IMG/VR virus record: IMGVR_UViG_3300037518_000374 | Location: 1 to 63,021 of that record | Reading direction: 5' to 3' (one strand) | Length of the DNA stretch: 63,021 nt | From: a virus | Taxonomy: Duplodnaviria > Caudoviricetes | Shown: positions 1-63,021 of the stretch, piece after piece | How positions within the stretch are numbered: position 1 is the stretch's first letter | Layout of the letters: each line of letters opens with the position of its first letter | The notes under the pieces: model-generated | What the model was told of the DNA's origin: nothing | The model's database searches: none | Seen by the model: only the letters and a program-made list of their open reading frames with translations | Made by a program: the position numbers and the translations under genes

Positions 1-34
1 GGGCACTGCCGCCGCCGAGTCAGGTTGCGTCCTA

Positions 35-107
35 TAGCGGGCCTCGGAATCGAACCGAGCACAGCGGCCTTATAAGAGCCGCCGGCGCAACCAGCGCTCC
101 GCCCGCA
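35..107 (-). tRNA. tRNA-like gene, anticodon UAU (Ile), no encoded CCA
   Basis: The reverse complement folds as a cloverleaf: acceptor TGCGGGC/GCCCGCT (1:72 mismatch), D stem GCGC/GCGC, anticodon loop CTTATAA, T arm CTCGG-TTCGATT-CCGAG. Confidence 0.8.
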
Positions 108-282
108 TCGGTGCGGCGGCGCCATAGAGCTGGCGCCGCCGCGGTCAGGCCGACCGTCGGCAGTCGGCCTCGCAGGGGTCAATGCGCGCGCCGGGGCCGA
201 AGCCCCGAGCGCAGAATGACCTTCGCTCTGGCGAGTGAAGGGTCAGATACGGTTTCGGTTGTGAGCCAGAGCGATCATTCTG
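108..282 (-). ncRNA. structured leader/ncRNA between promoter and tRNA
   Basis: Long inverted repeat 212-232 vs 265-282, plus a cUUCGg tetraloop hairpin (CGGGGCTTCGGCCCCG, 192-207) on the minus strand; no convincing ORF. Confidence 0.45.
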
Positions 283-287
283 GTCAA

Positions 288-328
288 ACTCTACTGCACG
301 TTTTCGGATTCGTCAAGAGAAATCTTGA
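288..328 (-). promoter_or_regulatory. sigma70-like promoter with overlapping operator-like palindrome
   Basis: Minus strand TTGACG (316-311), N17, TAGAGT (293-288); palindrome TCAAGA-GAAA-TCTTGA at 313-328 overlaps the -35. Confidence 0.65.
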
Positions 329-344
329 GAAAAATGTCGGCTGC

Positions 345-731
345 CTACTCAACGGACCCGATCGCCTTCGTCATGGCCTGGATGTCTCGCCCCATGATCT
401 TGATGTTTGTGCTGATGTCCTGGACGGCTTTCGAGGTCGATTCGGCGTTGCTGTTAAGCCGATTTAACTGGTTCTCCGCCGTAAGGATGCGCTGCTCCTG
501 AACTGCATTGCGCGTCTCGTCCGGTCCAACGTGCGCAGTGATGCGCTCCCATTGGAGTCGGTCGGTCTGGGTCTGCTGAACGATGTACTCGCGCACGCGG
601 GTGTCGATGTCGTCCATCCGGCCGACCATGAGGAATCCGATGTACGATATTGCGCTCATCGACACCGTGAACAGGATCGACAGCAGAAGGACGTACACTC
701 CCTTGACGCCTTTCGCGGCTTCGTCGCTCAT
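345..731 (-). CDS. membrane-anchored coiled-coil protein (possible lysis/spanin-like)
   Basis: One N-terminal TM helix then coiled coil; ATGA-coupled to the upstream gene; last gene of the late operon. Confidence 0.6.
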   Translation of the reverse strand: MSDEAAKGVKGVYVLLLSILFTVSMSAISYIGFLMVGRMDDIDTRVREYIVQQTQTDRLQWERITAHVGPDETRNAVQEQRILTAENQLNRLNSNAESTSKAVQDISTNIKIMGRDIQAMTKAIGSVE

Positions 732-967
732 GTCTCTTTCCCCGAGATTCCCTGTGCCGCGTTATCGATCGCCACGGCATTTTTGGCCTTGGTCCGCGTA
801 ACCGCCACCCCCGTCCACAACGCGACAGCCGATAACAGCAGATCGCGTGTTCCGTCGTCGAGCCATCCCTGTCGGCCGACAAACATAAGCACGCCGGCCG
901 CGATCATGCCCATCTCCGTTTTGTGGTTGGCGAACAACGACTTGAGAAATCCAATCAGGCTACTCAT
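728..967 (-). CDS. holin-like small protein with two TM helices
   Basis: 79 aa, two hydrophobic segments, charged C-terminus, late-operon end. Confidence 0.55.
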   Translation of the reverse strand: MSSLIGFLKSLFANHKTEMGMIAAGVLMFVGRQGWLDDGTRDLLLSAVALWTGVAVTRTKAKNAVAIDNAAQGISGKET

Positions 968-1208
968 GGGGAATCTCCAGTGTGTACTCGGGTTCGGTCG
1001 TGATCTGCCACTCCGATCCGCCGGCCGGCTGGCTGGTGCTCGCGTGCAGCTCGGCTATCACAACCCGCTCGATGACGAGCTTCACTTCTCGTATCTCCAC
1101 CATGCGGCCGTACGAGCATCCTACCACCGGCAGCAGAAACACCCACGCCAGCACGACGAACCCAAGCAGGATCGCGAGACTGCCGACGAGTTTCCATGTT
1201 CCGTTCAT
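960..1208 (-). CDS. small membrane/lipoprotein
   Basis: Start trimmed to MNGTWKLVG; long hydrophobic N-terminus ending VVGC. Confidence 0.5.
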   Translation of the reverse strand: MNGTWKLVGSLAILLGFVVLAWVFLLPVVGCSYGRMVEIREVKLVIERVVIAELHASTSQPAGGSEWQITTEPEYTLEIPHE

Positions 1209-1281
1209 CCCCGGGCTCCTATAGGCCGGCCGGCGGGGTTGGTGAGGCCCCGCCGACCGGTGGGGAGAGGAGAAACGTACG

Positions 1282-1722
1282 CTACTCCGGCGGCTCGACG
1301 CGCCAGCCCTCCAGCACGTCCCGGATGATCGCCTCGATCTCGGCCCGGGTGACGGTGGGGGCTGCGCCACCGCCCCCACCGCCCCCGAACGCAGGGGCGG
1401 CCGCACTGACGACGTTCGAGAACGCATTGAATGTGCGCTCGAAGTTCTCGCCCACGGTCCGCATCTGATCCGCCACCGCCTGTAACTGCTCGACGTTGGC
1501 GATCCTGACCGTACTGGCGGTGTTCTGGACCGTAAGCGAGTCGAAGCTGATCGCGCGCGTGTCCGGGTTGTACACGAAGTTCTGCACGTCGATCGTGTTG
1601 TCTTTCTTGTCCTCGAACGTGATCTCGCCCGTGAGGGGCGAGACGGTGAAGCGCGTAGTCGGGTCGGCCACGCCGCAGCCCGCTACCAACACCGCACAAA
1701 ACGTGACCGCAAGTCGTTTCAT
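1282..1722 (-). CDS. lipoprotein (possible o-spanin-like)
   Basis: Start trimmed to MKRLAVTFCAVLVAGC, a classic lipobox; GAGG RBS upstream. Confidence 0.6.
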   Translation of the reverse strand: MKRLAVTFCAVLVAGCGVADPTTRFTVSPLTGEITFEDKKDNTIDVQNFVYNPDTRAISFDSLTVQNTASTVRIANVEQLQAVADQMRTVGENFERTFNAFSNVVSAAAPAFGGGGGGGAAPTVTRAEIEAIIRDVLEGWRVEPPE

Positions 1723-1726
1723 CGCC

Positions 1727-1855
1727 TCACCCTCCCAACAGCCCAATGGCGCCGCCGACCAACGACTGAGAGGCCGTGCAGCCATTCGACAGCAGCCACG
1801 CGGCCGCAACCTGCACACCCAGCGTAACCAACTGTTCGATTCCGATCATGATCAT
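1727..1855 (-). CDS. small hydrophobic protein
   Basis: MIMIGIEQLVTLGVQV... 42 aa with GGAG RBS. Confidence 0.4.
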   Translation of the reverse strand: MIMIGIEQLVTLGVQVAAAWLLSNGCTASQSLVGGAIGLLGG

Positions 1856-1924
1856 TCTCCTGTTTTGAGAATTGTTCTCGCCCACGCACGGGCCAACCGA
1901 CCCATTGTATCGCATTCCTCGTTG

Positions 1925-4288
1925 TCATGGAATGAGAATAAACCTTGTTCTGGTGCTTGGTGTTGAGCCAATGTTCGCAGGTGCGTTTGTTCTGTTGGTC
2001 ATCTTGCCAATCTCTCGTCTGGCGACCGGGGTCAGCGTGAACACCCCGTTCTCGGGATCGACGAACGGGCTCGCCGTCAGCACGATGCTGTTGGCGTCGT
2101 TGCCGGCTTGCCACGCCAGTGCGTCAGGGTCGGACAAATACGTCGTCCACGCCGCCTGTAGTGTGGCCAGCGTAGTGTAGTCGGGTGCCGATTCGTCTGT
2201 TCCGAAGTTCGCTATTCCGGCCGAGCCAGACACATACACGTTCCAGTCGCAGATGCCGCCCGTAAACTGTGTCACGCTGTCTTTAGACGGCCCGGCGAAC
2301 CCGATTGCCAGCGTCGCCCCGCCCGATGCGTCAATGATGTTTCCGATAATCTCGTACCCCCGGGAGTAGACGTACTCGTGAGCCTCCAGTGTTCCGATCG
2401 CGTCTGCCCCGGCCGACTGGCACAGAGTAATCGTGCTCGTGTCGGCGTTGGTACAGATATCGTAGATTCCGGCGTTGCCGGCCGGAGCCGTGATGTAAAT
2501 CTGGTCGCCCGGGGATAGCCTGTAATTCGTGAACGCGGCCGCCCCCGTAGTGATGGTCTTGGTCGAGTCCGTGTAGGTCCCGCCGTGAAAAAAGAAGTCA
2601 GTAGCGGACCCGTCGTGCGTGCTGGATTGGTTGTTGTTGTTATAGGTGAACTGGATCGTCTCTTCGTCGCCGTTTCCGTACAGGCTATTGCCGTAGAACT
2701 TGCAACCCTTCGCCCCTTTGATGAGCATGCAACAATTCGTGGCGGTTGCCATGTTCCCAATCCAGGTGTTGCCCTCGCCCTTGTCGATCAGACTCCCATA
2801 ATCGCCGTTGTACGATTCGTTGTTTTGAATCAGGCACCCGTAAGTCCCCTCCAGTAACGCAATGCCGTGCGATGCGTCATCGGCGAACGTGACAGTGTTG
2901 CCCGAGATAACCCAACCCTGGAACTCGCGACTGCCCGCCGCCACTTGCTCACCCTCACCCCCAAGAGCAATGCCGTAGCTGGCCGGGCTTCCGCTGACAT
3001 CTACAGTCACGACGTTGTTCAGAATATAGCCTCTGGCGTTTCGGGTTGCGCCGTTCGATTGAAAGTAGAGGCCACCCTTATTGCCCGTCGCGTCTGTGTG
3101 GGTGGCGTTCAGTCTGTTTCCAACAACGTAAATCGTCTCAGCGCCCGTGAATCCGGTCCCCATCCCGAGGCAATACATGGAAGCACTTGGGTTGGTGGTG
3201 TCCTCATCAATCAGGTTCAGTGTGCTGTCGGTGATGGAAACCTTGTTCAGTAGCCCGTTTAGCATGATGCACTGGTTTACGGCCGTCACCGTCGCCCCCG
3301 AGATGGCCGCATCGCCCATGTCCTGCAATCGGATACCCGCCTCCGCCGAAGAGCCGTTTGAGTCGCAATAGAACGTCCCCCCGGTGATGGTGACGGTTTG
3401 GGTTGGGCTACGAAACGCGCCCGCCGAAGATCCGTTCGCGTCCAGTGCCCACGCCAGATCGTAGTCGGCAATGCCGATCGTTCCGCCGCTGATCACCAGG
3501 TCGGCGGTGTCGGTAACGGCATCGGGATACCAGTGGATGCACCGCGTGACCGAGTCGCTCGGGGTCAAGGTCGCGGATTCGATCGTCAGGTTCCCGCCGC
3601 TGTTCGATCGGCCCCCGTCGATGATGTCTGTCCCGCCACCACTGTTGCGCACGTCGATGTCCTGCAGGATGAGGTTCGCGGTCCCCATTGAGATGCAGTC
3701 GCCGCTTGTGCCGCTCCGGTCGAATACCGCCAGCCCCTCGCCCAACGTGTCCAGCGTCACCGTGTCGGTGTCGCCCGTGCTGTTTACTGTGAGCCCCGCC
3801 GACACATGCGCCTCGGGCGTGAGCTTGACCATCACCTCGTTCGAGGTTGTGGCTGCAATGCCCGACGCGATTGCGTTCGCGACCGTGTTCTCGGGGCCGG
3901 AGGTGGCAGAAATGGATGCGTCCGTGTAGTTGTCGTTAACCTCGTCCCCAATAACGTATTCCACCGCCATGTTGCTGGCGTCCGTATACGTCACCACCTT
4001 GTAGAGACCCGCCTTGGGGGCGCCGGTGTCCCAAGATATGAACAGGTAGTCTCCTACCGCCACCCCCGTAAAAGGATCGCCGCTCTTAGTCAGAAACGCA
4101 CTGGCGGGCTCGGTGGCGAAAATATAGTCGAACGCGGCGCCCGTGACCGCACCCGACAGCTTCACGCTCGCCCGCCCGTCGTTCGCCGACAGCCCGTCCG
4201 TCGCGTCCGCAAATGTCCACACGTCGATCGCGGCATGGGCCGGAAGGGCGAGGGACAGGCAGGCAAGAATGCACACAATCCATCGCAT
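1925..4288 (-). CDS. right-handed beta-helix (pectin lyase-like) protein with Sec-type signal peptide; tailspike/depolymerase-like
   Basis: 787 aa; N-terminus MRWIVCILACLSLALPAHA; repeated IxGNT/IxNN beta-helix motifs; rich in G, T, D, N. Confidence 0.65.
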   Translation of the reverse strand: MRWIVCILACLSLALPAHAAIDVWTFADATDGLSANDGRASVKLSGAVTGAAFDYIFATEPASAFLTKSGDPFTGVAVGDYLFISWDTGAPKAGLYKVVTYTDASNMAVEYVIGDEVNDNYTDASISATSGPENTVANAIASGIAATTSNEVMVKLTPEAHVSAGLTVNSTGDTDTVTLDTLGEGLAVFDRSGTSGDCISMGTANLILQDIDVRNSGGGTDIIDGGRSNSGGNLTIESATLTPSDSVTRCIHWYPDAVTDTADLVISGGTIGIADYDLAWALDANGSSAGAFRSPTQTVTITGGTFYCDSNGSSAEAGIRLQDMGDAAISGATVTAVNQCIMLNGLLNKVSITDSTLNLIDEDTTNPSASMYCLGMGTGFTGAETIYVVGNRLNATHTDATGNKGGLYFQSNGATRNARGYILNNVVTVDVSGSPASYGIALGGEGEQVAAGSREFQGWVISGNTVTFADDASHGIALLEGTYGCLIQNNESYNGDYGSLIDKGEGNTWIGNMATATNCCMLIKGAKGCKFYGNSLYGNGDEETIQFTYNNNNQSSTHDGSATDFFFHGGTYTDSTKTITTGAAAFTNYRLSPGDQIYITAPAGNAGIYDICTNADTSTITLCQSAGADAIGTLEAHEYVYSRGYEIIGNIIDASGGATLAIGFAGPSKDSVTQFTGGICDWNVYVSGSAGIANFGTDESAPDYTTLATLQAAWTTYLSDPDALAWQAGNDANSIVLTASPFVDPENGVFTLTPVARREIGKMTNRTNAPANIGSTPSTRTRFILIP

Positions 4289-4293
4289 CGCCG

Positions 4294-7200
4294 CTACTCC
4301 TTTAACATCTGCCGTCGGTATAGCCGCCTCAGTGCCGACCCGAAACTCGTGAGGTTTCCGTTGTCGTCGATCATATCCGTCTTGTAGCCCCGCCGGCGGT
4401 ACTCGCGAGTCAACAATAGTCTACGCTCTCGGTTGTCGATATCCAGTTCGTCCAGAATCTCGCGGGAGCGACGGATGGATTCCTGTTTATTGATCCTGGT
4501 ATCCACATTTTCGGAGGCGGGGTTCTGGGCCGCCGCGAACGCCTTGCGCTGAAGATGCTGGTCGCGAATATTCCGCAACGGCTCGGACAACCGGTCGTCG
4601 GTCAGGATGTTGGGAAACTCGGGCAACTCTTCCTTGCCCAACCCGAACCGGGACAGGCCGGTCAGGTACCGCTCCTCCCTGAGTTGGTCCTGGCGGTTCG
4701 GCATGGCCCGCACAACATCCCGAACCTCGGACAAGATGTCGGCCGTCCACTCCATCCTGTAAAGCGCCTTCGTGACCGCACTATCTTCCGACCCGGCGGT
4801 CTTCAGGCTCCCCTTTTTCTGCTGCAATCGCCCCAGCTCGCCGTAGAAGTTGTCAAGCGACACACCCCGCCCGATGGTCTGGCCCACCGACGAGAAACCC
4901 AGTACGCGCTTGACGCGCTCCATGATCTCCGGGCTGCCCTTTGTGATCGGCTCAAAAGCCCTCAGTATGTCGATACCCATTCCGCCCGTCGCGTTGCGGA
5001 TGGCGTGGTCGATGGCGGCCGGCGACTTGTGAATGAGCTGACCGATGTAGCGCGAGGCCAGCGTGTTGTACTGGTAGAATTGGTCCTGCGGCATGCGCGT
5101 CTCACGAAGCCGATCGTCCACGATGGGCTGATCTCGCCAGAGGTCGTAGTTCATCTTCAGTTCCAGCGGCAGAAGGCCGGCGTCCGGAACGAAGTCAGTC
5201 CAGTGCGGAACCTGGGTCTTGAGGAACTGACCGAACCCATCCGCGACCGTCTGGGGCTCCTTCCGATACCATGCGTCCACGAGCATTTCCGGGAGGGCCG
5301 AGAACAGCCATCCGTACTCGAACGGGCGGGGGATGGAGATCGTGGTGTTGCCGACCCGTAAATTCCAGGCCAGGAACTTCCGCCACGCGGGCAACTCGCG
5401 GTACCAGTCCTCGTCCTTGACGTGCCACCAGTAGACGAGTGTCGGGATCGTCAGGAGGGTTCCGGCCCTCACGAACGTCCGAACCATGCGCTTCTTATCG
5501 CCCCTCATGACGCCGCTTTTCCGAAGGGCCTGAATCGGCGCCTGGACCGCGACCTGCGAGAAGGCCGCGTACTTGTTCAGGAACATCGTCAGCGAACCGC
5601 CACGCAGGAAGTCGATCGTGTTCTCACTTCCGGCCATGAAAGCCTGGACAATCTTGCCGAGCGGGACGGGCCTGCCCTGCCGGATGTCTTCCTCGGTGAC
5701 GCCCTGCTGGCGCATGACCTCCAGCATCTCTCCGATTCTCGGTCCGCCTTCCGGAATCGCCACGATGGACTGGATCGTGTCGAGCGGCGTGGACAGCACG
5801 TTCCACAGGCTCCGGCCCTCGGCGCCCTGGAGAATCTGCCGGACCTGCCGGTAGGACGACTTGGGGTCGCGTCCGAAGTAGGAGGCGAACTCGCCGCCCC
5901 ACCGTTTCCAGAATTGCTGTAGCTGGTCCTCCGGCTTGCCCCGCAGTTCCCCGATCGTCCATTTCGCGTTCAGGTACGTCCCGTACATGATCCGGCCGAG
6001 CGCGCCCAGCATACTACCGCCCTCGGTCTGGATCATGGAGTGTGGAACGTCTCGCACGAGGTTCCGGTACAGGCCGAACGACGCCTTGAGCCCGACCGCC
6101 CCCAGCTTGACCGCCTGCGTCATCTTCGCGGCCGGCTTCAGGATGGTTTCGAGCCAGATCGGCAACGTGATGGCGTTCTGGCCACTAGCCGACAGGTAGA
6201 TGTCCGGGTCGATCTCGTACCACTCCTGCTTGCCGTCCTTCCACCGGGCCAGCATGGGCGTCCCGTCGCGGACGTATTCGGTGGGGGTGAAGAACTCCAG
6301 GACCTGGTCCATATCGGCCTGCTCGATGTCGATCCCGGCATCCTCCAACTGCTGGGCTATCCGTTCGAGCGTGACGGTCTGGCGCTTGATGGGGGTCGGG
6401 AGCGGCCCTTCGACCAGCCACCCCATCCCATCGACACTTCTGGATGCGTCGATAAGTGCGTTTCGCACGACGTTGGCGGTCGCCTTGGCGTATACCCGTT
6501 CGGCCTGGGTGTACATCGCCACCATCACGTCCACCACCTGGCGAGGGCTGCCCTTCATACCGAAGAACGCCTTGCTGCGGTCCAACAGCCCGCCCCCGCG
6601 GCGCTTGCCGGACCGGTACTCCTCCAACACCCGGAACATCGGCACGTAGGCCGGATAGGTGTCGATCATCGCCTGGGCCGACTCCTCGCTGAGCCCCCCC
6701 ACTTCGGCGTACATCCGCACCAGTGCGTTGTTCCATTCCGTTATGGCGTCCGCCGCCTCAACGAATCCGGGCCGGTCCCGCAGGGCATCGTACACGCGCT
6801 GGGCATCCGGCAAGGAGAATCCGGGGTTCTTGGGCCTCGCAGTTCCGCTCTTATCGACGAAACCCCACGTCTCGATCCCGTGACGGGCCATCATGAAGTC
6901 CGTCAGGTCCGCGACGTTGGCCTCCGTGATGGGTCCGATCTTCCGCACGGCCTCCACGATCCCGTCCGACATCTTGCGGTCGTCCACCAGACTGTGGACG
7001 CCGTAGCGATACGCCTGCTCCGCACGGGACCGGACGGCGCCGAACAGCCGGCGGGCCATGTCGTAGAACCGCTGCTTTGGCGGAAGGGGCGTGCCACGCT
7101 TCTCCTCGATCAGGTTCTGTGCCCACTCCAGCTCGACAAGCCGGTCATCCGCCACCTGCCGGACCTTCCGAAACAGGCGACCCATGCGCTCGGACCGGCC

Positions 7201-10200
7201 CTCAAGGGGATAGGCCGTTCCGGTCTCGCTTCGGGCAGCCCGCAACCTCGCGCGCGCGCCCTCGACGCCCGGCGCCCGATATTGGTCGATCTCGGCCTTC
7301 GTCTTCTGAAGCCCGTCGGCGAGTTCCGGGTGTTTTTTCATCCACGTCTGGGTGAACCAGCGGTAGGTCCGGGGCGCCCTGATGGCGGCGTCGTCGTGGG
7401 TCAGGAAGAACCGGACGAACTCCGCGAACCCTTCGTCGGGCCGCATCTGTTCCTGGTCGTAGTCCAGGTCCGATAGTTCGGACTGGACGGTCGAGGGCGC
7501 GAGCGCAACCGCCTGCGTGCCCTTGTCGATCTTGTGCGCCACCTCGTGAGTCGTGACGCCGAGATCGCCGCCGAACTCGCTCTTTCGCCGCACCACCTCC
7601 GGCCTGACCTTGAACTTCCCGGCCATCGGCCCGCGCATCTTTCCGGTGCGGATCGGGACCCTGAACCGGCGCTGCATGTTGGCGATGATTTCGTGGTTGC
7701 TGATAGGCTTTACAGGTCCCTGGGACTTGGGCGGAAGTTCACCCGCGATTTCCGGCGGTGCGTTCTGGACAGGCGGCGGCGGCGGCGTTAACGTCCGCTG
7801 TCCAGTCCTCTTCAGCTCGGCTTCCATCCGCTTCTGGGCGGCCTTGTCGATGTCGGGACGAAGCAATCCCTCTTTCGTAATGACGCCCGATTCCGTAACC
7901 TTTTCGCCCTTGATGTTGGCGCCGAACTCGAAATCGGTCTGCTCGCCCGTCAGCGGCTCCGTCACCTTCTGGCCGAACAGGCCGGCGGGCGGAACCCCGG
8001 GGGCGGCGGGCGGCACCTCGGCTGGCTCCGGCGGAGTCTTTAGCGAACCCTCGTCGATCGCCAGCTCGCTTCCGAGCGGAAGATCGAACGTCAAGCCGTC
8101 CTCGACCCGAACCGTTCCGCCATCCTGGTCAACATCTGTGACACTGTAGGGCTCGCCCGCAACGGTAAACTGCTCCCCCACGTCCAGCATTCCGGTCGGC
8201 ACGACCTCGGGATTCTTTCCCTTGGCCAACTGACTTCCCTCGGGCGATGAACTCACGGCATGGTAATGCTGAAGGTCATACAACTCCTGCGGAGTGAATG
8301 CACCTGGATTCTTGCGGGCGAACTCCATTGTCCGGTCGATCGTTCGCTTTTTGCCGTCATCGTGGAATCGGATGATCCGCTCTGCCATGCGGTCCGTCCC
8401 GATCTCGGACATGACATCCGACCCGGAAGCGCTATTCCATCTCGGATCGCTTTTCCGAACGACCTTGACGTTCATCTGAAGATTCTTGGGCAATCTTTCG
8501 CGAAGCTCACGAGCCGCTGACCGGCCCTCTTTCGTGTCTTTGAAGCTAAAGCCAGATGTCGGCTCGTTAAGGCGCTGGAATTCCTCGACTTCGCCCTCAC
8601 CCGCAATCGACTCGCCAACGTCTTCGCCGCTGATAACCCCTCGCAACCTTTCGTGGATATCCAGAACCCTCTGCTCCGCCTGCTTTATTCCTTTTCGGGA
8701 CGGCCGGCGCGGCTTGGGTGCCTTGGGCTTCAGGTCGGGGTAGTCGGCCAGCACGTCGAGCGGGACAGGCTTACCCGCGCGGACAGCCTGCTTGACCATC
8801 ACTTGGCGAGCATCGCTTAACGCCTTCTGTTTCGATCGTGATCCAACAGAAAGAACTGTCTCGCCTGTCGGCATTCGAACGCGCATGTCCTTTCCGGTTT
8901 TCTGAAGCGTTGCGGCCTGGACGAACTCATCCTTCGTCATCTCCCATGGACGCTTGCCTACCCTCGCTTCTTCTTGCTGACCCGGTGCTTGTGGAACTTG
9001 TCCAACGTCTTCTTGTCCGGGCACTTTCCCTGCATCTTGTCGGGGTTGTGCTCGCAGCCCTTCATGAACCGCTTCTGCTTTTTGCTCTTGTACGGCACGA
9101 CCGATCTCCTGTGTGGGGGTAGGGATTGGCGGCGCCTCGACGGTCGGCGCCTGGGATTCGATGATGGGCGGCTCTCCGGGGGGCCTTGGCCCGCCGCGAC
9201 TACCGAACCGCCCAGACTCGGCCAGGTCCTCCTGGGTCCGCTGCTGTTGCTCCGGCGTCAGCGTACCGGTCTCGCCCTGCGGGCCCAGTGATCCAGGATG
9301 GACCGGCTCAACGAGCGGCGGCGGCTCAATCGCGACGGGCTGGCCAACCGGGGCGGGGGGGGCCTCCGTGCCCGGCCGGACAGGCGGTGGTGTCCGCCCG
9401 AGCCGACCCAATCCTGCCGTGACCGCCTGACCGCCCACGATCGGAACGGCGAACGCCGCCGCCTCCTGACCAAGCTCCGAGAAGGTTGGCAGGCCGCCCT
9501 CCAGCTCCGCTCCTGCCGCCGCGGCCGTCATGCGCAACACGTCCGACACCCGCTCCTCGCCAATCTCCTCCAGGATGCCGTGGTAGCCCGCCTTCTCCAG
9601 ATGCCGCATGAACTGCCTGAACGATCTCCCGCCGTCCGCCATCCAGGCGCCGGCCAGGGCCGCACGGGCGCGACCCAGCGGGACCGTCACGGTTTCGGCG
9701 CCCGGAACCTTGCTTGCGATCTTCGCCACGGCCCGTCCGCCACGCCTCAGCGCCCCGCCGCTCCCCTCCCCCAAAACCTCGAAGGTCGTGTCGAGCGTGG
9801 CGTCCCGAAGGGCGGCGATGAAATCCTGGCCCGGGCTTGCGACGAACGCCTTGAGCGACCCTTCATCGTTGCGGTCGAACCGGTAGTCCGGCATCATGCG
9901 CGCAACGGTGTCGCGTGCGATCCGGGGGCTGAAGGCTGGCAGGCGGGCGATCGTGTCGGCACCAAGGCGGGTCAGGGTAGTCGCGGCCCTTGCGCCCGCT
10001 ACCCTGGATAGCGACTTCTGGACCGCCCTGGCCGCCGCCTTGCGGGCTACCGAGGACACGCCCTTACGCACCAGTGACGCCATGCCGCCCGATGCAAGGA
10101 ACTCGCCGGCGAACGGAACCGTCTCGGTCACGATCCGGGCTGTTCCGCCGCCCCATGTCGTTCCGCGAGCCTGGTTCGCCATATCGCGCTGGAAATCGGC

Positions 10201-10779
10201 CAGCCGTTCCAAATCCTCGGCGCTGGCCCGTCCGTCCTTGGCCCGCTCCGCGGCTCGCCAAACGTCCCAGGTCTTGGCCGCGGTCGCCCATGCGCCATGG
10301 AACGGGATACTCTCCTCCCGCACCGCGCCCGCCAGCACCTCGTCCACCGTTCGGGGCGCGCGCAAAACCGCATTGGGCGATAGCCCGTACTTCTTGCGCT
10401 CGAGGTCCAGGAGCTTCTGACGATACTTGGGCGTCACCTGCTCTTTCGACAGACCCTCCAGGCGGGCGTAGGTGTCGAGTTCGGCCTGACTGGAGAGGAT
10501 GTCCTCCTCGGCCTGCCGGCGGCGCAGGTCGTCCAGTCGCTCGACAGGGGGCTTGGCGGACCGAACCTCGTCCCAGCTTCTGAGGCGCTTGGTTGGTTGT
10601 TCGGGCGCGACAGTAGCCCTGGACGACATCACCTCATCCCACGACCGAAGCTTTCGTGCGGGCCGCACGTCATCCTCAACCGCTCCCGCCTGCGGCGGGG
10701 CCAGCATATCCTGAAGAAACTGGTCGGTGACGCTCGTCCCGTTAGGCACTACTCGAACCCTTGCTCTTTGGCGTTCCAC
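4294..10779 (-). CDS. large polyvalent/internal virion protein with C-terminal LPD38-like domain
   Basis: 2161 aa; HEVAH zincin-like motif, PWEMTKDEF motif, C-terminal IPRPFEYGWLFSALPE (LPD38-like). True start may be the GTG near 10749. Confidence 0.75.
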   Translation of the reverse strand: MERQRARVRVVPNGTSVTDQFLQDMLAPPQAGAVEDDVRPARKLRSWDEVMSSRATVAPEQPTKRLRSWDEVRSAKPPVERLDDLRRRQAEEDILSSQAELDTYARLEGLSKEQVTPKYRQKLLDLERKKYGLSPNAVLRAPRTVDEVLAGAVREESIPFHGAWATAAKTWDVWRAAERAKDGRASAEDLERLADFQRDMANQARGTTWGGGTARIVTETVPFAGEFLASGGMASLVRKGVSSVARKAAARAVQKSLSRVAGARAATTLTRLGADTIARLPAFSPRIARDTVARMMPDYRFDRNDEGSLKAFVASPGQDFIAALRDATLDTTFEVLGEGSGGALRRGGRAVAKIASKVPGAETVTVPLGRARAALAGAWMADGGRSFRQFMRHLEKAGYHGILEEIGEERVSDVLRMTAAAAGAELEGGLPTFSELGQEAAAFAVPIVGGQAVTAGLGRLGRTPPPVRPGTEAPPAPVGQPVAIEPPPLVEPVHPGSLGPQGETGTLTPEQQQRTQEDLAESGRFGSRGGPRPPGEPPIIESQAPTVEAPPIPTPTQEIGRAVQEQKAEAVHEGLRAQPRQDAGKVPGQEDVGQVPQAPGQQEEARVGKRPWEMTKDEFVQAATLQKTGKDMRVRMPTGETVLSVGSRSKQKALSDARQVMVKQAVRAGKPVPLDVLADYPDLKPKAPKPRRPSRKGIKQAEQRVLDIHERLRGVISGEDVGESIAGEGEVEEFQRLNEPTSGFSFKDTKEGRSAARELRERLPKNLQMNVKVVRKSDPRWNSASGSDVMSEIGTDRMAERIIRFHDDGKKRTIDRTMEFARKNPGAFTPQELYDLQHYHAVSSSPEGSQLAKGKNPEVVPTGMLDVGEQFTVAGEPYSVTDVDQDGGTVRVEDGLTFDLPLGSELAIDEGSLKTPPEPAEVPPAAPGVPPAGLFGQKVTEPLTGEQTDFEFGANIKGEKVTESGVITKEGLLRPDIDKAAQKRMEAELKRTGQRTLTPPPPPVQNAPPEIAGELPPKSQGPVKPISNHEIIANMQRRFRVPIRTGKMRGPMAGKFKVRPEVVRRKSEFGGDLGVTTHEVAHKIDKGTQAVALAPSTVQSELSDLDYDQEQMRPDEGFAEFVRFFLTHDDAAIRAPRTYRWFTQTWMKKHPELADGLQKTKAEIDQYRAPGVEGARARLRAARSETGTAYPLEGRSERMGRLFRKVRQVADDRLVELEWAQNLIEEKRGTPLPPKQRFYDMARRLFGAVRSRAEQAYRYGVHSLVDDRKMSDGIVEAVRKIGPITEANVADLTDFMMARHGIETWGFVDKSGTARPKNPGFSLPDAQRVYDALRDRPGFVEAADAITEWNNALVRMYAEVGGLSEESAQAMIDTYPAYVPMFRVLEEYRSGKRRGGGLLDRSKAFFGMKGSPRQVVDVMVAMYTQAERVYAKATANVVRNALIDASRSVDGMGWLVEGPLPTPIKRQTVTLERIAQQLEDAGIDIEQADMDQVLEFFTPTEYVRDGTPMLARWKDGKQEWYEIDPDIYLSASGQNAITLPIWLETILKPAAKMTQAVKLGAVGLKASFGLYRNLVRDVPHSMIQTEGGSMLGALGRIMYGTYLNAKWTIGELRGKPEDQLQQFWKRWGGEFASYFGRDPKSSYRQVRQILQGAEGRSLWNVLSTPLDTIQSIVAIPEGGPRIGEMLEVMRQQGVTEEDIRQGRPVPLGKIVQAFMAGSENTIDFLRGGSLTMFLNKYAAFSQVAVQAPIQALRKSGVMRGDKKRMVRTFVRAGTLLTIPTLVYWWHVKDEDWYRELPAWRKFLAWNLRVGNTTISIPRPFEYGWLFSALPEMLVDAWYRKEPQTVADGFGQFLKTQVPHWTDFVPDAGLLPLELKMNYDLWRDQPIVDDRLRETRMPQDQFYQYNTLASRYIGQLIHKSPAAIDHAIRNATGGMGIDILRAFEPITKGSPEIMERVKRVLGFSSVGQTIGRGVSLDNFYGELGRLQQKKGSLKTAGSEDSAVTKALYRMEWTADILSEVRDVVRAMPNRQDQLREERYLTGLSRFGLGKEELPEFPNILTDDRLSEPLRNIRDQHLQRKAFAAAQNPASENVDTRINKQESIRRSREILDELDIDNRERRLLLTREYRRRGYKTDMIDDNGNLTSFGSALRRLYRRQMLKE
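8958..9098 (-). CDS. nested small basic protein in an alternative frame (MPYKSKKQKRFMKGCEHNP...)
   Basis: AGGAG 7 nt before GTG; 46 aa; resembles the small phage MP(F/Y)KSxxQxRFM family; lies inside the 2161-aa gene. Confidence 0.55.
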   Translation of the reverse strand: MPYKSKKQKRFMKGCEHNPDKMQGKCPDKKTLDKFHKHRVSKKKRG

Positions 10780-12179
10780 CTGCCGACCGTTTTATCTGGC
10801 AGGGAATAATACTCTCCGTCTTCGAGCTTGTCTGGCGAGTCCGGCGGCGGAAGTGGTTTGTCCACTGTGGATTTGGGTAACCGCGCACCGCCTTGTTTTC
10901 CCGCCTGATCCGCATTTTTGGCTGCCCGCCGCATCCTCTTTATGCGCTCTTCAACCGGAAGATCGGCCAGATCCTCGGCGTAGGTCTGCATATAGTCCGC
11001 CATCGCAATTCTGGTGCGTTGCAGTTTTTCCGCCTTTTCGAGAGCGCTTTTGGTCCTGTTGATTTCGGCGTCCGGCGCTTCGCTGAGGATGAGACTGCCG
11101 AGATTGTTGTTGAGGGCAACGATTACCTTGTTCGTGTCGGCCGCAAGCGCACGATAGGCACGGGCCTCATTCCGATTGGCCTGTATCCGGTCTCTCCGAA
11201 GAGTCGCCTTTTCATCTCGCGATTGGCCCTCGGGTGACATCCGTTGGCGAAGCTCCTCGGCCCGAAGCTCGAACCCCATGCGCCGCTCCGCCTCTCGTAA
11301 CGGGCGCTCTCTCTCTTCCATCAGAAGAGATTGCTCGTTGCTCTCGGCGTTTCGCATCATGGCCTCGGCGTTTCGGGCTCGTGTCTGGGCGCCCACGACC
11401 TCCAGCACGTCCTCCCAATCGTCCCCGCGCTCGGCCATAACCTTCGAGTGGTCGTCCATCAGTGCCAGGGCCATCTGGAGCCCGCCGCTGCCCATCATGA
11501 CCGGCAGCTTGCCCTGCCGATTGTCCAACAGGTTTTCCAGCATGGACCGCGGCTCATCTTTCCCGCCGCGCTTCTGCATCTTGTCCAGAATGACCTTGAA
11601 CATGTCGTCGCCACGAGCGCGACCCTCCTGGACCGGCGCCTCACGGGCGGCGGTCGCGAGGTTGTCCCGTGCCCGATCAAACTCCAGAAGCGCGGCCGAG
11701 ATTCGATCGGACGGCTCACCGGCCTGTTCGTCGATTAACGCACTGCCGGACTCCTGTGGCCCGGCGATCGGCGTAACGGCCATACTGCTGGCCGGAACGG
11801 GAGGGATGGGGGGCTGTCGAGACTCCAGCGAATCGAGGAACATGCGATCTCGGTCCGGGGCGGGCGCCATCGCCTGCTCGAACATGCCGTAATCCACCGC
11901 CGGAGCACCCCCCTGCGTGGGCGATATGATCGAGGCCGGCACCGGACTGGGCGGCGGCGCAAGGGCCGGACTATAGCGGCCCGATATGCCCAGCATCTCG
12001 TTCCGGCTCATGCTGGTTGGCGGACCGGCCTCTACGGCACCAAGCGGAATGTCCAGGATTCGTCTGACCTCCTCTTCCGTGAGCGCCTTTGGCGCGGGCT
12101 GAGTAGTGGCGCGGGCAGAGGTGTTGGTGCCCAAAAACCTTGCCAAATCTGAAGGGCCGGCCGACAAAGCTCCCATCAC
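10749..12179 (-). CDS. internal virion/ejection protein
   Basis: Helical, low-complexity ORF in the podovirus ejection-protein position; start trimmed to overlap the upstream stop. Confidence 0.6.
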   Translation of the reverse strand: MMGALSAGPSDLARFLGTNTSARATTQPAPKALTEEEVRRILDIPLGAVEAGPPTSMSRNEMLGISGRYSPALAPPPSPVPASIISPTQGGAPAVDYGMFEQAMAPAPDRDRMFLDSLESRQPPIPPVPASSMAVTPIAGPQESGSALIDEQAGEPSDRISAALLEFDRARDNLATAAREAPVQEGRARGDDMFKVILDKMQKRGGKDEPRSMLENLLDNRQGKLPVMMGSGGLQMALALMDDHSKVMAERGDDWEDVLEVVGAQTRARNAEAMMRNAESNEQSLLMEERERPLREAERRMGFELRAEELRQRMSPEGQSRDEKATLRRDRIQANRNEARAYRALAADTNKVIVALNNNLGSLILSEAPDAEINRTKSALEKAEKLQRTRIAMADYMQTYAEDLADLPVEERIKRMRRAAKNADQAGKQGGARLPKSTVDKPLPPPDSPDKLEDGEYYSLPDKTVGRWNAKEQGFE

Positions 12180-12835
12180 CCCACCCTTCCTTCCGCGATC
12201 GCGCGCGCGATCTCGAACGCGCCCTCCCGGTCGCCAGATTGCCACTTCGCGGCGCCGATCTTTTTCAATCGTTCCGTAGCGGACCCGATGTCCTTCGGCG
12301 TCACAAGCACGCTATCGTTGGCGGCCTTGGCCGCGCCGGCGGATTTGTATGTACCACCCGGGTCCGTGGTCGTGTATTCAACCGCCGACGGATCGAACGA
12401 CCAACCCGTCGGCGCGGCCTTGGCGGACGGCGCCGCTGCGGCCGCTTGGGGAAACGCGCTGTAGTCTTTAAAAGCGCCGGGGTTGACTCCCGACACCGCA
12501 ATTCCGGCCCCAAGTGCCGCACCCGGCAACGCCCCGATCCCGACCTCCATGCCACCAGCCACACCACCCGTGATGCCGCCCGTGAGGGCTTGGGTACCCG
12601 TCTGAAGGCCGAGCATGGTCCGCTCGTGCTTGCGCTGCTTACTGGACTGGCTGGCCTGGAACCGCCGCTGGCGGGCGCGTTCTAGCGAATCGGCCAAGCT
12701 GCTGCCGAGCGCGAACGGGACCTGGTTGGTTGTCGCGACACTTCGCTGCCGGCCCTGCTCCGACGCCATCGTGAGGTTCGACAGAAGACCCAGCAACTGA
12801 CCGAACTGGTTCGAGTCTTGACGTTGAATCGCCAT
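12176..12835 (-). CDS. ejection/pilot-like protein with Gly-rich hydrophobic segment
   Basis: GGITGGVAGGMEVGIGALPGAALGAG segment; GGAGG RBS; position in operon. Confidence 0.6.
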   Translation of the reverse strand: MAIQRQDSNQFGQLLGLLSNLTMASEQGRQRSVATTNQVPFALGSSLADSLERARQRRFQASQSSKQRKHERTMLGLQTGTQALTGGITGGVAGGMEVGIGALPGAALGAGIAVSGVNPGAFKDYSAFPQAAAAAPSAKAAPTGWSFDPSAVEYTTTDPGGTYKSAGAAKAANDSVLVTPKDIGSATERLKKIGAAKWQSGDREGAFEIARAIAEGRVG

Positions 12836-12850
12836 ACCAACACCTCCGCA

Positions 12851-14167
12851 TTAACCAACGCCGGCCAGGATCGGCAGAAACACCTGGCCAAGGCCGCCGA
12901 TAATGGACCACATGAATCCGCGTTCCTCTTCGTCTAGCTGGTCCTGATGATACCGGTCCATCAGGTCCAGCATGGTGTTGTACGTGTACTCGTCCATGTA
13001 ATTCGGCACGAACACGTCGCGATTGGCCTCAAGCTCGGCCTGTGCGCCCAGTATATGGGTTTCGAGCTGCGCCGCCCCCAGGCCCAGCCGAGCCGCGTCC
13101 ATCTCGACACCGCTGCGGCCAAGGTACTCCTGGAGCCCAAGCTGGCCTCTGTTGATCTCGGCATTGGTTGCGCCAAGTCCCATCTGGCCAAGCTGGCCCG
13201 TCAGGGCGGCGGCGGTCTGCTGCGCCGCCAGTTCTGATTCCCGCCTTGCCAGCGCGGCCTGGATCGCGACATCGCGCTCCGCCTGCTGAATGTCTTTGGT
13301 CGCCTGACGCGAGCCCTTCTGCGCTACCGCGGTCGCGAGACCGCTATCGCTGATGCCGCGCCGCGCCATCTCGTCCGCCACCTGTCGGCGCGTATCGCGG
13401 ACTCCGCCCAAGATGGTATCGACCGCCTGGCCACGGAGCGATTCCTGCATCTCCGGGCTGATGACATCCGGGTTCTGCAACGAATTCAACACGCTGCCCT
13501 GAAGGGCCTGAACCGCCGGCAGATTGCCGAAATTCGGAATTTCGATTCCGCCGGAGAAGTATCCGGTCGTTTCTGGAGACGGGACGTTCTGGCCGATGTT
13601 CTGAGACAGGTCAAAGATCGACTCGACGTTCGGCAACGCGCCGCCAATGGTGTCGATCGCGGTATCGACGTAGTCGTTGGTCTGGTCCGGCCCGCCCTCT
13701 TCCGCCGCCCGGCCCGCACCCCACGGGTCGGTCACGGGGTCGGGCGGCCGGAGGTCGATGCCAAACTCGCCCACCCCGGCCGCCCGTCCGGTCACGGGAT
13801 CGAACGGGCCGGACAGAAGCGGACTGCCCGTGACCGGATCGAATCCGTAGCCCGGCGTACCGGAAGTCGTTCCGGCATTGCGCGCCGTGGGCGATCCGAA
13901 GCTGTAGTTTGGCGTGCCGGAAGCGGTTCCGGCGTTTTGTGGTAGCGCCGGAACGGTGGACTGGGCCGGGGATAGAACGCTTGTCCTTCCGGCCGGCGCA
14001 ACCGCCGGCGTACCGATCGTCCGGCTGGGGATGGGCGAGGGGAGCGGCGGAGGGCGCGGGGTCGCGGTCCTCTGAGGGGTCGTGGTTTGGCGCGGGGACC
14101 CTACCCGACTGTATCGCGGAGTGCCCGATGCCGTTCCGGCGTTTCGTGTGACTCTGTAGGTCGCCAT
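12851..14167 (-). CDS. DNA pilot/ejection-like protein
   Basis: Q/A-rich helices, MARRGISDSG motif, hydrophobic C-terminus; N-terminal NAGTxSGTPxY repeats. Confidence 0.6.
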   Translation of the reverse strand: MATYRVTRNAGTASGTPRYSRVGSPRQTTTPQRTATPRPPPLPSPIPSRTIGTPAVAPAGRTSVLSPAQSTVPALPQNAGTASGTPNYSFGSPTARNAGTTSGTPGYGFDPVTGSPLLSGPFDPVTGRAAGVGEFGIDLRPPDPVTDPWGAGRAAEEGGPDQTNDYVDTAIDTIGGALPNVESIFDLSQNIGQNVPSPETTGYFSGGIEIPNFGNLPAVQALQGSVLNSLQNPDVISPEMQESLRGQAVDTILGGVRDTRRQVADEMARRGISDSGLATAVAQKGSRQATKDIQQAERDVAIQAALARRESELAAQQTAAALTGQLGQMGLGATNAEINRGQLGLQEYLGRSGVEMDAARLGLGAAQLETHILGAQAELEANRDVFVPNYMDEYTYNTMLDLMDRYHQDQLDEEERGFMWSIIGGLGQVFLPILAGVG

Positions 14168-14178
14168 TTCCTCGCCCC

Positions 14179-14604
14179 TTAGTCCAGGACCTCATAGTAG
14201 CATGCGATGTAGGAAATTCGGCCCGTCACCGAACCGACCGATATGTCCAGCGCATCGCAGTCCGCGCCGCCCTGTTCGTCCTTGGGCATGAGCACAAGAT
14301 CGATACTGATCTCGCTGTTGCCCACGACGCAGTTCGCCGGTCCCCATGCCCAATACTGAACAGAGTTCACGCTTTCGGTCCAGAGCACGATGTCGTAGTT
14401 GGAGCCCTTGCCACTGTTGAGCGTGATGGAATGTGTGGAGGCAACGCCGATGGCGGCGTCCCACTTTACCGTCACGTGCCTGATCCTCAGCTTCTGGCCG
14501 TAGTGCGGAGAGTCGAACTTGTCGTTTCCTGCTGATACACTCAGGGTGTTGAGGGTCGAGACAACTCCGGCACTCGTCTGTCTCATCAATGCCACGTGTT
14601 CCAT
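14179..14604 (-). CDS. hypothetical beta-rich structural protein
   Basis: 141-aa ORF with AAGGAG RBS, in the tail gene block. Confidence 0.6.
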   Translation of the reverse strand: MEHVALMRQTSAGVVSTLNTLSVSAGNDKFDSPHYGQKLRIRHVTVKWDAAIGVASTHSITLNSGKGSNYDIVLWTESVNSVQYWAWGPANCVVGNSEISIDLVLMPKDEQGGADCDALDISVGSVTGRISYIACYYEVLD

Positions 14605-14614
14605 GACGATCTCC

Positions 14615-17600
14615 TTATCGCCGACCGAGGACTTCGGCGTCCACCTCGTAACTGAGGATTCTGGTGTTGTGTCCCGCGCTTCCGGCGAACCGGGGCGCTA
14701 TGTGCTTCAGGCGCCGTTGAACCGGAACGATTTTGCTCGCAACGCTCGTCGAGTTGGTCGCGGTATCGCGGGCCGTGCCGTCGGGCTCCACGTATCCGAC
14801 GGTCATCGCTCCGCCCGTACCATCCTGCTCGAACTCGGCCGAAAGGTACTTCCATCGCTTGAGTCTTCGGGTTCCGAGGTTCAGGTCTGGACCGTTCCAG
14901 AACCACGAGTAATCCTCCCCGTCGTCCTGCATCGCCGTACCGTCGTCACCGCGGTATATCGCGACTAATCCGCTGCCGTGGTCAACGAACATCAGTTTTC
15001 GGCGTGCCGGAAGGTTCGCGGCGCCGGCCGATTCGTGGTCTGATACAAAACACCGGGCCGCAATGTCCCACACGCTCCAGTCGTAAATGTGGTGTCCCGA
15101 TTCGTGCTCAACGGCCGGGTTCCGGTAATGAATCACGAACAGACGATTCGGCGTTCCGGCGGTCTGGGATGCGGCATTTACAAGAACAAGGCCATCCGCG
15201 TAGTCGATCCCCATCGCCATGTACTGATAATGACTGGTCTTGAATCCGCGATAGGTTGGCAGATTCATGTAGCTGAGGTCTTCGATCCCGCCAGCGGAAC
15301 TCCACCGGTACACTCCGTCCGCACCGGCCCAATAAACCCTCCCGAACTCGTCGATGCCCCACGCGCGGTACGAACTGCATCCGACGGTCGCAACCAGATC
15401 GATCTGGACACTGGACGGACTGTCGCCGGTCATAAGCCACGCCGAGTTGTCTTTCAGAATCAGCATGGTCTTTATCACGGAATCCAACAGCATTGCCTGA
15501 CCCGGAATGATGGCCCGGATTCGTCCCCCGTATGCTTCTCCCACTCTCAGGAAGCTCGTCGGATCAACCGCGTCGGGATTTCCCGACTCGCTGTAGTACA
15601 GCTTGGATCCGTCGCTTGTTCTCTGCGGGACGTACCACATTCGGTCAAGGTGCGTGGCACAGCACACCGATGTGGGCGGGATGCTGTTCTCCAGCTCCGG
15701 CGCCTCGATCGTGTCGGATTCGTCCCCGTCCGGAATGGTGTCGTGGACCCAAAACGTCCGATCGAAGCTGATCGCTCCCGTCTCGCTATACTTACTGCCA
15801 AGGTCGTCTATCTGTATCGGAATGGTGGCGGTCAGGAACCAGCCCGTTGCGCCGCCGCTCTTGTGTCGGTAGAGCCGAACATGGGTCGCGTTCAGGTCGG
15901 CCGAGGCGTCCCGGATCGTGATGGTCGCGCCGGTGGTCAGCGAGGTTTCGGCGCTTTCCGGGGATGCGGACGACTCGATGCCGAGCACCCGATTGTAGAA
16001 CGTGTACTTGTAGCTGAAGTCGCCCGACAGCGTAATGCCCTGATTGCTGTTCGCCACGTCCGGCGCCCGGATCGGAGCCTTCATCCCGACCAGATACGCA
16101 CTCTGGCCGTTGGTTTTGAGCATGCGGTGTTTGTGGCTAACCGCATCGGCAATGTAGGTATGGTGACCAAATGCAGCGCTGCCGGCCGCGTTGCGGGACG
16201 TGATCAGTTCGTGCGTTATGCCCGGAATTCCTTCCGCGCTGGAGGCGGGTAGTATCCGATACGCAATCGGAACGGCAGTAAGGTCACCGCTCACGGACGG
16301 CTTACCCTTGCAGCGGATGATTCTCTCTCCATCCTTGCGCTCGATATCGTATATCCCGAACACGACGTTGGCGACGGTCGCTTGTGTTTCGTGTGCCCAG
16401 ATCAGCTCCACGCGATGACCGTCCGAGAAGCTGTAGTCGCTCAGGTCGAGATAGTTTGAGTCGGCGGCGTCCGTGATGGTGAAGAAGTCGTTCCCGTCAA
16501 CGTAGCTCAGGGTCGAGGCGCCGGACTCGATTCCACATCTCCTGTTCAGGACCGTAGAGGTGTGATCCAAAATCTCGAAGGTTGATCCAGACCTTTTTAG
16601 AAGTTGGTTTCCCGCCCCGGCCAGAAGGTAGCTTGTTCCAGACGCCGAAACCCCCTTGGCCAACATGTGCATTGAACTCTCGGTGCCATCTTCGTCTCCG
16701 GATACGTCGAGAGACATGCCACGGAAGCAGCCTATCTGAACCTGCCGGACCAACTCCTCGTAGTTGTCCGTAGCGGCCGCTGGCCGCCAAAGGAGTCGGG
16801 TAAATCCACTTAGGAACGGACTTGAGCTGTCGGCGTAACGAACCCCGCTGCCGTCATCTACCAGTTCGGTGTCGTCTACGTAAATCTTGATCGTCGTGGT
16901 GCTGGTTCCGTATACCTCCAGCCGAACCCGAATCCATTCGTCGGTGCCCGGACCCTCCTCATCCCCGGCGTAGGTAAAGACCGCCGCCCCTCGCGTTCCA
17001 CCGCTCCGCTTGTAGATATTGACCACGAGGTCGTTCCACCGAAGCTCGTTGGTCCCGTTCCCGACCGGAACGGTAAACGCGATCTCGTATGCGTCGTCGT
17101 CGGTGTCGTTCGTGGACTGATTGAATCCGATCAGGCTGCCCGCCCGAAGATCCACGCAGAAGTCACACGAGGTCGCGGCCTCGTTGGTTGGATGAAGAGC
17201 GGAGTTGTTTCCGAGGGCCACGTCGTCCTGGCCCGGATAGTCAGGGAAGCCGGCAAACTTGCGAAGAAGGAACTCCACGGCGTAGTTGGCCTGGAACGAT
17301 ACCGCGCTGCCCCCCTCCGTATTGGGGTCAAGAATGACCACGCCGCCCATGACCGCCTTGTGCTCCGGAAGGGTCTGGGTTGTGCGAAGGTCGTTTCCGC
17401 CCCGCATCGTCTGGTTCCAGATTTCGACGGCACGAAGGTTGTGATCCACGGTTCCGGTATAGCCCGTGTGGAGCGCACCCCAGAAAATCGACTCTCGGGC
17501 ATGGCGATCGGAGTGGGCAATGACAATCCCGTCCGCACTGCCCGCGTGTGCCGTGTAGCCCTGGCTGTCCACGTCTATCGTGAAGTTTGTTGTGTCAACA

Positions 17601-17968
17601 AACGTGACGCTGTAGGCTTGGTTATTCAACTCCACCATCGAGGCGATCAGGCCGATCCGAACCACGTCACCCGTTACGAGCCCGTGGCTGTTGGAGGTCG
17701 TTATCTGGCACGGGTCGGCCTGCGTGACGTTCGCAATCTCCCGTACGTAGCTGACCGATGTCCGCTCGTTATCCCTGTCGAACAGGTCGGAGAACACGAA
17801 GCCCCTCGGCACTTCCGAATTGATGGCCGTGTAGCCCCGGCGCGGACGGATCGCGCCGTCCTGGATGTGGACGTTGCTGAGCGATGACGCGAAACCGGGA
17901 CCCAGATCGAGCGGGTCCACCTGCGACGCCAGGCCATGAAACGGGCCACCAAATCGACTAACTGGCAT
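14615..17968 (-). CDS. tail tubular/nozzle protein (P22 gp10 / T7 gp12-like) with FCCH-like insertion
   Basis: ~1117 aa, beta-propeller-like motifs (LYYSESGNP, VYWAGADGVYRW); VTQADPCQITTSNSHGLVTGDVVRI resembles an FCCH domain; follows the adaptor. Confidence 0.7.
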   Translation of the reverse strand: MPVSRFGGPFHGLASQVDPLDLGPGFASSLSNVHIQDGAIRPRRGYTAINSEVPRGFVFSDLFDRDNERTSVSYVREIANVTQADPCQITTSNSHGLVTGDVVRIGLIASMVELNNQAYSVTFVDTTNFTIDVDSQGYTAHAGSADGIVIAHSDRHARESIFWGALHTGYTGTVDHNLRAVEIWNQTMRGGNDLRTTQTLPEHKAVMGGVVILDPNTEGGSAVSFQANYAVEFLLRKFAGFPDYPGQDDVALGNNSALHPTNEAATSCDFCVDLRAGSLIGFNQSTNDTDDDAYEIAFTVPVGNGTNELRWNDLVVNIYKRSGGTRGAAVFTYAGDEEGPGTDEWIRVRLEVYGTSTTTIKIYVDDTELVDDGSGVRYADSSSPFLSGFTRLLWRPAAATDNYEELVRQVQIGCFRGMSLDVSGDEDGTESSMHMLAKGVSASGTSYLLAGAGNQLLKRSGSTFEILDHTSTVLNRRCGIESGASTLSYVDGNDFFTITDAADSNYLDLSDYSFSDGHRVELIWAHETQATVANVVFGIYDIERKDGERIIRCKGKPSVSGDLTAVPIAYRILPASSAEGIPGITHELITSRNAAGSAAFGHHTYIADAVSHKHRMLKTNGQSAYLVGMKAPIRAPDVANSNQGITLSGDFSYKYTFYNRVLGIESSASPESAETSLTTGATITIRDASADLNATHVRLYRHKSGGATGWFLTATIPIQIDDLGSKYSETGAISFDRTFWVHDTIPDGDESDTIEAPELENSIPPTSVCCATHLDRMWYVPQRTSDGSKLYYSESGNPDAVDPTSFLRVGEAYGGRIRAIIPGQAMLLDSVIKTMLILKDNSAWLMTGDSPSSVQIDLVATVGCSSYRAWGIDEFGRVYWAGADGVYRWSSAGGIEDLSYMNLPTYRGFKTSHYQYMAMGIDYADGLVLVNAASQTAGTPNRLFVIHYRNPAVEHESGHHIYDWSVWDIAARCFVSDHESAGAANLPARRKLMFVDHGSGLVAIYRGDDGTAMQDDGEDYSWFWNGPDLNLGTRRLKRWKYLSAEFEQDGTGGAMTVGYVEPDGTARDTATNSTSVASKIVPVQRRLKHIAPRFAGSAGHNTRILSYEVDAEVLGRR

Positions 17969-18651
17969 CAGCGCCACCCCCTCACGCCGACGTGCCGGAG
18001 GCGGGGCAGCACGTTGATGTAGTGCGGACCCTTGCGGCGGTTCTTGAGCGTCTGGATCATCTCCAGCTCGGCCTCGGCCGACTCCTGTTTCCAGCCCATA
18101 GCGTCGCTGTTTTCGCTCATCAGTAGGTGGTAGGCCGTGCGGTAGACGATGGCGTTGGCAAACGCCTCACGAATCCTGGGGGTCTGGAAGCTCAGGCTGG
18201 CCAGATCGTGTGTATCGGACGACATGGCCGCAATGGCCGGCCGATAGTGGACCGTCAGCGTCATGGCCTCAGACGGCGTGACGTAGAACCCCAGAAAGTG
18301 AGATCGCAGATAGAGCCGATCCGGAATGTCGATATCGCCCCGCTGCCACGTCCGGTCCACCACCATCGGGACCGGCTCGTCGGAGCCCGTCACGGACCGC
18401 TCGACAAGGTGAAGATCGAGGAAGTCGCTGAAGCTGTCAACGATATTGTATTCCCGAGTCCCGGCCACGACCGACAGCGAGCCGGTCTTGGTCAGCTCTT
18501 CAGGCGCGTGCTGTGCGATAATCTCGGCAAGGTGAATGGCGGACCGGTTGAGCCAGCGGTCAACACGGGCATTGGGAAACGAATCTGTAGCGGTAGCGGA
18601 GTCTTGGCCGATCAGGTCATGGACGTGCGTTCTGAGGGTTGACAGTTGCAT
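17968..18651 (-). CDS. head-tail adaptor (tail tubular A-like)
   Basis: N-terminal MxLSTLRxxV...WLN helix, VAGTREY and LGFYVTP motifs typical of podovirus adaptors. Confidence 0.7.
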   Translation of the reverse strand: MQLSTLRTHVHDLIGQDSATATDSFPNARVDRWLNRSAIHLAEIIAQHAPEELTKTGSLSVVAGTREYNIVDSFSDFLDLHLVERSVTGSDEPVPMVVDRTWQRGDIDIPDRLYLRSHFLGFYVTPSEAMTLTVHYRPAIAAMSSDTHDLASLSFQTPRIREAFANAIVYRTAYHLLMSENSDAMGWKQESAEAELEMIQTLKNRRKGPHYINVLPRLRHVGVRGWR

Positions 18652-18661
18652 CGCACATCAC

Positions 18662-19210
18662 TCAGGAAGCTCCGACATTGCCAGCAGCCGGCTTGGTCAT
18701 TGCCGGGACGATGATCCGCTCCGATCCGGCCCGGACCATGGGGGGCGCGTTTCGTCGTCCAAACCGTGACGACGCATCACTCCTGCGGCCACGCCGGACG
18801 TAGGTGTCCCAATTGGTCTTGAAGTTCCTCATGGCGTCGGACCATTTCCGGTCCTGTTCGCGCTTTCGTTCGCCCATGAAGTCCTTGAGCTTCCTGAGCC
18901 ACTGGCGGGCCGCGATCCTGGGGTCCATCGAGGTCTCGCCGGCCCGGATCGGGCACCGGCGGCGCATTTCCTCCACCACCCAGGGGCCGGGCGAATGGTC
19001 CAGGTCGAATTCGTGAACCAGCAGGTCGTCGGCCGGGACCGCCCCGCAAAGCTTGATGCGGTAGAGCGACCACTTGTTTCGTCGCGGGTTCCAGACGATC
19101 AGGGATTTAGGGTCGAACTCCTCCACCTGTCGGATGCGCATGATGGTGGCGGATTCGGGAAGCTCGCCCCGGCGCAACTCAACCCAGTCGTATTCGCCCT
19201 CGTACTGCAT
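18662..19210 (-). CDS. hypothetical protein
   Basis: Start trimmed to MQYEGEY, which overlaps the upstream TGA. Confidence 0.55.
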   Translation of the reverse strand: MQYEGEYDWVELRRGELPESATIMRIRQVEEFDPKSLIVWNPRRNKWSLYRIKLCGAVPADDLLVHEFDLDHSPGPWVVEEMRRRCPIRAGETSMDPRIAARQWLRKLKDFMGERKREQDRKWSDAMRNFKTNWDTYVRRGRRSDASSRFGRRNAPPMVRAGSERIIVPAMTKPAAGNVGAS

Positions 19211-19803
19211 CAGTCGATCCTGTCGTCCGGGTCGGTATTGGGTCCGCCAACCGTCCAGCGCGGGTAGTAGTCCCACTCGACACCGAGCAGGTTGGCCTCG
19301 TCGTTACCCATCGTTGAAATCGCGGTGCACTTGACGTAGAAGCCGAAGAATCCGTCCAGCGCGGACTCGTCGAACTTGTCCGCGACGATGATGCCGCGGG
19401 GCGACTTCAGGATGGCGGCCGCGGTCGTCTGGGCCGACGTGATGACATCTGCGGCAATGAGGGTATCGAGCGCCGTCGTGGGCGCGATCAGGGCCTCGTT
19501 TTCGTCGGCCTGATCATACTTCACCTCCCACGTGATCGAATCGTTGGCGGAGGCGGCCGTCAGCGCCACATACACCACCCGAACGCCGATGGGCTGATGA
19601 ATGTCCCAGTACGACGGGAACGACATCACGTGCTGAATCTGGTCGTTCGCCGAAACCGGCATCCCCATGTAGCCAAGGGTGCTCATCTCCACGATCGCGC
19701 CCGTGCTGGCGGCCGACACGAGGGTTTCGAGGATGCCGTTGAACTGCGTAACGTTGATGAATTCGCGCTGACGCACCCACTCGATGTTTTGGTCCCGGAT
19801 CAT
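19210..19803 (-). CDS. hypothetical structural protein (possible capsid decoration)
   Basis: MIRDQNIEW start with AAGGGG RBS; directly after the major capsid gene. Confidence 0.6.
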   Translation of the reverse strand: MIRDQNIEWVRQREFINVTQFNGILETLVSAASTGAIVEMSTLGYMGMPVSANDQIQHVMSFPSYWDIHQPIGVRVVYVALTAASANDSITWEVKYDQADENEALIAPTTALDTLIAADVITSAQTTAAAILKSPRGIIVADKFDESALDGFFGFYVKCTAISTMGNDEANLLGVEWDYYPRWTVGGPNTDPDDRID

Positions 19804-19850
19804 AGTTTGCCCCCTTTCAAGGGATACTGGGGACTCCACTCACGTCACGA

Positions 19851-21104
19851 TCACACGAGGTTGTGCGTCGCGCTGTCTTCCTTGATGTCCTTGATGACGC
19901 AGTGGGTATTGCATCGCTGTGCACAAAGCTGCGTCATGGTGTAGAGCAGCGCCTGGAACTGGTGAACGTCCTCCACGTGCCGCAGGATGCCGCCGTCCCG
20001 GTCCTCGAAGCTCACGTCCTTCAGCTCGGCGATGAACAGGTCGTCGGTGTTGAGCCAGAACAAGTGGCCCGGGGGCGCGTCCTTGTCCGACACGATCGGG
20101 ACGCCGCAGAACTCCAGGGCGCCGAAACCGCCGTCCAGCTTGGTGAACTGGGCCGGGTATCGCTTGTCTGCGATAATCATGACGCCGTATTCGAGCACGA
20201 CCGCATCCGTCGCGATCCCGAGCTTGGTCCCGGGCCGACGGTCCTGCCGCTCCATGGCGTTCAGGCCCTGCTTCATGAGCCGGGTCGTGAGCGGCTTGGC
20301 CGTCCCGCTGTTGTGAATCACGATCGCCTTCCAGAAACGCTTCCCGGATGCGGTGCGGTCGATCCCACCAAAGTTGTTCGCCTTGGGATTGGTGGTGGCG
20401 ACGATGGCCTGCAGACCGAACATGTCGCTGGCCCGAATCGCCGTACCGGAGCCGCGACGATGGAAGAACGACAGGTTGGCCGACGCGGTGACGCTCGCCT
20501 CCAGCGTCACCTGCGTTCCGGAGTCGATAGAAACAATGGTGTTGTCCTCGCCGGTGTCGGCATCGCCGCCCGTCACGGTTTCGGCGATCACGATCGGCGC
20601 GCCCGTGCGCAAGAACCGCGTGTCGTCCACGATCACGACGGCGGTTCCGTTCGTCTGGGCGTTGATCGTACAGAGCGACCCGTTTGAGTCGCCCATCCAC
20701 TGGCGGTTGATCTCCTGGCCGAGCGCATCGCGAGCACCGCCCATCTCCAGGTCCATGATGTCCATCAGTGCGCCCTCGGGCGCGTGGGCCGTCCTTTCGA
20801 GCGAGATGGCGCTGAACGCGATCCGGTGCGCCACCTCCTTAACGTCGAAGCTGGCCTGATCGTAGCCCTGCTTCGATCGGGGCGGCAGCGCATCGGTCTG
20901 GCCGGCGTCCACCGTGTGGGTTATGCCGAAGTCGGTCCGGATTGTCTTGTACACCTTGTCGCCGACGAACATCTTCTTGTCGGCCCGCTTGAGGCGGTCC
21001 ATCAGGATGGTGTCGGTGGAGATTTGGGCCTTGATGGCCGGAAGATACTCTCGCTTCAGTACGGCCGCTGCCGCATCGGTGCTGCTTCCTGGAAAGGTTG
21101 GCAT
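19851..21104 (-). CDS. major capsid protein
   Basis: 417 aa after the scaffold; LKREYLP N-terminus, MFGLQAIV, GGIDR, GFGALEFCGVPIVSDKDAP motifs; AAGGAG RBS. Confidence 0.85.
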   Translation of the reverse strand: MPTFPGSSTDAAAAVLKREYLPAIKAQISTDTILMDRLKRADKKMFVGDKVYKTIRTDFGITHTVDAGQTDALPPRSKQGYDQASFDVKEVAHRIAFSAISLERTAHAPEGALMDIMDLEMGGARDALGQEINRQWMGDSNGSLCTINAQTNGTAVVIVDDTRFLRTGAPIVIAETVTGGDADTGEDNTIVSIDSGTQVTLEASVTASANLSFFHRRGSGTAIRASDMFGLQAIVATTNPKANNFGGIDRTASGKRFWKAIVIHNSGTAKPLTTRLMKQGLNAMERQDRRPGTKLGIATDAVVLEYGVMIIADKRYPAQFTKLDGGFGALEFCGVPIVSDKDAPPGHLFWLNTDDLFIAELKDVSFEDRDGGILRHVEDVHQFQALLYTMTQLCAQRCNTHCVIKDIKEDSATHNLV

Positions 21105-21161
21105 GATCTACTCCTTTTCGTATCGTCCGCCATCCGTGGGGGACCAATGGGTGCCGTTGCG

Positions 21162-22010
21162 TCACGGCGCGGCGGCGCCGCTAAGAATCTCGTCGAACAG
21201 ACGGTTGGCCCGCTTCTTCACTGCACCGCTGCTCATCTCGCCCGCAAGTTTTCGCTGCTCTTCCTTCGTCATGGTCTTGTTGTTGGATGGGGGCGACATG
21301 ACGGCCGCGCCGCCCGGACCCTCGGGTGCCGTTTCGGCAACCCTCTTCTTGTCCTTCAGGTATCCGGCGTACTTCTCCGTCATGCGCTGTCCGATTTCGC
21401 GGGCCGCTGCCTTGTAGGCGTCGTCGTCGCTGATATGCCGACCATCCTCGCGGCGCTGGATCAGAATCCGCTTCGCCCGATCTTCGATCAACTCAAGCGT
21501 CAGGTCGTCCGCACCCTTGGCGTAGGTGCCGGCCAAACGCTTGATAGTGTTTTCGTATCGCTTCTGGCGCTGACGGCTCTCCTCCTGTTCGACGCGGGCC
21601 TTCCGATCGTCGTCCAGCTCGGCGAGATGCTTTTCGAGCTTGGTGGTCTTTTCTCGCAGTGTGCGCAATTCGCGGACGTGGGGGTCATCTTCGAGGTCGT
21701 CTTCGATCTTGGCTTCGTCCTTCGGTTCGTCCCGCACGTCCTCCACCTTTCTTTCGCTCTCGGCCCTTGCTTTCGACAGTCCGTAGTTGATCCATGCGGC
21801 CGCCTCGTCGTTGGACAGGCGGAACACCCGACCACTTCCGTCCGTGGCGTGGACCACGATGCCCTCTTCTTTCGTTGCGGAGGGGGTCGCGTCGTCCGCT
21901 TCGGACGCGCCATCGCCGCCCAGCGCCTCGTCCGTTTCGGAAGACCCTTCGCCGTTCGGCTCTTCCGTCGATTCCTGACGATCTTCCGAAAGCTCCTCGT
22001 CTGCCGGCAT
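21162..22010 (-). CDS. capsid scaffolding protein
   Basis: Acidic N-terminus and coiled coil; between portal and capsid genes. Confidence 0.7.
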   Translation of the reverse strand: MPADEELSEDRQESTEEPNGEGSSETDEALGGDGASEADDATPSATKEEGIVVHATDGSGRVFRLSNDEAAAWINYGLSKARAESERKVEDVRDEPKDEAKIEDDLEDDPHVRELRTLREKTTKLEKHLAELDDDRKARVEQEESRQRQKRYENTIKRLAGTYAKGADDLTLELIEDRAKRILIQRREDGRHISDDDAYKAAAREIGQRMTEKYAGYLKDKKRVAETAPEGPGGAAVMSPPSNNKTMTKEEQRKLAGEMSSGAVKKRANRLFDEILSGAAAP

Positions 22011-22142
22011 CTGCGATCTCCTGCGTTGGTACTGGAGTTGTGCCGCGGCCAGTGCGCCGCCTGCGCGCAACTCTACCGTACGGATCGAGTGGATCGAACA
22101 GGAAAATGGACAAACGGGTGGATTGGGCGTCCAGAATCTGGA

Positions 22143-24284
22143 CTATACCGAAACTGGCTGATTGACCTGCGGAAGTTCGGGGGGCAGGCCGGGCGACTCC
22201 GCCGCGTCCTGCTCCATGATCTCGCGCAGCTCCGCGTTCAGGATGTGGGGGGCGGTCTGCTGCGCCATCTGGAGCAGGAGTTGCATCCGCATCGCCTCGT
22301 TGCTCATGAGGAAATAGTGGCGGTTCAGGTGAATCTGGACCAGCTTCTGGGCCTCGGGCGCAAGCGAATCGTACTCCGGAGAGTTGATCCAGCGAAGGTG
22401 GCACGCGAGGTGGGTTTCATGGTTGTGCCACTTCTGGGGATCGATGCGCTGGCCGGACGCCATGAGGCGCTGCTCCTTGAACGCCATCGACTTGTGGATT
22501 CGGCCGCCCTCGAACACGGGATCGGACGTGCCGATCCCGAACATGCGAAGGATCAACTCGCGATCCTGCTGCGGATTCAATACCTGCCGCTCCAGAAGGC
22601 TGTCCACGACGGTCCGCTGGCCCTCCGGGCTGAGCGGGAGCTGGCTATCCACGTCCACAATGACGCGGAAGTAGTCCACCGCCATTTCGCCTTGCCGGCC
22701 GCCCACAAGATCGGATCCGATGAACCCCCCCACCCCCTTCAGTACCATCACCTCGCGCTCGTAGTCGTCGCTCGTCATCTGGATCAGCCGGCGTTCAGTG
22801 CAGAACTGATTCAGCATCGACAAAACCTGTCCGCCGAGCCTGCTGATCGCGACATTGCGCAACTTGATTGGCGTCATGTAGCGGGCATCGTCCTGGGCCT
22901 GAAGGGCCAGGATGCCGCGACCGGTCCGGACGCCCTGCGGCGCCTGGCCCGCCGTTACCTCGTGGATGTCCGACAGGTCCTGCATCGCCTGAAGAAGCGA
23001 TCCCTCCATGTTCTGAAGGTATGACGGCATCGGCGGCGGGACCAGATAGTCCGGCTTGTGGGGCGGCATGTAGCGAATCCGTTCGCCAAATGCTGTTGTG
23101 AACGAGTCGTCGTCGATGCCCGACACCATCGGGTCCAGAAGCTTTGGGTAGACATGGAGCATCATGTACTCCATCTCGTTCGATCGGATGTCGTTCAGCC
23201 GGCTCTGCGTCTCCATGAGCTGCTGGACTTTGCATCCGCCCAGAATGCTGAACGGCTGGTACAGGCCCTGAATGACCGAGATCGGAATCTGGCCGTGCTG
23301 ATAGGGGTTGGGTTGGTGCTGCAACACCTTCTGCTGACACCACGTCGCGTGGATGCCGGCGGGTCGGGATCGCCCCCCCGGCCGGACCCACAACTCCTCC
23401 ACGGCGTAGAGATCGTCGTAAATCGCGCCCTCGTCGTACATGCCGCCGCCCGCCAGCCGGGCGATCTGGGAGTGGAACGACAGGTCGCCCATATCGACGC
23501 CCGGCTGAAGGTCCCGCACCGCCTTGCGGCCGTACCGCTCCTCCAGCTCGTCAAGCGTCCTGAATCGCCGCACCAAGGCCCAGTTCGCCTTCTCGATCGT
23601 CTTGGCCGTCGGATCGATGAAGACATCGAATATCGTCTTGACCTCCACCGACACGTCGCCAATCGGGACCATCTCTGAATCGGCCGCTTCCTGGCCGACA
23701 ATGCGGCGGTACAGGTCGATCGACTCCTGGTCGATCTCGCCGGCGAACCGGTTCAGGAAGTCATCCTGCCGCACGGTCAGGCGCGGACCGGCCGTCGGGT
23801 CCCAGCACGACACCATGAATGCCGTTCCGGTCGTCTCGGCCCACCAGTGGGCTTCGTTCATGATCTGGTCCATCCCCAGGACGTTTCGCCAGTAGTGGCG
23901 CAGAACGAGCGTCCCGAGGTCCGCGACCGACTCGTCCTCCTCGTCCGGCGTGGCGGGCATAACCCTCCAGATCGGCTCCCGCGACATCATCTTGGCGATC
24001 CGGCCCTCCACCATCGGGAGCAGCCGGTTCTCTTTGGCATGAACCCGCCACCAGGCCGACTCCTCCGAGCTTGCACGGTCTACCAGCATCGTGCTGGCGC
24101 GGTCGAAGTCGTAGTCCTGGTACCCCAGTGTCCAGCAGATTTGCAGAAATGCCTGGCGCTGGACATCGCCCAGGAACCGCTTGCGTTGGCTTGACCAGTA
24201 GTCAATGAAGGCCGCAATCGAATCCTTGTCGTTGACCTTAACGCCGTTCAGGCGGCCACTCGATTCTGTTTCATATCCGGCCAT
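22143..24284 (-). CDS. portal protein (P22-like)
   Basis: 713 aa; ENRLLP, DVFIDP, HEVTAGQAPQGVRTGRGILALQ motifs of podovirus portals. Confidence 0.85.
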   Translation of the reverse strand: MAGYETESSGRLNGVKVNDKDSIAAFIDYWSSQRKRFLGDVQRQAFLQICWTLGYQDYDFDRASTMLVDRASSEESAWWRVHAKENRLLPMVEGRIAKMMSREPIWRVMPATPDEEDESVADLGTLVLRHYWRNVLGMDQIMNEAHWWAETTGTAFMVSCWDPTAGPRLTVRQDDFLNRFAGEIDQESIDLYRRIVGQEAADSEMVPIGDVSVEVKTIFDVFIDPTAKTIEKANWALVRRFRTLDELEERYGRKAVRDLQPGVDMGDLSFHSQIARLAGGGMYDEGAIYDDLYAVEELWVRPGGRSRPAGIHATWCQQKVLQHQPNPYQHGQIPISVIQGLYQPFSILGGCKVQQLMETQSRLNDIRSNEMEYMMLHVYPKLLDPMVSGIDDDSFTTAFGERIRYMPPHKPDYLVPPPMPSYLQNMEGSLLQAMQDLSDIHEVTAGQAPQGVRTGRGILALQAQDDARYMTPIKLRNVAISRLGGQVLSMLNQFCTERRLIQMTSDDYEREVMVLKGVGGFIGSDLVGGRQGEMAVDYFRVIVDVDSQLPLSPEGQRTVVDSLLERQVLNPQQDRELILRMFGIGTSDPVFEGGRIHKSMAFKEQRLMASGQRIDPQKWHNHETHLACHLRWINSPEYDSLAPEAQKLVQIHLNRHYFLMSNEAMRMQLLLQMAQQTAPHILNAELREIMEQDAAESPGLPPELPQVNQPVSV

Positions 24285-24332
24285 CGCACAGTCCTCCGAA
24301 TCCGTTCAGAAGTCTGCCCATTCTACCAGATT

Positions 24333-24779
24333 CTATCCTGACCCGCCCGCACCACGACCAAAATCCTTCTCGATCTGCTTCCGTTTCGCCAGCGCCGCCT
24401 CCTCTCGCGGTGTGCGGAGCGGGGCGCTGGGCGATATGGGCGGCAGATCGACCAGCCCGACCGACGCCATTGCCTTGCTGACGTTCTTGGGCGATATGTT
24501 CGCCCCCATCAGCAGGGCGGTGGCGCGCCAGTAACGGCCGTGGGCGAACTTCAGCTCCTCCTCCAGGATGGAGGCCGAGGCCGTCATGGCCTTACCGAGC
24601 GTTCCGAGCCCGGACTGGTATTCCTGGTTGCACTCGTGCATGGCCTTTGTGGTCTGGCTCAACTGATCGCTGGCCCGACGCCAGACGACGCACAGAGCCC
24701 CCAGCCCAGCCGCGAACCCAAGCAGCAGGGCCGCACTCAACAGAACGACGAAACTGTACGGATGAATCTCCAGCATCAC
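24333..24779 (-). CDS. membrane-anchored hypothetical protein
   Basis: N-terminal TM helix; coupled to the upstream stop. Confidence 0.55.
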   Translation of the reverse strand: MMLEIHPYSFVVLLSAALLLGFAAGLGALCVVWRRASDQLSQTTKAMHECNQEYQSGLGTLGKAMTASASILEEELKFAHGRYWRATALLMGANISPKNVSKAMASVGLVDLPPISPSAPLRTPREEAALAKRKQIEKDFGRGAGGSG

Positions 24780-25681
24780 GTCACTCCAGCATGAACAGCC
24801 TTCTTGTCGCGTCCGCCGCGCTTCAACTCACGATTCAATGACCGCAGATGGTCCTCCACCGTCCGGCCGTGCGGTCCGAAGTGCGCCAGCTTGACGCCAC
24901 AATCCACGTAGCTCCTGAACCCCGCCGCGCGAGCCCGAAGACCGAAGTCCACATCCTCGCCGCACAACACGCCGCCGTCCCACACACCACGGCCGGTCAG
25001 GAAGCTCTCCATGAACAGGTCGATCAGCGAATCCACCACGCCCTTGCCGTCGGCCGTCGCGCCGTCATCGCCGAACAGCCGAACCGCCCGGTCCACCTGC
25101 TGGCGAATGTGGTCCTGGAGGTCCCGGTCCCACCCGAATCTTTCCTGGCGACCCTGCCGGAACCAGAGCGACGCCGCCTCTCCGCCCAGCGCCTCGCACG
25201 GTATGACCATCCGTTCCAGAACGTCGCGCCTGATCAGGATACAGCCCGTGCCGGTCCACCTCCGCTCCACGATGCCGGGCTCGTCTTTCTCCATTTCGGC
25301 ATAGACCGCCTCGAACCCGTCCTCAGATTCGCACGCCGGATTGAACGGCGGGTCATACTTCGTCACCAGCGCCGACACAATCGGAACGTTGTGCGCTGCC
25401 ATGCGCTGGATGTGGCGGGGCCGCAACCCCATCACGTCCGAATCGACCATCAGCAGGTGTGTAAGTTCGGGATGGTGCTGAAACGATCGGGCACAGATCA
25501 GGTTCCGGGCATTCATGATCAGGCAACTCGACACGACGTTCATGTAGAGGTGGGCGGGCCAGTCGGACTCGTAATAATCCGCCCACAGGTGCGACCAGTC
25601 GATCAAAAACTCGACCGTCACCTGATCCCAAACCATCGTAGAGACCACGATATGCAGCTCGTCATCCTTGACTCGAAACAC
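24776..25681 (-). CDS. GT-A fold glycosyltransferase
   Basis: ARNLI, THLLMVDSD (DxD), GTGCILIRRDVLE, GEDVDF motifs; GGAGG RBS before GTG at 25681. Confidence 0.75.
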   Translation of the reverse strand: MFRVKDDELHIVVSTMVWDQVTVEFLIDWSHLWADYYESDWPAHLYMNVVSSCLIMNARNLICARSFQHHPELTHLLMVDSDVMGLRPRHIQRMAAHNVPIVSALVTKYDPPFNPACESEDGFEAVYAEMEKDEPGIVERRWTGTGCILIRRDVLERMVIPCEALGGEAASLWFRQGRQERFGWDRDLQDHIRQQVDRAVRLFGDDGATADGKGVVDSLIDLFMESFLTGRGVWDGGVLCGEDVDFGLRARAAGFRSYVDCGVKLAHFGPHGRTVEDHLRSLNRELKRGGRDKKAVHAGVT

Positions 25682-26962
25682 TCGCGACCTCCTTGTGCGA
25701 CTCCGGCGACATTCGGTCCACCTGGCACGGATCGAGCGCCAGCGAACCCTCCTCCATGCCGAGATCGCGGGCCTCCAGTGCCCGCATCTCGTCCGGACCG
25801 TAGCGCAACACGTACTGAACGTCCGGCCCCTCGCATATCTTTCGGGCCGCGCAGGACTGGCAGGGCGGGCAACGGGGCTGTCGCTCCCGCGCGATTGCAT
25901 CACAGAGCCGCTGTCGCTCGCGGCGCGCGTTCTGCCAGAACTCCTGTTCCTCGAACCATCCGCGCTCCACGCTGCTCCAGGGGTTCTTCAGTACACAGTC
26001 TGTCGTGGCCTCGAATGCCCACTCAAACGGATCGTACTGAATTCGGTGGTGCATCTCGCAGTTTCGGCCGAACCCGTACGATTGGGCGACACAGGGGGGG
26101 AAGTAACGGACGTTGCATTCCCAGCCGGCCGCCTCCACGATCCGAACCGCCTCGGCAATGAACGGCGCACAGTCCGTAAACGTCATCTGGAACTCACGGT
26201 CCTGAATAGCGTGCTGGTGGTACGGCATGAACTGGATCATGTTGTACACCACCGGCGGATAGCGGTCCACCAGGAATCGCGCGACATCCGGAAGCTCCCG
26301 AAACGTCTGCTCCACCACCGTACTGTTCCACCGGATGGGCCGACTCATGTGTTTGGAGCCGTCGATCAGGTGCTGGAACCCATCCTCCTTCTCCTTGCCA
26401 CCGTGCAGCACGACCAGCCGCCGGTTGCCCTCGCCGAGTTTCTGGCCGTCCAGCGTCCCCATGCCGTGGATGCTCAACTCGAACGTATCGACGCCGCAAT
26501 CCTCGAGCGCCCCGACCATCGCCTCGGTATAGTTCTGCCCGTGGCTGATAATGCTGGGCGCGAGACCGATGTTGGCGCAGTGCCGGACCAGATACTCCAG
26601 ATGCTCGTTCCGGCCATCAGGAAGACGGTGCTTCAGGCCGCGCTTCGTCAGGGCGGGGTCGCAGTAGATGGTCGGCTCACCGCCCGTGATGTCGGTAGCG
26701 TTCAGTCCGTAGTAGTGGCGGTACTTGTTTGCTCGACACAGCAGGCTCTCGGCGTCGTAAAACACCAGATCGGGCTGGTCGGCATAAAAACAATGCGGTC
26801 AGGTTGACCGCGGGGCGCCGTCGAGGGGTACTACGCCCACAACGGCGCCCAGCGGCAACTCCTATCACATGGGCCGCCATGTTTGCCGGCGAACATCCAA
26901 GAGCTTCTGGTGGGCGAACCGTGGGGACGAAACATTGGTCGCAGCGGTATTGCATCGCTCAT
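25662..26962 (-). CDS. radical SAM protein, interrupted by a 56-nt hairpin within its CxxxCxxC motif
   Basis: Upstream ORF 26962-26831 ends ...CDRSC; the downstream frame resumes PHCFY... and contains ITGGEP and a C-terminal CxxC..C cluster. Confidence 0.75.
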
Positions 26963-27048
26963 GCCACTCTCCTATAATAAACGGACCGATCAGGGGTTCG
27001 TGCCCCTGTCGGCCCTAACCTCAACGGACCTGACAAGGAGGTCTCGTC

Positions 27049-27753
27049 ATGGCTTCGACTAAGACTACCACAACCGAAAAATGGAAACCAGTCATCGGAT
27101 ACGAAGGCTGGTATGAAGTCTCCAGCCGAGGCCACGTCAAACGTATTCGTGGGGGAAGTGGTTCCAGGGCTGGCCAGAAACTTGCGGTCAGATTGAGCCG
27201 GCATGGTTATCCAAGGGCTAGCCTTTCTCGAAAAAACAAAGTTAAGGATGTCAAGGTTCACCATCTTGTTCTTGAGGCGTTCGTTGGCCCCATGCCACAG
27301 GGGAAGGTCTGCAATCACAAGGACGGAAACAAGCAGAACAACCACGTGGACAATCTCGAATGGGTAACACCGGCCGAAAACATTCGTCACGCAAACGATA
27401 TCCTCATGGTTCAGCACGGAGAGAGGAACTCGCGGGCCGTCTTCACAGAGAACGACGTCGTTGAAATCAGGTCTCTCGCCAGACAAGGGCTTACGTCCCG
27501 TGCGATTTCCGCGCGGTTCGGAGCAAGGAATCGACAAATAAGAAAGATCGTCAGCGGAGAACAATGGCCGCACATCCCTGGCGCAACAGGAAAAAGGCCA
27601 ATCACAAAAAAGCTTACCGAAAGCCTTGTTCGTCAAATACGACAGGCGATTTCTGATGGTGAGACCCATTGCTCAGTTTCCACGCGATTCGGAATCGCCA
27701 CGGCCACGGTTAGCCAGATCAGAAACCTGAAAACATGGCGACACATCGTGTAG
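27049..27753 (+). mobile_element. free-standing NUMOD4-HNH homing endonuclease, antisense to the operon
   Basis: EKWKPVIGYEGWYEVSS (NUMOD4), CNHKDGNKQNNHVDNLEW (HNH), C-terminal HTH repeats; lower GC; AAGGAGG RBS. Confidence 0.9.
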
Positions 27754-27760
27754 CGCCCGG

Positions 27761-27796
27761 TCACGGCCGGAACATCGGCCTTGTGTTGGTCGTCAT
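27761..27796 (-). pseudogene. orphaned N-terminus of the radical SAM gene (MTTNTRPMFRP*)
   Basis: ATGA-coupled to the upstream gene; shares RPMFRP with the radical SAM N-terminus on the other side of the HNH. Confidence 0.55.
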
Positions 27797-28032
27797 TTGT
27801 GAAACCTTCCCTTGTGAGCAGTTGGCCCCTTGTGTTCCGGCGTCTTGTCCGCCGCCGGGACCCGCGCCGGCGCCTCGGTCCGATGACCTCTGCCGCTATC
27901 CTGCTGGACGAGGATTCCCAGCAACGTCGAGACCACGCCCTCCAGGTGCGCGATACGAGAGCCCGGGTCGGAGGCACCGGACTTGACGGCCTGGGACTGA
28001 AGCTCCTTCAGCGATTCCAAGTAATCGTTCAT
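27793..28032 (-). CDS. hypothetical protein
   Basis: 79 aa, AAGGA RBS. Confidence 0.6.
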   Translation of the reverse strand: MNDYLESLKELQSQAVKSGASDPGSRIAHLEGVVSTLLGILVQQDSGRGHRTEAPARVPAADKTPEHKGPTAHKGRFHK

Positions 28033-28093
28033 GATTAGTTTCCTTTCTTGAGATGACTGGCCAGTGCGTATCCGGCCCTGTTTTTCTTCGGAC

Positions 28094-28309
28094 TCATGTC
28101 GGCAACACGATCACGCGGCCGCTGTCGTTCGGTTCGAGTCGTTCGCAGATGTCCTCGATACGCTTGCACATGTCGCGAGCCTGTGCGGGCCTCAGCGAAA
28201 CTGTCAGCTTCGCACCTCCGCCCGCGATACCCAGCACCACCTTCCCCCTGTCCTTGTCCACCCCGACCAGTAGGCGGCGCGCATCAAACTCGGGCGGGAC
28301 ATTGATCAT
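28094..28309 (-). CDS. hypothetical protein
   Basis: 71 aa, ATGA-coupled. Confidence 0.55.
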   Translation of the reverse strand: MINVPPEFDARRLLVGVDKDRGKVVLGIAGGGAKLTVSLRPAQARDMCKRIEDICERLEPNDSGRVIVLPT

Positions 28310-29031
28310 ATCGAACCCCCCGACACTTCCGGCTCACGCCCGTACACAAGAGACAATATCTGGTTGATTCGATTCCATATTTCGGCGTCCATCAGGGGCC
28401 AGTGGTGCATTGTCTTCTCTTTCGGCATCTTGCTCCAGTCGCGACCCTTCACTTTCGTTGGGAACCCGTCGTTGTCGGCCTCGCGGTCCAACCGTTCCGC
28501 CACCACCATCCTTTTGTCATGATCGTTCATTTCCTCGATCCGTACCAGCATCGAGTTCCTGTCCCGAAGGCAGAACTGCAGGCCGAGCCAATTGATCGTC
28601 GCGTAGTACCAGCAGCACCACTCCCATCGGTTATCGATATCCGGAAGTCCGAAGTCTTCCGGGCCAAGCGTATCGCGGATAGCCGCCCCCACCATGTCGC
28701 GACTGTCGTGATCGTGGATGGCAAGCGAGCGAACGCAATCGAACGGGCTGCGTATCAGCCACACGATCCGAGCCTCTGGCCATGCGGCCCTGGCGGCATC
28801 GAGGCACCAGCCCATGTAGTGTTCGACGATGTACTTTTCCGTAATCGACCCGGATGCCTTGCGAAGCGCCTCCACGAGCAGAGAATGGTTTTGGCGCGCG
28901 TACTGCTGAAGTATGGTCTTGGTCTCACAGCCCATAACGGCCGCATGGGCGCCGCCAGGGTCGGCACTGAGCCATTGGCGGAACGAGTTCGTTCCACAGT
29001 GTCCCGTACCCGACACGATGGCCCTGACCAT
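28306..29031 (-). CDS. sulfotransferase-like protein
   Basis: SGTGHCGT 5'-PSB-like loop and ARIVWLIRSPFDCVRS 3'-PB-like motif. Confidence 0.65.
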   Translation of the reverse strand: MVRAIVSGTGHCGTNSFRQWLSADPGGAHAAVMGCETKTILQQYARQNHSLLVEALRKASGSITEKYIVEHYMGWCLDAARAAWPEARIVWLIRSPFDCVRSLAIHDHDSRDMVGAAIRDTLGPEDFGLPDIDNRWEWCCWYYATINWLGLQFCLRDRNSMLVRIEEMNDHDKRMVVAERLDREADNDGFPTKVKGRDWSKMPKEKTMHHWPLMDAEIWNRINQILSLVYGREPEVSGGSI

Positions 29032-29062
29032 CAGACTTGCTCCCGCCGCGACCCCACGGCGC

Positions 29063-29737
29063 TCATGACCCTGGTTTCTGAATCGCCCATACGTTTGCCT
29101 CCTGTATCGCCCCAACGCGCTCGCGGCCCACGAACTCCATGACCGCTTTCCAGACCGCCGGAACCTGTCGGTCGTGACCGCACATTACGCCCATCGGCAT
29201 AACCTTCGGCCACCACGCCGCAATGTCCTGCATCACGGCATCGTACGTGTGGTCGGCGTCGATGAAACACATCGCAATCTGGCCATCCGCAAACCGTTTC
29301 GCCGCCTCGACCGAATGCTCCTCGATCAGATTAATGTGCTCCCACAGGCGAAGCGCCCGGCAATTCGCCTCGAATGCCGAACGAACAAGGTGTCCGTGGT
29401 TGACCGAATATAATTCGTTAATCATGTCATCGGGGTCATCGCTTCCGGAAAACGTATCGACCGCAAAATACGAACATCCACGATCCAGAGCTTTCGCGGC
29501 GATCGCAGTCGTGGTGCGGCCTAGCGCAACCCCGACCTCCACCACGTGACCGGTCGGCACCGACTTGACATACCGCCCGAGGGCAAACAAATCGTCTTCC
29601 GTAATCCATCCCGGCACAAACGAACCGGCCCCCAGGAACGTTTCAGAGAAGTGCTTTGTCGCCAGACGGCGCAGTTGCCTGACCAGTGCGTCGTCATCTC
29701 GCAACCTCTTTGCCTGCCTTGTTTTCTGTCCTGTCAT
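29063..29737 (-). CDS. class I SAM methyltransferase (Methyltransf_24-like)
   Basis: VVEVGVALGRTT, AVDTF, FIDADH, GVMCGHD. Confidence 0.8.
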   Translation of the reverse strand: MTGQKTRQAKRLRDDDALVRQLRRLATKHFSETFLGAGSFVPGWITEDDLFALGRYVKSVPTGHVVEVGVALGRTTTAIAAKALDRGCSYFAVDTFSGSDDPDDMINELYSVNHGHLVRSAFEANCRALRLWEHINLIEEHSVEAAKRFADGQIAMCFIDADHTYDAVMQDIAAWWPKVMPMGVMCGHDRQVPAVWKAVMEFVGRERVGAIQEANVWAIQKPGS

Positions 29738-30306
29738 TTCTGAATCGCCCACACGTTTGCCTGCCGGAACATTCCGACCTTTTCGTTCTTGACAAACTCC
29801 AGCACCGCGCGCCACACCGCTTCGTTGTCCGCGTCGTGACCGCACATTACGCCCATCGGCATAACCTTTGGCCACCACGCCACCATGTCCTGCATCACGG
29901 CATCGTATCGGTGGTCGGCGTCGATGAAACACATCGCCAGGCTTCCGTCCCGAAACTCGCGGGCCGCCTCGACCGAAGGCTTCTCTATCAGTCGGATGTG
30001 ATTCCATATACCGAGCGACCGGCAATTCAGCTCGAACGCCTGCCTGATCAACGCGCCCCGCCCCGCGCCATAGGCGGCGTTTATGTAGTCGTCCACGTCG
30101 CCCGCCCCGCTGAACGTATCGACCGCGCAGTAGGTCATGCCCCGCTTCAGGGCGGGCGCCACCATGCCGGCCGTGCTTCGGCCCAGCGCGACCCCAATCT
30201 CCACGACCGGCCCCACCGGCACAACGTCGATCAGAATCCCCCGCAGTGCGTAGAGGTCCAGGTCCGACATCCAGCCCGGGACCGGAGAGCCCGTATCGGT
30301 CGTCAT
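29734..30306 (-). CDS. class I SAM methyltransferase (Methyltransf_24-like), paralog
   Basis: VVEIGVALGRST, AVDTF, FIDADH, GVMCGHD. Confidence 0.8.
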   Translation of the reverse strand: MTTDTGSPVPGWMSDLDLYALRGILIDVVPVGPVVEIGVALGRSTAGMVAPALKRGMTYCAVDTFSGAGDVDDYINAAYGAGRGALIRQAFELNCRSLGIWNHIRLIEKPSVEAAREFRDGSLAMCFIDADHRYDAVMQDMVAWWPKVMPMGVMCGHDADNEAVWRAVLEFVKNEKVGMFRQANVWAIQK

Positions 30307-31307
30307 GGCATCACCAACTTCAGATCGGGTTCCTGATCGGCATCCAGGCCGTCATCCTGCCCACATGCCAGATCGATCGCCTTGTCCAGTATTGCGTTGA
30401 CCGCGTGTTCGTAACAGTACCGATCCAGTACGATTTCGCGGATCGCCCGGCCGCGTTCGGCACATTCGTCCGGCTTGCTCAGCAGGTCGCACAAGAGGTC
30501 GATACACGGGTCTGGCGTGTCGATCTCGTGCTGCAGATCGTCGCCTGCGTTGAGGCAATCCTGCGGGATGTCGAACTGGGGTATCAGGTCGCCGAACATG
30601 TCCTCCAGGCCGTTATCGGTGATGCGGCTGCTCACGACACACGCGCCGCACGCCGCCCCCTCCAGAATCCGCATCGGGATGTCGTTCCCGACGCCGCAAT
30701 GCCAGACAATCTGGCTCTGGCTGTAGAGTTGGGCCATCGGGCTGTGCCACACGCCACCCCGGATCACGATCTGGCCCGCCAGCGGCGCCTGGCTCAGTTT
30801 CGGCACCTTGCTGGCGATCCGGCGCGCCAGTCTGGTGCGGGGTCCGAACAGGTTGTTGTCTGACAATGTAATACAGCTCGCGATCCCGACCTTTCGTTCC
30901 TGCGGCTCGGGCCGGAACCATGCCCGGTGCGGAAGCCACGCATCGCCGAACCCGCCGAACGGCTTCGTGGCGTCTCGCTGGGCACAGAACGTCCAGTCCG
31001 CCCCAGCCGCAATCTCGGCCCGCCCCACCCCATCCTGAACGTGCGAGTCGCTGCAATAGTAGATCAGCGGGCGGTACTCCGGCGGCGTGTCGTACATCAG
31101 GCTGTCGTCTATCCTGAGATACACGTCGCAGTCGGGCGGTCGCCACATGCACTCGGGAAACGGCCCGATCGGAAGGCAGCAGTCCTGAACCTCGATCGGG
31201 GGCTCATGCGTGTCGATCAGCTCTTGTCCGAACCTGCGCAGCGTCCAGACGTGGTAGTTCGCCCACGTGTCGGCCCGGCGAGAGATGTGGATCAGTCCGA
31301 TTCGCAC
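30303..31307 (-). CDS. GT-B glycosyltransferase (CgeB-like)
   Basis: NDIPMRILEGAACGACVVS, FCAQR, WLPH motifs; AAGGAG RBS before GTG. Confidence 0.7.
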   Translation of the reverse strand: MRIGLIHISRRADTWANYHVWTLRRFGQELIDTHEPPIEVQDCCLPIGPFPECMWRPPDCDVYLRIDDSLMYDTPPEYRPLIYYCSDSHVQDGVGRAEIAAGADWTFCAQRDATKPFGGFGDAWLPHRAWFRPEPQERKVGIASCITLSDNNLFGPRTRLARRIASKVPKLSQAPLAGQIVIRGGVWHSPMAQLYSQSQIVWHCGVGNDIPMRILEGAACGACVVSSRITDNGLEDMFGDLIPQFDIPQDCLNAGDDLQHEIDTPDPCIDLLCDLLSKPDECAERGRAIREIVLDRYCYEHAVNAILDKAIDLACGQDDGLDADQEPDLKLVMP

Positions 31308-31834
31308 GGCAGCTCCTTTGGGGTCACGGCGCCGATCCTGGTCTGTGCGGCCTCGACCTCGGCGCGGGCATCCGATCCGTCCGCGGTGGACCACCACAGA
31401 AAACTCAGTGCGGTCACGCATTCCGCCGCCGGCAGCGCTTCGGCCTCCGGGATGGCTCGCACGGCCGCCGATTCGACGGCATCGTAGATGTCCGTGCCAC
31501 GCATGGGGATGGGCCACAGGTCGCTCAACACGGGCGCACGTTCCCGGACCGGCAGCCGTTCGGTGTCAGAGATCGCCCGCACAAGCGCGGCCTCGACCTC
31601 CGGGCGATGGCGTGGGAGATCCAGGGTAGCGTTCCACAAATGGCGCAGCGGGTCCGGGCGTGACTGAACCGGAAGTTTCTCGATGTCCGACAGTGCCCGC
31701 ACGATGGCGTCGTTATGAGCCGCGATGTTTGTCCTGGTTCCGCAGCAGACCCATCGCGGCGTATTAAGCTCCTCGGCGCGTTCTTCGATCGGCAGCGCCT
31801 CGATATTCGCGATCCATTCCTCGAATTTGCTCAT
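31292..31834 (-). CDS. helical repeat protein
   Basis: Three to four ~37-aa repeats (AxVRAxSDxExLPV). Confidence 0.55.
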   Translation of the reverse strand: MSKFEEWIANIEALPIEERAEELNTPRWVCCGTRTNIAAHNDAIVRALSDIEKLPVQSRPDPLRHLWNATLDLPRHRPEVEAALVRAISDTERLPVRERAPVLSDLWPIPMRGTDIYDAVESAAVRAIPEAEALPAAECVTALSFLWWSTADGSDARAEVEAAQTRIGAVTPKELPCESD

Positions 31835-32760
31835 GACGCCGCCTTTCGCACCAGCCCTATTTCGGCCAGGAGATGGTCGCCCCACTTCTCGCGCAGCTTC
31901 TGGACATTTCGAGCCAGCATATCCTGAAAGCCCATGTCCTTGAACGCCTGTGAGCCTACGTGATGAACATACACGTCTCGCGCAATGACGAGATCATACT
32001 GCGCCAGCCTCAGCCGGACGCTGATGTCGAGGTCCTCGCTGTTGCCGGGCTCGAATCGCTCGTCCCAGAGATACGCGCCCTGCGACTCCGCGGCTGTCGG
32101 CTTCAGCCGGCCCGACTTCACCAGCTCGATTTCCTTCGGTCCCCATGTGGGCGGCACCACCCGCCGCAGCGCCTCTTTGCGATACAGGCAGGCGAACGAG
32201 ATCAGGTAGTCCGCCCTCCACGGACCCGTCATGGCCGCCCCGCCCTCGTTGGCCGTCGAGGCCTCCTTCGTGTAGGTGCGGGGCGTCTGGGCGATATTCT
32301 GCTGACCCAGAACGTAGTCCGTCGTGGCGCCGGCCGCCCCGACCGCCGGGTTGTCCATGTGGTGCAGCCAGCGATTCAGCCACTCCCGATCGCCCGACGG
32401 GATCTCGGTATCGTTGTCCAGCACCAGGACGAACTCGCCGGGGTCCAGCATCGCAAGCTGAAGGCCCAGGTTGGTGGCCCGGACCGCGCCCATGTTCTCG
32501 CGCGTAACAACGCTCATGAACCAATCAACATATTCTTGTTCGGGACATCCGGGCGTGTTGCGCCATTGAGACCTCAAGCTTGCGATCCGATGGATTTTGT
32601 ACGCGCCAGCCTGATCCACCAAAATAATCCGGAACGAATCATCAGCGGTGTTTTTCTTGATCGACGTGAGGCAGTTCTCCGTCAACTCCGGGTTCCCGTG
32701 TGCCCGAACGATGATGGTGGTCTTGAACTCGCGCCTTCCGTACTGGTTGTTGTCGCCCAT
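31831..32760 (-). CDS. family 2 glycosyltransferase
   Basis: IILVDQ, ATNLGL, VLVLDNDT, WDERF..EDLD, VHHVGS motifs. Confidence 0.85.
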   Translation of the reverse strand: MGDNNQYGRREFKTTIIVRAHGNPELTENCLTSIKKNTADDSFRIILVDQAGAYKIHRIASLRSQWRNTPGCPEQEYVDWFMSVVTRENMGAVRATNLGLQLAMLDPGEFVLVLDNDTEIPSGDREWLNRWLHHMDNPAVGAAGATTDYVLGQQNIAQTPRTYTKEASTANEGGAAMTGPWRADYLISFACLYRKEALRRVVPPTWGPKEIELVKSGRLKPTAAESQGAYLWDERFEPGNSEDLDISVRLRLAQYDLVIARDVYVHHVGSQAFKDMGFQDMLARNVQKLREKWGDHLLAEIGLVRKAAS

Positions 32761-32831
32761 TAACCCTGTTCCTTTATTCGTTTCGTGTATCCTTCACCAT
32801 CGGTGACGGTGGTGCCGGGACCCCCACCTTG

Positions 32832-33383
32832 TCACATCTCCATCTTCCAGCCCGTCTCGTCCGACACGTTCTCTTCGAGCGGTCCGTCCAGTGCGTTCTT
32901 CTTGTCCCGGTCAACGTCGTATGGCCGGATCGCACAATACTGGCCGATTCCGTTGCCCGGCCTCACCTGCGGGTAGTAGGTCGGGACGTGCTCGTCGTAC
33001 ACCTCGTCGGTCGTGACCTTCAGCACCACCGTCCCGTCCTCGTCCAGCACCCGCACCACGTCCGCGCCCCTGACCTCTCCGTAGCCCGGCCCCTCGCCGA
33101 GCCGGTAGTGGACTCGCTGTCCGACGTAGGGTCCTGGCCCGAATCCGAGCGGCATGATGGCGCTGCTGAGGGCGTTTAGCTTCTGGTCGTGTCGCCTGAC
33201 CCGATCCTCGATCGTGCCCATCACGTCCTCGTTCTGGAGCTTGTGCAAACTTCTGGACTCATTCTGCTCGGTTCCGGTCGAGGTTTCGGTCGCCATATCG
33301 TGTTCCTCCTCTATTTCCCGATTTATGGTCCGAACAATGCCCGCCGGCTTCGGCGGCTCGGGCCTTGCCCTTTTTCTGCTCAT
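32832..33383 (-). CDS. hypothetical protein
   Basis: ATGA-coupled to TerL; PYVGQRVHY motif common in phage proteins. Confidence 0.6.
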   Translation of the reverse strand: MSRKRARPEPPKPAGIVRTINREIEEEHDMATETSTGTEQNESRSLHKLQNEDVMGTIEDRVRRHDQKLNALSSAIMPLGFGPGPYVGQRVHYRLGEGPGYGEVRGADVVRVLDEDGTVVLKVTTDEVYDEHVPTYYPQVRPGNGIGQYCAIRPYDVDRDKKNALDGPLEENVSDETGWKMEM

Positions 33384-35140
33384 CGCATCCTGCTCCGTGG
33401 CCGGCGGTATGTGCCGCGGCGCGGCTTGTTGGCCAGTTGGTCCTGCACCCGGCCCTCGATCGAGCGCCTGACACGCGACTCCTCGAGCGTCATCCCCACC
33501 CCGCGCGGAACCTTCTGGTTCCGTATATCGAGCCACCGGCGGGCGGCCGGGTCGATCGCCCGCGCGCGGAACATCGCGTGGGTCCCGACGATCAGGACGT
33601 TTACGCGATGAATCCCCTCCTCGATCTCGTGGCGAAGGCGGTCACGATGCCCGCCCGGGGTCGTGTGGGGCAGGACCGGCTCCTCCAGGTGGGTACCCAT
33701 CATCATAATCAGATCGGTCCGGCTCCGGTCCGCGACCGTCCCGACAAACTGATCGTTGCCGCTCAGCGTTATGATCTGTTCCGCAAGTTGCGGAATGCCC
33801 AGCCCCTGCTCCGCACTGCGGGGGATGTAGAGTTCGCGATAGATGTGCAGATGGGCCTGAATGTTGAACGTGACGATCAAATAGCGCAATGCGTCGCAGG
33901 CGTGATTGTCCTTATCGAGGATCATCTCGCTGTTCTCTCGTCTTCGGTAGCTCAGCATTTCGCGCACGAGGTTCCGGCACGACGGATCGACCGTCAGGCC
34001 CGGCCCGTCGCCCGGAATGATGCAGCCGAACAGCGTCACGAACGGGTCAACCCCGCCCCAGTCGATCGCGCGGTAGCACTTCCATGCACTGTTGATTTCG
34101 GGCGTGGCCGACACGCTTTCCGGCCCGGCCAGCCATACGCCGTTCGGGCCGTATCGGCCGACATGGCGGGTCTCGGTGAATCGGGGATAGACCCGCCCCT
34201 CGGCGTGACTGAACGCCTCTTCCGGTGTTCGCGGATATTGCCGGACCATGTAGAGCTGGTCGGCTTCGTGTTCCGCCGCCTCCTGCTCGTACCACGCCTC
34301 GTCACGCTTCGGATGGGCGCTCCAGGGCCAGAACAGATTCCGATACGGGTCCTTTCCGCGCCCCTTCTGGGCCGCGCGCCAGCCCTCGAAGAAGTAGCCC
34401 GTCGGACCCTCGGAGGTCGCGATCTGAGTCACGAACCCGCTTGCGGTCTCGACCGCCGGCTCGACCGAGCGAAGCAGCACCTTCAACAGTCCGGGCCGTT
34501 CGCGCTCGATCTTCGTCCCCTCGTCAACAATGATCCAGTCGGCCGCAATCGAATCCGCCGCCGCCGGCGTGGCGGGAAAGATGCGTATCCACGAGCCCCA
34601 TGAATCCGGCCCCCACTGCATCAGGTCCCGGTTGTCCTTCTGGAGCCGGCCCTGCAGGAACCACGGAAGGCGACGCCAGATGAACTTGCAACGCGAAATG
34701 AAATCAACCGAAAACTCCGTCTTGTGAACGATGTACCCAACCGTACGCATCTCGTGAAGCGAGCAGAGCCAGACCGCGAACAACGCCAGACACCACGTAA
34801 TGCCGATCCGGCGAGCCTTCAGAGCCCGAATCCACTCCCGGACAAGAAGCCAATAGCCAAGATCGACCTGGCAATCGTACGGACTGAACCGAATCGCGCC
34901 GTGGCTCTCTTTGTCCTCGATGTGACCCCAGCGACAGGCCCACCACCAGAAGTCCGCACCGCACCTGCTGACCTCCCGCACCACCGGAACCGAACCCAAT
35001 CCCTCCGGGGCCGAAAGCAACTCGTCCCGCCCATCATCACACCAGAGCTGATGACGGCTGACCTCCGGGCCGAACAGCCCAATCCAATGCGAAACATCGG
35101 GCGTGCAGCACCGAAGCTCGTCAGACATCGTGATCTTCAA
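33380..35140 (-). CDS. terL: terminase large subunit
   Basis: LKARRIGIT (Walker A), WIIVDE (Walker B), AIDWGG and DNHACDALRY nuclease motifs. Confidence 0.85.
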   Translation of the reverse strand: MKITMSDELRCCTPDVSHWIGLFGPEVSRHQLWCDDGRDELLSAPEGLGSVPVVREVSRCGADFWWWACRWGHIEDKESHGAIRFSPYDCQVDLGYWLLVREWIRALKARRIGITWCLALFAVWLCSLHEMRTVGYIVHKTEFSVDFISRCKFIWRRLPWFLQGRLQKDNRDLMQWGPDSWGSWIRIFPATPAAADSIAADWIIVDEGTKIERERPGLLKVLLRSVEPAVETASGFVTQIATSEGPTGYFFEGWRAAQKGRGKDPYRNLFWPWSAHPKRDEAWYEQEAAEHEADQLYMVRQYPRTPEEAFSHAEGRVYPRFTETRHVGRYGPNGVWLAGPESVSATPEINSAWKCYRAIDWGGVDPFVTLFGCIIPGDGPGLTVDPSCRNLVREMLSYRRRENSEMILDKDNHACDALRYLIVTFNIQAHLHIYRELYIPRSAEQGLGIPQLAEQIITLSGNDQFVGTVADRSRTDLIMMMGTHLEEPVLPHTTPGGHRDRLRHEIEEGIHRVNVLIVGTHAMFRARAIDPAARRWLDIRNQKVPRGVGMTLEESRVRRSIEGRVQDQLANKPRRGTYRRPRSRMR

Positions 35141-35508
35141 AACAACAACCCCCCATACACGTGCCGCAGGCCGTCAAGCAGGTCGCGCCCCAACTCCGTC
35201 AAGGCGTAAATCCGACGACGCCACTCGTCCGGAAAGTCCCCAACATCGCCATCCAGACTCGATGCCACATAGCCATCACGCTCCAGCTCGGTCAGCAAGC
35301 TGTAGACCGTCTCGCGAGCCAGAACACAACCCAACTCCCGACGCAACCACCGACGAGCCAGATAGCCGTAGTCCGCACCAGACCTAACGGCCAACAACAA
35401 CAGCAGCCGCTGATCAAACTGGCTCGCCTTACGGGACGAAACCAGATGCGCCGCTGTGGCCATCAACGCAACCGCAAAGCCGGACCCAGAAACACGAACG
35501 TCAGGCAT
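35137..35508 (-). CDS. PadR-like winged-helix regulator
   Basis: DYGY, TVYSLLTELERDGYV, RRRIYALTELG motifs; start uncertain. Confidence 0.7.
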   Translation of the reverse strand: MPDVRVSGSGFAVALMATAAHLVSSRKASQFDQRLLLLLAVRSGADYGYLARRWLRRELGCVLARETVYSLLTELERDGYVASSLDGDVGDFPDEWRRRIYALTELGRDLLDGLRHVYGGLLF

Positions 35509-35782
35509 CAACATCCCCCACCGGTGGCCAGGACGGGAAATCTCGCGGTTTGGACCAGGCTGGGGGCGACAAAAAAAGACAATCCACCACCACGCATGAG
35601 GTCGTGAACGGACCACCAGAACAAGACACGTCCCCAACCCGCTCCAGAACGATGGAATTGATCCGATCGTCAGCCTGCTCCCGACCACTCCTGCTCCACC
35701 GGCCCGCCAGAGGAGTCGAGGCCAGAACGGACCCAGCCAAAGCCCCCATAACCCGACCAATAAACCCGCGACGTGTAGTCAT
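35501..35782 (-). CDS. small protein with twin-arginine-like motif
   Basis: MTTRRGFIG followed by a hydrophobic stretch. Confidence 0.45.
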   Translation of the reverse strand: MTTRRGFIGRVMGALAGSVLASTPLAGRWSRSGREQADDRINSIVLERVGDVSCSGGPFTTSCVVVDCLFLSPPAWSKPRDFPSWPPVGDVDA

Positions 35783-35887
35783 GGAACGCTCCCTATCAAA
35801 CCAACACCATACCACCAGTAGTGACGATAGTCCAGAATATACACCAGAAGAAACCGAACCGCTATTTTTGATAGCGCCAGATCGGTT

Positions 35888-35994
35888 ATGTTAAAATGGG
35901 TAAGATGGAGGATGTTAAGATAGGTAAAAAGTGTCCCATAATGGGGGACATTTCTTACCTATCTTAACATTTCACAGATACCCCATCTTAACAT
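35888..35994. repeat. AT-rich palindromic iteron-like element, copy 1
   Basis: 59-bp core 35912-35970 (ATGTTAAGATAGGTAA...TTACCTATCTTAACAT) with two flanking degenerate units. Confidence 0.8.
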
Positions 35995-35999
35995 CCGGA

Positions 36000-36050
36000 C
36001 GGGACTCCTAAACCAAAACGGGACTCCGGGACAGAAACGACCGGGACTCC
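36000..36050 (+). repeat. three CGGGACTCC direct repeats, possible pac/terminus signal
   Basis: Copies at 36000, 36019 and 36042, just beyond the terS stop and near a C-tract. Confidence 0.55.
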
Positions 36051-36157
36051 GAAACGAAAACAGCCAACGTGAGCGAACGGGAGGGTAATGTTACCTGAAT
36101 AGGAAGGGCAGGCCAAAGCGACAGGGTGGTTATCGGACCACTGCCCCCCCCCTACCC

Positions 36158-36583
36158 CTACCCCGTATCGCCCTGCCCCACGATTGCCCGGATATCTTCC
36201 AGCGTGGTGCCGGGCTGGCTGAGCAGCTGCCGCACGTACACGAGGAGCTGTACGGCCTCGTTGCGTCTCGCGTCGGCCTCCAGCGTGCCCTGCCGCACCA
36301 CCTCGCGGACGCAGGCCGAGAGGTCGAAGGACGGCACGGCCGCGGCCGCCCGTGCCCCCTTCGGCGTCAGGTTGGCCACGACGCGGGCGTACTGGCCCGG
36401 GTCATCGGAGTACAGCCGGTCGAGGGCCTGCTGGTAGCGCTGCCGTCCGGCGTCGGTGTCGATCCAGCCGGCGTGATCCGCCGCCTGCTTGACCACCGAA
36501 TCATAGTCGGTCTTGGCCAAGCGCTTCTGTCCGCTACCGGGCGGGCGCTCCAGGAATCGGCCGTGATCGTCTCGCTTGACCAT
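36158..36583 (-). CDS. terminase small subunit (putative)
   Basis: RDDHGRFLERPPG N-terminal motif; first gene of the late operon. Confidence 0.55.
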   Translation of the reverse strand: MVKRDDHGRFLERPPGSGQKRLAKTDYDSVVKQAADHAGWIDTDAGRQRYQQALDRLYSDDPGQYARVVANLTPKGARAAAAVPSFDLSACVREVVRQGTLEADARRNEAVQLLVYVRQLLSQPGTTLEDIRAIVGQGDTG

Positions 36584-36791
36584 ATCGCGCCTCAAAGCAG
36601 ATACGGACCGGTCGGACTGTGTAGGCTGACGATCCTGTATTACAACGTACTACATGCCCCACACCGGGGCAAGAGCGGCCGCGGGCCTATAGCGGAAAGT
36701 CCCTGCGTCCCCTCTCTTTCGCCCCTATGTGCCCTGGTCCTTGGTCTTCTGTCGCTCCGCCCCTACGGGGCGGTTTTGGTTGTGTCCGCCC

Positions 36792-37028
36792 CTACGGGAT
36801 GGCTTCCTCGTCCCGTGCTCTGTATCTCTGTTTGTCTGTCTGATCGAGTTGTGGTGGGCGCTCCAGCCGCTCGCGGATAGCCTGGCGGATCCACGCTCCG
36901 ACTCGGCCTGGCCGGCCGGCGGCTGCGCGTATTCGTCCGAGCAGCGATTCCCCGACCGCGACCCGTATCTGGATATCGAGCGGCTCGTCTTCGAGCATGA
37001 ATCCCGGTTTTCGTCCTCGCTTGGCCAC
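36792..37028 (-). CDS. ribbon-helix-helix DNA-binding protein (leaderless)
   Basis: IQIRVAV beta strand plus two helices (WIRQAIRERL). Confidence 0.6.
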   Translation of the reverse strand: MAKRGRKPGFMLEDEPLDIQIRVAVGESLLGRIRAAAGRPGRVGAWIRQAIRERLERPPQLDQTDKQRYRARDEEAIP

Positions 37029-37034
37029 GCCCTC

Positions 37035-37105
37035 ATTATACGCTCGTTATTTTTTTTGTCTACCATGTCTTTTCGCTTGCATTCATCCGATTCGTGTGGT
37101 ATAGT
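37035..37105. promoter_or_regulatory. divergent sigma70-like promoters
   Basis: Plus strand: TTGCAT (37077), N17, TATAGT (37100) with extended TG. Minus strand: TAGACA (37062), N16, TATAAT (37040). Confidence 0.7.
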
Positions 37106-37162
37106 TAAATCGTCGGTCATGGTGGCCGGCAGGTTGCGGCGAAAGCCGCGGGAGGAATCGCG

Positions 37163-37414
37163 ATGATGACCGAGACCGAGATTGACAGGATCGTCGATGA
37201 GCTGCAGGCCAGCATCTACCGCGACGCAAGCATCTACCGCGGCCACGCCACAACCGCGGCCGCGGCCGCGTGCCTAGATCAGCCGCCACAGGTGGTCCGC
37301 GGCCTGATGGCGCGCGTCCGGCTCGACACACACCTAGGCCCCATGTACACAGACGAGCTGGCCGGAGAGATCCTCCGACTTGGTCGCGAGCGCGACCGCG
37401 ACGCTGGCCGCTGA
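37163..37414 (+). CDS. early hypothetical protein
   Basis: GGAGGA RBS preceded by a hairpin. Confidence 0.6.
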   Translation: MMTETEIDRIVDELQASIYRDASIYRGHATTAAAAACLDQPPQVVRGLMARVRLDTHLGPMYTDELAGEILRLGRERDRDAGR

Positions 37415-37496
37415 CCTCGCCGGCGATGGCACCTCACAAGGTGCCTCAGCCGATGCGGTCATGGTGGCCCATCAGGCGCCCTACGGGGCTGGAGGA

Positions 37497-37772
37497 ATGA
37501 CGATTATGACGCGCGAACAATTGCAGACGGCGCTGGCGCTGGCCACAAGCCGGCGCGGGCTGAATCTGGACGATCTGGCCCTATTCGACAGATTCGGGCT
37601 GCCTGATTTCAAGCCGGTCACGTGCACGGTCTCGGCGCTGGCCATGCTGGTCCGGTGGCAATGCATCTGCTTCAACGGGTCGATCGACCCCGACGCGCTG
37701 GACGAAATCGCGAGCATCGGCCGGCATCGTTTCTTGGTACTGGGCGACGAAGCCGGAAAGGCGGCGACGTGA
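37497..37772 (+). CDS. early hypothetical protein
   Basis: GGAGGA RBS, MTIMTREQ start. Confidence 0.6.
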   Translation: MTIMTREQLQTALALATSRRGLNLDDLALFDRFGLPDFKPVTCTVSALAMLVRWQCICFNGSIDPDALDEIASIGRHRFLVLGDEAGKAAT

Positions 37773-38407
37773 TGCTGGCCGAGAAATACAGGCCGCGGAC
37801 GTTCGCGGATGTCATCGGGCAGGACAAGGTAATCCAGGCGGTTCGCTGGTATCTGGACCAGCCTACGGAGTCGGGCAAGGCGTTTCTCTTCACCGGTCCG
37901 AGTGGTTCGGGCAAGACCACGCTGGCGGAATGCGCGGCCCGGCATTGGGGCATCGTGGACTATGACATGCACCGGATCGAATCGGCCGAGTGCAGCGTCG
38001 ATGCGCTCCGGCAAGTCGCGTCCGACATGATGCTTTGCGGCTGGGGGCCGACCGGCCGCAAGCTGTACGTCATCGACGAGATTCACACCGTCACGGGCCG
38101 CGCGGCCGATCGGCTGCTGTCCCTGCTCGAAACCCTGCCGTCGCACGTGCTGGTCGTCGGAACCACAACGGAAAGCGATTGGACGGACGGCATCCTGCTG
38201 TCGCGCTGGGTCCGGTTCGAGCTGGCCAAGGTCCGATCGACGGACGTGGCGGCGCACCTGGCCGACATCGCCCAGCGCGAGGGGCTGCCGATCCCGCCCG
38301 ATCCCAAGTGGGCCGACAAGCTCGTAAAGTACTTTGGGCTGAACATGCGCGACCACCTGAACCAGCTCCCCGCCCGGCTGTTCGGCGGCGCGACGGTAGC
38401 GGCATGA
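37772..38407 (+). CDS. clamp-loader-type AAA+ ATPase (DnaX/RFC-like, truncated)
   Basis: LAEKYRPRTFADVIGQ, GPSGSGKTT, YVIDEIH, LLSR. Confidence 0.85.
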   Translation: MLAEKYRPRTFADVIGQDKVIQAVRWYLDQPTESGKAFLFTGPSGSGKTTLAECAARHWGIVDYDMHRIESAECSVDALRQVASDMMLCGWGPTGRKLYVIDEIHTVTGRAADRLLSLLETLPSHVLVVGTTTESDWTDGILLSRWVRFELAKVRSTDVAAHLADIAQREGLPIPPDPKWADKLVKYFGLNMRDHLNQLPARLFGGATVAA

Positions 38408-38485
38408 ATCGCACGGAGCCCGCGTAGGGCTCCGACTCGGGCGGCCGGAGCGCAGGCCGCAGGCGCCGCGGGAGCGGCGGGAGGA

Positions 38486-38689
38486 ATGGCGATGACACCG
38501 AAAGACTGGGCCTACACCGCACTGGAACCGGCGACACGAAGAGCCGAGGCTGAAGAGCGCGCCACTGGAGAGCGGCGATACGTGGTTCGATCGACTCCCG
38601 ACAATGGTGAGCGATGGTTTTATGAGGTGGTGTCGAGAATGCCCCTTGTCGGCGAGTGGTACGACTCTCATGGCATCCGGCACGGTTGA
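38486..38689 (+). CDS. early hypothetical protein
   Basis: GGAGGA RBS, 67 aa. Confidence 0.55.
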   Translation: MAMTPKDWAYTALEPATRRAEAEERATGERRYVVRSTPDNGERWFYEVVSRMPLVGEWYDSHGIRHG

Positions 38690-38769
38690 CCTCGCCGGCG
38701 AGCGCCCCGCGGGGCGCCAGCCGATGCGGTCACGGTGGCCGGCAGGTTGCCCCGATGGGGCAGGGAGGA

Positions 38770-39099
38770 ATGACGATGACGACGGCTACGAACAAAGACC
38801 TGATGGCAAAGATCGAAGAAGTGGCGGCGGCAATCCAAGAATCGGTCAACGCATACTTCGCGAACCGATTCCCGTCTCTGACTCCAGACAAGGTGAATAT
38901 CAGGGGGCGCTCTAAGTTTGTTGCGATTGACATCGGCACGAGCGGCGCCTTTCTGGTCGAAAAGGCCACCGGTGAGTTGTTCAACATACAGGCGTATGGC
39001 CGCCCCGACCGGAACAAGAAGCGCAAGGCAGACATCGGCAACGTCTACACCGTGGACGGTTCGACGCTGTTCGCCAAACGTTACAACAGCCTGCGCTGA
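38770..39099 (+). CDS. early hypothetical protein
   Basis: Hairpin plus GGAGGA leader; SGAFLVEKATGELFNIQAYGRP. Confidence 0.65.
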   Translation: MTMTTATNKDLMAKIEEVAAAIQESVNAYFANRFPSLTPDKVNIRGRSKFVAIDIGTSGAFLVEKATGELFNIQAYGRPDRNKKRKADIGNVYTVDGSTLFAKRYNSLR

Positions 39100-39250
39100 C
39101 CTCCAGCCCGGTTCGGGTGGGCCTGCGGGCCTGCCCGGGCCGGGCGCCTTGGGGCCGCTCCTGCGGGAGCTGCCCCCGCTGGGAGCCCGCGTAGGGCTCC
39201 GGCCGGGCGCCGGGCGGCGTGGCGCAGGTTGCCCCGATGGGGCGGGAGGA

Positions 39251-39553
39251 ATGACGATGACGACCAAGACCAAGACGGCAGCAAAGCACACGCCGGGTCC
39301 GTGGAGGGTTGCGACATTCGATGACCAACTGGAGGTGATACGCGACTTCGCGCAGTCGATCTGCAGCATGTGCCGAACCGACGGCGGGGCGAACGCCCGG
39401 CTGATTGCGGCCGCGCCGGAGCTGGCGGAGGCGTGCCGACGGCTGACGAAGGCCCAGCCCTGCAACTGCCGATCGGTCAAGGTCGTAGCGGGGCCAGACG
39501 CGGTATGTGACTCGTGTTTCGGCCTTGCCGCGCTCGAGAAGGCCGGTATCTGA
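39251..39553 (+). CDS. phage protein of the HTPGPW / NARLIAAAPEL family
   Basis: Both motifs present; hairpin plus GGAGGA leader. Confidence 0.7.
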   Translation: MTMTTKTKTAAKHTPGPWRVATFDDQLEVIRDFAQSICSMCRTDGGANARLIAAAPELAEACRRLTKAQPCNCRSVKVVAGPDAVCDSCFGLAALEKAGI

Positions 39554-39638
39554 TCCTCCTGCCCGGGCCGGTGCGGGCGTGGATTGCCCGCCCGGCTCGG
39601 GCGCCTTTTGACCGCCCCAATGGGGCTGGGAGAACACA

Positions 39639-40202
39639 ATGAAAACCGACACACTGTGCACCGGCCCGATCCCGCCGCACCTGGCGCAGTACGGGTGGTA
39701 CGCGCCACATCAGGCGTGGCTGCGCGACCGGGGCCACAAGCACCATGACCCTGGTGCGGCGGACCCAATCCGGGCGAACCTGAGCTGGTCGAACCTGAGC
39801 GAGACGAACCTGAGCGGGTCGGACCTGAGCGAGACGAACCTGAGCGGGTCGAACCTGAGCGGGTCGAACCTGAGCGAGACGAACCTGAGCTGGTCGGACC
39901 TGAGCGGGTCGGACCTGAGCGAGACGAACCTGAGCGGGTCGAACCTGAGCGGGTCGAACCTGAGCGGGTCGGACCTGATCCGGGCGGACCTGAGCGGGAC
40001 GAACCTGAGCGGGTCGAACCTGAGCGAGACGAACCTGAGCGGGTCGAACCTGAGCGGGACATCGTTCTGCGGCGCCTGCATCGACGGCGCAATCCTGGAC
40101 CCGGACGCCCTGTGTGGCCCGGGCCACATACTCTGTGCACTCACGGACGCTGAGTGGGCACTGATTCAGAGCGGGCGCAACGAACAGGAGAACTCGAAAT
40201 GA
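39639..40202 (+). CDS. pentapeptide repeat protein
   Basis: Tandem (S/T/A)(N/D)LS(G/E/W) repeats; 15-bp DNA periodicity at 39774-40058. Confidence 0.9.
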
Positions 40203-40429
40203 GCGGCCCACACCACCCCTACATGTATCTCGGTGACGGCGTCTACGCCACCTACGACGGATACCAGATCGTGCTCGACCTGCGCGGACAGGACAGCACC
40301 ACCAAAATCGCGATGGAGCCGGCCGTATTCGAGGAGCTGGTCCGCTTCGCCTGCCGATTCTGGTCGGCCGACTCGATCATCGACGTGGCGAGATCGACCC
40401 CGCCCCGCCCCAAAGGAGACAGGACATGA
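40199..40429 (+). CDS. phage hypothetical protein (YLGDGVYA family)
   Basis: ATGA-coupled; conserved-looking motif. Confidence 0.65.
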   Translation: MSGPHHPYMYLGDGVYATYDGYQIVLDLRGQDSTTKIAMEPAVFEELVRFACRFWSADSIIDVARSTPPRPKGDRT

Positions 40430-40560
40430 GCGAGAAACGTAACCCAATCGTGCGGGGCGGGCAGGGCCGCAGCGAGCAAGAGCTGATCGATCAGGCCGTC
40501 GTGCTGATGGCGTGCGCAGTGCTGGCGGTGCTGTGCCTGCTGGTGGAGGTGCTGACATGA
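40426..40560 (+). CDS. small membrane protein
   Basis: 44 aa, AAGGAG RBS, C-terminal hydrophobic helix, coupled at both ends. Confidence 0.5.
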   Translation: MSEKRNPIVRGGQGRSEQELIDQAVVLMACAVLAVLCLLVEVLT

Positions 40561-41210
40561 CGGGCTACAAGCTCACAGACCAACACGCCCAAACCCACGG
40601 CGGCCTCCAGTGGGGGGCGGGCATCACGCACGAAACCGACGGATCGGGCGAGCTGTGCGGCCCGGGCTGGCTGCACTTCTACAGCGATCCGGTCGTGGCC
40701 GTCATGCTGAATCCGATCCACGCCAACTTCCCCGAACCCCGGCTATGGCGCTGCGAGGTCGGGGCCGTGCAGAAACACGACCACGGACTGAAATACGGCA
40801 CAACCAGCCTTACGACCATAGAGGAGATTCCGCTACCGGTCGTCACTACCACGCAGCGTGTCCGCTTCGCGATCCTGTGCGCCAAACAGGTCTACACCGA
40901 TCCCGCATGGAATCAGTGGGCCGATGACTGGCTCTCCGGCCGAGACCGATCATCGGCGCGGGCGCGGGCGGAGGCGCGGGCGGGGGCGGGGGCGGGGGCA
41001 CGGGCGGCCGCGCGGGCGGCGGCACGGGCGGCTATGGAGGCGGCGGCGCGGGCGGCTATGGAGGCGGCGGAGGCGGCGCGGGAGGCGGCGGAGGCGGCTA
41101 TGGATGCGGCGGAGGCGGCGGAGGCGGCTATGGGGGCGGCGGCCCACGGCCGCACCCTCGACCTGGCGGCGCTGGCCGAAAAGGCCATGCGCGAGGAGGT
41201 GCTGACGTGA
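40557..41210 (+). CDS. phage protein with Ala-rich low-complexity tail
   Basis: YKLTD..T, LCGPGWLHFY, WNQWADDWLSG, AAxAA repeats. Confidence 0.7.
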   Translation: MTGYKLTDQHAQTHGGLQWGAGITHETDGSGELCGPGWLHFYSDPVVAVMLNPIHANFPEPRLWRCEVGAVQKHDHGLKYGTTSLTTIEEIPLPVVTTTQRVRFAILCAKQVYTDPAWNQWADDWLSGRDRSSARARAEARAGAGAGARAAARAAARAAMEAAARAAMEAAEAAREAAEAAMDAAEAAEAAMGAAAHGRTLDLAALAEKAMREEVLT

Positions 41211-41590
41211 TTACCCCCGAGATGATTGCCGCGGCAGCTTGCCTAACACTCGCCACCGTGGGCGTCGTCCACCTCGCGTTGTCGGTCCTGCGCTTTTTCG
41301 GACGGCTCGGACGCGCGATAGGCCGCAGCGCCCCCCGCGTGGCTCGTGATCCGCAACCCGCCCGAGCACGCCGTCGGGTCGTGGCGAGCGTCACGGCTAC
41401 GACGCCAACGCTCCCAACCGCCATCGACACACCGACCCTCACGCCCGAGCAGCAGGACGCGGTAGTGGTCCTGACCAAACTCGGCGAGCACAAGGGGCGG
41501 GCCGAGGACGTGCTGCGTCACGTGGTGGGGCGTCCCGATGTCCAGACGGTTGAGCAATGGGTTGAGCTGTACTACCAGCTCAGACCGTAG
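41207..41590 (+). CDS. TM-anchored protein with RuvA-C/UBA-like C-terminal helices
   Basis: DAVVVLTKLGEHKGRAEDVL...TVEQWV resembles RuvA domain III. Confidence 0.5.
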   Translation: MITPEMIAAAACLTLATVGVVHLALSVLRFFGRLGRAIGRSAPRVARDPQPARARRRVVASVTATTPTLPTAIDTPTLTPEQQDAVVVLTKLGEHKGRAEDVLRHVVGRPDVQTVEQWVELYYQLRP

Positions 41591-41618
41591 GTGCCCCGAT
41601 GGGGCAGGGAGAATAACG

Positions 41619-43280
41619 ATGGTGATTTGGACCTACGGGGCCAAGGCCCCGAAACTCGGCGGAGAATCGATCAGCGATCAGATGCGGATGGCCCACCGGT
41701 ATCGCAACACGCTCGTCGAGATCGAGTTGCGGCGGCGCGAACGGGCGAGTCAGATCATCCGCCAGCAGTGTCCCGAGGTGCTGGAGATCGACGACGCGAT
41801 CTCACGCCTCGATGACCAGATCGACACCGCCGCCGCCGCCGTCAGGACGGCGAACCAGTCGGCCCGCTCCCGGACCGTGACGGCGGAGCAACGGTCCGAG
41901 ATCAAGGCCCTGCGCGCAGAGCGCAAACCGCTGTACGCGAGGCGCAAACTACTGCGAGCAGAACAGTTCGGGGAGGGCTCGATTTCCCGCGCGCTCCTCG
42001 ACGGGGCCGACGCCGAGTCGGTCGCCGAAGTCAAGGCCGCGCGGGCGGCGTGCGGGTGCTACTGGGGGACCTACCTGCTGATCGAGGCGGCGGCCAAGCA
42101 GTTCCGCAAGGGCACGCCCCCACGATTCACTTCGTATCGCGGATACGGGCGCGTGGGGGTCCAGTTCCAGGGCGGGCTGCCGTTCGGCGCCGCACTGAGC
42201 GGCGCGGATAAGCGGCTCCAGCTCGTGCCCACGAACAATCCGCGGTGGCGAACCTGCCGAATGAGGATCGGCAGCAACGCCGACCGCTCGCCAATCTGGG
42301 CCGAGTGCCCCGTCAGGCTGCATCGCCAGCCGCCGGACGGCGCGGTGATCAAGTGGGCATGGCTCAAACGTACACCGCGAGGCCCGAACCGCCGTATTGA
42401 CGAGTGGTCGCTCCAGGTGGTGCTGGACGGTGTTCAGCCGCTCGCCGAGCAGCGGCCCGGACCCGGATTCGGCGCGGTCGCGGTCGATGTGGGGTGGCGA
42501 TGGCTGGGCGATCGGCTCCGCGTGGCCTACTGGGTCGGGCTCGACGGCCGGTGCGGCGAGCTGGCGATCGGCGAGCACGACCTGGATCGGTGGCTCTATG
42601 CCGACGTACTCCAATCTGAACAGGATCGTCGGTTCGACGCGATGCGCGCGCACATCATCGCGTGGCGCGAGCGGGTGGGGCCGGCGATGCCGGACTGGCT
42701 CGCCGAAGCGTTCGCCACGTTGCCCAAGTGGCGCTCGACTGGACGACTGGCCGCACTCTGCCGGCGGTGGGGGCAGGAGCGGGTCGATGGTGATGCCGAG
42801 CTGATGCCGGTACTCGATGAGTGGATGAAGCGAGACTGTCGCCTCCACACCGAGCGGTCGTGCCTGCTGAAGAAGGCGGCGCGATGGCGAGAGGACCTAT
42901 ACCGCCAGTTCGCTGCCGACCTGCAGAACCGATACCAGACCCTACTGGTCGAGGACGCCGACTGGCGTGACCTCTTGCGCGCACCGGACGTGACGGACGA
43001 GGACGAGACCAATCGGCGCCGCCGGTACGCCCGAATTGCGTCGCCCGGCATGATGCGTCAGATTCTACGTGCGTGCGGGCGTGCGGTGAAGCTCGCGAGC
43101 GAGTACACTACGCAGCGATGTGGTGCGTGCGGAGAAATAGAGGCGTTCGACGCGGCGGAGAATCTCGTGCACACATGCCGGCATTGTGGCGCGCGATGGG
43201 ATCAGGACGAGAATGCGTGCCGGATCATGCTGGGACTGCATTCCGGCGAGTTGGCCCCGGCGAGCGGACCGGTGGCCTGA
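41619..43280 (+). CDS. cas12m: miniature type V CRISPR effector, Cas12m (V-U1)-like, 553 aa
   Basis: AHRYRNTLVEIE, long coiled coil, YWGTY, VGVQFQ, RLHRQPP, AVDVGWR (RuvC-I D290), LVED (E445), IASPGMMR, CxxC...CxxC, WDQDENA (D530); adjacent to a CRISPR array. Confidence 0.8.
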   Translation: MVIWTYGAKAPKLGGESISDQMRMAHRYRNTLVEIELRRRERASQIIRQQCPEVLEIDDAISRLDDQIDTAAAAVRTANQSARSRTVTAEQRSEIKALRAERKPLYARRKLLRAEQFGEGSISRALLDGADAESVAEVKAARAACGCYWGTYLLIEAAAKQFRKGTPPRFTSYRGYGRVGVQFQGGLPFGAALSGADKRLQLVPTNNPRWRTCRMRIGSNADRSPIWAECPVRLHRQPPDGAVIKWAWLKRTPRGPNRRIDEWSLQVVLDGVQPLAEQRPGPGFGAVAVDVGWRWLGDRLRVAYWVGLDGRCGELAIGEHDLDRWLYADVLQSEQDRRFDAMRAHIIAWRERVGPAMPDWLAEAFATLPKWRSTGRLAALCRRWGQERVDGDAELMPVLDEWMKRDCRLHTERSCLLKKAARWREDLYRQFAADLQNRYQTLLVEDADWRDLLRAPDVTDEDETNRRRRYARIASPGMMRQILRACGRAVKLASEYTTQRCGACGEIEAFDAAENLVHTCRHCGARWDQDENACRIMLGLHSGELAPASGPVA

Positions 43281-43428
43281 GAATCGCGGTACCCGCTCGA
43301 TATCACGTGGTGACAATGGGATACGGCGTTTTCGGGGTGGGGCTCGGGTGATGGAAATTAGAACAAACAGGGACCGCTCGAAACGTACCGCGCAACTGTC
43401 TGCCGAATCGCGGATTGCGACGCGGGCC
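43281..43428 (+). promoter_or_regulatory. CRISPR leader
   Basis: Non-coding gap between the cas stop and repeat 1; CCGCTCGA occurs twice. Confidence 0.55.
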
Positions 43429-44779
43429 GTCTCGGCCCGTGCGCAGACGGGGATACTCTGCGACAAAACCATCCCATCCTTGATGCGGACTGACTCGCCT
43501 GTCTCGGCCCGTGCGCAGGCGGGAATACCCTGCGACTGCCGGTGCCAAGGCAGGAGGACTACGGCGCTGACTTCGTCTCGGCCCGTGCGCAGGCGGGAAT
43601 ACCCTGCGACTCATCGCGCACCCCCGCGCACGCTGCGGACGGCCGGGTCTCGGCCCGTGCGCAGGCGGGAATACCCTGCGACTTCGCCGCCAGATCACGG
43701 CGCACGACCTCGGGCTTCGTCTCGGCCCGTGCGCAGGCGGGGATGCTCTGCGACGACCGCAAAGTGGTGCTCCGCTTCAAGGAGCGTCTCAGCCCGTGCG
43801 CAGACGGGGATGCGCTGCGACGCCCTGGGCGTGGTCGGCAAACTGCCGGCTGTCCGATGTCTCAGCCCGTGCGCAGGCGGGAATACCCTGCGACTACCCC
43901 GGGTGCTTGTCGAAGGGCGTTTGTCGCAGAGTCTCGGCCCGTGCGCAGGCGGGAATACCCTGCGACGCCTGGTCGGTCGTCTCAGCCCGTGCGCAGACGG
44001 GTATGCTCTGCGACGATCGCATCGGTGTACGCCCGGAGGAACGAGCCGTGTCTCAGCCCGTGCGCAGGCGGGGATACTCTGCGACGGTCAAGGTGGCCTT
44101 GCCGTCGATCTTCAAGGTGAACGTCTCAGCCCGTGCGCAGGCGGGGATACCCTGCGACCGACGATTCGCAGGTGTCGCAGAGTATCCCCGTCTGGTCTCG
44201 GCCCGTGCGCAGACGGGTTTGCTCTGCGACGCACTCAGCGCGATTCGTTCCACGGTATCTGCTGCGTCTCGGCCCGTGCGCAGGCGGGAATACCCTGCGA
44301 CGCCTGGTCGGTCGTCTCAGCCCGTGCGCAGGCGGGGATACTCTGCGACGGCCAAAGCCCTGCTCTCCGGCGCTTCGTCGTCTCGTCTCGGCCCGTGCGC
44401 AGACGGGGATGCTCTGCGACGCCTTCCAGCAATTCCATCCAATTCAAGCTGCTGGCAGTCTCAGCCCGTGCGCAGACGGGGATGCTCTGCGACGCCTTCC
44501 AGCAATTCCATCCAATTCAAGCTGCTGGCAGTCTCAGCCCGTGCGCAGGCGGGGATACTCTGCGACGAGTCGGGCCGGGGCCGCGTATCCATTGTCTCTT
44601 GGTCTCGGCCCGTGCGCAGACGGCAATACTCTGCGACCGGCACGGTTGGGGGCGATCCCTTCGACCCCGTCAGTCTCAGCCCGTGCGCAGACGGCAATAC
44701 TCTGCGACGAGTCGCCCCGGGGCCGCATACTTATTGTCCTTGGGTCTCAGCCCGTGCGCAGACGGGGATGCTCTGCGAC
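43429..44779 (+). CRISPR. CRISPR array, 20 x 36-bp repeats, 19 spacers
   Basis: Repeat 1 is GTCTCGGCCCGTGCGCAGACGGGGATACTCTGCGAC, with variants at seven positions; spacers 31-38 nt except two of 12 nt; spacer 15 = 16 and 8 = 13. Confidence 0.98.
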
Positions 44780-44815
44780 TTCCAGTGGGTCTGCGGCCCG
44801 CCGCCGGACGAATGG

Positions 44816-45121
44816 TCACGCCGGGGGGTCCTGCACCGCCGGCAGCACCACCGCCCGCGTCCCCCACGACTCACAGGACGGGCAAAAAGCATGCTGCCCG
44901 AACACCGCCCCGCCGTGCGCCAGCACGAACCGCCCCCCGCAGTGCTCACAAATGCGGGTCTCGTGAGTGCCGCTCAGGCTCGATACGACCGCATCCCATT
45001 CGATCGCTGGGCGTTCCGCCGCGTGGCACCGGTGGCAGAGCCCGATGGTCGTGTTGGGTGTGGACCGCCCGCACTGTCGGCATTCGGTCGTGGGGCGTGG
45101 CCCTCGTCTGATCGGCATCAC
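44816..45121 (-). CDS. multi-zinc-finger small protein
   Basis: Four CxxC pairs; converges on the CRISPR array. Confidence 0.6.
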   Translation of the reverse strand: MMPIRRGPRPTTECRQCGRSTPNTTIGLCHRCHAAERPAIEWDAVVSSLSGTHETRICEHCGGRFVLAHGGAVFGQHAFCPSCESWGTRAVVLPAVQDPPA

Positions 45122-45474
45122 GCCCTCTCCGCCGAACGCGCGACCGTCCAGTCCTTCAGCGGCCATTCGCCGACGCTACGCAACCACCCAACCAGCGACT
45201 CGGATAGCAGAACATCCAGCTCTTGCGTCGCCTCGACATCGAAATGGTGATACGTGAGGCAGTCGTCCAGTCTCATCGCGACGTGATCGAGCACCGCGTG
45301 ACCCAGCCCGCGTCGGATGTCCGCCACCTCGACCTCCACCACCTGATCGAGCCAGACCTCGCCCGGCCCCTCCTGGTGGGCCGCCTCGACGGCCTCGTGT
45401 TTGGTGCGGAATCGTCCGTGCCAGTCCTCGGAATCTGTGCTCCTCGCCCATGCCCAATCGCCGGTCGGTCTCAT
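45118..45474 (-). CDS. phage hypothetical protein
   Basis: WHGRFRTKHEAV motif; coupled. Confidence 0.6.
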   Translation of the reverse strand: MRPTGDWAWARSTDSEDWHGRFRTKHEAVEAAHQEGPGEVWLDQVVEVEVADIRRGLGHAVLDHVAMRLDDCLTYHHFDVEATQELDVLLSESLVGWLRSVGEWPLKDWTVARSAERA

Positions 45475-46247
45475 TGTGTCGCCTCCTCTTCGTACATCAT
45501 GGATTGCGTCTCTGCGGGCGCGGCGGGCGGCGGGCTGAACGGCAGCACGTCCTGGGCGAGTCGCCGGGCCGCGATCTCGCAGTAGCGCTCTTCGATCTCG
45601 ATGCCGATCCCGGAACGCCCCAACAATTTAGCCGCAATCAATATCGAGCCAACACCCATGAACGGGTCCAACACTCTCGCACCAGAATCAGATGAGTTAC
45701 GGATTATCGGCGAACATACCGATGGTGGTTTTTCTGTCGGATGCACCTTCTTGGATATGCCAGATGCACGGACAATATCCCCCATTTCCAAACACCGCAG
45801 CTTGTGTTTCTGGTTCGGGCAGTAGGCAATCCATTCGTGCGTGCGTCTCCATGCGTAACCCATTCCAATCTTCTGTTTGTCCCACACGATCACATTGCGC
45901 GGACGCAACCTGTAGTTTATCTCAATCCCGCTCTTAACATCAGTGAATACGTAAAGTGCACCGGTGTTGCGCAGCAGTTTTCGGCACTCCGCCCAAACGA
46001 AATCAAGATCGTCAAACGACATGGTTCCGAACCACGGCATGCCATCGGCAGCGGCCAATCGCTTCCCGTTGAATCTGTCGCGTGAAACCAGTCTTGTCGT
46101 GCTTCCCCAACTAACATCGACATCAAGAGACTGATACGGCGGGTCCGTAAGTACGAGGTCGATCGAATCCCGCTCCAGCGCCGGCAACACCTCGCGGGCA
46201 TCGCCGTGGTAAATCGTGATCCCGGCATTGTCATAATAGAGGCTCAC
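45471..46247 (-). CDS. N6-adenine/N4-cytosine DNA methyltransferase (beta class)
   Basis: LTDPPY, HPTEKP, VLDPFMGVGS. Confidence 0.9.
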   Translation of the reverse strand: MSLYYDNAGITIYHGDAREVLPALERDSIDLVLTDPPYQSLDVDVSWGSTTRLVSRDRFNGKRLAAADGMPWFGTMSFDDLDFVWAECRKLLRNTGALYVFTDVKSGIEINYRLRPRNVIVWDKQKIGMGYAWRRTHEWIAYCPNQKHKLRCLEMGDIVRASGISKKVHPTEKPPSVCSPIIRNSSDSGARVLDPFMGVGSILIAAKLLGRSGIGIEIEERYCEIAARRLAQDVLPFSPPPAAPAETQSMMYEEEATQ

Positions 46248-46768
46248 AAACCACCCCCAGCGCGCTCCAACACCCACCGCTGAATCGCAATCGCGTCCTG
46301 CTCGAACGGATGCAGATGCCCGCGCCCCGCCGCCCAGTCCCGCAGCGGCGGCATCGCGACCCCCTCCCGCTCCTGCACGACGTGCCACACCTCGTGGCAC
46401 ATCGCCGCCACGCCGGCGGGGCTTCGGTCAAGGCACTCGCGGCACCCAGGCCCCCGCTCGTGGCCGAGCTGGCCGGGACTGAGCAGCAGCGTGCCGCCCA
46501 GCACGAAGTAGGGGCTGGGACCGCCCACACGCAGGCTGAGCTTGCCCAGCGTCGCGATCCGTGGATCCAGCGCGGCCGGCACGGGGCAGATGTCGCGCTC
46601 CGCCAGACCGTGGGCGCGGCAGTACAGGTCGATCCAGCGTTCCGTTTCGTCGCACAGGTCGGGCGGGAGCTGGCCGTACTGCCGGACGTGCTGCTCGGCC
46701 GCGTTGTAGGCCGGCTGGGGTCCGTTGCATGCGGCCAGCAGCAGTAGGATCGGGGCGGCGCGGTTCAT
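46244..46768 (-). CDS. lipoprotein with HExxH zincin-like motif
   Basis: Lipobox LAAC; HEVWHVVQ ... HPFEQDA. Confidence 0.65.
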   Translation of the reverse strand: MNRAAPILLLLAACNGPQPAYNAAEQHVRQYGQLPPDLCDETERWIDLYCRAHGLAERDICPVPAALDPRIATLGKLSLRVGGPSPYFVLGGTLLLSPGQLGHERGPGCRECLDRSPAGVAAMCHEVWHVVQEREGVAMPPLRDWAAGRGHLHPFEQDAIAIQRWVLERAGGGL

Positions 46769-47268
46769 GGTTGTGCCCACCCCCATTTTTTTACCCATCT
46801 AATCTTTGGACCAGAAGGCCGTTGTTCTTCGCCGAATAAATTCGTCTGAACTCTTGGACGACTTTGCGTGCTCCAGGTAGGCCGAGCATCCAATCTCGCA
46901 TCCTCCTGGAACCCAGAAGCTCGTAACGATACCCCCGACTCCGATTGGAGTGTGTAGGTCACAATTCTTTTGTATCCGAGAGCGCGAGCGGCCCGACAGC
47001 ATGCGCCGTAGAGTAGCGAACACGCATTGCGGCACCCGTTAGTGGCCACCCGCGTAATCTCGCATGTTACTCCATCCTGTAGCGCCCTGGCACTTGGTCT
47101 ACCGACAATCGCGATTCCCACCAACTCATCACCACTGTTCGCACCCACGGCGAACAACCCGGATTGTGGTGCCTTATTGTGGCGGTGCCAGCGGGCACAA
47201 ACAGTCTTGGCGCGAGCAATTGTCATCGGCACAACCGTGAGCAAATCAACTTCGGCCGCCATAACCAC
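46765..47268 (-). CDS. XF1762-family (GNAT/Mom-like) protein
   Basis: WHRHNK, AIVGRPSAR, EITRVAT, NACSLLYGA, TYTLQSESGVSLRASG. Confidence 0.75.
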   Translation of the reverse strand: MVMAAEVDLLTVVPMTIARAKTVCARWHRHNKAPQSGLFAVGANSGDELVGIAIVGRPSARALQDGVTCEITRVATNGCRNACSLLYGACCRAARALGYKRIVTYTLQSESGVSLRASGFQEDARLDARPTWSTQSRPRVQTNLFGEEQRPSGPKIRWVKKWGWAQP

Positions 47269-47383
47269 ACCTCGTTCGTGCGCTCATGTACGATCGGACG
47301 TACTGCTCGGCCGCGTTGTAGACAGGCCGGTCAGCGCGGCAGCCGGCCAGGGCCGCCAGCACGATCAGGACGTATCTCGTCAT
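47246..47383 (-). pseudogene. truncated N-terminal copy of the lipoprotein at 46244-46768
   Basis: LAGC lipobox plus YNAAEQYVRSY vs YNAAEQHVRQY. Confidence 0.6.
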
Positions 47384-47394
47384 CGCGAGCCCAT

Positions 47395-47604
47395 TTATTC
47401 GTCGTCGGTCTCGGCGTTCTCGCAGTCGAGACACATCTGGTTCATTCCGGCGCGACAGTTGACGCAGCATCGTCGCGCACATTCCGGGCACTCGTACAAA
47501 CGCGGGGCATAGTTCGGGGGGAGTTGTCCACAGGAATCACACCTACCCAAGCGCGACCTGTCGGCTTCGGGCTTGCTCGCCTTGGTGGTCGGTCGTTTAG
47601 CCAT
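47395..47604 (-). CDS. small zinc-finger protein
   Basis: Multiple CxxC pairs. Confidence 0.55.
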   Translation of the reverse strand: MAKRPTTKASKPEADRSRLGRCDSCGQLPPNYAPRLYECPECARRCCVNCRAGMNQMCLDCENAETDDE

Positions 47605-47788
47605 TGGCTGTCTCCCGTGGCCTGCCGACGCCTCGAAGTCGTGATCGGGCAAAGTACGTCTGTCGCTCCTGCCAGGGAAGCGAGCGATTCGCCTTGCGCA
47701 CGAAGAACTCTATCGCGACAGACGGGTCCCATCCGCGACGCTCGTAGAACCGGATCAGGCGCTTCAGCTCGCCGATCTCAACCATCAC
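47597..47788 (-). CDS. hypothetical protein
   Basis: 63 aa, overlapping start/stop with neighbours. Confidence 0.45.
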   Translation of the reverse strand: MMVEIGELKRLIRFYERRGWDPSVAIEFFVRKANRSLPWQERQTYFARSRLRGVGRPRETANG

Positions 47789-48014
47789 CTTCCGTGTCCT
47801 CTATCTTCTTCTCTTTGGCCAGATTCGACAGCCAACGCAACGTGTCGGACAGCGACTCGAGCGCTTCCGAGCGAGACATTCCGTCTGTCTCCAAACCGCC
47901 AAGGCGGGCAGAGTAGTCCGGCATCGTCGCGCCGGGTTCAGCGCCATAGCTCACACCGGCCCACCACAGGCCGGGCGCACTGGGGGATTCGTAGACGTAG
48001 ATTTCCAGTCTCAT
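47778..48014 (-). CDS. HicB-like mini protein, paralog 1
   Basis: IYVYES..PGLWWAGV ... GMSRSEALESLSD. Confidence 0.6.
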   Translation of the reverse strand: MRLEIYVYESPSAPGLWWAGVSYGAEPGATMPDYSARLGGLETDGMSRSEALESLSDTLRWLSNLAKEKKIEDTEGDG

Positions 48015-48024
48015 CGCTTTGCCC

Positions 48025-48582
48025 TCATCGCCTCACGTATCCCGACACGTCGCACATGTGTCGGAATTCATCTGAATCGTCTGCCCACGCCGAACCATCA
48101 TCCAATCGTTCCATAGCCTTTGCCAGAACTTCTCTGACTTCGCGAAGCTCTTTGTCCAGGGGATTATCTGGGATGGCCCGACCTTCGCCGACTGCTTTGC
48201 CGAGCCAATAAATCACGGCGTCTCGGCAGCCGACCTGCTCAGTGCTCGTCATGCCTTCTGTGAGCATCTTGAACATGCCGATCACAGACTGCACGACCTG
48301 ATCCTTCTTCTCGTCGTACGTTGGTTCGCTCATCATCGTCTCCTTAGCGCGATCCAGTCTCTTGCGATTTCGCTCAAGTTTCGCATGCCACTCCGCAGCC
48401 TCGCGGTTGCGTTCCATCCTCGCCAGCCACTCCATGCGCAAGCCCCACGTGGGCGGCCACGGACGCCGATACCCGCAACAGCATGCGCAGGTGTCGATCC
48501 GGGGAGCGTCGCTGTTGCAGGCCGGGCAGTAGCCCCATAGCACGCGCCAGAACGCCCGTAGTCGAGTCAGAAACAGCTTCAC
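48025..48582 (-). CDS. hypothetical protein
   Basis: GTG coupled to the upstream stop; CxxC motifs. Confidence 0.5.
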   Translation of the reverse strand: MKLFLTRLRAFWRVLWGYCPACNSDAPRIDTCACCCGYRRPWPPTWGLRMEWLARMERNREAAEWHAKLERNRKRLDRAKETMMSEPTYDEKKDQVVQSVIGMFKMLTEGMTSTEQVGCRDAVIYWLGKAVGEGRAIPDNPLDKELREVREVLAKAMERLDDGSAWADDSDEFRHMCDVSGYVRR

Positions 48583-48815
48583 GGATACCCCTTTCTCGCC
48601 TTCTCGGCGGCCGTATCTGACAGCCACCGCAGCGTGTCGGCCATCGACTCGAGCGCCTCTCTTCGGGAATCGCCGCTTTGCTCCAGCACGATGATCCGCA
48701 CGTCGGGAGTCGGGGCCGGCTCGTCGTGCTCCGAACCGTAGCTCACGCCGGCCCACCACATGCCGGGCGCAGCGGCGGATTCGTAGACGTAGATTTTCGG
48801 CACCATCATTTCCAT
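48579..48815 (-). CDS. HicB-like mini protein, paralog 2
   Basis: IYVYES..PGMWWAGV ... GDSRREALESMAD. Confidence 0.6.
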   Translation of the reverse strand: MEMMVPKIYVYESAAAPGMWWAGVSYGSEHDEPAPTPDVRIIVLEQSGDSRREALESMADTLRWLSDTAAEKARKGYP

Positions 48816-48818
48816 CGC

Positions 48819-49055
48819 CTACTCCTTCGCCACATTTTCGGCGTGATCCGCCCATAACCTAAGTCTGTCGGCCAGCCCGCGGAGCGCATCCGCGCGTGAT
48901 ATCCCCGTCGATACAAGGGGCTCAATGCTGAAATGTCGATCCGAGATCAACTCACCGGCCGAGATCAACTCACCGGAATCCCGACCACAATGCATGCCGG
49001 CCCGCCAAAGTCCGGGCTCTCTAGCGGACTCGTAGACGTAGATTTCGAGCTTCAT
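48819..49055 (-). CDS. HicB-like mini protein, paralog 3
   Basis: IYVYES..PGLWRAGM ... GISRADALRGLAD; internal 18-bp tandem duplication. Confidence 0.6.
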   Translation of the reverse strand: MKLEIYVYESAREPGLWRAGMHCGRDSGELISAGELISDRHFSIEPLVSTGISRADALRGLADRLRLWADHAENVAKE

Positions 49056-49306
49056 CGTTTCGCCCTCATCGCCTTGGCCGACATCGTGCCGGCCAGCTCC
49101 CCCAGCCGCCCGAGTACATCGGCCAGCGACCGAAGCGCTTCCGCGCGGGACGCTCCCTCCATCTCCCTGGTCAGCAGCTTCGTCGTGGGCCTCGGCCTTT
49201 CGCCGTCCTGCACCTTGTCCTGACTCACGCCGGCCAGCCACAGACCGGGCTGACACGCGGACTCGTAGGCGTAGATATTCAGATTCTTGGCTTGATCCAG
49301 CGTCAT
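49052..49306 (-). CDS. HicB-like mini protein, paralog 4
   Basis: IYAYES..PGLWLAGV ... GASRAEALRSLAD. Confidence 0.6.
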   Translation of the reverse strand: MTLDQAKNLNIYAYESACQPGLWLAGVSQDKVQDGERPRPTTKLLTREMEGASRAEALRSLADVLGRLGELAGTMSAKAMRAKR

Positions 49307-49560
49307 CGTTGCACCCTCTTCCGCTCCGCCGCCGCCGCCGCCTGCGCCTGAGCGATTGCTCTGTTCTGCAAGTCTCTCAGGTAGTCTACCAGTCTGTAGA
49401 GCGCTTCCGACTGGGACTCGCCGCTACACATCATAAACACTTCCTGGAAGGCCGGGTGACTACCAGCCAGTTCATCATCAGTGTGTTCGCTGTAGGACAG
49501 GCCGGCACGCCAGATGCCCGGCGGGCTGTCGGACCGGTAACTGTAGATTCTGATCGTCAT
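49303..49560 (-). CDS. HicB-like mini protein, paralog 5
   Basis: IYSYRS..PGIWRAGL ... GESQSEALYRLVD. Confidence 0.55.
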   Translation of the reverse strand: MTIRIYSYRSDSPPGIWRAGLSYSEHTDDELAGSHPAFQEVFMMCSGESQSEALYRLVDYLRDLQNRAIAQAQAAAAAERKRVQR

Positions 49561-49757
49561 CGCTTCGCCCTCGTCCGCTCCGCCGCCGCCCGCACCCGAT
49601 CGCCGACGTTGAGGATTCGGCAAAGTTCGCAACCGTAATGAGTACGATGTTCTCCCATAAGAACAAACTCCCCCTTCTGTCTATCGAGTATGCCCCAACC
49701 GTCCCCACCAACGGCCCATACGAACCGATCCTTGCGACGCTTCTTGATTGCCATCAT
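49557..49757 (-). CDS. hypothetical protein
   Basis: 66 aa, GAGGAG RBS. Confidence 0.55.
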   Translation of the reverse strand: MMAIKKRRKDRFVWAVGGDGWGILDRQKGEFVLMGEHRTHYGCELCRILNVGDRVRAAAERTRAKR

Positions 49758-49940
49758 CTACTCCTCTATCTTCTTCTCTTTGGCCCGATTCGACAGCCAC
49801 CGCAACTTGTCGGACAGCGAATCGAGTGCTTCCGCGCGGGAGCTACCGTTGATCTCAAGACCGAACAGTTTGTTCCCGCCCCAACTGACGCCAGCCCACC
49901 ATTGTATGGCAGTCTGATAGACGTAGATGTCCAGTCTCAT
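49758..49940 (-). CDS. HicB-like mini protein, paralog 6
   Basis: IYVYQ..WWAGV ... GSSRAEALDSLSD; C-terminus nearly identical to paralog 1. Confidence 0.6.
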   Translation of the reverse strand: MRLDIYVYQTAIQWWAGVSWGGNKLFGLEINGSSRAEALDSLSDKLRWLSNRAKEKKIEE

Positions 49941-50392
49941 CGCTTCGCCCTCATCGCCTGCAACAGTTCAGACAGCTCTACGCAAATCGTGCCACCTGTC
50001 TCCCATGCCATGCGATACATCAGTTCAGGTTCGCCGTCCGACAACAAGATGTACAGTGGCTTGCCAGCCCCGACGAAGTATCCGGCTTCCAGGTGGGCCG
50101 ATCTTCCACACGGCATAACGAGAACGCAGGCGTCGGCCCATTGCATCGCCTCAAAGTCGTTCATGAAACCGAAGTAGCACAGCGTGTGCTCCTGCAACTC
50201 CGTCCTGAACTGATCAGGGGTCCATGATTTCCATTCGGGGTCGATCGTGGACCAATGGAACCCCCCGTCGCCCGGTTTCGGGTGGCGGAAGTCGTAGACC
50301 TGGAACCCGTCGTCGCGCAGACTTTTCACGACCTCTGGTTGGCGTTCGTTCCGCCAGCTGCTCGCAACGTAGAGCTTCACCGCTTCGTTCAT
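49937..50392 (-). CDS. nucleoside 2-deoxyribosyltransferase-like protein
   Basis: LYVASSWRN, VYDFR, DFEAMQWADACVLVMPCGRSAHLEAGY. Confidence 0.7.
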   Translation of the reverse strand: MNEAVKLYVASSWRNERQPEVVKSLRDDGFQVYDFRHPKPGDGGFHWSTIDPEWKSWTPDQFRTELQEHTLCYFGFMNDFEAMQWADACVLVMPCGRSAHLEAGYFVGAGKPLYILLSDGEPELMYRMAWETGGTICVELSELLQAMRAKR

Positions 50393-50979
50393 CGCTTGGC
50401 CCTCATCGCCTCGATCACCTCGGGCATCCGCTCGGGATGCGTTCGCTGCCACCACGCGAAATCGTTCAGGTCGAGCTTTCCGTCACATTCACATGGTGGC
50501 TCCTCTTGCTGATCCGGGTCCGGCTCGCCGTCGCCCTCCGGCATCCAGCACCGTTCGTCGCCCATGACATCGAATGGCGGGCACCGGCGTAGAATCCATG
50601 CGTGCTGGCACCCGGTGCAGGTGTGGTACACGTCGCCGTTGCCGTACTGTGCCAGCACCCACCTGTGATCGTGCCCACAGCGGTAGACGATCGGGCGGCT
50701 GTTCAATGGTCCGGGGAACTCGATGTAGGTCACGCCCGGCACGTGGAAGTGCCAGGCAAACACGGGGCGGCGCTCGTGCGAGCCGTCGATCCAGTAGTCG
50801 ATCCACGTGATCTCTGGCGTCACGTACGGCCACTGTGCCCGCACGCGGGCAAGCTCCAGGATCCCGGCCCGTCCCAGCCGCACGTACGGCGTCGGGATCA
50901 TCCGGTCGGCGTCGGCGAGCCACGGGCGGTCCGGGGCCGGCAGGGCGGCCAGTAGCATCATGGTCGCAAGCATCATCAA
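50389..50979 (-). CDS. signal-peptide-bearing hypothetical protein with dockerin/EF-hand-like C-terminal motif
   Basis: Hydrophobic N-terminus; CDGKLDLNDFAWWQ. Confidence 0.55.
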   Translation of the reverse strand: MMMLATMMLLAALPAPDRPWLADADRMIPTPYVRLGRAGILELARVRAQWPYVTPEITWIDYWIDGSHERRPVFAWHFHVPGVTYIEFPGPLNSRPIVYRCGHDHRWVLAQYGNGDVYHTCTGCQHAWILRRCPPFDVMGDERCWMPEGDGEPDPDQQEEPPCECDGKLDLNDFAWWQRTHPERMPEVIEAMRAKR

Positions 50980-51713
50980 ACCTCCAACGCTCGCCGGACA
51001 GCCTTCGCCATCGCGCGGCCCATCGCGAACGGAACTCCGTTACCTACAGCCTTGCACTTCGCTGAAACAGTGAACGGCGGCAAATCGAAGTCGTCGCCGA
51101 GCCCCTGTTTCGCGCACAGCTCACGGAACGCAGTGCGACTCTTCGCATTCCACGGCATTCGGCCCTTGCCGTCCCGAAATTGTTTCTGCTTTCCTGATCC
51201 GCCGATCTTTATGGGGGTCGCCGACCCGCCCGTCGCGGCGTACTCATAGCCGAATGGCTCCAGCGCCACAGTCTCGATCAGCAGCGCACGCCGCCCACCG
51301 CGCCATCCGAATGACCAGCGCCTGACTCGGTTCTGAGCCTCGCCGAGCTGTCGATTGTTCAGCGTGCACGACCACACTCCGTAACCATGCACGACCGGAA
51401 CCGGCGCGTCTGGGACCTCCTCCATCAGAAACCACGCCGGCGCCGCTTCCTGAACGCACCGCTCGAACTCAGGGATCAGGTTGCCGAACTTTGGTTCGTA
51501 GCCGTTGTGCCGCACCATGTGGGCGAGTCGGCTGAACGCTTGGCACGGCGGGCCGCCGATCACGCCGTCGAACCGGCCGGCGGGCGGATGGAATCGTCGG
51601 ATGTCGCCGCCCCACAATACGTCGGGGCCGCGCACGACGCAGAAGCCCTCTTGCTCGAACGCCGAGTCGAGCATGCCGATTCCAGGGAACAGGCTGAGCA
51701 CGAGCTGCGTCAC
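50976..51713 (-). CDS. C5-cytosine DNA methyltransferase
   Basis: LSLFPGIG, GGPPCQAFS, FLMEEV, QNRVR, VGNGV. Confidence 0.9.
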   Translation of the reverse strand: MTQLVLSLFPGIGMLDSAFEQEGFCVVRGPDVLWGGDIRRFHPPAGRFDGVIGGPPCQAFSRLAHMVRHNGYEPKFGNLIPEFERCVQEAAPAWFLMEEVPDAPVPVVHGYGVWSCTLNNRQLGEAQNRVRRWSFGWRGGRRALLIETVALEPFGYEYAATGGSATPIKIGGSGKQKQFRDGKGRMPWNAKSRTAFRELCAKQGLGDDFDLPPFTVSAKCKAVGNGVPFAMGRAMAKAVRRALEV

Positions 51714-51865
51714 GATCGATTCTCCGAATTCTCCGGGACGTGGCTCGCCACCCCGGCCCGTCCGAGCCGCACGTGCGGAGTCGGGATCAGGGCGTCGGCG
51801 TCCGCCAGCCAGGGGCGGTCGGGGGCCGGACCGGTCAAACTCGCCAGCACAATCAAACAGAGCAT
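51710..51865 (-). pseudogene. truncated N-terminal copy of the gene at 50389-50979
   Basis: PAPDRPWLADADALIPTPHVRLGRAG vs PAPDRPWLADADRMIPTPYVRLGRAG. Confidence 0.65.
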
Positions 51866-52347
51866 GCCACACCTCCAGGCACCACGGGCGAATGCCGTCG
51901 CACAATCTCGGCACAGCGAAACGAGACGCTTGCAGCAGCATGAGCAGCAACATAATAAGTATAAGCAGAAGCAGCAGCAACAGAAGCAGCAACATAATGA
52001 CCAGCAGCAGCAACATAACGACCAGCAGCAGCAGACTTCAATTCGTCTACCGTGACGACCTCACCCCTACCCCATCGTTCCGCCGTCTCGATGGCGTGGC
52101 GGGCAGCGCGATCGCCCGGATAACGGGACTCGAAAATCGGCAGCTCGATTCGTGCACACTCCGCGGTGGCAAGCACGAGCGGGCGCCGTGAATCGCTCAT
52201 CGGCTCGCCGATATGCTGACTCCAGAACCAGAGCATCCAGTCGCCCCGCTGCGTAGCGTCCCACCACGCCTGCGGCGTGTCGTACTTCCTCGCCTCGTCA
52301 AGACCGGCCTTGCAGGCGCTGGGGTATTGGTCGGTCCAATGTTTCAT
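51853..52347 (-). CDS. Imm5-like phage protein with AAxY low-complexity tract
   Basis: RGDWMLW, IFESRYPGDRAARHAIETAERW motifs. Confidence 0.65.
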   Translation of the reverse strand: MKHWTDQYPSACKAGLDEARKYDTPQAWWDATQRGDWMLWFWSQHIGEPMSDSRRPLVLATAECARIELPIFESRYPGDRAARHAIETAERWGRGEVVTVDELKSAAAGRYVAAAGHYVAASVAAASAYTYYVAAHAAASVSFRCAEIVRRHSPVVPGGVACSV

Positions 52348-52742
52348 GATCGAGCCTCCGAATCCTCCGGGACGTAGGTCGCCTTATCGGCCCAGATCGT
52401 CAAGGGCGTCGAGTGTATCTCTTCGTGGCGACCACGCCTCCAATATATCAATCCGCCACCGATCACATCGGATACGTGGACCGAACACACGTGCATACGA
52501 TTCCCGTCTTTTTCGGCCCAGAGCGAGCCGATCGCCGGCAAGTTGAAGCGCATCATTCCGGGGGCCGGGCTGGCATCGTCAGCGCGTGCGGCTTCGGACG
52601 TGATCCGGTCGGCCACACTGCGCAGCGACGCCACTGCAGTGCGGATCGCGACGGCACACTCATCGCACGCCGGGACACACTCCATCTCCGACGGATGAAC
52701 CTGCTTGCCGCAACCTACGCAACTAGTCACATAGCTCATCAC
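52344..52742 (-). CDS. hypothetical protein with N-terminal zinc finger
   Basis: CVGC...CDEC; coupled. Confidence 0.5.
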   Translation of the reverse strand: MMSYVTSCVGCGKQVHPSEMECVPACDECAVAIRTAVASLRSVADRITSEAARADDASPAPGMMRFNLPAIGSLWAEKDGNRMHVCSVHVSDVIGGGLIYWRRGRHEEIHSTPLTIWADKATYVPEDSEARS

Positions 52743-53020
52743 CGCACCTCCACTGGCCCCTCGCCGGGCCTCAGCGCCGGCCAGCCCATCGACCGGACAA
52801 ACGCTGGGTGCATGTGCGACATTTTGAGCCCCCGTGGGTCAGTTGACATCCAAAGATTGTTAAAGAAGTCGTAGTGCCGGTCTCGGGCGGGCTTCTGGCC
52901 GACATATAGCACGTACCAGCATTGACTCTTTTCTCTGTTGTTATTGCTCCGGCACAGCCATCTTTTGTTCTTCGCCTTCGCCTTTGTCCGTTTCTTCGTC
53001 GTCACAACATCCTCCTCCAC
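52739..53020 (-). CDS. hypothetical protein
   Basis: In-operon ORF; start uncertain. Confidence 0.45.
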   Translation of the reverse strand: MEEDVVTTKKRTKAKAKNKRWLCRSNNNREKSQCWYVLYVGQKPARDRHYDFFNNLWMSTDPRGLKMSHMHPAFVRSMGWPALRPGEGPVEVR

Positions 53021-53403
53021 GTAGAGAACCGGAACTCGTCCACCGTGTAGGTCTCGCGATACAGCCTGCCGGACGACAGCGTGATCGACACACGCAACCC
53101 CACAAGGGGAGCATGCGACAGCACCACCGTCCCAACCAGATCGCGCACATTACGCACCGCGTCCCCCTCCATCACAATCTTACCGCCGCCGTCCCACACT
53201 GCCGGCACCCTGGTCCAGTGGGCCGCTTCGCTCACGGGCAGATACACGTGATCCGCCAACAGGGGCCGGACGCGATCATCGGCATCCTTCAGCTCCAGCG
53301 TCACCATCTCGCCCCCGTCACTCAGGTCGATTACCACGTAGGTCGCTGACCCGTAGCCCAGCATCGGCCGTCGCAGGATGTCGCCGACTCGGAGCGTCGT
53401 CAT
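53002..53403 (-). CDS. hypothetical protein
   Basis: MTTLRVGDIL start, coupled to the ligase stop. Confidence 0.5.
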   Translation of the reverse strand: MTTLRVGDILRRPMLGYGSATYVVIDLSDGGEMVTLELKDADDRVRPLLADHVYLPVSEAAHWTRVPAVWDGGGKIVMEGDAVRNVRDLVGTVVLSHAPLVGLRVSITLSSGRLYRETYTVDEFRFSTWRRML

Positions 53404-54158
53404 CGTCCACGTCCTCCGCCACCGTCCCACGTACAGTAGCGCGGATGCCAATTCCAGATCGACAGTTCCCCGCTCAGCTCTGGCAGGTAGCATCCGTCCG
53501 CCTTGTCGGGGCGCACATACTTCGCGATGAAATCAAATACGCCCTTCCGCTCTACCCGCCAGACCGCACCCTCGACTGGGTCGTCCGCGCCGTGGCGCCC
53601 ATAGGCCCCGAGCAACTCGATCGCCCTGTCGATCGAGCATGATTCTGGACCAGCATGCAGAACTGCCGGCATTTTCAAGTAGCCTTTTATCATCGCCGCC
53701 GCATCCATGACGCCAAGTCGCCGCGCACCGACCATCACATCGAACGCCACGAACGGAACAGAGTCGCATGTCATGCGGTATCGCGTACCGTGGGCTTGGG
53801 CAAGCCACTCGTCCACCACCCGATGCCCATCGGGCAGGAAGTCGAACCGCTCCACACATCCGAACACCCATTCGGCAAACAGGCGGTGCTGCTCGTACTT
53901 CGACGTGACCGCCGGATAGCCGGCGCGAATCAACGGAACGATCGTCCCGTCGATTCGCGCTACCGAGACGCACGAGCCGTCAAGCTTCTCCGTGACCTCT
54001 ATCCAGTCGTGTTTGTCCCGGGTCCGCTCCAGACAGATGCGGGCTTGCCCTTCGTGGATGCCGTGGTCCCCGGGTCCGCGCCTACTTCCGGGCAGGTGTG
54101 GAATTGATCCGTAAGCCTTGCTGCCCAATGGTTTCGGTGGTGGGGTTGTGTCGGTCAT
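53400..54158 (-). CDS. RNA ligase family nucleotidyltransferase
   Basis: YGSIPHLP, VTEKLDGS (motif I), FVAFD, VEGAVWR, AKYV. Confidence 0.8.
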   Translation of the reverse strand: MTDTTPPPKPLGSKAYGSIPHLPGSRRGPGDHGIHEGQARICLERTRDKHDWIEVTEKLDGSCVSVARIDGTIVPLIRAGYPAVTSKYEQHRLFAEWVFGCVERFDFLPDGHRVVDEWLAQAHGTRYRMTCDSVPFVAFDVMVGARRLGVMDAAAMIKGYLKMPAVLHAGPESCSIDRAIELLGAYGRHGADDPVEGAVWRVERKGVFDFIAKYVRPDKADGCYLPELSGELSIWNWHPRYCTWDGGGGRGR

Positions 54159-54376
54159 GATATTTGCTGCTTTCTCCACGACGACTTCATGAAATTGACC
54201 TGCGAATACGTCGAGCCCGTCCGCCAGCCGCTCCCGCGGTAATCTCGCTCCTCGACCGTGATGATCTCGCCGCCGCGAGAGTCGTTCACGATCCGCTTCG
54301 CGTAACCCAGCCGGCCGGTCGAGGCGCGGATCAGTGTATCGCCCTCACGGATTTCGTTGTTGTCTGCGTCACGCAT
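54155..54376 (-). CDS. hypothetical protein
   Basis: 73 aa, coupled. Confidence 0.5.
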   Translation of the reverse strand: MRDADNNEIREGDTLIRASTGRLGYAKRIVNDSRGGEIITVEERDYRGSGWRTGSTYSQVNFMKSSWRKQQIS

Positions 54377-54587
54377 CGGTCACCTTGCCCTCGATCGTGT
54401 CTGTCTCGGGGGCCTCGGGTAGCGGCACCTCGGCCGTCACCCACGAGAAACGGACCTCGCCCTCAAGCCAATCAAGTACCTCCCCGCGAAGCTCTTTCTC
54501 GTTTTTTTCTGCATCGTGGTCAAACGCCACGAACACCAAGCCGGCCTCGTTCACACCGACCAGTATTTTGATCTTAATAGTATTCAT
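54369..54587 (-). CDS. hypothetical protein
   Basis: 72 aa, GAGGAG RBS. Confidence 0.55.
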   Translation of the reverse strand: MNTIKIKILVGVNEAGLVFVAFDHDAEKNEKELRGEVLDWLEGEVRFSWVTAEVPLPEAPETDTIEGKVTDA

Positions 54588-54988
54588 CGCACCGCTCCTC
54601 GTGCGCTTCGTCGCGCCTTGGCTCGTCTCATCAGTCGCGTTGCGGCGTCGTAGATGTCCCGGCTCATGTGTTCAGCGGCCAGAATCGTCAGGTCCGACAG
54701 CCCCGCCGACCGCATCAGCCGCAGCGCATCCCGACAGTCGTAGGCCCGACACATCAGCGGTCGTCGATCGTGGATTGTGCATCCGCGCTTTCGATCGAGG
54801 TATAGGCAATCTCCGTTCGGCCGGTGCTTCAGATGGGCGCGACCGCTGGGCTCCATGGTCGTCTCGTACTCCGCCATCGGGTCATCCTCGGGATCGATGT
54901 AGACCAGCATGCCGTCGCGACAGCAGGCCGTACACCCGTCGCACGGTACGGGCATGGTCATGTTCAGCACTGCCAGCGAGACACCCAT
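54584..54988 (-). CDS. YkgJ-like cysteine-cluster protein
   Basis: CDGCTACC, DCLYL, CTIHDRRPLMCRAYDC. Confidence 0.75.
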   Translation of the reverse strand: MGVSLAVLNMTMPVPCDGCTACCRDGMLVYIDPEDDPMAEYETTMEPSGRAHLKHRPNGDCLYLDRKRGCTIHDRRPLMCRAYDCRDALRLMRSAGLSDLTILAAEHMSRDIYDAATRLMRRAKARRSARGAVR

Positions 54989-54993
54989 AACGA

Positions 54994-55416
54994 CTACCTC
55001 AGCTCGTCCAGCATGATCCGTGTCCGCGTCAGATGCCACTGCGCATCGACGCTCGACATCCGCCAGCCCCACACCTCGATCGCGTGGTGCCCACAACCCG
55101 CCAGCAGAAACGTCTTGGCCTTGTGGGCACACGTCTGAACGATCTTCCTCGTGCGATTCTCCTGCTTCGCCGTCGTGGTGGCCTGGATCGCCAGCGTGCC
55201 CTCGGTCGGGTGATACGCCAGCACGTCGATAAATCCGAGGTGGTCCCTCTTTCTGTTCGCTCCCCGAACCCACTGTTCGGTCACTTCGGCCAGCCACCCG
55301 TCCGCCTTGAGCTTGTCGAGCGTGAGACGCATCGTTGGGCTTGATTTTCCGCGCTTCCCGGATCGGCCCTGGAGGGCCGCGAAGTCGGCGGCGTCGATCG
55401 TGTCGTCGGTTGCCAT
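54994..55416 (-). CDS. PD-(D/E)XK nuclease, Holliday junction resolvase-like
   Basis: RDHLGFIDVLA ... LAIQATT ... IEVWGW. Confidence 0.65.
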   Translation of the reverse strand: MATDDTIDAADFAALQGRSGKRGKSSPTMRLTLDKLKADGWLAEVTEQWVRGANRKRDHLGFIDVLAYHPTEGTLAIQATTTAKQENRTRKIVQTCAHKAKTFLLAGCGHHAIEVWGWRMSSVDAQWHLTRTRIMLDELR

Positions 55417-55418
55417 CG

Positions 55419-56030
55419 TTACGCTTTCTCCTCGGGCCGGGCCGACCACGACTTGGCGAGGAATCGTGGGGCACCGCGGACAACGCCAAGTGCCTGCGCC
55501 GCCAGCATGACGGGTTGCGTTAAACGCGGAAGCGCATCATCGCCTCCCCAGTCGAACCGGCGGGACGTGGCGCCGTAGGCGATCTCGATTTCCCTGCCGG
55601 CCTTCCTGATGGCCGTCACGCGACCTGTCGTGCGGAACTCGACACCCTTTTCGAGGGCGTCGATCGATCCGATGGGGATGATTGGAGTCGTCGGGGACTC
55701 GTGCTGGTCATCCGCAACCTCGGCCGCCGAGCCATTGTCCGCCGAACCCTCAGACCCTACGGGCTCATGGTCCTGATTGTCATCGAATGGCGAGTGGTCA
55801 GCCGGCGCCCCGTACGGCAACACCGGTGCCTCGTCCGGGGCTGGCCGGCCAGGCTTACTCATCCCGCGAGCGACGAACCCACATAGTCGCTCAATCGCTC
55901 GCTCCGACAAATCGCCCACCCACTCCTGCTCCAACTCCTGAACCGCATCCCCTCCCTGTATAATCACCTTCACATGCCTAACACCCCTCGTCGTTCCGTA
56001 CACGTCGCACACCATCACCTGTTTCATCAT
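55419..56030 (-). CDS. hypothetical protein
   Basis: 203 aa, GGAG RBS. Confidence 0.55.
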   Translation of the reverse strand: MMKQVMVCDVYGTTRGVRHVKVIIQGGDAVQELEQEWVGDLSERAIERLCGFVARGMSKPGRPAPDEAPVLPYGAPADHSPFDDNQDHEPVGSEGSADNGSAAEVADDQHESPTTPIIPIGSIDALEKGVEFRTTGRVTAIRKAGREIEIAYGATSRRFDWGGDDALPRLTQPVMLAAQALGVVRGAPRFLAKSWSARPEEKA

Positions 56031-56234
56031 GACATGATCTCCAGTCTTCTCATGACAAACACGACGAACAAACCGTTCTTAACCAACACGATTCCGCCCG
56101 CGCGCACCGCACCCCTGTCGGAGTTAGTAGAATACTTCTAAAGCATTCCACTCCCCAGCACGTGCGCCGTTTGGCGGGCGTACTGGGTTAGCTCCCTCGG
56201 GGACGCGACTGATCCGGCTATCCGCCTGTGCGGG

Positions 56235-57182
56235 TCATGGCCGGGCCGGGCAGGGCGTCGCACAACACCCGGGCGCCCCCTCTCCGGCCTTCAAGTGGCC
56301 GGAACCTGCCGCCCCTACCGCGCCGGGCGGCGCCTGCGTCTGTGCCGGGCCGCAGCCCTCTCTGCCGCGCACAGAGGCGGCACTGATTGTCGGGTCCACG
56401 AGACCCAGTAGGTCGTCCAGCACCGCACCGGCGTTAACCCATGCACGGGCATCTTTATGCGGCCAGGGCGGCTGAACGACGAACACTTTTCGTGGCGCGA
56501 GCCGACCCTGTAGTCGGCGCGCCCCGTCAATTCCAGGAAAGTCCCGGTCGGCCATGATCACGACCGATCCGTGACGGTCGGCCAGCATTCTCCTGATCAT
56601 CGGCGACCCGCCGTTGCAGCTCGGGCGACCGATCGCCGGCAGGCCCAACATGATAAGCGCCGCGGCGTCGGTCGGACCCTCGCAAATCCAGAGCGGGAAG
56701 CTCAGCAGGCCGAACGGGATAAACAGGCCGTTCCGGCTGCCCGGAACGGCCCACTTGGCGCCGTCGATACTTCTCAGACGGATGCCAATCACCTTTCGAT
56801 GCTCGTCCACCATCGGGAACGCATAGACGTTCCGCTCCTCGTACCATCCGATCCCGAATCTATTAAGGCACTGGTGATTAAGTCCAGTCCTGCTACAGAT
56901 CGCCCGCATCCTTCTCGCCGTCATGGCCTTTCGGTATCCAGCCATGAGCGGCGCCATGTCTATATCCGGTACTGGCGGCAATGGGGGCGGTATGGCGGCG
57001 GCGGGCAGAACGTCCCGCAGCTTGTGCAGCCAGCCAGCGCCCTCGACCTCCCGATTGGCCCCCTCGCTGACCCGCGGACAAATCGCGTCCTTGCCGTCCC
57101 GCCCGACCAAGCACCAGTCGTGCCGGCCGCAGACGGGGCACGGTGCCCGCTTCGTCACTCGCCGCCAATCGGACTTGCTCAT
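56235..57182 (-). CDS. DNA primase (zinc finger + TOPRIM)
   Basis: CPVCGRHDWC, ICEGPTD, MADRD. Confidence 0.8.
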   Translation of the reverse strand: MSKSDWRRVTKRAPCPVCGRHDWCLVGRDGKDAICPRVSEGANREVEGAGWLHKLRDVLPAAAIPPPLPPVPDIDMAPLMAGYRKAMTARRMRAICSRTGLNHQCLNRFGIGWYEERNVYAFPMVDEHRKVIGIRLRSIDGAKWAVPGSRNGLFIPFGLLSFPLWICEGPTDAAALIMLGLPAIGRPSCNGGSPMIRRMLADRHGSVVIMADRDFPGIDGARRLQGRLAPRKVFVVQPPWPHKDARAWVNAGAVLDDLLGLVDPTISAASVRGREGCGPAQTQAPPGAVGAAGSGHLKAGEGAPGCCATPCPARP

Positions 57183-58894
57183 TCCAGCACCCCATCCGGC
57201 AGTCGCCAGCCGTTACGCTTGATCTCGTCAATCAAATTGCTGGCGGCCTTGAACTTGAGCTGGGAGCCGTCTACGCCGAACCTCGCCAGACACCGCACCT
57301 GGCCCATACTGGCCATGTCGCTCTTTCGCCGTTTGATGATCTCGCCGATGAGCTGGCTGGCCTGCGTGAATGACATGTTGTTCGTCTTGATCCCGGTCTT
57401 TTCGAGGAACTCCGCCTGTTTAACGGTTGGCAAACGTCCGCGGTGCCATCCGCGTTCGCGCTCCGGCTCGATATCGAGCAGGTCGAACGGGTCGCTGGTC
57501 CCGACGCTGTACCGAACCGAAACGACAAGCTTCCTGCGCCGTTCCCGTTCTTCCTCGAACCGGCGATGCTTTTCGGCCTTGGCGGCCTCCAGCTCGGCCG
57601 CTACGTCGGCCGGCACGCCATCGGCCTTGCGTTCGATCGTTCGTTTTGCCGACTCCACCACGTCGTCGTCGTACCGTCCCCCCAGGATGTCCGCCACCGA
57701 CATGAGCTTGTGCTTTCCGGCGTTGCCCATGAAATCAATGACCTGCATGAACGGCTTGTCCGAGCGCGCGATGGCGGACCGTCGATCGGCCGCGTCAGGA
57801 TACGGGTCCACCACGCCATCCAGCGGGCGAGTTCCGCGCCCCACCATTTGCGAATAAAGGGCGCGACTTTTCGTCGGCCGCGCAACGGAAACAACGCCGA
57901 TGGTGGGCTCGTCAAACCCCTCGGTCGTGACGCCGACATTAACCAAAAATCGAAACCGGCCGTCGGAGTAATCGCGAAACAGCTCCCGCCGATCGTCGGA
58001 CGGGGTCTTTCCGTGGACCAGTCGCGCACAGTCGCTCTCGTACCGATTCAGTATCTCGACCAGCTTGCTGGCATGCGCGACGGACGTGGCGAACAGCAGG
58101 GTTTTGCGCCCGCCACTCAGCTCGTATGTCGCATACGCCACGCCATGCACCACGCCGCCTTCCTGCATAATCTCGTCGACTTCGGACTCGTTCAGGTCGC
58201 GGGCGTTGGCCTTTACGTGGGACAGATCCAGGTCGTCCAGCCTTATCGGGGATTCCTTGATCGGGACCAGCCATCCGTCCTCGATGGCTTCGTTTATCTC
58301 GTAGGGTTCGGTGAAGTCGTCGAACACCTTGCCCAGCGACACCTCGTCCGCCCGGTCGGGCGTCGCGGTCACGCCCAGCACCTTAAGATTCGGGTTCTGG
58401 CGGTAGTGACGAATGATCCGCCCGTAGGTGGGGGAGGTGGCGTGATGCGCCTCATCAATAATCAGCAGGCCGAAGTCGTGAGGGTTGAACCGCGCCATGC
58501 GGCCGTTCTGGCCATCGCCCGAAACCTGCGTCTGAGCACTGCCGACCACGACGCTGGACCGGGCGTGTCGGCTTTCGTTTGCCCACTGGGACCCCATCTC
58601 GATATCGGGCTCGATACCCGTGACGCGCTCGATCTTGTCCGCCGCCTGCCGGATCAGCTTCTCGCGGTGGGCCAGAACCATCGTCCTCCCCGAACCCATA
58701 CGAGCAATCACCTTTGCGAACAGGATCGTCTTTCCCACACCGGTCGGAAGCACGACCAGAACGGACGTTGAGCCACCAGCCCACTTCTCGAACACGCTCT
58801 CGAGCGCCGCGGCCTGATAGGGCCGAAGCACGATCTCGGGCCGTCGGGTAGGCAGCTCTGGGTGCCAGAGGGTGGGTTGCGTAACGGCGCTCAT
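57179..58894 (-). CDS. superfamily 2 DEAH helicase
   Basis: LRPYQ, PTGVGKT, IDEAHH, TATP, TEGFD, QMVGRGTR. Confidence 0.9.
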   Translation of the reverse strand: MSAVTQPTLWHPELPTRRPEIVLRPYQAAALESVFEKWAGGSTSVLVVLPTGVGKTILFAKVIARMGSGRTMVLAHREKLIRQAADKIERVTGIEPDIEMGSQWANESRHARSSVVVGSAQTQVSGDGQNGRMARFNPHDFGLLIIDEAHHATSPTYGRIIRHYRQNPNLKVLGVTATPDRADEVSLGKVFDDFTEPYEINEAIEDGWLVPIKESPIRLDDLDLSHVKANARDLNESEVDEIMQEGGVVHGVAYATYELSGGRKTLLFATSVAHASKLVEILNRYESDCARLVHGKTPSDDRRELFRDYSDGRFRFLVNVGVTTEGFDEPTIGVVSVARPTKSRALYSQMVGRGTRPLDGVVDPYPDAADRRSAIARSDKPFMQVIDFMGNAGKHKLMSVADILGGRYDDDVVESAKRTIERKADGVPADVAAELEAAKAEKHRRFEEERERRRKLVVSVRYSVGTSDPFDLLDIEPERERGWHRGRLPTVKQAEFLEKTGIKTNNMSFTQASQLIGEIIKRRKSDMASMGQVRCLARFGVDGSQLKFKAASNLIDEIKRNGWRLPDGVLE

Positions 58895-59781
58895 GCAGAC
58901 TTCCTGTCGGCCGCGATCCTGTCGTAATGCTCTTTCGGAAGCCATCCGATCTTGGTGTACTCGCCCGTCACGCCGGGCGGACACAGGGCGTACGGCAGAC
59001 CAAACTTGATCCCCTTCCAGGCGTTCGCCAAGTCCTTCTCGATGTGGTTCAGGTGCAGGTAGGCCGCGAGCGGGTCGCCCTCCAGGGCCTTGACGGACCG
59101 CTTGGCGGTCGCGATGGCGGCCATCAGGTCGCGCAGCTCCTGAGACCGCAGAAACACGTCCGCGATCCGCAGGTCCGTTATGGCGTTGCCCAGTTCGTCT
59201 GCGCTCAGCACGGGCTCGTCCGGAAGTCCGGGGTCATCTCCCGCAACCTCGGGTTCGGCGGGATCCGAACCAGCCTCGCCAGCCGCATCGGCCATCCTTC
59301 GCTCCACCACCTCGCTGATCAGCTTGGCCGAGATCGGCCGCCCCTCTTCCTTGGCCCGCTCCTGGATCTCCAGCCATGCGTCCGGCTGCTCGTCCTGCGG
59401 CAACTCGCCCAACGCGCGGGCCTGCCGCTCATTCGAGACCTTATGTGAAGATGGGTAAGATTCGGAATGTGAAGATAGGTAAGAAATGTCCCCCATTATG
59501 GGACACTTTTTACCTATCTTAACATCTTTCTTCTTACCTATCTTAACATTCCTACTCGAAACCTCGACCGCCGAGATCAGCCTGTAGCCGTGAGACTTCC
59601 CGTACCCCCACCGATCCTTCATGTAGGCCTCGAATGAGCGGTGCTCAGCCCGGTACAGCCGGTTATCGCGAATCGTGACCAGCGCCCGCCCGACCTGCAT
59701 GGTTCCGGCCTCGATCTGCGATTCGAGTTCGGCAAGTTTGGTTGCTTCAGGATCGGTGAGTGCAAGTTCTTCCTGCGGCAT
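58891..59781 (-). CDS. phage DNA-binding/replication-associated protein
   Basis: VGRALVTIRDNRLYR..SFEAY..RW, NERQARAL motifs; carries a palindromic element in-frame. Confidence 0.7.
   Translation of the reverse strand: MPQEELALTDPEATKLAELESQIEAGTMQVGRALVTIRDNRLYRAEHRSFEAYMKDRWGYGKSHGYRLISAVEVSSRNVKIGKKKDVKIGKKCPIMGDISYLSSHSESYPSSHKVSNERQARALGELPQDEQPDAWLEIQERAKEEGRPISAKLISEVVERRMADAAGEAGSDPAEPEVAGDDPGLPDEPVLSADELGNAITDLRIADVFLRSQELRDLMAAIATAKRSVKALEGDPLAAYLHLNHIEKDLANAWKGIKFGLPYALCPPGVTGEYTKIGWLPKEHYDRIAADRKSA
59443..59549. repeat. AT-rich palindromic iteron-like element, copy 2
   Basis: 59467-59525 is the reverse complement of 35912-35970 with one mismatch. Confidence 0.8.
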
Positions 59782-59909
59782 GGGCCTGGACTCCGTTCCG
59801 AAGTGATCGTCCGTGCTGATTGATGGCGAAGTGCACTGCGTTCCCTCAAACGACGACCGCCAGGGGCTTGACGAGGGAACGCCGAAGCCCCGTGGGGTCG
59901 TCGCGTCTC

Positions 59910-59938
59910 ATTGTGCCAGGGACGGCACTGCCTGTCAA
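59910..59938 (-). promoter_or_regulatory. sigma70-like promoter for replication genes
   Basis: TTGACA, N17, CACAAT with extended TG on the minus strand. Confidence 0.55.
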
Positions 59939-59946
59939 CCAAAATC

Positions 59947-60459
59947 TCATTTTATTCTCAGGTGTGTGCCGCGTTCGCCGAGTCGGGCGAACGGCAGCGA
60001 CAGTCCGCTCTCCAGGTCGGCCCTGATCCGTTCTTTGTCCGGCACGGGAGGCGGCTGAATGGTGTAGTCGGGCGGGACTCGACTTTCGTCCAGCTCCATC
60101 GGCACCTTTCCGCCGTTACCCGCAACCGTTATGCGGTATCGGTCCGTGTCGATCCGCTTGATGCCGCGCTGCTCCATTGCCCATCTCAGACGGTCCTTCA
60201 GGTGCTGCGCCGCCCGCTCGTCGATCTCGGCCAGTACCCGGAGCCGCTTGGCCTCTTCGGCCCGCGCCTGCGAACGCAGTGTCATTTCCTGAACCAACGC
60301 GGCGTAGTCGTCCGCCTTTCTGTCAAGCGACTGGTTCGCCTCACTCAACCACTCGTCAATGAATCCGGCGATCTCCGGGTCGCTGATCTCGCCATCATGC
60401 TGCGCGATCAGGTCGTCGATCTGCCTCAGTTCGTCACATATTGCCAGCAAAGTAGCCAT
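59947..60459 (-). CDS. siphovirus Gp157-family protein
   Basis: KADDYAALV..RAEEAKRL, VPPDY, PDKERIRADLESG, HLRIK. Confidence 0.8.
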   Translation of the reverse strand: MATLLAICDELRQIDDLIAQHDGEISDPEIAGFIDEWLSEANQSLDRKADDYAALVQEMTLRSQARAEEAKRLRVLAEIDERAAQHLKDRLRWAMEQRGIKRIDTDRYRITVAGNGGKVPMELDESRVPPDYTIQPPPVPDKERIRADLESGLSLPFARLGERGTHLRIK

Positions 60460-61571
60460 CAGAACGGCACCTCCTCGATACTGATGATGACCTGTCCATT
60501 GAGATACGGCACGACCCCCATTGTCCAGTTGACCGGCGCCTCGGTCGGCTCGCCCTGGCCACCACTGTCCACGTTCTCTGTTCGGCCAACGCATTTCTTC
60601 AGGTCGGCCGCCAGCTTGTCGTCCAGGCAGCCGAACGTGCCCATGCTGGTCTCGACCACGTAGACGGTTCGCTTGCCGCCCTTCCACGACTGGACCGTAG
60701 CGCGGACGCCCATGATGGACGCCTCGATGTGGGTCACGGGCGCGTCCGGGTCCGGCCCGTCCGGCCGGTTGTCCGCCCGGGCCGATTCTACATTTCTGGC
60801 GGGGGCCGATTGATCGTTGCCGGCTGGTGCCGATTCCGCCGCCGAGATGAACTTCAGGTCGTGACCCCACTGCGTCTGGACGGCCTCGTACGTGACGGCT
60901 ACACCGGCATCCAGGTATTGCTGCGCCTTCGCCGCGAGGCCGCCGTCGAAGGTTCGGTGCTCCACGTCGTCGATCCAAATCTGGTACAGCACATAGGGCT
61001 TGCCGGTCTTGCTGGTCCCCTCTCGCTCCTCAATCTTTGTCACATACGAGCCGCCTGCCCGGCCGGCTTCGGCAGCCCGCGCCTTCGGGGCGGGAGCGGG
61101 GTTGTCGGCCTCGCTGTCGTCACCGATCACCGGGATGGCGAACAGCTCGCACAGTGCGTTCTTGTAAGCTCCCGACATCGCCTTGTTCGTCGATTTGTCG
61201 CCGTAGTCCATCCCTTCCCCGGGCGTCGTGACGGTCTGGCACGACCCATCCTCGGCCCAGAACCGATGGTGCACTTTGAGCAGCGTGATGATCATGACCC
61301 CGCCGGACTTTCCCGGACGCTCCTCGCGGACCAGATCGAACACCTCAGGAACGCACAAGACGCGGTGCTTCTTGAGGGCCGCGGAACACGCCGCCACGAC
61401 ATCATCCAGTTTCCGGTAGTCGTAGCCCTGGCCGGCATTGTGGCCATGCTTGCCCACCGGCCCGATCTCGGCCTGGGCGTTAAGCAGCGCCCGCAGGACC
61501 ATGCCCGAATTCGTGGCCGACTTCGGATCGGTTGCGGTCGTGGCTTCCTTGGTCGTCACGGTCTCGGTCAT
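60459..61571 (-). CDS. ERF-family ssDNA annealing protein
   Basis: KHGHNAGQGYDYR, GEGMDYGDKSTNKAMSGAYK. Confidence 0.85.
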   Translation of the reverse strand: MTETVTTKEATTATDPKSATNSGMVLRALLNAQAEIGPVGKHGHNAGQGYDYRKLDDVVAACSAALKKHRVLCVPEVFDLVREERPGKSGGVMIITLLKVHHRFWAEDGSCQTVTTPGEGMDYGDKSTNKAMSGAYKNALCELFAIPVIGDDSEADNPAPAPKARAAEAGRAGGSYVTKIEEREGTSKTGKPYVLYQIWIDDVEHRTFDGGLAAKAQQYLDAGVAVTYEAVQTQWGHDLKFISAAESAPAGNDQSAPARNVESARADNRPDGPDPDAPVTHIEASIMGVRATVQSWKGGKRTVYVVETSMGTFGCLDDKLAADLKKCVGRTENVDSGGQGEPTEAPVNWTMGVVPYLNGQVIISIEEVPF

Positions 61572-61759
61572 GGTTTGGTCGCCCTGTTTCGGAGTTCTCG
61601 TGCTGTCGCCTCGATCTCATCGAGAATCAGGATGCCGCGGAGCTTGGCCGCATCCGAGGCGAAACGCCACAGTGCGACACGCAATTCGTGTTTCGTACTG
61701 TCCTCTCGTGCAAGCTCAAGCGCCTCGCGCTCCAGGTCTGCCAACTGGTCAGATGTCAT
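61568..61759 (-). CDS. hypothetical protein
   Basis: MTSDQLADLE..., coupled to ERF. Confidence 0.45.
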   Translation of the reverse strand: MTSDQLADLEREALELAREDSTKHELRVALWRFASDAAKLRGILILDEIEATARELRNRATKP

Positions 61760-61947
61760 CTCGATTCGTCTCTCTAAAGTGCCGCCCTTCACCGAGTCGG
61801 CGGGAGGGGCTGCGTTTTGTAGGAGGCCCGTTACGCCCCGTAGCCCCACGTCGCGGCCCTTGTCGATGGCCACCAAGCCCAATGTTTCAAAGCGCCCGCC
61901 GCCTCGATCGCGCCCGGACTCCCCGGCGGCGGCGGGCTGGTTGTTCA

Positions 61948-62121
61948 CTACACCGCCACGCGCGGCGGAACCTCGCCGCTGTTCTGCGCTCTGCACAGAA
62001 GGCACCGGACGTGTTCGCTGCCCGTCACGAGATACACCACCGCCCCGATGTGCAGTTTCCCGCCACACTGCCAGCAGTATTGCTGACGCGGAACGATTTC
62101 TTGTTGCGTGCCTTTTTTCAT
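61948..62121 (-). CDS. small zinc-ribbon protein
   Basis: CWQC...CLLC. Confidence 0.45.
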   Translation of the reverse strand: MKKGTQQEIVPRQQYCWQCGGKLHIGAVVYLVTGSEHVRCLLCRAQNSGEVPPRVAV

Positions 62122-62456
62122 TTGGTTTCCCCGCCATTCGCCCCCGCCTCCCTCGCCGCCGCGATGTCCCTCAGCAGTTCGTCCGGCAGGGACTCGCCGG
62201 CCTCGCCGCCCGCGCCATCCATGATTCTTGACAGCGATCTCCGCCGCGCCTCGTCGAGTAGAAGTTGGCGAATACAGTCTCGCTCCAGGAAATCCGTCGG
62301 TATCTCCCGGCAGGCGTTGACGCACGCCACGATCCGATCGATGTCCTCCGGCGCGTAGCCATCGCCCAGTACCGCCTGACCGTGCGCGGTGTGGATCGCG
62401 TCCGAGATGTCGGACGGATCGTCCTTCGCCCACCAGGGCTCATCGTAGGTGCTCAT
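62118..62456 (-). CDS. phage protein (RIVACVNAC family)
   Basis: DRIVACVNACREIPT motif. Confidence 0.6.
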   Translation of the reverse strand: MSTYDEPWWAKDDPSDISDAIHTAHGQAVLGDGYAPEDIDRIVACVNACREIPTDFLERDCIRQLLLDEARRRSLSRIMDGAGGEAGESLPDELLRDIAAAREAGANGGETK

Positions 62457-62625
62457 GGTCGCCCATTTCCTCCGTGTGCTCGTAATCGTCAGGCAGCGGA
62501 CCCTGGCCAACGATAACGTCATGCAGCCGCGCTCCGCCACGCAGCATGCGCGGCAGCTCCAGCGGGTAGCCGGTCTCGCGCACCATCCGGCCCAGCAGCT
62601 CGACCGCCTCGTCGATCGTGATCAT
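62440..62625 (-). CDS. hypothetical protein
   Basis: GGAGGA RBS before MITIDEAV. Confidence 0.5.
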   Translation of the reverse strand: MITIDEAVELLGRMVRETGYPLELPRMLRGGARLHDVIVGQGPLPDDYEHTEEMGDHEHLR

Positions 62626-62775
62626 GGCGTTCCTCCATGGGCCGGCGGCGGCCACGTTGTCGGTGCAAAGGCCCAGTGCGCTGCCGAGACCGTCTCGGCT
62701 CGTGGCCGCCGCTGAGTCAGGTTGTTCGGTAGGCATTGATCTACTTATGTTCTTCCTTGACGGCCAACAGGTCGA

Positions 62776-63019
62776 TTTTCAAAGCTCCCCGTCTCTCCGG
62801 GGTGCCACACCACCTTGCTCTAGCTCTCGCCGTATGCCGGCAGGTGTCGCCGTGCCCGCGTCATTACTCCACTGTTCGCCACTGCATGGATACCCAAGTC
62901 GCACTCGTCTGCCATTGACTATCCAGCCCCCCACGTCGCGGGTCGTTATGGGGTGGGCGGAGATTGTCAATCACCGGGCCACCGGTGATCGATGTTCGCC
63001 AGTCAGTTTTCAAAGCTCC
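62776..63019 (-). promoter_or_regulatory. two boxA-like GGAGCTTTGAAAA sites
   Basis: Identical 13-mers at 62776-62788 and 63007-63019 in a largely non-coding stretch. Confidence 0.4.
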
Positions 63020-63021
63020 GC

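What the first reader, a model, noticed from the sequence alone, without database searches (positions are those of the whole stretch)
26799..26854. Radical SAM CxxxCxxC motif split by a 56-nt hairpin: candidate translational bypass or mini-intron
Seen on the minus strand: AGGAG RBS, ATG at 26962, reading to TGT GAT AGG AGT TGC (CDRSC). Then 56 nt forming a strong hairpin (GGGCGCCGTTG/CGACGGCGCCC, in-frame TAG in the loop) ending in TGA. Then CCG CAT TGT TTT TAT (PHCFY) in the frame of the 367-aa ORF. Removing 56 nt restores C-D-R-S-C-(P/R)-H-C-F-Y exactly, and both halves are otherwise intact. Known: T4 gene 60 bypasses 50 nt with a stop-containing hairpin. Inference: ribosomal hopping (TGC take-off, near-cognate TGA landing), RNA splicing, or a recent inactivating palindromic insertion.
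Basis: partly seen in the sequence, partly recalled or inferred. Interest (0 to 1): 0.78.

Follow-up and report, generated by a model that had tools for sequence, protein, structure and literature searches.

The report
Hairpin insert splits phage enzyme gene
A 56-base hairpin-forming insertion breaks the reading frame of a phage radical SAM enzyme gene inside its iron-sulfur motif, right beside a mobile homing-endonuclease gene; the layout recalls phage T4's ribosome-hopping site but lacks its key decoding signals.

Summary
On the minus strand a radical SAM gene (26962-25662) is cut between Cys2 and Cys3 of CxxxCxxC by 56 nt (26854-26799). The insert folds into a very stable hairpin. It carries TAG in the entry frame and ends in TGA in the exit frame. 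Thirteen of 13 related loci with both gene parts are uninterrupted. Logan contigs of other sediment runs reproduce the insert, so it is not a one-off assembly error.

It sits in a 1.34-kb segment absent from the closest syntenic relative, where the flanking genes overlap (ATGA).

This is the geometry of T4 mobA plus the gene 60 coding gap. The gene 60 decoding signals are mostly not met: no matched take-off and landing codon restores the motif, no stop or rare codon follows take-off, there is no mini-SD, and the hairpin is 46 nt.

- **Best reading (0.5):** an endonuclease-linked insertion that disrupts the likely target site and leaves the gene untranslatable by standard decoding.
- **Bypass rescue:** about 0.2.
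- **Splicing or artefact:** unlikely.

The parts
26969..26973 (-). Shine-Dalgarno-like AGGAG, 6 nt before the ATG of the radical SAM gene
   Evidence: read directly
26855..26962 (-). Radical SAM gene, N-terminal part: 36 codons ending in C-D-R-S-C (Cys1 and Cys2 of the cluster motif)
   Evidence: Translation. tblastn gives 40-67% identity over residues 4/7/8-36 to 13 related loci.
26799..26854 (-). 56-nt insert (coding gap). It is not a multiple of three and is present as a single copy.
26808..26854 (-). Core hairpin of the insert: 3 bp, a bulge, then an 11-bp GC-rich stem with a structured loop
   Evidence: -35.5 kcal/mol, z -4.42. Listed as inverted repeat I7.
26831..26833 (-). TAG stop in the entry frame, in the hairpin loop. 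Standard decoding ends here after 43 codons.
26799..26801 (-). TGA stop in the exit frame, the codon directly before CCG CAT TGT. The exit frame is otherwise open across the whole insert from 26855.
   Evidence: plus a codon-by-codon reading.
26785..26811 (-). Alternative small hairpin GCGGTCA-ACC-TGACCGC (26811-26795) followed by ATTGTTTTTA (26794-26785). It is terminator-like and is built from the insert's 3' end plus the start of the C part.
   Evidence: The fold with this hairpin enforced is -45.2 kcal/mol against an MFE of -49.4.
25662..26798 (-). Radical SAM gene, C-terminal part: P-H-C(Cys3)-F-Y..., 378 codons plus a TGA stop. The C-terminal Cys-rich region is retained.
   Evidence: 55 proteins at E<=1e-3, own ORF included; best other 7e-178. 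It keeps 83 of 85 residues that are invariant in the other 13 close homologues.
27049..27753 (+). Freestanding HNH homing-endonuclease gene (NUMOD4 + HNH_3 + HTH-like tail), divergent from the radical SAM gene, with its own AAGGAGG ribosome-binding site
   Evidence: Pfam HNH_3 4e-14 and NUMOD4 9e-11. phrog_59 2e-51. GC 0.519 against 0.58-0.66 for 14 other genes. Absent from all related loci.
27793..28032 (-). 79-aa ORF of unknown function inside the 1.34-kb segment that separates two genes which overlap in relative L016
   Evidence: No Pfam or PHROG match.
28306..29115 (-). Upstream gene (weak sulfotransferase-like match). In L016 the stop of its homologue overlaps the radical SAM ATG.
24779..25681 (-). 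Downstream glycosyltransferase-like gene with its own AAGGAGG-6 nt-GTG start, syntenic in L016

Best explanation
The 56 nt are a genuine DNA insertion into the most conserved stretch of a phage radical SAM gene. They belong, by origin or by selection, to the neighbouring mobile HNH homing-endonuclease cassette.

**Inferred chain**
1. The endonuclease gene invaded the junction between two translationally coupled genes.
2. Its likely recognition sequence is the conserved DNA encoding the Cys motif, about 200 nt away.
3. That sequence is split by the insert, so this genome cannot be cut by its own enzyme. This is what is reported for T4 MobA and the gene 60 gap.

**Expression**
- Standard decoding stops at TAG after 43 codons.
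- Cys3 lies between a TGA and the first possible restart codon (GTG 26765), so neither fragment can carry the full cluster motif.
- The enzyme is therefore most likely not made, or is made only at trace level.
- The disruption is recent enough that the rest of the gene shows no decay.

**Shown:** the insertion, the frame break, the absence of the insertion from relatives, the hairpin, the adjacent foreign endonuclease gene, and the ancestral gene overlap.

**Inferred:** the link between endonuclease and insert, the target site, and the loss of function.
For: - The insert and frame break were read directly.
- 13 of 13 related loci with both parts are contiguous, and none carries an HNH homologue.
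- 12 of the 16 closest proteins shown have the intact motif.
- The HNH gene has NUMOD4 + HNH_3 domains and matches phrog_59 at 2e-51. Its GC is 0.519 against 0.58-0.66 elsewhere. It is the only copy in the window.
- In L016 (61% identity) the upstream gene's TGA overlaps the radical SAM ATG. In the window 1,343 nt, including the HNH gene, lie between them.
- By my inference, a random insertion would fall within about 300 nt of the only endonuclease gene in 63 kb about 1% of the time.
- The DNA around the site is conserved across relatives: CATTGTTTTTAT is identical in L016, L017 and the window. Conserved DNA of this kind is what homing endonucleases typically target (general knowledge).
- Gene 60-type decoding signals are mostly absent (membership table).
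- The gene lies in an accessory glycosyltransferase/methyltransferase cluster between terminase and portal, so its loss is plausibly tolerated.
- A second lineage, P0012, has a simple frame break at Cys3 of the same motif.
- The T4 precedent for a target-splitting insert is summarised in bioRxiv 10.1101/2022.08.31.505936, sections 3 and 12.
Against: - Both gene halves are fully intact. The C part keeps 83 of 85 family-invariant residues, within the range of uninterrupted homologues. The N part has a good RBS and an in-frame ATG supplied by the inserted segment. This fits continued selection as well as it fits recency.
- The insertion is clean to the nucleotide.
- The take-off codon sits in the 5' arm of a stem.
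- The interrupted 367-aa ORF's cluster holds 5 member sequences on 5 contigs, and the phage occurs in many sediment runs, so the interrupted allele is not obviously costly.
- Nothing was tested about the endonuclease's target. Simple synonymous changes would give immunity more cheaply than a 56-nt insert.
- There is only one interrupted locus with DNA in hand, so the association between endonuclease and insert is n=1.
Confidence: 0.5

Rival explanations
1. Programmed translational bypass: a non-homologous analogue of the T4 mobA/gene 60 cassette. Ribosomes would take off at TGC (Cys2, in the 5' arm of the hairpin), slide over the 46-nt hairpin and the 10-nt tail, and re-pair peptidyl-tRNA-Cys on the near-cognate TGA. 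They would then resume at CCG, giving a full-length enzyme with CDRSCPHC.
For: - The gap is 56 nt, not a multiple of three, and lies 36 codons into an otherwise intact ORF.
- There are stops in both the entry and the exit frame.
- A homing-endonuclease cassette lies directly upstream and supplies the RBS, the ATG and a 7-residue N-terminal extension. This is the geometry described for MobA elements.
- The preprint notes 'considerable latitude' in P-site re-pairing.
- The interrupted allele is widespread in sediment runs.
Against: - No matched take-off and landing codon gives CX3CX2C. TGC/TGA mismatches at the third base. The only matched pair (CCG 26845-43 with CCG 26798-96) would give CX3CX5C. 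Landing of tRNA-Arg on CGC 26797-95 enters the wrong frame (read).
- The A-site codon after TGC is CGC, 29% of Arg codons. It is neither a stop nor a rare codon.
- The hairpin is 46 nt at -35.5 kcal/mol, against T4's 24-nt UUCG stem-loop.
- There is no GAG/GGA/AGG/GGG 5-7 nt before the landing site.
- The 3' gap is 10 nt and not AU-rich.
- No second, diverged example exists to show conservation.
- The helix extension into the exon is not better than 10-12% of random controls.
Confidence: 0.2
2. An unrelated accident. A palindromic insertion (replication template-switch, fold-back repair, or a stray miniature element) hit the gene by chance and made a recent pseudogene. The neighbouring endonuclease gene would be a coincidence.
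For: - The 3' arm is an imperfect inverted copy of the 24 nt that include the exon end, about 20 of 24 positions (read). This is what fold-back synthesis would give.
- There is a single copy, with no family.
- The gene is accessory.
- No decay is visible, which fits a very recent event.
Against: - The insert lies about 200 nt from the only homing-endonuclease gene in 63 kb, roughly 1% by chance (inference).
- It lies in the best-conserved DNA of the gene.
- The arms are imperfect, with 4 differences, which argues against a very recent perfect fold-back.
Confidence: 0.2
3. RNA-level removal: a mini-intron, or a hairpin-guided cut followed by ligation.
For: Only the exact restoration of the frame and the strong structure.
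Against: - No Rfam family matched at gathering score across the window. Only sub-threshold hits appeared at the site.
- 56 nt is far below group I/II intron sizes (general knowledge).
- The 5' junction lies inside the stem and the 3' junction 3 nt past it. Removing the whole hairpin (62 nt) would delete Cys2 (read).
- No bulge-helix-bulge geometry appears in the MFE.
- RNA evidence could not be obtained.
Confidence: 0.04
4. Assembly or sequencing artefact.
For: - Palindromes can arise as chimeras.
- Logan unitigs of two runs break at 26776/26777-26805.
- No laid record has 31 or more letters on both sides of the 3' junction.
Against: - X6 record 30 (26777-26989) and X12 record 13 (26776-27003) contain the whole insert with 0 differences and 0 gaps.
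- X6 record 29 and X11 record 5 cross the 3' junction from the other side.
- No joint and no insert-less contig was reported in the 4 runs laid.
- The 367-aa ORF's cluster holds 5 member sequences on 5 contigs.
Confidence: 0.02

Closest known systems
Phage T4 mobA element with the 50-nt gene 60 coding gap (translational bypass cassette)
   Same: - A short gap, not a multiple of three, lies a few dozen codons into an otherwise intact ORF: 46 codons in T4, 36 here.
[quoted passage not shown]
- There are in-frame stops.
- An HNH-family homing-endonuclease cassette was inserted immediately upstream and supplies the start of the downstream ORF.
- The insert lies in highly conserved coding DNA. In T4 it protects against self-nicking.
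   Different: - The host gene differs: radical SAM rather than topoisomerase II. All cassettes in the preprint are in Topo2L (abstract).
- The endonuclease gene is on the opposite strand.
- No matched take-off and landing codons exist for the correct product.
- No stop or rare codon follows take-off.
- There is no mini-SD and no AU-rich 3' gap.
- The hairpin is 46 nt at -35.5 kcal/mol, against a 24-nt UUCG stem-loop.
- No expression data exist.
Magnusiomyces capitatus mitochondrial 'byp' elements
   Same: [quoted passage not shown]
   Different: - Byps are multi-copy: 81 in one genome, by the preprint's introduction. This insert is a single copy.
- The preprint gives the codon after a byp's take-off as a sense codon that has no tRNA. 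Here CGC, a common codon, follows TGC.
- Matched take-off and landing codons in byps are recalled and come from no call. They are not present here for the correct product.
Freestanding HNH homing endonucleases of phages (I-HmuI-like NUMOD4/HNH_3 enzymes; T4 Mob family)
   Same: - The domain make-up matches.
- The gene is inserted between genes that are adjacent in relatives.
- Its base composition is deviant.
   Different: Immunity of the carrier genome is usually ascribed to point polymorphisms in the target (recalled, general knowledge). Here a 56-nt insertion sits in the presumed target. Cleavage specificity is untested.
Palindromic miniature elements (REP/MITE-like; in-frame Rickettsia palindromic elements, recalled)
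   Same: A GC-rich imperfect palindrome sitting inside a coding sequence.
   Different: - No other copy was found in the window, in IMG/VR by exact arms (2 chance hits), in one Phycisphaerae MAG, or in 401 genomes of that phylum (6 single weak partial hits).
- The insert is not in frame.

Membership tests
T4 gene 60-type translational bypass cassette | Short coding gap, not a multiple of three, inside an otherwise intact and conserved ORF | tested here: met
   56 nt. Both halves are colinear with 13 of 13 related loci and show no decay.
T4 gene 60-type translational bypass cassette | Matched take-off and landing codons readable by one tRNA that give the conserved product | tested here: not met
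   TGC to TGA is near-cognate only. CCG/CCG gives CX3CX5C. CGC/CGC lands out of frame (codon reading; criterion).
T4 gene 60-type translational bypass cassette | [quoted passage not shown] | tested here: not met
   The next codon is CGC, 29% of Arg codons in 15 window genes. The TAG comes 8 codons later.
T4 gene 60-type translational bypass cassette | Take-off codon in the 5' side of a stem-loop | tested here: met
   UGC is paired in the MFE structure. However, the extension of the helix into the exon is matched by 195-242 of 2000 random controls.
T4 gene 60-type translational bypass cassette | Mini-SD (GAG/GGA/AGG/GGG) 5-7 nt before the landing codon, in an AU-rich 3' gap | tested here: not met
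   The 10 nt before CCG are GTCAACCTGA, preceded by GCGG. Criterion.
T4 gene 60-type translational bypass cassette | Linked homing-endonuclease cassette upstream | tested here: met
   The HNH/NUMOD4 gene starts 87 nt upstream (27049-27753). It is absent from syntenic L016, where the flanking genes overlap.
T4 gene 60-type translational bypass cassette | Homology to MobA elements, which are inserted in Topo2L | tested here: not met
   The host gene is a radical SAM gene. All cassettes in the preprint are in Topo2L. Similarity of this HNH to an intact MobA was not tested, because T4's mobA is a 37-codon remnant.
T4 gene 60-type translational bypass cassette | Full-length protein made from the interrupted mRNA | not testable with these tools
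   Needs expression and mass spectrometry. No RNA data could be obtained (see Tried and rejected).
Radical SAM superfamily (PF04055) | CX3CX2C cluster motif in one polypeptide | tested here: not met
   By standard decoding Cys1 and Cys2 are in a 43-residue product. Cys3 lies between TGA 26799-26801 and the first restart codon GTG 26765. The feature is met only if 56 nt are skipped.
Radical SAM superfamily (PF04055) | Pfam score at or above the gathering cut-off | tested here: inconclusive
   The C part alone scores 18.6 bits against a cut-off of 29.5. The uninterrupted homologue P0002 (69% identity) scores 35.0 bits. The read-through protein was not scored.
Freestanding HNH homing endonuclease | HNH catalytic domain plus DNA-binding modules | tested here: met
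   HNH_3 4e-14 and NUMOD4 9e-11, with a weak HTH_38 match. phrog_59 2e-51. About 35% identity to annotated HNH homing endonucleases of Bacillus phages.
Freestanding HNH homing endonuclease | Present or absent between conserved neighbouring genes | tested here: met
   L016 has an ATGA overlap of the two neighbours. In the window they are 1,343 nt apart. The gene's GC is 0.519 against 0.58-0.66.
Freestanding HNH homing endonuclease | Cuts the endonuclease-less allele near its insertion point but not its own genome | not testable with these tools
   Biochemical assay needed.
Multi-copy palindromic element (byp / REP / MITE) | Several related copies in the genome or in the host | tested here: not met
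   There is one copy in the window: the best other match is 12 nt at E 0.14. Also: 2 chance hits in IMG/VR, E>=0.3 in G001, and 6 of 401 genomes with one weak partial hit each. The true host genome is unknown.
Self-splicing or BHB intron | Recognisable ribozyme or bulge-helix-bulge structure at the junctions | tested here: not met
   No Rfam hit at gathering score. At the site only sub-threshold hits were found: sR40 at E 0.87 and mir-455 at E 3.3. The junctions are asymmetric to the helix.

The most novel reading that the evidence does not exclude
This is an independent, non-homologous second invention of the T4 'homing endonuclease plus bypassed coding gap' cassette. An HNH endonuclease element in a high-GC podovirus-like phage protects itself by splitting the Cys-motif DNA of a radical SAM gene with a 56-nt hairpin. 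Ribosomes hop the hairpin from UGC to a near-cognate UGA landing site, without the stop codon, mini-SD or matched codons that gene 60 uses. That would imply a different, hairpin-dominated bypass mechanism.
Probability: 0.18. Interest if true: 0.88.

Novelty: new variant of a known kind. Interest (0 to 1): 0.55.

Why it matters
**If the insert is bypassed.** By the one source I read (bioRxiv 10.1101/2022.08.31.505936, sections 3 and 12), programmed long-range bypass in phages is known only from the MobA/Topo2L cassette family. A second, unrelated case would show that endonuclease-driven coding gaps are a recurrent evolutionary solution. This one has a different gene, a GC-rich 46-nt hairpin and a near-cognate landing, so it would also widen the known rules of bypassing.

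**If the insert is not bypassed.** The locus is still a clear example of a selfish endonuclease cassette associated with the disruption of an accessory gene at its most conserved motif. It also warns annotators that the 367-aa ORF call is a truncated fragment.

Two simple assays make the locus directly testable: expression of the native segment, and nicking of the empty site against the filled site.

Tried and rejected
**Searches for a second copy or a relative**
- my first arm pattern had a 15-nt spacer, but the real spacer is 16. It missed even the site itself and says nothing.
- a single-protein scan of viral contigs found no relative. The alignment-based scan found 12 loci, all at 44% identity or less.
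- (metagenome contigs): only 3 loci, all uninterrupted. It did not return the contigs of P0006, P0012, P0013 or P0014, whose proteins lack the N-terminal part, so I could not see how those genes are broken.
- (genome contigs): one locus, a Phycisphaerae MAG, which is only a weak host hint.
- a search for short ORFs resembling the 43-aa N fragment found no candidate.
- exact patterns for an empty-site allele and for the 3' junction gave 0 hits in viral contigs. The window's own record is left out there, so this is uninformative.
- relatives of the HNH protein in IMG/VR are 42% identical at most and were not followed.

**Sequencing runs**
- no RNA holder was listed among 18 runs.
- I laid 4 of the 18 listed runs (X6, X11, X12, X13), all as Logan contigs.
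- No joint and no insert-less contig was seen.
- No record has 31 or more letters on both sides of the 3' junction.
- Unitigs of X6 and X12 break at 26776/26777-26805. I cannot explain this break; it may be a branch in the assembly graph.
- The runs are sediment metagenomes, 16 of the 18 dated 2020, and may be one campaign.

**Ideas considered and dropped**
- The 9-mer TGACCGCAT at the 3' junction also occurs in two intergenic repeats at about 37.4 and 38.7 kb. I judged this a chance match, because those repeats are plus-strand upstream elements with no other similarity (best shared word 12 nt).
- Co-adaptation of exon 1 with the insert: the rare codons AGG (9%) and AGT (10%) pair with the insert's tail. 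Rejected as evidence, because 242 of 2000 random tails and 195 of 2000 random exon ends give as much extra stability.
- A split two-piece enzyme: rejected, because Cys3 lies in a stretch with no start codon.
- A frameshift into the exit frame plus TGA read-through: this would put 19 extra residues between Cys2 and Cys3. There is no slippery site, and TGA is used as an ordinary stop, for example at 25662-25664.
- Removal of the whole hairpin (62 nt): this would delete Cys2.

**Literature**
- Searches were full-text searches, the second restricted to 2019 onward. Neither listed a report of a bypassed gap in a radical SAM gene.
- I read only the outline (with abstract), sections 3, 10 and 12 and some passages of bioRxiv 10.1101/2022.08.31.505936.
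- The other papers were seen as listings and abstract beginnings only.
- Supplements are closed. The preprint's supplementary tables of cassettes could not be checked.
Full report
**What is there**

The window is an IMG/VR virus record of 63,021 nt, linear, estimated 71% complete. On the minus strand AGGAG (26973-26969) precedes ATG 26962. The frame reads MSDAIPLRPMFRPHGSPTRSSWMFAGKHGGPCDRSC, with TGC ending at 26855, and then runs on as RWAPLWA to TAG 26833-26831.

From 26798 a second frame reads PHCFYADQPDLVFYDAESLL... for 378 codons to TGA 25662. The codon just before it is TGA 26801-26799. The 56 nt between the two parts (26854-26799) shift the frame.

These 56 nt fold into a hairpin of -35.5 kcal/mol on their own (z -4.42, 0 of 200 shuffles). 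With flanks the fold is -49.4 kcal/mol (z -4.97). In a scan of all 70-nt windows on both strands the site ranked 12th. The scan mean was -21.0 with sd 6.4.

**It is an insertion into an otherwise normal gene**

- A search with the C part found 55 proteins at E<=1e-3.
- Of the 16 closest shown, 12 carry an uninterrupted motif, for example GGNCDRACAHCFY in P0002 and GGPCDRACPHCFY in P0005. Four (P0006, P0012, P0013, P0014) lack the N-terminal part.
- At the DNA level, 15 fetched loci matched the C part. In 13 of them the N part matched too, and it ended exactly 3 or 6 nt before the C-part match, in frame. The other two, at 26% identity, had no detectable N-part match.
- The window's C part keeps 83 of 85 residues that are invariant in the other 13 close homologues. 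Uninterrupted members keep 83 of 83-92.
- The C part alone scores below the Pfam Radical_SAM cut-off (18.6 against 29.5 bits). The uninterrupted P0002 passes at 35.0 bits.
- There is no paralogue in the window.

**It is not an assembly one-off**

Eighteen public runs were listed as holding part of the stretch, 11 of them with half or more of the sampled words. None is on record as RNA. I laid 4 of the 18, all as Logan contigs.

- X6 record 30 (26777-26989) and X12 record 13 (26776-27003) contain the whole insert with 0 differences.
- X6 record 29 and X11 record 5 cross the 3' junction from the other side.
- No joint and no insert-less contig was reported.

Caveats: no record has 31 or more letters on both sides of the 3' junction. 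Unitigs of two runs break at 26776/7-26805 for reasons I cannot resolve. The runs may belong to one campaign.

Eighty-seven nt upstream, on the other strand, lies a 234-aa ORF (27049-27753).

- It has NUMOD4 and HNH_3 domains and matches phrog_59 'HNH endonuclease' at 2e-51.
- It is about 35% identical to annotated HNH homing endonucleases of Bacillus phages.
- Its GC content is 0.519, against 0.58-0.66 for 14 other genes.
- It has no paralogue in the window and no homologue in any related locus.

In the closest syntenic relative, L016 (61% identity), the upstream gene's TGA overlaps the radical SAM ATG (ATGA). In the window those two genes are 1,343 nt apart, and the HNH gene and a 79-aa ORF fill the space. 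The inserted segment supplies the present RBS, the ATG and about 7 N-terminal residues of the radical SAM gene.

This is the layout of T4, where the mobA cassette lies upstream of gene 60 and the 50-nt gap sits 46 codons into it. By the summary I read, the gap there protects the genome from MobA nicking. A chance insertion would lie within about 300 nt of the only endonuclease gene in 63 kb about 1% of the time (my inference). I therefore take the two features to be linked.

**Does the ribosome hop?**

I tested the gene 60 criteria listed in the preprint against the sequence.

Met:
- a gap that is not a multiple of three in an intact ORF;
- a take-off codon in the 5' arm of a stem;
- stops in both frames;
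- a linked endonuclease cassette.

Not met:
- **Matched codons.** TGC/TGA mismatches at the third base. The only matched pair (CCG 26845-43 with CCG 26798-96) would give CX3CX5C. tRNA-Arg landing on CGC 26797-95 enters the wrong frame.
- **Stop or rare codon after take-off.** The next codon is CGC, 29% of Arg codons.
- **Mini-SD 5-7 nt before landing in an AU-rich gap.** The tail is GTCAACCTGA.
- **Compact stem-loop.** The hairpin here is 46 nt, against T4's 24-nt UUCG hairpin.

The apparent pairing of the insert's tail with the exon end is not better than 10-12% of random controls. No second, diverged copy exists to test conservation.

The preprint notes latitude in P-site re-pairing, so a near-cognate landing is not impossible, and the intact halves and good start signals would fit it. 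I put bypass at about 0.2.

**Other routes to a product fail on the sequence**

- Cys3 lies between TGA 26799-26801 and the first restart codon, GTG 26765, so a two-piece enzyme would lack it.
- A frameshift into the exit frame would add 19 residues between Cys2 and Cys3 and would still meet TGA.
- Excising the whole hairpin would remove Cys2.
- Rfam gives nothing at gathering score and only sub-threshold noise at the site.

An alternative fold pairs the insert's end with the start of the C part (26811-26795), followed by ATTGTTTTTA. This is terminator-like. It costs -45.2 against -49.4 kcal/mol. Its meaning is open.

**Context and side evidence**

The gene sits in an accessory cluster between terminase (33380-35140) and portal (22143-24284). 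The cluster comprises GT2, GT1-like, a methyltransferase, a weak sulfotransferase-like gene, the radical SAM gene and another GT-like gene. Loss of the enzyme may therefore be tolerated. The downstream GT-like gene has its own AAGGAGG-6 nt-GTG start.

P0012, a 51%-identical homologue, begins MTSLVSIA-FYANK. This peptide is exactly the out-of-frame reading of DNA encoding CDLSCKHC: 4 DNA solutions exist, against 0 of 200 shuffled controls. A second lineage therefore has a frame break at Cys3 of the same motif. It could be a sequencing error or a real lesion, and I could not fetch its DNA.

**Verdict**

The finding is a real, clean 56-nt hairpin insertion in the Cys motif of a phage radical SAM gene, physically linked to a recently acquired HNH homing-endonuclease cassette.

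- **Most likely (0.5):** it splits the endonuclease's target and leaves the gene untranslatable by standard decoding.
- **About 0.2:** a gene 60-like hop rescues the product, which would make this a new, non-homologous bypass cassette.
- **About 0.2:** an unlinked accident.
- **Together under 0.1:** splicing or an artefact.

It is a new variant of a known kind (the T4 mobA/gene 60 arrangement), and two bench assays would settle it.

Noticed in passing
window 41538-43280 (+) and 44131-44230: A 580-aa ORF has a Cas12f1-like TNB domain (Pfam 3.6e-07) and transposase PHROG matches over residues 439-568. It is a TnpB/Cas12-like nuclease in a phage. About 850 nt downstream lie three 28-nt arms forming two overlapping inverted repeats (I4 and I5).
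   Followed up: partly
window 35888-35994 and 59432-59560: There are two AT-rich inverted-repeat islands in a 63% GC genome. They share a motif of the type TTAAGATAGGTAAGAA / TTCTTACCTATCTTAA (I1-I3). The first lies next to a PadR-like regulator gene (35137-35760). They may be operator or promoter regions.
   Followed up: no
window 37392-37510 and 38672-38790: A repeated intergenic element holds a hairpin (TGACCTCGCCGGCG...GCCGATGCGGTCA) followed on the plus strand by GGAGGAATGACG-type starts. It shares the 9-mer TGACCGCAT and a 12-mer with the insert region, which I judged to be chance.
   Followed up: partly
window 39101-39170 and 39561-39630 (+): These are the two most stable 70-nt hairpins of the window, at -54.7 and -53.5 kcal/mol. 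Each begins within 8 nt after the stop of a plus-strand ORF (38656-39099 and 38918-39553). The coding strand in this region is ambiguous.
   Followed up: no
P0012 (protein; DNA not available): A 51%-identical homologue has a frame break exactly at Cys3 of the same CxxxCxxC motif. P0006 and P0013 both begin at the same alignment position...ANKF, about 24 residues after the motif. Counting the window's own ORF, N-terminal truncation is seen in 5 of the 14 closest family members.
   Followed up: partly
window 35-107 (-): A tRNA-Ile with anticodon TAT is the only tRNA gene found.
   Followed up: no
window 26982-27056 (+): There is a sub-threshold Rfam match to the R1162-like plasmid antisense RNA (33.2 bits against a gathering score of 55, E 4.7e-4, full model length). 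It lies in the 86-nt spacer between the radical SAM start and the HNH start and covers the hairpin CAGGGGTTCGTGCCCCTG and the HNH ribosome-binding site.
   Followed up: no
L008 2926-3762 and 4001-4897: One related viral contig carries two tandem paralogues of this radical SAM gene.
   Followed up: no

Follow-up and report, generated by a model that had tools for sequence, protein, structure and literature searches.

The gene at 41619-43280 of an uncultivated tailed phage from sediment encodes a full-length Cas12m (type V-M, formerly V-U1) with the fold of that family, and together with the CRISPR array behind it constitutes a genuine type V-M CRISPR system of an already described kind. The window, that is, the whole stretch of DNA analyzed here, is a linear IMG/VR fragment of 63,021 nt rated about 71% complete. 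Overall, the module probably binds rather than cuts DNA and targets other mobile elements, with spacers that would have been acquired in trans and an array that would have changed later. The presence of type V-M on plasmids and 'some prophages' was noted in a 2024 review, the clades with a D-E-D triad were described in 2022-23, with tests following in 2024, and a phage-borne D-E-D Cas12m is described in a 2026 preprint; the combination of a Cas12m on a phage, an intact D-E-D triad, and missing adaptation genes is thus already in print. The new details are 13 repeat variants with a covarying stem pair, duplicated units, two 12-nt spacers, and two spacers (7 and 11) derived from repeat-spacer junctions. 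The main value of the module lies in providing a further compact and rather divergent Cas12m, no more than 47% identical to any cluster representative, for which the structure is predicted well and the crRNA is defined.

The cas12m gene and its phage setting

41594..41613, + strand: hairpin (6 bp, TGCCCC-GAT-GGGGCA), then the Shine-Dalgarno sequence GGGAGAA 5 nt before the cas12m ATG; one of four copies in the window
41619..43280, + strand: cas12m gene, 553 aa, WED-REC-RuvC-TNB

The cas12m frame runs from the ATG at 41619 to the stop codon at 43278-43280 on the + strand, inside a longer frame (41538-43280). Its product matches the PADLOC Cas12u1 profile with an E of 4e-82 (residues 2-538, profile positions 4-527 of 533). 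A second PADLOC model, PDLC01692 (532 positions), matches at full length with an E of 3.3e-74 and is named Cas12f; judging by its length and coverage, we take it to be a V-U1-type profile despite this label. The best phmmer match in the PDB is the Cas12m of entry 23vw, aligned at full length (residues 5-539, E 1.2e-54, 189 bits), while Cas12m2 and GoCas12m (8pm4) are found at E 1.5e-16 and 6e-15 (63 and 58 bits for the Mm and Go proteins). Cas12f and TnpB-type chains reach E 2e-4 or worse and align in the zinc-ribbon region only, which for the solved Cas12f chains means residues 487-536 (E 2e-4).

The AlphaFold model (pLDDT 93.5, pTM 0.83) displays a bilobed WED-REC1/2-RuvC-TNB fold that is closest to Cas12m structures. 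Cas12m structures take the first four Foldseek places (E 5e-28 to 5e-23, TMq 0.59-0.67), with Cas12m2 and GoCas12m as the best folds (TM 0.67); the fold library ends in April 2026 and 23vw lies outside it. The first match beyond Cas12m is a Cas12f (E 5e-11, TMq 0.44), and TMq ranges from 0.37 to 0.44 for Cas12f and from 0.30 to 0.37 for TnpB structures. The first-pass annotation had described a 553-aa Cas12m/V-U1-like frame and had named profile searches and structure prediction as its checks; PADLOC, phmmer, AlphaFold, and Foldseek bear the description out and place the protein with Cas12m over TnpB. The known members MmCas12m2 (8hhl/8hio), GoCas12m, and the D-E-D proteins MsCas12m and TfCas12m measure about 580-600 aa, compared with 553 here. 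The family comprises 1,678 clusters at E<=1e-30; the closest cluster representative is 46-47% identical to the phage protein, and structural alignment to the Mm and Go proteins gives only 21-23% identity.

The leader motif CCCCNATGGGGCNGGGAGAA occurs four times in the window, against 0.13 copies expected, always on the + strand (at 38750, 39232, 39615, and 41594) and always 5-6 nt upstream of an ATG. The hairpin-RBS leader that the first-pass annotation had seen before cas12m and other genes is therefore real; the early expression that was read from it has the shared motif as its only basis. Translation of cas12m would start from this leader, shared with three neighboring genes, and a clamp-loader-like ATPase and a pentapeptide-repeat protein belong to the module with which cas12m shares it. 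PHROG matches to a portal, a large terminase, an internal virion protein, a helicase, and a methyltransferase provide the phage context. Profiles of Cas1, Cas2, and Cas4 find nothing in the 63-kb record, a result that agrees with the earlier claim for the window and covers this record rather than the whole phage; the same profiles found matches in 6-9 of 14 control genomes. Adaptation genes are likewise usually not nearby in known type V-M systems. Sequencing data show an intact and stable module: 41400-43530 is covered without differences by contigs from two sediment runs (X1 and X4), and pieces from the other two runs, together with array pieces, show 0-1 differences.

Other viruses harbor comparable modules. 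MvCas12m of myxophage MV-1, as described in the available part of the preprint (10.64898/2026.09.14.751636), is a phage type V-M effector with a D-E-D triad (D305/E463/D555), an adjacent array, and no cas1/2/4, tracrRNA, or protospacers, all as found here. It consists of 610 aa rather than 553; MV-1 is temperate with an integrase, comes from a wastewater-biofilm genome assembly, and has an array with one consensus repeat and eight spacers. Seven further virus records combine a cas12m-like gene with nearby repeats, namely Rctr197k (KX853510.1) and six IMG/VR contigs (L002-L007), mostly on much larger contigs of 125-197 kb. Their Cas12m-like proteins are 29-34% identical to the phage protein (Rctr197k, 32%). 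In six of the seven, a same-strand array of at least nine units lies just downstream; the seventh (L007) has three downstream repeat copies and a five-copy mini-array upstream. The downstream array of Rctr197k bears a CRISPR annotation, and heterogeneity is seen in its distal repeats as well. In the family tree, the virus Cas12m proteins fall in several places and do not make up a single clade with the phage protein, as six virus rows need five changes, at least four of which are forced by well-supported branches.

The RuvC triad and DNA binding

42486..42488, + strand: D290 codon (RuvC-I), D in 56 of 61 aligned relatives
42951..42953, + strand: E445 codon (RuvC-II), E in 54 of 61 aligned relatives
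43206..43208, + strand: D530 codon (RuvC-III), D in 60 of 61 aligned relatives
43119..43187, + strand: CCCC zinc finger of the TNB domain; C501, C504, and C520 kept by all 61 relatives, C523 by 58 of them

The RuvC domain with its inserted zinc-finger TNB domain is that of known type V-M proteins, although the finger is of the CCCC type and that of MmCas12m2 is given as HCCC in the available text of PMC10442227. D290, E445, and D530 align with D/E/D of 23vw and H/D/D of MmCas12m2, so the residues were correctly called canonical. The D-E-D triad is also the mark of Cas12m clades 3 and 4 in the part of PMC10442227 available, a likeness judged here from the triad residues. The first-pass annotation had gone further and treated the intact triad as a distinguishing feature and a hint of nuclease activity; this was not supported, as most relatives (51 of 61) carry the full triad, as it is shared with 23vw and clades 3 and 4, and as the D-E-D orthologues described below did not cleave dsDNA. 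The PDB entry 23vw, a 577-aa protein for which no paper was found, carries the same D/E/D columns and the same CxxC...CxxC motif, and is still distant from the phage protein (189 bits). A further conserved element, in the WED domain, is H235-R236, in which the histidine is nearly invariant and the arginine invariant among relatives. It aligns with His269/Arg270 of MmCas12m2, which read C(-1) and the G:A pair of the crRNA handle as reported in PMC10442227; by this alignment, the reader of the handle's 3' end is evidently conserved. Triad conservation as strong as this (D in 56, E in 54, and D in 60 of 61) is not explained by binding alone and speaks against a pure-binder view.

CasPhi and Cas-lambda of other phages cut their target DNA. 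Based on analogy with tested orthologues, the most likely role of the phage Cas12m is to silence rival genetic elements by binding their DNA. According to the available part of PMC11013384, eight Cas12m proteins were tested (four D-E-D, two H-D-D, and two N-D-D), of which none cut dsDNA and six bound it; wherever collateral cleavage was assayed in the D-E-D orthologues, neither DNA nor RNA was cut. In MmCas12m2, reversion of HDD to DED did not restore cutting, again as far as the available text of PMC10442227 goes, and transcription silencing by Cas12m is attributed to binding in both sources (PMC10442227, PMC11013384). These results make it improbable that the D-E-D RuvC is catalytically active and that the phage Cas12m cuts or nicks its target and so destroys rival or host DNA. 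Such activity would fit the canonical triad in 51 of 61 relatives and the intact zinc finger, and two-metal DNA hydrolysis was suggested for clades 3 and 4 by the authors of PMC10442227 and for the D-E-D phage protein in the MV-1 preprint (10.64898/2026.09.14.751636), in the parts of these sources available. The failure of all four published D-E-D proteins and of the DED revertant argues against it. In addition, the closest solved homologue, 23vw, is titled a 'CRISPR-associated DNA-binding protein Cas12m' by its depositors in spite of D/E/D at the aligned positions, and nothing in the sequence of the phage protein separates it from these relatives. By bit score, the phage protein is far from Mm and Go (63 and 58 bits) and only moderately close to 23vw (189 bits); its distance from the tested orthologues counts against the binder analogy. 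The triad is strongly conserved across the 1,678-cluster family and yet no tested member cuts DNA, and the phage members offer another test case.

The repeat array and the crRNA handle

43281..43428, + strand: gap between the cas12m stop and the first repeat, presumed leader, 148 nt
43429..44779, + strand: CRISPR array; 20 36-nt repeats in 13 distinct versions, separated by 19 spacers
43967..43978, + strand: spacer 8, 12 nt, identical to spacer 13
44302..44313, + strand: spacer 13, 12 nt, identical to spacer 8
44421..44530, + strand: spacer 15, repeat 16, and spacer 16; two identical 37-nt spacers in a tandem duplication of a 73-nt unit

The array begins 148 nt past the cas12m stop on the same strand, as in known type V-M loci with adjacent arrays of ~36-nt repeats, and confirms the 20-repeat array behind a short leader that had been reported at first pass. 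No + strand terminator-like site was detected in the 148-nt stretch, and transcription of the array would accompany or follow that of cas12m, with processing of the transcript into crRNAs with a 5' handle and a 3' guide. A repeat-core search of the window returns 20 matches, all on the + strand and all in the array (0.11 expected by chance), with no copy elsewhere. Seventeen spacers measure 31-38 nt and two measure 12 nt; mean spacer GC is 63.3%, compared with 62.8% for the window. The block that holds spacer 8 is duplicated (43926-44015 and 44261-44350, 94% identical). Between repeat 1 and repeats 2-4 there are three differing positions, a pattern unlike a recent acquisition at the leader end.

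The repeats evidently keep the Cas12m pseudoknot handle, a structure predicted from base pairing. Positions 8-11 pair with 20-23 and positions 14-19 with 29-34, such that 97.7% of cells in the array are paired compared with 30-51% when the pattern is slid. Pair 19:29 covaries among the 13 distinct repeats (AU in seven, GC in three, GU in two, other in one), and the G-U pairs are compatible with the + strand RNA alone. Among ten repeats from eight loci, the pseudoknot is 92% paired and eight of ten pairs display compensatory changes, with a covariation score reached by none of 500 shuffles. The 36-nt repeat with its inferred pseudoknot and GAC end is of the known Cas12m type cited at first pass and shows no departure from it; the single crRNA and the His-Arg reader are also those of known type V-M systems. 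A sequence search of the window found no tracrRNA-like anti-repeat outside the array, the only anti-repeat stretches being inside spacers 7 and 11, and Cas12m is reported not to need a tracrRNA in the available part of PMC11013384.

The phage protein shares its RuvC and zinc-ribbon core with IS200/IS605 TnpB and Cas12f (PF07282) and differs from both in that no tracrRNA or omega-RNA is found here. Pfam detects only the Cas12f1-like TNB domain (PF07282) and PHROGs labels the C-terminal part 'transposase'; with the unusually heterogeneous repeats and the two overly short spacers, these annotations would suit a TnpB-like transposon nuclease with an omega-RNA, or a decaying relic, next to an incidental array. 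This explanation is extremely unlikely given an NCBIfam guided_TnpB score of 21.9 bits against a cut-off of 100, a TMq of 0.30-0.37 for TnpB structures against 0.67 for Cas12m, an intact reading frame that retains the invariant residues of the family, and repeat variation that avoids or compensates the stems. Assignment to IS200/IS605 TnpB was rejected, as the family cut-off is missed (IS200_TnpB 9.9 bits, cut-off 425), a 20-repeat array follows the gene, and no Rfam family matches 36000-46000 at E<=0.1, with limited omega-RNA coverage in Rfam. Assignment to Cas12f (V-F) was likewise rejected based on the alignment of solved Cas12f at residues 487-536 only, the TMq of 0.37-0.44, and the lack of a tracrRNA-like anti-repeat outside the array.

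Spacer origins and targets

43895..43930, + strand: spacer 7; read in reverse complement, it starts with the final 8 nt of a repeat and continues with 28 nt absent from the array
44159..44194, + strand: spacer 11; read in reverse complement, it starts with the final 21 nt of a repeat and continues with 15 nt absent from the array

Spacer searching, proposed at first pass, yielded in the searches run no protospacer for any spacer from which a target or PAM could be read. Three bacterial phyla, sampled at 401 genomes apiece (a fourth sample apparently repeated one of the three), gave seven spacer matches at E<1e-4, of which at least four run across a repeat boundary and are for that reason not protospacers. 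The sole match that fits the spacer edges, spacer 10 against an OmpA-like gene (25/26 nt, then divergence), scores no better than these chance matches and is not convincing.

Two spacers have an identifiable origin. Spacers 7 and 11 are both 36 nt, a normal spacer length, and end with a reverse-complemented repeat 3' end in exact junction register, as seen in 2 of 16 distinct long spacers compared with 32 of 200,000 shuffled ones. The 8-nt repeat end in spacer 7 has the form found in 12 of 20 repeats, and the 21-nt end in spacer 11 is exact for repeat 1 only. At the sequence level, both are evidently copied from the bottom strand across repeat-to-spacer junctions of a different array with repeats of this family, which points to conflict between arrays. 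They are direct sequence evidence that such arrays take DNA from, and aim at, arrays of the same kind. The supposed rival array was not seen: the repeat pattern had no matches in IMG/VR or JGI metagenome contigs, with near-identical records possibly outside the search, and no junction-derived spacer occurs in the parsed virus loci L001, L005, L006, and L007. Of the two uses suggested at first pass, action against rival elements is plausible in view of these spacers, and for action against host defenses no convincing match was found in the bacterial genomes sampled. Acquisition in trans, also suggested, fits the ordinary length that spacers 7 and 11 have, although no acquisition machinery or host was identified.

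Repeat 11 and spacer 11 together form a ~20-bp hairpin (-37.4 kcal/mol compared with -24.3 for shuffles, z -3.7), and self-folding of this unit could disable its guide. The same hairpin, and the 21 nt of exact complementarity between spacer 11 and the handle part of repeat 1, would be expected if spacer 11, and perhaps 7, served as an antisense 'anti-repeat' that pairs with its own or a rival's handles and regulates or sequesters crRNAs or makes a dsRNA processing site. We regard this as very unlikely: Cas12m has no need of a tracrRNA in the available account (PMC11013384), both spacers are of ordinary length and sit between complete repeats like acquired spacers, spacer 7 has only 8 complementary nt, and none of 100 spacers in seven related loci has such a repeat-end match, so it is not a conserved feature of the family.

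The array might alternatively hold hard-wired guides against the host, a natural CRISPRi on host defense, receptor, or transcription genes during infection. Silencing through binding, as described in the available parts of PMC10442227 and PMC11013384, would be in line with this, as would the leader shared with the clamp-loader-like ATPase and pentapeptide-repeat module and an array with duplication and drift rather than polarized growth. It is a distinctly unlikely role, given that no convincing spacer match appears in the sampled bacterial genomes and that the only spacers of identifiable origin derive from a CRISPR array, not a host gene.

In the preferred reading of a silencer of mobile elements, the complex would bind PAM-flanked dsDNA and block transcription or replication without cutting, like every tested Cas12m. 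Its targets would be other mobile elements, including at least a relative or a host-resident element with the same kind of array. The standard-length spacers may once have been inserted in trans by a length-measuring integrase, with later changes to the array being mostly duplications and deletions of units and point mutations, while selection held the handle structure in place. A narrower proposal, possible though unlikely, is that the non-cutting Cas12m acts as a phage anti-CRISPR: spacers 7 and 11 would guide it to the junctions of a rival array, on another phage or a host-resident element, and block array transcription, or their RNA would pair with the rival handles. Its own array would be spared because the PAM-proximal part of guides 7 and 11 does not match it, and the array would be an inherited, slowly evolving guide set under handle-structure selection and not a growing immune memory. 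The two junction-derived spacers would make mobile-element conflict, and perhaps CRISPR-against-CRISPR silencing, open to laboratory tests in a very small system.

The module differs from the MmCas12m2, GoCas12m, MsCas12m, and TfCas12m systems in being carried on a tailed phage, in the 13 variants of its 20 repeats, in having a pair of 12-nt spacers, and in the two spacers derived from an array of its own repeat family. As far as the available part of PMC11656645 describes them, the mini-CRISPR arrays of archaeal viruses and the type IV and V-M systems of plasmids are also mobile-element CRISPR without adaptation, aimed at related elements; unlike in those conflict systems, the identifiable targets here are the junctions of a supposed rival array and the effector is encoded by the phage.

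The cas12m locus in its phage genome

The 63,021-nt sequence is a linear IMG/VR virus record with a completeness rating of 71%, and its phage genes include those for a portal, large terminase, internal virion protein, helicase, and DNA methyltransferase. Most genes are carried on the minus strand. A plus-strand block at ∼37.1-44.8 kb is distinct by GC skew and codon-position GC, and its final gene encodes a Cas12m protein that is followed by a CRISPR array. The first-pass annotation described this module, and its observation as a whole is confirmed; the coordinates, protein length, repeat count, and residue numbers that it reported are all correct. The reading favored here, with moderate confidence, is that the phage carries Cas12m as an interference module that works by binding DNA and serves it in conflicts with rival mobile elements.

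Features of the cas12m locus and its shared leader
41619-43280, plus strand: cas12m ORF, 553 aa, final gene of the plus-strand block
148 nt between the cas12m ORF and the array, after which the repeats begin
43429-44779, plus strand: CRISPR array, 20 repeats of 36 nt
38750-38769, 39232-39251, and 39615-39634, plus strand: leader copies besides that of cas12m, with ATGs 5-6 nt downstream at 38776, 39257, and 39639, respectively

The leader reported earlier as shared with other genes is indeed present: cas12m and three more plus-strand genes each carry a 6-bp hairpin and GGGAGAA 5-6 nt 5' of the ATG (four sites versus 0.13 expected in the window). Its position supports 41619 as the start codon of cas12m, and its recurrence suggests a small co-regulated gene set. 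The early expression proposed for cas12m in the first-pass annotation is not demonstrated by a shared leader.

One gene with the same leader encodes a pentapeptide-repeat protein (39639-40202, plus strand; Pfam PF00805, E 1.6e-34) and is built on a 15-nt tandem repeat of 19 copies (39771-40058). Since such proteins can mimic DNA, a counter-defence role through DNA mimicry is conceivable. The block also contains a clamp-loader-like AAA+ ATPase (37622-38407, plus strand; phrog_5846, E 1e-38) and a gene at 40512-41210 (plus strand) whose product matches DUF7666 weakly and has a tail rich in Ala and Glu, encoded by GC-rich short tandem repeats (40955-41143). On the opposite strand, a small zinc-ribbon/HNH-like protein (44816-45166; phrog_1271, E 8e-6) lies immediately past the array, and a DNA methyltransferase (45471-46400; phrog_67, E 1e-52) lies beyond it. 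Elsewhere, the only tRNA gene of the window, tRNA-Ile with anticodon TAT, is present at the contig end (35-107, minus strand), and an ORF of 2,161 aa with no assigned function (4294-10779, minus strand) is located among the structural genes.

Of 19 sequencing runs listed, none of them RNA, contigs from four sediment-metagenome runs contain the cas12m locus with 0-1 differences, the array being only partly covered in each run. In GC-rich stretches, irregular joints and loose ends of these contigs resemble DNA of other organisms and are given no weight. Among cultured phages, relatives of the large terminase and portal are only 20-28% identical; in IMG/VR the large terminase matches only short terminase segments, leaving the structural genes without a close relative in these searches.

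Cas12m identity, RuvC residues, and crRNA handle

Pfam recognizes only the C-terminal zinc-ribbon domain of the protein (PF07282, E 3.4e-7). The PADLOC profile for Cas12u1, as Cas12m was formerly called, aligns along its whole length (E 4e-82; positions 4-527 of 533 in the profile against residues 2-538 of the protein), and so does another profile of similar length that bears the label Cas12f (E 3.3e-74). The best match among all PDB sequences is 23vw, entitled 'CRISPR-associated DNA-binding protein Cas12m' (residues 5-539, E 1.2e-54), followed by MmCas12m2 (1.5e-16), GoCas12m (8pm4, 6e-15), and UnCas12m4a (1e-12); chains of Cas12f and TnpB-like proteins reach E 2e-4 or worse and are confined to residues 487-536. 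An AlphaFold model built from 61 sequences (pLDDT 93.5, pTM 0.83) is confident; in Foldseek, its best four matches are Cas12m structures (E 5e-28 to 5e-23, TMq 0.59-0.67), Cas12f comes next (5e-11, TMq 0.44), and TnpB yields TMq 0.30-0.37. Assignment to the curated TnpB family is rejected at 21.9 bits, far under the cut-off of 100. Among the viral protein models of BFVD, a fold search finds no match of Cas12m grade, the best being TnpB/Fanzor-like (TMq 0.28-0.44). A literature search for PDB 23vw and 23vu, or for the names Cas12m3 and Cas12m4, returned no paper.

In the large Cas12m family, the window protein matches 3,302 cluster representatives at E<=1e-3, of which 1,678 reach E<=1e-30. Its identity to the top full-length ones is 46-47%, and a word-indexed search gives 84 matches at E<=1e-10 with a top identity of 43%, placing the protein as a divergent member by sequence. 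A first scan of genome contigs with the window protein as the single query did not find relatives.

Residues D290, E445, and D530 of the RuvC domain align to D/E/D of 23vw and to H/D/D of MmCas12m2. In an alignment of the window protein with 60 of the 84 word-search matches, D-E-D is present in 51 of the 61 sequences (D in 56, E in 54, and D in 60 at the individual positions), which makes the intact triad normal for this part of the family and no exception. Each of the four zinc-finger cysteines is kept in 58-61 of the 61. Published work divides Cas12m by triad into four clades, namely HEK/HQK (1), HDD (2), DED/NED (3), and DED/DND/NED (4), and conversion of HDD to DED in MmCas12m2 is reported not to regain cutting (PMC10442227). 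The eight orthologues of Bigelyte et al. comprise four with D-E-D, two with H-D-D, and two with N-D-D; none of the eight cleaves dsDNA, six show PAM-dependent binding, both purified complexes lack collateral activity, and pre-crRNA processing persists in the MsCas12m RuvC mutant D274A (PMC11013384). The interpretation in the first-pass annotation is partly supported: it was right to see a phage-borne Cas12m module with an array, but its further step from D-E-D to possible nuclease activity loses most of its force, as the triad is common and the tested D-E-D orthologues do not cut. Its summary of known Cas12m proteins, which covered members with a degenerate RuvC, omitted the published D-E-D members.

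The repeat is predicted to form the Cas12m pseudoknot, in which positions 8-11 pair with 20-23 and 14-19 with 29-34, with G·A pairing between 13 and 35 and C as the last base. Across the array, 97.7% of cells are paired, versus 30-51% when the partners are slid. Only one stem pair, 19:29, varies, and it covaries: of the 13 distinct repeats, 7 have AU, 3 GC, and 2 GU, and 1 is unpaired there. The same structure is 92% paired in 10 repeats from eight loci of relatives, with compensatory changes in eight of 10 pairs and a covariation score reached by none of 500 shuffles. The G-U pairs are sensible only in a plus-strand transcript, and thus the array runs in the direction of cas12m. On the protein side, H235 is nearly invariant and R236 invariant; they align with His269 and Arg270 of MmCas12m2, which read the last base of the handle and the G·A pair (PMC10442227). 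When the window is scanned for the repeat core, all 20 matches lie within the array on the plus strand, and hence there is no separate anti-repeat for a tracrRNA. Nothing in Rfam matched.

Array heterogeneity and the origin of spacers 7 and 11

The 20 repeats represent 13 sequence variants. The variable positions (6, 19, 23, 24, 25, 27, and 29) fall in the 5' portion, which known crRNAs lose by trimming or show as disordered, in the loop, and in the covarying pair. Units have undergone duplication: spacer 16 repeats spacer 15 exactly, spacers 8 and 13 share a single 12-nt sequence within a 90-nt block present twice (94% identity), and spacers 17 and 19 agree at 74%. Three positions separate repeat 1 from repeats 2-4. 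The pattern points to slow evolution of the array via duplication, deletion, and mutation with the handle under selection, rather than to recent leader-end growth. A role of the 12-nt spacer as an autoregulatory guide is rejected, as the window contains no further copy with up to one mismatch. Among relatives, heterogeneous arrays are present in Virus Rctr197k (11 variants among 18 repeats), an archaeal genome contig (26 among 46 overall), and the IMG/VR contigs L002-L004, and uniform ones in the IMG/VR contigs L006 (one variant among 23) and L005 (three among 10) and the genome contig L009 (two among 11).

An inverted-repeat scan revealed complementarity between spacers and repeats. Spacer 11 closes with 21 nt whose exact reverse complement is the final 21 nt of the repeat in its repeat 1 variant, and spacer 7 closes with 8 nt whose reverse complement is the final 8 nt of the repeat in a form present in 12 of 20 copies. 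Read on the opposite strand, spacers 11 and 7 consist of a repeat end followed by 15 and 28 nt, respectively, that match no spacer of this array. Both are 36 nt long and flanked by complete repeats. The exact junction register is found in two of the 16 distinct long spacers versus 32 of 200,000 shuffled spacers, and no junction-type match occurs among 100 spacers of seven related loci.

The simplest reading is that spacers 7 and 11 were captured, as prespacers of normal length, from an array with repeats of this family, and from its bottom strand; that donor array would belong to a relative or to an element resident in the host, or would be this array at an earlier stage. Alternatively, unit 11 might work as an RNA instead of a guide, in keeping with the long hairpin into which repeat 11 and spacer 11 are predicted to fold (-37.4 kcal/mol, z -3.7). 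Read as captured prespacers, the two spacers are direct evidence of past length-measured acquisition and of conflict among elements with such arrays. Standard-length prespacers would once have been captured, and duplication, deletion, and mutation under selection on the handle would have followed. The phage's own array is probably spared, because it matches only the PAM-distal part of guides 7 and 11. The repeat pattern has no match in IMG/VR or in JGI metagenome contigs.

Searches for protospacers covered several collections. In the array-masked window, the best match of any spacer (blastn-short, all spacers) is a 13-nt exact one at E 0.02, and self-targeting is rejected. The whole array finds nothing at E<=1 in the phage collection and three weak matches in plasmids (E 0.03-0.4), none restricted to a spacer. 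Exact-prefix scans of IMG/VR with spacers 15, 17/19 (as a degenerate pattern), 10, 12, and 1 each returned zero, as did the spacer 15 prefix in JGI metagenome contigs, and matches in eight metagenome-assembled genomes encoding relatives are at chance level only. Three phyla, each sampled with 401 genomes, gave seven matches at E<1e-4, which are mostly boundary-crossing and appear compositional. Four of them, including a ribosomal protein L23 gene and a monooxygenase-like gene, cross a repeat boundary and are rejected; spacer 10 matches an OmpA-like gene over 25 of 26 nt before diverging, scores no higher than the boundary-crossing matches, and is likewise rejected. All seven are rejected as protospacers, five of them after inspection. 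A recurrent weak similarity (77-84% over 40-65 nt) links 43690-43770, which spans the end of spacer 4, repeat 5, and the start of spacer 5, to unrelated GC-rich genes, such as a Streptomyces plasmid ParA gene and a monooxygenase-like gene of an actinobacterial genome; as it runs through the repeat, these matches are judged to be compositional rather than targets. The authors describing the myxophage MV-1 likewise report no match for their array's spacers (10.64898/2026.09.14.751636).

Virus-borne relatives

Viral effectors clustering with Cas12m are reported from landfill viromes (PMC12607003), and a September 2026 preprint describes MvCas12m, a 610-aa D-E-D protein of a myxophage with an array and without adaptation genes, which its authors call the first phage Cas12m (10.64898/2026.09.14.751636). 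The module described here is, judged by its sequence, a divergent addition to this already described phage-borne V-M type. The parts for which a narrow literature search found no earlier description are the array heterogeneity and the junction-derived spacers; a phrase search for spacers aimed at CRISPR arrays gave nothing pertinent among the matches listed, and no claim is made that the idea is unpublished. PMC11013384 lists 134 Cas12m variants from a search that included IMG/VR, and this supplementary list and the clade tables of Wu et al. 2022 may hold virus-borne or close members.

Other virus records with a Cas12m-like gene are the GenBank phage record Rctr197k and six IMG/VR contigs. A downstream array is present in Rctr197k and five of the six contigs; in the other, L007, just three repeat copies lie downstream, with a mini-array upstream. 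A FastTree phylogeny with 139 members of the family scatters the six virus rows, which need five changes, at least four of them forced by supported branches. The window protein groups solely with two metagenomic proteins (support 99).

In Rctr197k (KX853510.1), a misc_feature 'similar to transposase' is the sole annotation of the Cas12m-like gene, which lies beside a region annotated as CRISPR. A second array (locus 628-882), which is unrelated, adjoins another 'transposase-like protein', and the virus may carry two small RNA-guided systems. The relatives' genome contigs L009 and L010 come from a Polyangiaceae genome and a Pseudomonadota-labelled genome that appeared to share one phylum sample (same listed genomes, same single match); if so, a single GTDB phylum, the one with the recently described Cas12m-bearing phage, would hold all three of the genome-contig relatives closest to the window protein.

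Behind the Cas12m-like gene of the 180-kb IMG/VR contig L003 (7766-9125; same array in L002 and L004) are at least 27 units of 45-51 nt, about as long as a mature crRNA, each a 28-nt minimal repeat and a 17-22-nt spacer. The minimal repeat keeps both pseudoknot stems via many compensatory changes, and the two 48-nt units of the window's array (36-nt repeat, 12-nt spacer) match this unit length. The archaeal metagenome-assembled genome contig (L015, 1-4700) has arrays on both sides of its Cas12m-like gene, the upstream one very heterogeneous with some 52-nt units and the downstream one nearly uniform.

What the first reader, a model, noticed from the sequence alone, without database searches (positions are those of the whole stretch)
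44159..44194. Spacer 11 is antisense to a repeat-spacer junction of the same CRISPR family
Seen: spacer CGACGATTCGCAGGT-GTCGCAGAGTATCCCCGTCTG. Its last 21 nt are the exact reverse complement of the last 21 nt of repeat 1. Its first 15 nt would match a spacer beginning ACCTGCGAATCGTCG, which is absent from this array. Because the Cas12 seed is at the 5' end, this array would be spared. Inference: the spacer was acquired from another array with this repeat (rival phage or host), meaning a CRISPR that targets a CRISPR. Alternatively it is an embedded anti-repeat RNA that pairs with repeats and modulates processing.
Basis: partly seen in the sequence, partly recalled or inferred. Interest (0 to 1): 0.88.

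Follow-up and report, generated by a model that had tools for sequence, protein, structure and literature searches.

The report
Spacer copied from a CRISPR array
One spacer in a phage-borne Cas12m CRISPR array was evidently copied, in reverse, from the repeat-spacer border of a CRISPR array of the same family, which hints that phages may aim CRISPR at each other's CRISPR arrays, although no such target array has been found.

Summary
Spacer 11 (44159-44194, 36 nt) sits between two intact repeats. Its last 21 nt are the exact reverse complement of the last 21 nt of repeat 1 (chance about 3e-10). Its first 15 nt occur nowhere else in the window.

The window is a 63-kb phage record. The array (20 heterogeneous 36-nt repeats) lies just downstream of a type V-M Cas12m homologue, a family shown to bind DNA without cutting it and to need no tracrRNA.

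Best reading: a genuine spacer captured from the antisense strand of a repeat-spacer junction, in a sibling phage's array or an earlier version of this one. It has normal spacer length, and the match starts at the repeat's last base and runs to the spacer's end. The copy differs from both neighbouring repeats, which argues against a local rearrangement. A second spacer (7) ends with 8 nt of the same kind.

No source array was found. The 22-nt junction gave 0 viral, 0 genome and 1 metagenome hit, and that hit lies in an ordinary gene and is compatible with chance.

Published Cas12m structures read only about 17-18 bp, so the anti-repeat is probably a passenger for DNA targeting. It could still trap a neighbouring repeat in a 21-bp RNA duplex. 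The embedded anti-repeat idea has no support from three relatives' arrays.

Moderately interesting; function unproven.

The parts
41538..43280 (+). cas12m-like effector gene (P0001, 580 aa as called; real start probably M28 at 41619)
   Evidence: PADLOC Cas12u1 E 2.4e-82 over residues 28-565. PDB 23vw_A 'Cas12m' E 7.8e-55 and Cas12m2 8hhl_A E 2.1e-17. Pfam Cas12f1-like TNB domain E 3.6e-07. RuvC-like D317/E472/D557 by alignment.
43281..43428 (+). leader between the effector gene and the first repeat
   Evidence: Read. No sigma-70-like promoter was found by the simple scan, so the promoter is not located.
43429..44779 (+). CRISPR array: 20 repeats of 36 nt (13 distinct variants) and 19 spacers (31-38 nt, plus two 12-nt units)
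   Evidence: All 20 repeats are on the + strand, none reversed. Repeats end ...CTGCGAC.
43444..43464 (+). last 21 nt of repeat 1, the only repeat copy exactly complementary to the inverted stretch in spacer 11
   Evidence: 0 mismatches; all other repeats 1-3 mismatches.
44123..44158 (+). repeat 11, intact; its last 21 nt differ from the inverted copy at 2 positions
   Evidence: Predicted to pair with 44174-44194 (-37.4 kcal/mol, z -3.7).
44159..44173 (+). spacer 11, PAM-proximal 15 nt. Unique sequence: the reverse complement of the start of the presumed source spacer.
   Evidence: no other copy in the window. With the next 7 nt it matches L015 22/22, inside a coding gene.
44174..44194 (-). inverted copy of the repeat's last 21 nt (the 'anti-repeat'), occupying the PAM-distal end of spacer 11
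   Evidence: exact, - strand; chance about 3e-10.
44195..44230 (+). repeat 12, intact; its last 21 nt differ from the inverted copy at 3 positions
   Evidence: Alternative pairing partner (-37.1 kcal/mol, z -4.2), and the one chosen in the 143-nt fold.
43895..43930 (+). spacer 7. Its last 8 nt (43923-43930, GTCGCAGA) are the reverse complement of the repeat's last 8 nt, so it may be a second junction-derived spacer.
   Evidence: terminal match k=8. Chance about 1.3e-3 over 17 spacers.
43931..43996 (+). first copy of a 66-nt exact duplicate (repeat + 12-nt mini-spacer + 18 nt of the next repeat). Together with the second copy it brackets units 9-12, which include spacer 11.
   Evidence: (family D4).
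44266..44331 (+). second copy of the 66-nt duplicate

Best explanation
Spacer 11 is a genuine spacer of a phage-encoded type V-M (Cas12m) array. It was captured from the antisense strand of a repeat-spacer junction in a CRISPR array of the same repeat family. That array belonged either to a sibling phage that shared a host cell or to an earlier version of this phage's own array.

Shown:
- The array, the Cas12m homologue, the exact inverted 21-mer, the normal 36-nt length and the intact flanking repeats.

Inferred from published Cas12m work:
- The array is transcribed from the + strand, and Cas12m cuts within the repeats. The crRNA carries about 30-36 nt of repeat followed by the spacer, of which only the first 17-18 nt pair with DNA next to a 5' T-rich PAM.
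- The working guide of crRNA 11 would therefore be the 15 unique nt plus 2-3 nt of the repeat's end.
- It would place a non-cutting Cas12m roadblock on the first bases of one particular spacer in the source array. That could block transcription of the array downstream of that point, or replication.
- The phage's own array is spared because none of its spacers begins with that 15-mer.

The remaining 18 nt or so of anti-repeat are a passenger for DNA targeting. In the primary transcript they can form a 21-bp duplex with the handle of repeat 11 or repeat 12, which would probably impair maturation of one of those two crRNAs.
For: 1. Length and flanks. The unit is 36 nt, within the main range of this array (17 of 19 spacers are 31-38 nt). 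It lies between complete repeats.
2. Shape of the match. It begins exactly at the repeat's last base and runs unbroken to the spacer's 3' end. The spacer boundary truncates it, not divergence.
3. Source variant. The inverted copy equals the repeat-1 variant but differs from the adjacent repeats at 2 (R11) and 3 (R12) positions. It was not copied from its neighbours.
4. Second case. Spacer 7 ends with 8 nt of the same antisense repeat end (chance about 1.3e-3).
5. Sampling model. Using the window as a stand-in for a sibling genome, 41 of 4557 TTN-flanked 36-nt protospacers (0.9%) are junction-spanning. One such spacer among 17 is then unremarkable (P = 0.14), while two would be an excess (P = 0.01).
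6. Evidence of array exchange. The array is mosaic. A 66-nt exact duplicate brackets units 9-12, spacer 15 equals spacer 16, and spacers 17 and 19 are diverged versions of one target. This fits recombination among related arrays.
7. System identity. Cas12m homology. No tracrRNA needed, self-processing, T/C-rich or TTN PAM, 17-18 bp heteroduplex, binding without cleavage (passages).
8. PAM hint. One X2 contig carries the spacer-2 sequence in a non-array context, preceded by TTG.
Against: - No source was found. The junction 22-mer gave 0 hits in IMG/VR and 0 in GTDB genome contigs. It gave 1 hit in metagenome contigs, which lies inside a 1101-codon ORF of L015 with no repeats around it.
- No other array with this repeat turned up in IMG/VR. 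In genome contigs there were 21 scattered single hits and no array.
- No cas1 or cas2 was found in the 63 kb (the record is 71% complete). How this array gains spacers is unknown, and V-M systems generally lack adaptation genes.
- The PAM of the presumed protospacer lies in unknown sequence and cannot be checked.
- The predicted hairpin with repeat 11 may prevent crRNA 11 from ever being loaded.
- The spacer-7 case rests on 8 nt noticed after the fact.
Confidence: 0.65

Rival explanations
1. Local rearrangement without spacer acquisition. A template switch, fold-back or small inversion during replication or repair wrote an inverted copy of a repeat's hairpin end into an existing spacer.
For: The repeat's 3' part is a quasi-palindrome (stem 14-19 with 29-34), a classic substrate for template switching. 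The array shows other rearrangements: a 66-nt duplicate, two 12-nt units and a duplicated spacer. No adaptation genes are present.
Against: The inverted copy differs from both adjacent repeats (2 and 3 mismatches) and equals only repeat 1, which is 730 nt away. Both flanking repeats are intact and the unit keeps an exact spacer length of 36 nt. A simple flip of the hairpin loop would share only 19 of the 21 nt and would require the repeat's 5' half in front of it, which is not there (read).
Confidence: 0.12
2. Functional embedded anti-repeat. The 21 nt were selected because, as RNA, they pair with repeat handles. They would act in cis on repeat 11 or 12, or in trans on crRNAs carrying the repeat-1 variant. 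The effect would be to modulate processing, or to neutralise crRNAs of a rival with the same repeat.
For: Predicted duplexes are strong: -37.4 and -37.1 kcal/mol, z -3.7 and -4.2. The 143-nt context gives -73.3 kcal/mol with z -4.8. The duplex would cover stem II and one strand of stem I of the handle. Complementarity is perfect only to the repeat-1 variant.
Against: No antisense match longer than 8 nt, and no terminal match of 6 nt or more, was seen in 0 of 8, 0 of 22 and 0 of 21 spacers of three relatives' arrays (L012, L013, L037). Cas12m works with a single crRNA and no tracrRNA. No separate promoter or terminator was detected (a weak scan). It would also damage the phage's own crRNAs, which differ from the perfect match at only 1-3 positions.
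Confidence: 0.08
3. The spacer came from an ordinary gene resembling the one in L015 (a 22/22 match to spacer positions 1-22). Its 3' end was later overwritten at the 7-nt microhomology GTCGCAG.
For: There is an exact 22-nt match to L015 3826-3847, inside a long ORF. Twenty-two nt exceeds the 17-18 nt that Cas12m reads.
Against: The hit is compatible with chance. A 19-base GC-rich pattern gave 21 scattered hits in 596 Gb of genomes, where 4.3 are expected under uniform composition. That scales to roughly 0.1-0.6 expected hits for this 22-mer in a collection of about 1e12 bases; the collection size is my assumption. The remaining 14 nt match L015 at only 6 positions (read). The 3 nt 5' of the match are GCT, not TTN. 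L015 is 54% G+C against 63% for the phage. The model needs an extra event.
Confidence: 0.03
4. Assembly artefact (chimera or mis-join within a repetitive array).
For: Arrays are hard to assemble from short reads. Logan contigs over the array are fragmented.
Against: A second assembler's contig (X1 record 4, 238 nt, 0 differences) runs through spacer 10 end, R11, spacer 11, R12 and spacer 12. An inverted 21-mer inside a unit of exact spacer length is not a typical mis-join.
Confidence: 0.03

Closest known systems
Type V-M CRISPR-Cas12m (MmCas12m/Cas12m2, GoCas12m; formerly V-U1)
   Same: Effector homology. 36-nt repeat ending AC, with two stems compatible with a pseudoknot. Array directly downstream on the same strand. 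No tracrRNA-like sequence elsewhere in the window. No cas1 or cas2. One probable protospacer preceded by TTG.
   Different: Carried by a phage. D-E-D rather than H-D-D residues at the RuvC positions (D-E-D variants are also reported not to cut). Repeats are unusually heterogeneous (13 variants in 20 copies). One, perhaps two, spacers derive from array junctions.
Virus-borne CRISPR arrays used in conflicts between related viruses (archaeal virus mini-arrays; CasPhi and Cas-lambda phages; myxophage MV-1 Cas12m)
   Same: An array plus a compact effector on a virus, without adaptation genes. MV-1 is described this way (610-aa Cas12m, 8 spacers, no cas1/2/4, no targets found) in passages of bioRxiv 10.64898/2026.09.14.751636. 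Targeting of close relatives is the proposed role.
   Different: Here the inferred target is the relative's CRISPR array itself. I found no paper describing that.
tracrRNA anti-repeats (types II, V-B, V-E, V-F and others)
   Same: A stretch of about 20 nt complementary to the repeat, able to form a repeat:anti-repeat duplex.
   Different: It lies inside the array as part of a spacer, on the same transcript. It has no transcription unit of its own, is absent from relatives, and the effector family needs no tracrRNA.
Self-targeting spacers and CRISPR repeat-like regulatory RNAs
   Same: A guide whose match lies within CRISPR-cas loci rather than in ordinary mobile-element genes.
   Different: Described regulatory cr-like RNAs are stand-alone repeats with partial spacers that target cas promoters (bioRxiv 10.1101/2023.03.03.530964, abstract start seen in the search listing only). 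This is a full-length spacer, antisense to a repeat-spacer junction, with no match in its own locus.
RNA anti-CRISPRs (phage-encoded repeat mimics; recalled, not read here)
   Same: A phage RNA that would interfere with another CRISPR system through repeat sequence.
   Different: Those are sense copies of repeats that bind Cas proteins. This would be an antisense copy that pairs with crRNA, and nothing shows that it acts.

Membership tests
Type V-M CRISPR-Cas12m | Effector homologous to Cas12m over its full length | tested here: met
   PADLOC Cas12u1 E 2.4e-82, residues 28-565 on model positions 3-527 of 533. PDB Cas12m 23vw_A E 7.8e-55, residues 30-566.
Type V-M CRISPR-Cas12m | Binds DNA without cutting it (roadblock interference) | not testable with these tools
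   Only the residues can be read: D317/E472/D557. The NAR 2024 passages say D-E-D Cas12m variants also failed to cut dsDNA.
Type V-M CRISPR-Cas12m | Single crRNA, no tracrRNA; repeat with two stems or a pseudoknot, ending AC before the spacer | tested here: met
   No repeat-complementary sequence outside the array. 97.7% of cells are paired in the two-stem model, but only one pair covaries (19-29: AU 7, GC 3, GU 2, other 1 of 13 distinct rows). All 20 repeats end GAC.
Type V-M CRISPR-Cas12m | No adaptation genes in the locus | tested here: met
   No Cas1 (PF01867) or Cas2 (PF09827) in six frames of the 63 kb. Cas4 was not searched. The record is estimated 71% complete.
Type V-M CRISPR-Cas12m | 5' T- or C-rich PAM (TTN for Cas12m2) | tested here: inconclusive
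   One X2 contig carries the spacer-2 sequence between unrelated flanks, preceded by ...CCGTTG. Four other spacer searches in IMG/VR found nothing.
Spacer captured from a repeat-spacer junction of a CRISPR array | Normal spacer length between intact repeats, with a match that starts at the repeat's terminal base and is cut off only by the spacer's end | tested here: met
Spacer captured from a repeat-spacer junction of a CRISPR array | A source array containing the junction exists | tested here: not met
   Junction 22-mer: IMG/VR 0, GTDB genomes 0, JGI metagenomes 1 non-array hit. Exact matching only, and records very near the window may have been left out by the tools.
Spacer captured from a repeat-spacer junction of a CRISPR array | A PAM next to the protospacer in the source | not testable with these tools
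   The PAM would lie at positions 16-18 of an unknown spacer.
tracrRNA-like anti-repeat | Complementarity to the repeat of about 15 nt or more | tested here: met
   21 of 21 to repeat 1; 18-20 of 21 to the other repeats.
tracrRNA-like anti-repeat | Conserved in related loci, with its own transcription signals | tested here: not met
   0 of 51 spacers in L012, L013 and L037. No promoter-like site in 43200-45000. L014 does have a separate inverted five-unit array upstream of its gene. The arrays of L009-L011 were not tested.

The most novel reading that the evidence does not exclude
Phage Cas12m arrays are aimed in part at the CRISPR arrays of competing sibling phages. Two of 17 distinct spacers here (11 and 7) are antisense junction captures, against 0.4% per spacer expected from random PAM-flanked sampling (P about 0.002 for two antisense captures). 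A non-cutting Cas12m parked on the first bases of a rival's spacer would shut off the rival's pre-crRNA downstream of that point. The same RNA is also a 36-nt perfect antisense to the rival crRNA's handle plus seed. This would be CRISPR interference directed at CRISPR, at both the DNA and the RNA level.
Probability: 0.22. Interest if true: 0.75.

Novelty: new variant of a known kind. Interest (0 to 1): 0.5.

Why it matters
Virus-borne CRISPR systems are thought to serve competition between mobile elements, but their targets are mostly unknown. The one published phage Cas12m array I could read about found none.

A spacer that can only have come from a CRISPR array of the same family is direct sequence evidence of one thing. 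Either sibling phages carrying such arrays meet in one cell, or an array can take spacers from itself. Either would bear on how V-M arrays, which have no adaptation genes, grow.

If the targeting is functional, a DNA-binding Cas12m silencing a rival's array would be a new counter-defence logic. It could be tested with existing E. coli Cas12m silencing assays.

If it is incidental, it remains a useful caution: hits of spacers to other arrays, usually discarded as artefacts, can be real protospacers.

Tried and rejected
**Searches for a source or target that found nothing useful**
- Junction 22-mer: IMG/VR 0 and genome contigs 0. Metagenome contigs gave 1 hit, L015, in a long ORF with no repeats, judged compatible with chance.
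- Repeat patterns: IMG/VR 0 and 0. Genome contigs gave 21 single scattered hits in unrelated taxa and no arrays.
- Whole array against GenBank phages: no match. Against plasmids: 3 weak chance-level hits.
- Spacers 2, 15, 17/19 and 7 in IMG/VR: 0 each.
- Spacers against the rest of the window: nothing longer than 13 nt. Against 29 fetched loci: only the L015 hit.
- The 12-nt mini-spacer plus 5 nt of repeat as a possible regulatory guide: only its own two copies and one 3-mismatch site.

**Ideas rejected**
- Loop-flip of a degenerate repeat: shares 19 rather than 21 nt, and the repeat's 5' half is missing (read).
- My first idea that the repeats carry no TT on either strand was wrong. 8 of 20 repeats have TT on the - strand and repeat 12 has it on the + strand. 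25 of 4557 TTN sites would put most of the seed inside a repeat.

**Read laying**
- X2, X8 and X10 show no cover over 44015-44257 (spacers 9-12), although X2 is deeper than X1. No contig joins across the gap.
It is not used as evidence.
- No RNA holder was listed.

**Rfam and tRNA**
- Rfam: no family at gathering score in the window.
- One tRNA-Ile at 35-107.

**Literature**
- Six phrases for array-targeting or repeat-derived spacers found 1 irrelevant paper. A five-term search listed 15 of 27 papers, none on this topic judging by titles and abstract starts.
- Papers seen as passages only: PMC11013384, PMC10442227, bioRxiv 10.64898/2026.09.14.751636, PMC12607003.
- Supplementary tables were not seen. 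The Cas12m repeat sequences and the 134 family members of PMC11013384 could show whether other V-M arrays hold such spacers.
- Wu et al. 2022, the archaeal-virus mini-array work, the CasPhi/Cas-lambda papers and the RNA anti-CRISPR paper are recalled only.

**Not done**
- Structure prediction, complex prediction, protein database searches and the protein atlas were not used.
- The arrays of L009-L011 (degenerate units of about 47 nt) and the 3-repeat array of L014 were not tested for junction-derived spacers.
- Cas4 was not searched.
Full report
**What is there**

The window is a 63,021-base IMG/VR virus record, estimated 71% complete. It carries phage genes: portal, large terminase, internal virion protein and helicase. 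It has only distant relatives among GenBank phages; the terminase matches at 28% identity or less.

At 43429-44779 on the + strand lies a CRISPR array of 20 repeats of 36 nt. There are 19 spacers, with lengths 36, 38, 36, 36, 31, 37, 36, 12, 35, 37, 36, 35, 12, 35, 37, 37, 35, 35, 35.

Immediately upstream on the same strand is an ORF (41538-43280, P0001) that is a full-length Cas12m homologue:
- PADLOC Cas12u1, E 2.4e-82.
- PDB Cas12m 23vw_A, E 7.8e-55, and Cas12m2, E 2.1e-17.
- Pfam TNB domain.
- The alignments begin at residue 28-30, so the real start is probably M28.
- D317, E472 and D557 occupy the RuvC positions.

No Cas1 or Cas2 is encoded in the 63 kb.

Spacer 11 (44159-44194) is 36 nt long and lies between complete repeats 11 and 12.
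- Its last 21 nt are the exact reverse complement of the last 21 nt of repeat 1.
- In a search allowing 3 mismatches, the 21 hits were the 20 repeats plus this one reverse-strand site.
- Only repeat 1 shares the exact variant; shuffles gave none.
- A composition-aware chance estimate is 3e-10.
- The first 15 nt have no other copy in the window.
- A Logan contig of run X1 (238 nt, no differences) runs from spacer 10 through spacer 12. The unit is therefore not an oddity of one assembler, although X1 may be the source sample.

**What it most likely is**

Four features point to a real spacer captured from array DNA.
1. The unit has a normal spacer length and intact repeats on both sides.
2. The match starts exactly at the repeat's last base and continues to the spacer's end. 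It is cut off by the spacer boundary and not by divergence, as expected if a 36-nt protospacer straddled a repeat-spacer border.
3. The inverted copy differs from the adjacent repeats at 2 and 3 positions and equals only repeat 1, which is 730 nt away. This argues against a local fold-back or template switch.
4. Spacer 7 ends with GTCGCAGA, the reverse complement of the repeat's last 8 nt. The chance of such a terminal match over 17 spacers is about 1.3e-3, although I noticed it after the fact.

The array also looks like a product of recombination among related arrays.
- A 66-nt exact duplicate (repeat + 12-nt mini-spacer + 18 nt) brackets units 9-12.
- Spacers 15 and 16 are identical.
- Spacers 17 and 19 are diverged versions of one target.
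- The 20 repeats fall into 13 variants.

**How surprising is a junction-derived spacer?**

I used the window as a stand-in for a sibling genome. Of 4557 TTN-flanked 36-nt protospacers, 41 (0.9%) run from a spacer into at least 8 nt of a repeat: 22 sense and 19 antisense.
- If all 17 distinct spacers came from such a genome, at least one junction spacer has P = 0.14.
- At least two has P = 0.01; two antisense ones has P = 0.002.
- One is thus an ordinary sampling outcome. Two would suggest that arrays are favoured sources or favoured targets.

**How it would work**

Passages from the Cas12m literature give the following.
- A single 50-60 nt crRNA with no tracrRNA.
- T/C-rich PAMs, TTN for Cas12m2.
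- A repeat handle of about 30 nt folded into a triplex and pseudoknot.
- A 17-18 bp guide-target duplex.
- Stable DNA binding without cleavage, also in D-E-D variants, which blocks transcription or replication.

All 20 repeats here end in AC, as the Cas12m2 scaffold does. They fit two interleaved stems, although only one pair covaries. One X2 contig carries the spacer-2 sequence in a non-array context, preceded by TTG.

By inference, crRNA 11 uses its 15 unique nt plus 2-3 nt of repeat end as the guide. It would place a non-cutting roadblock on the start of one spacer in the source array. The phage's own array has no such spacer and is spared.

The rest of the anti-repeat is not read on DNA. 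In the primary transcript it is predicted to pair with the handle of repeat 11 (-37.4 kcal/mol, z -3.7) or repeat 12 (-37.1, z -4.2; the latter wins in the 143-nt fold at -73.3, z -4.8). This would probably cost the phage one of those two crRNAs.

**What speaks against it**

No source was found.
- The junction 22-mer is absent from IMG/VR and from GTDB genome contigs.
- Its one hit in metagenome contigs (L015) lies inside a 1101-codon ORF with no repeats.
- That hit is 22/22, but the other 14 nt agree at only 6 positions and the 5' flank is GCT.
- A 19-base pattern of similar composition gave 21 scattered hits in 596 Gb, where 4.3 are expected under uniform composition. One 22-mer hit in a collection of about 1e12 bases (my assumption) is therefore within chance, roughly 0.1-0.6 expected.
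- No other array with this repeat appeared in IMG/VR or in genomes. Those tools may leave out records very near the window.
- How a V-M array without adaptation genes acquires spacers is unknown.

**Rivals**
- **Embedded regulatory anti-repeat.** The strong predicted pairing favours it. However, no antisense match longer than 8 nt, and no terminal match of 6 nt or more, occurs in 0 of 8, 0 of 22 and 0 of 21 spacers of three relatives' arrays (L012, L013 and the GenBank phage Rctr197k, L037). The family also needs no tracrRNA.
- **Local rearrangement.** Disfavoured by the mismatches to the neighbouring repeats and by the exact spacer geometry.
- **Origin from a gene like L015's, with later overwriting.** Needs an extra event.
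- **Assembly artefact.** Unlikely given the second contig.

**Comparison and novelty**

The locus passes the testable criteria for type V-M. Phage-borne Cas12m has been reported in a 2026 preprint. A Cas12m-like gene next to an annotated CRISPR also sits in a GenBank phage record, KX853510.

Virus-borne arrays aimed at related viruses are known (recalled). A spacer derived from, and so presumably aimed at, another CRISPR array is something I could not find in print.

I rate it a new variant of a known kind.

Noticed in passing
window 43931-43996 and 44266-44331: An exact 66-nt duplicate (repeat + 12-nt mini-spacer GCCTGGTCGGTC + first 18 nt of the next repeat) brackets units 9-12. It suggests unequal recombination between related arrays. 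The mini-spacer has no target in the window.
   Followed up: partly
window 44421-44457 = 44494-44530; 44567-44601 vs 44709-44743: Spacers 15 and 16 are identical (37/37). Spacers 17 and 19 are diverged versions of one sequence, as if two strains of one target were recorded. No protospacer was found in IMG/VR.
   Followed up: partly
window 43895-43930: Spacer 7 ends with 8 nt that are the reverse complement of the repeat's end, so it may be a second junction-derived spacer. Its first 23 nt have no IMG/VR match.
   Followed up: partly
window 43537-43578 (run X2): One Logan contig carries the spacer-2 sequence between unrelated flanks, preceded by TTG. It is probably a protospacer in the same habitat with a TTN PAM. 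Other X2 loose ends at 43646 and 44744, and a joint 44672>44708, remain unexplained.
   Followed up: no
L009 2717-4052, L010 7769-9103, L011 1692-3027: Relatives of the effector (34% identity) are followed by 23 or more units with a period of about 47 nt. Their hairpin repeats are very degenerate, with stems that change in a compensatory way, and their spacers are only about 19 nt. This is an unusual array type.
   Followed up: no
L014 4453-4673 and 7935-8124; L012 5918-6000: L014 has a five-unit array in inverted orientation upstream of its cas12m-like gene as well as a three-repeat array downstream. L012 has two repeat copies abutting the gene's start, which may be autoregulatory cr-like units.
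   Followed up: no
L037 (KX853510.1, Virus Rctr197k) 4007-5875 and 5909-7423: A GenBank phage record encodes a Cas12m-like protein (31.8% identity, annotated 'similar to transposase') next to an annotated CRISPR of about 22 heterogeneous repeats. The 2026 preprint's claim of a first phage Cas12m therefore overlooks public records.
   Followed up: partly
window 44816-46400 (- strand): Directly downstream of the array lie a small zinc-ribbon/Lar-like ORF (weak Pfam hits), an ORF with no hit, and an N6/N4 DNA methylase (E 1.8e-24). Together they may form a counter-defence cluster next to the CRISPR locus.
   Followed up: no
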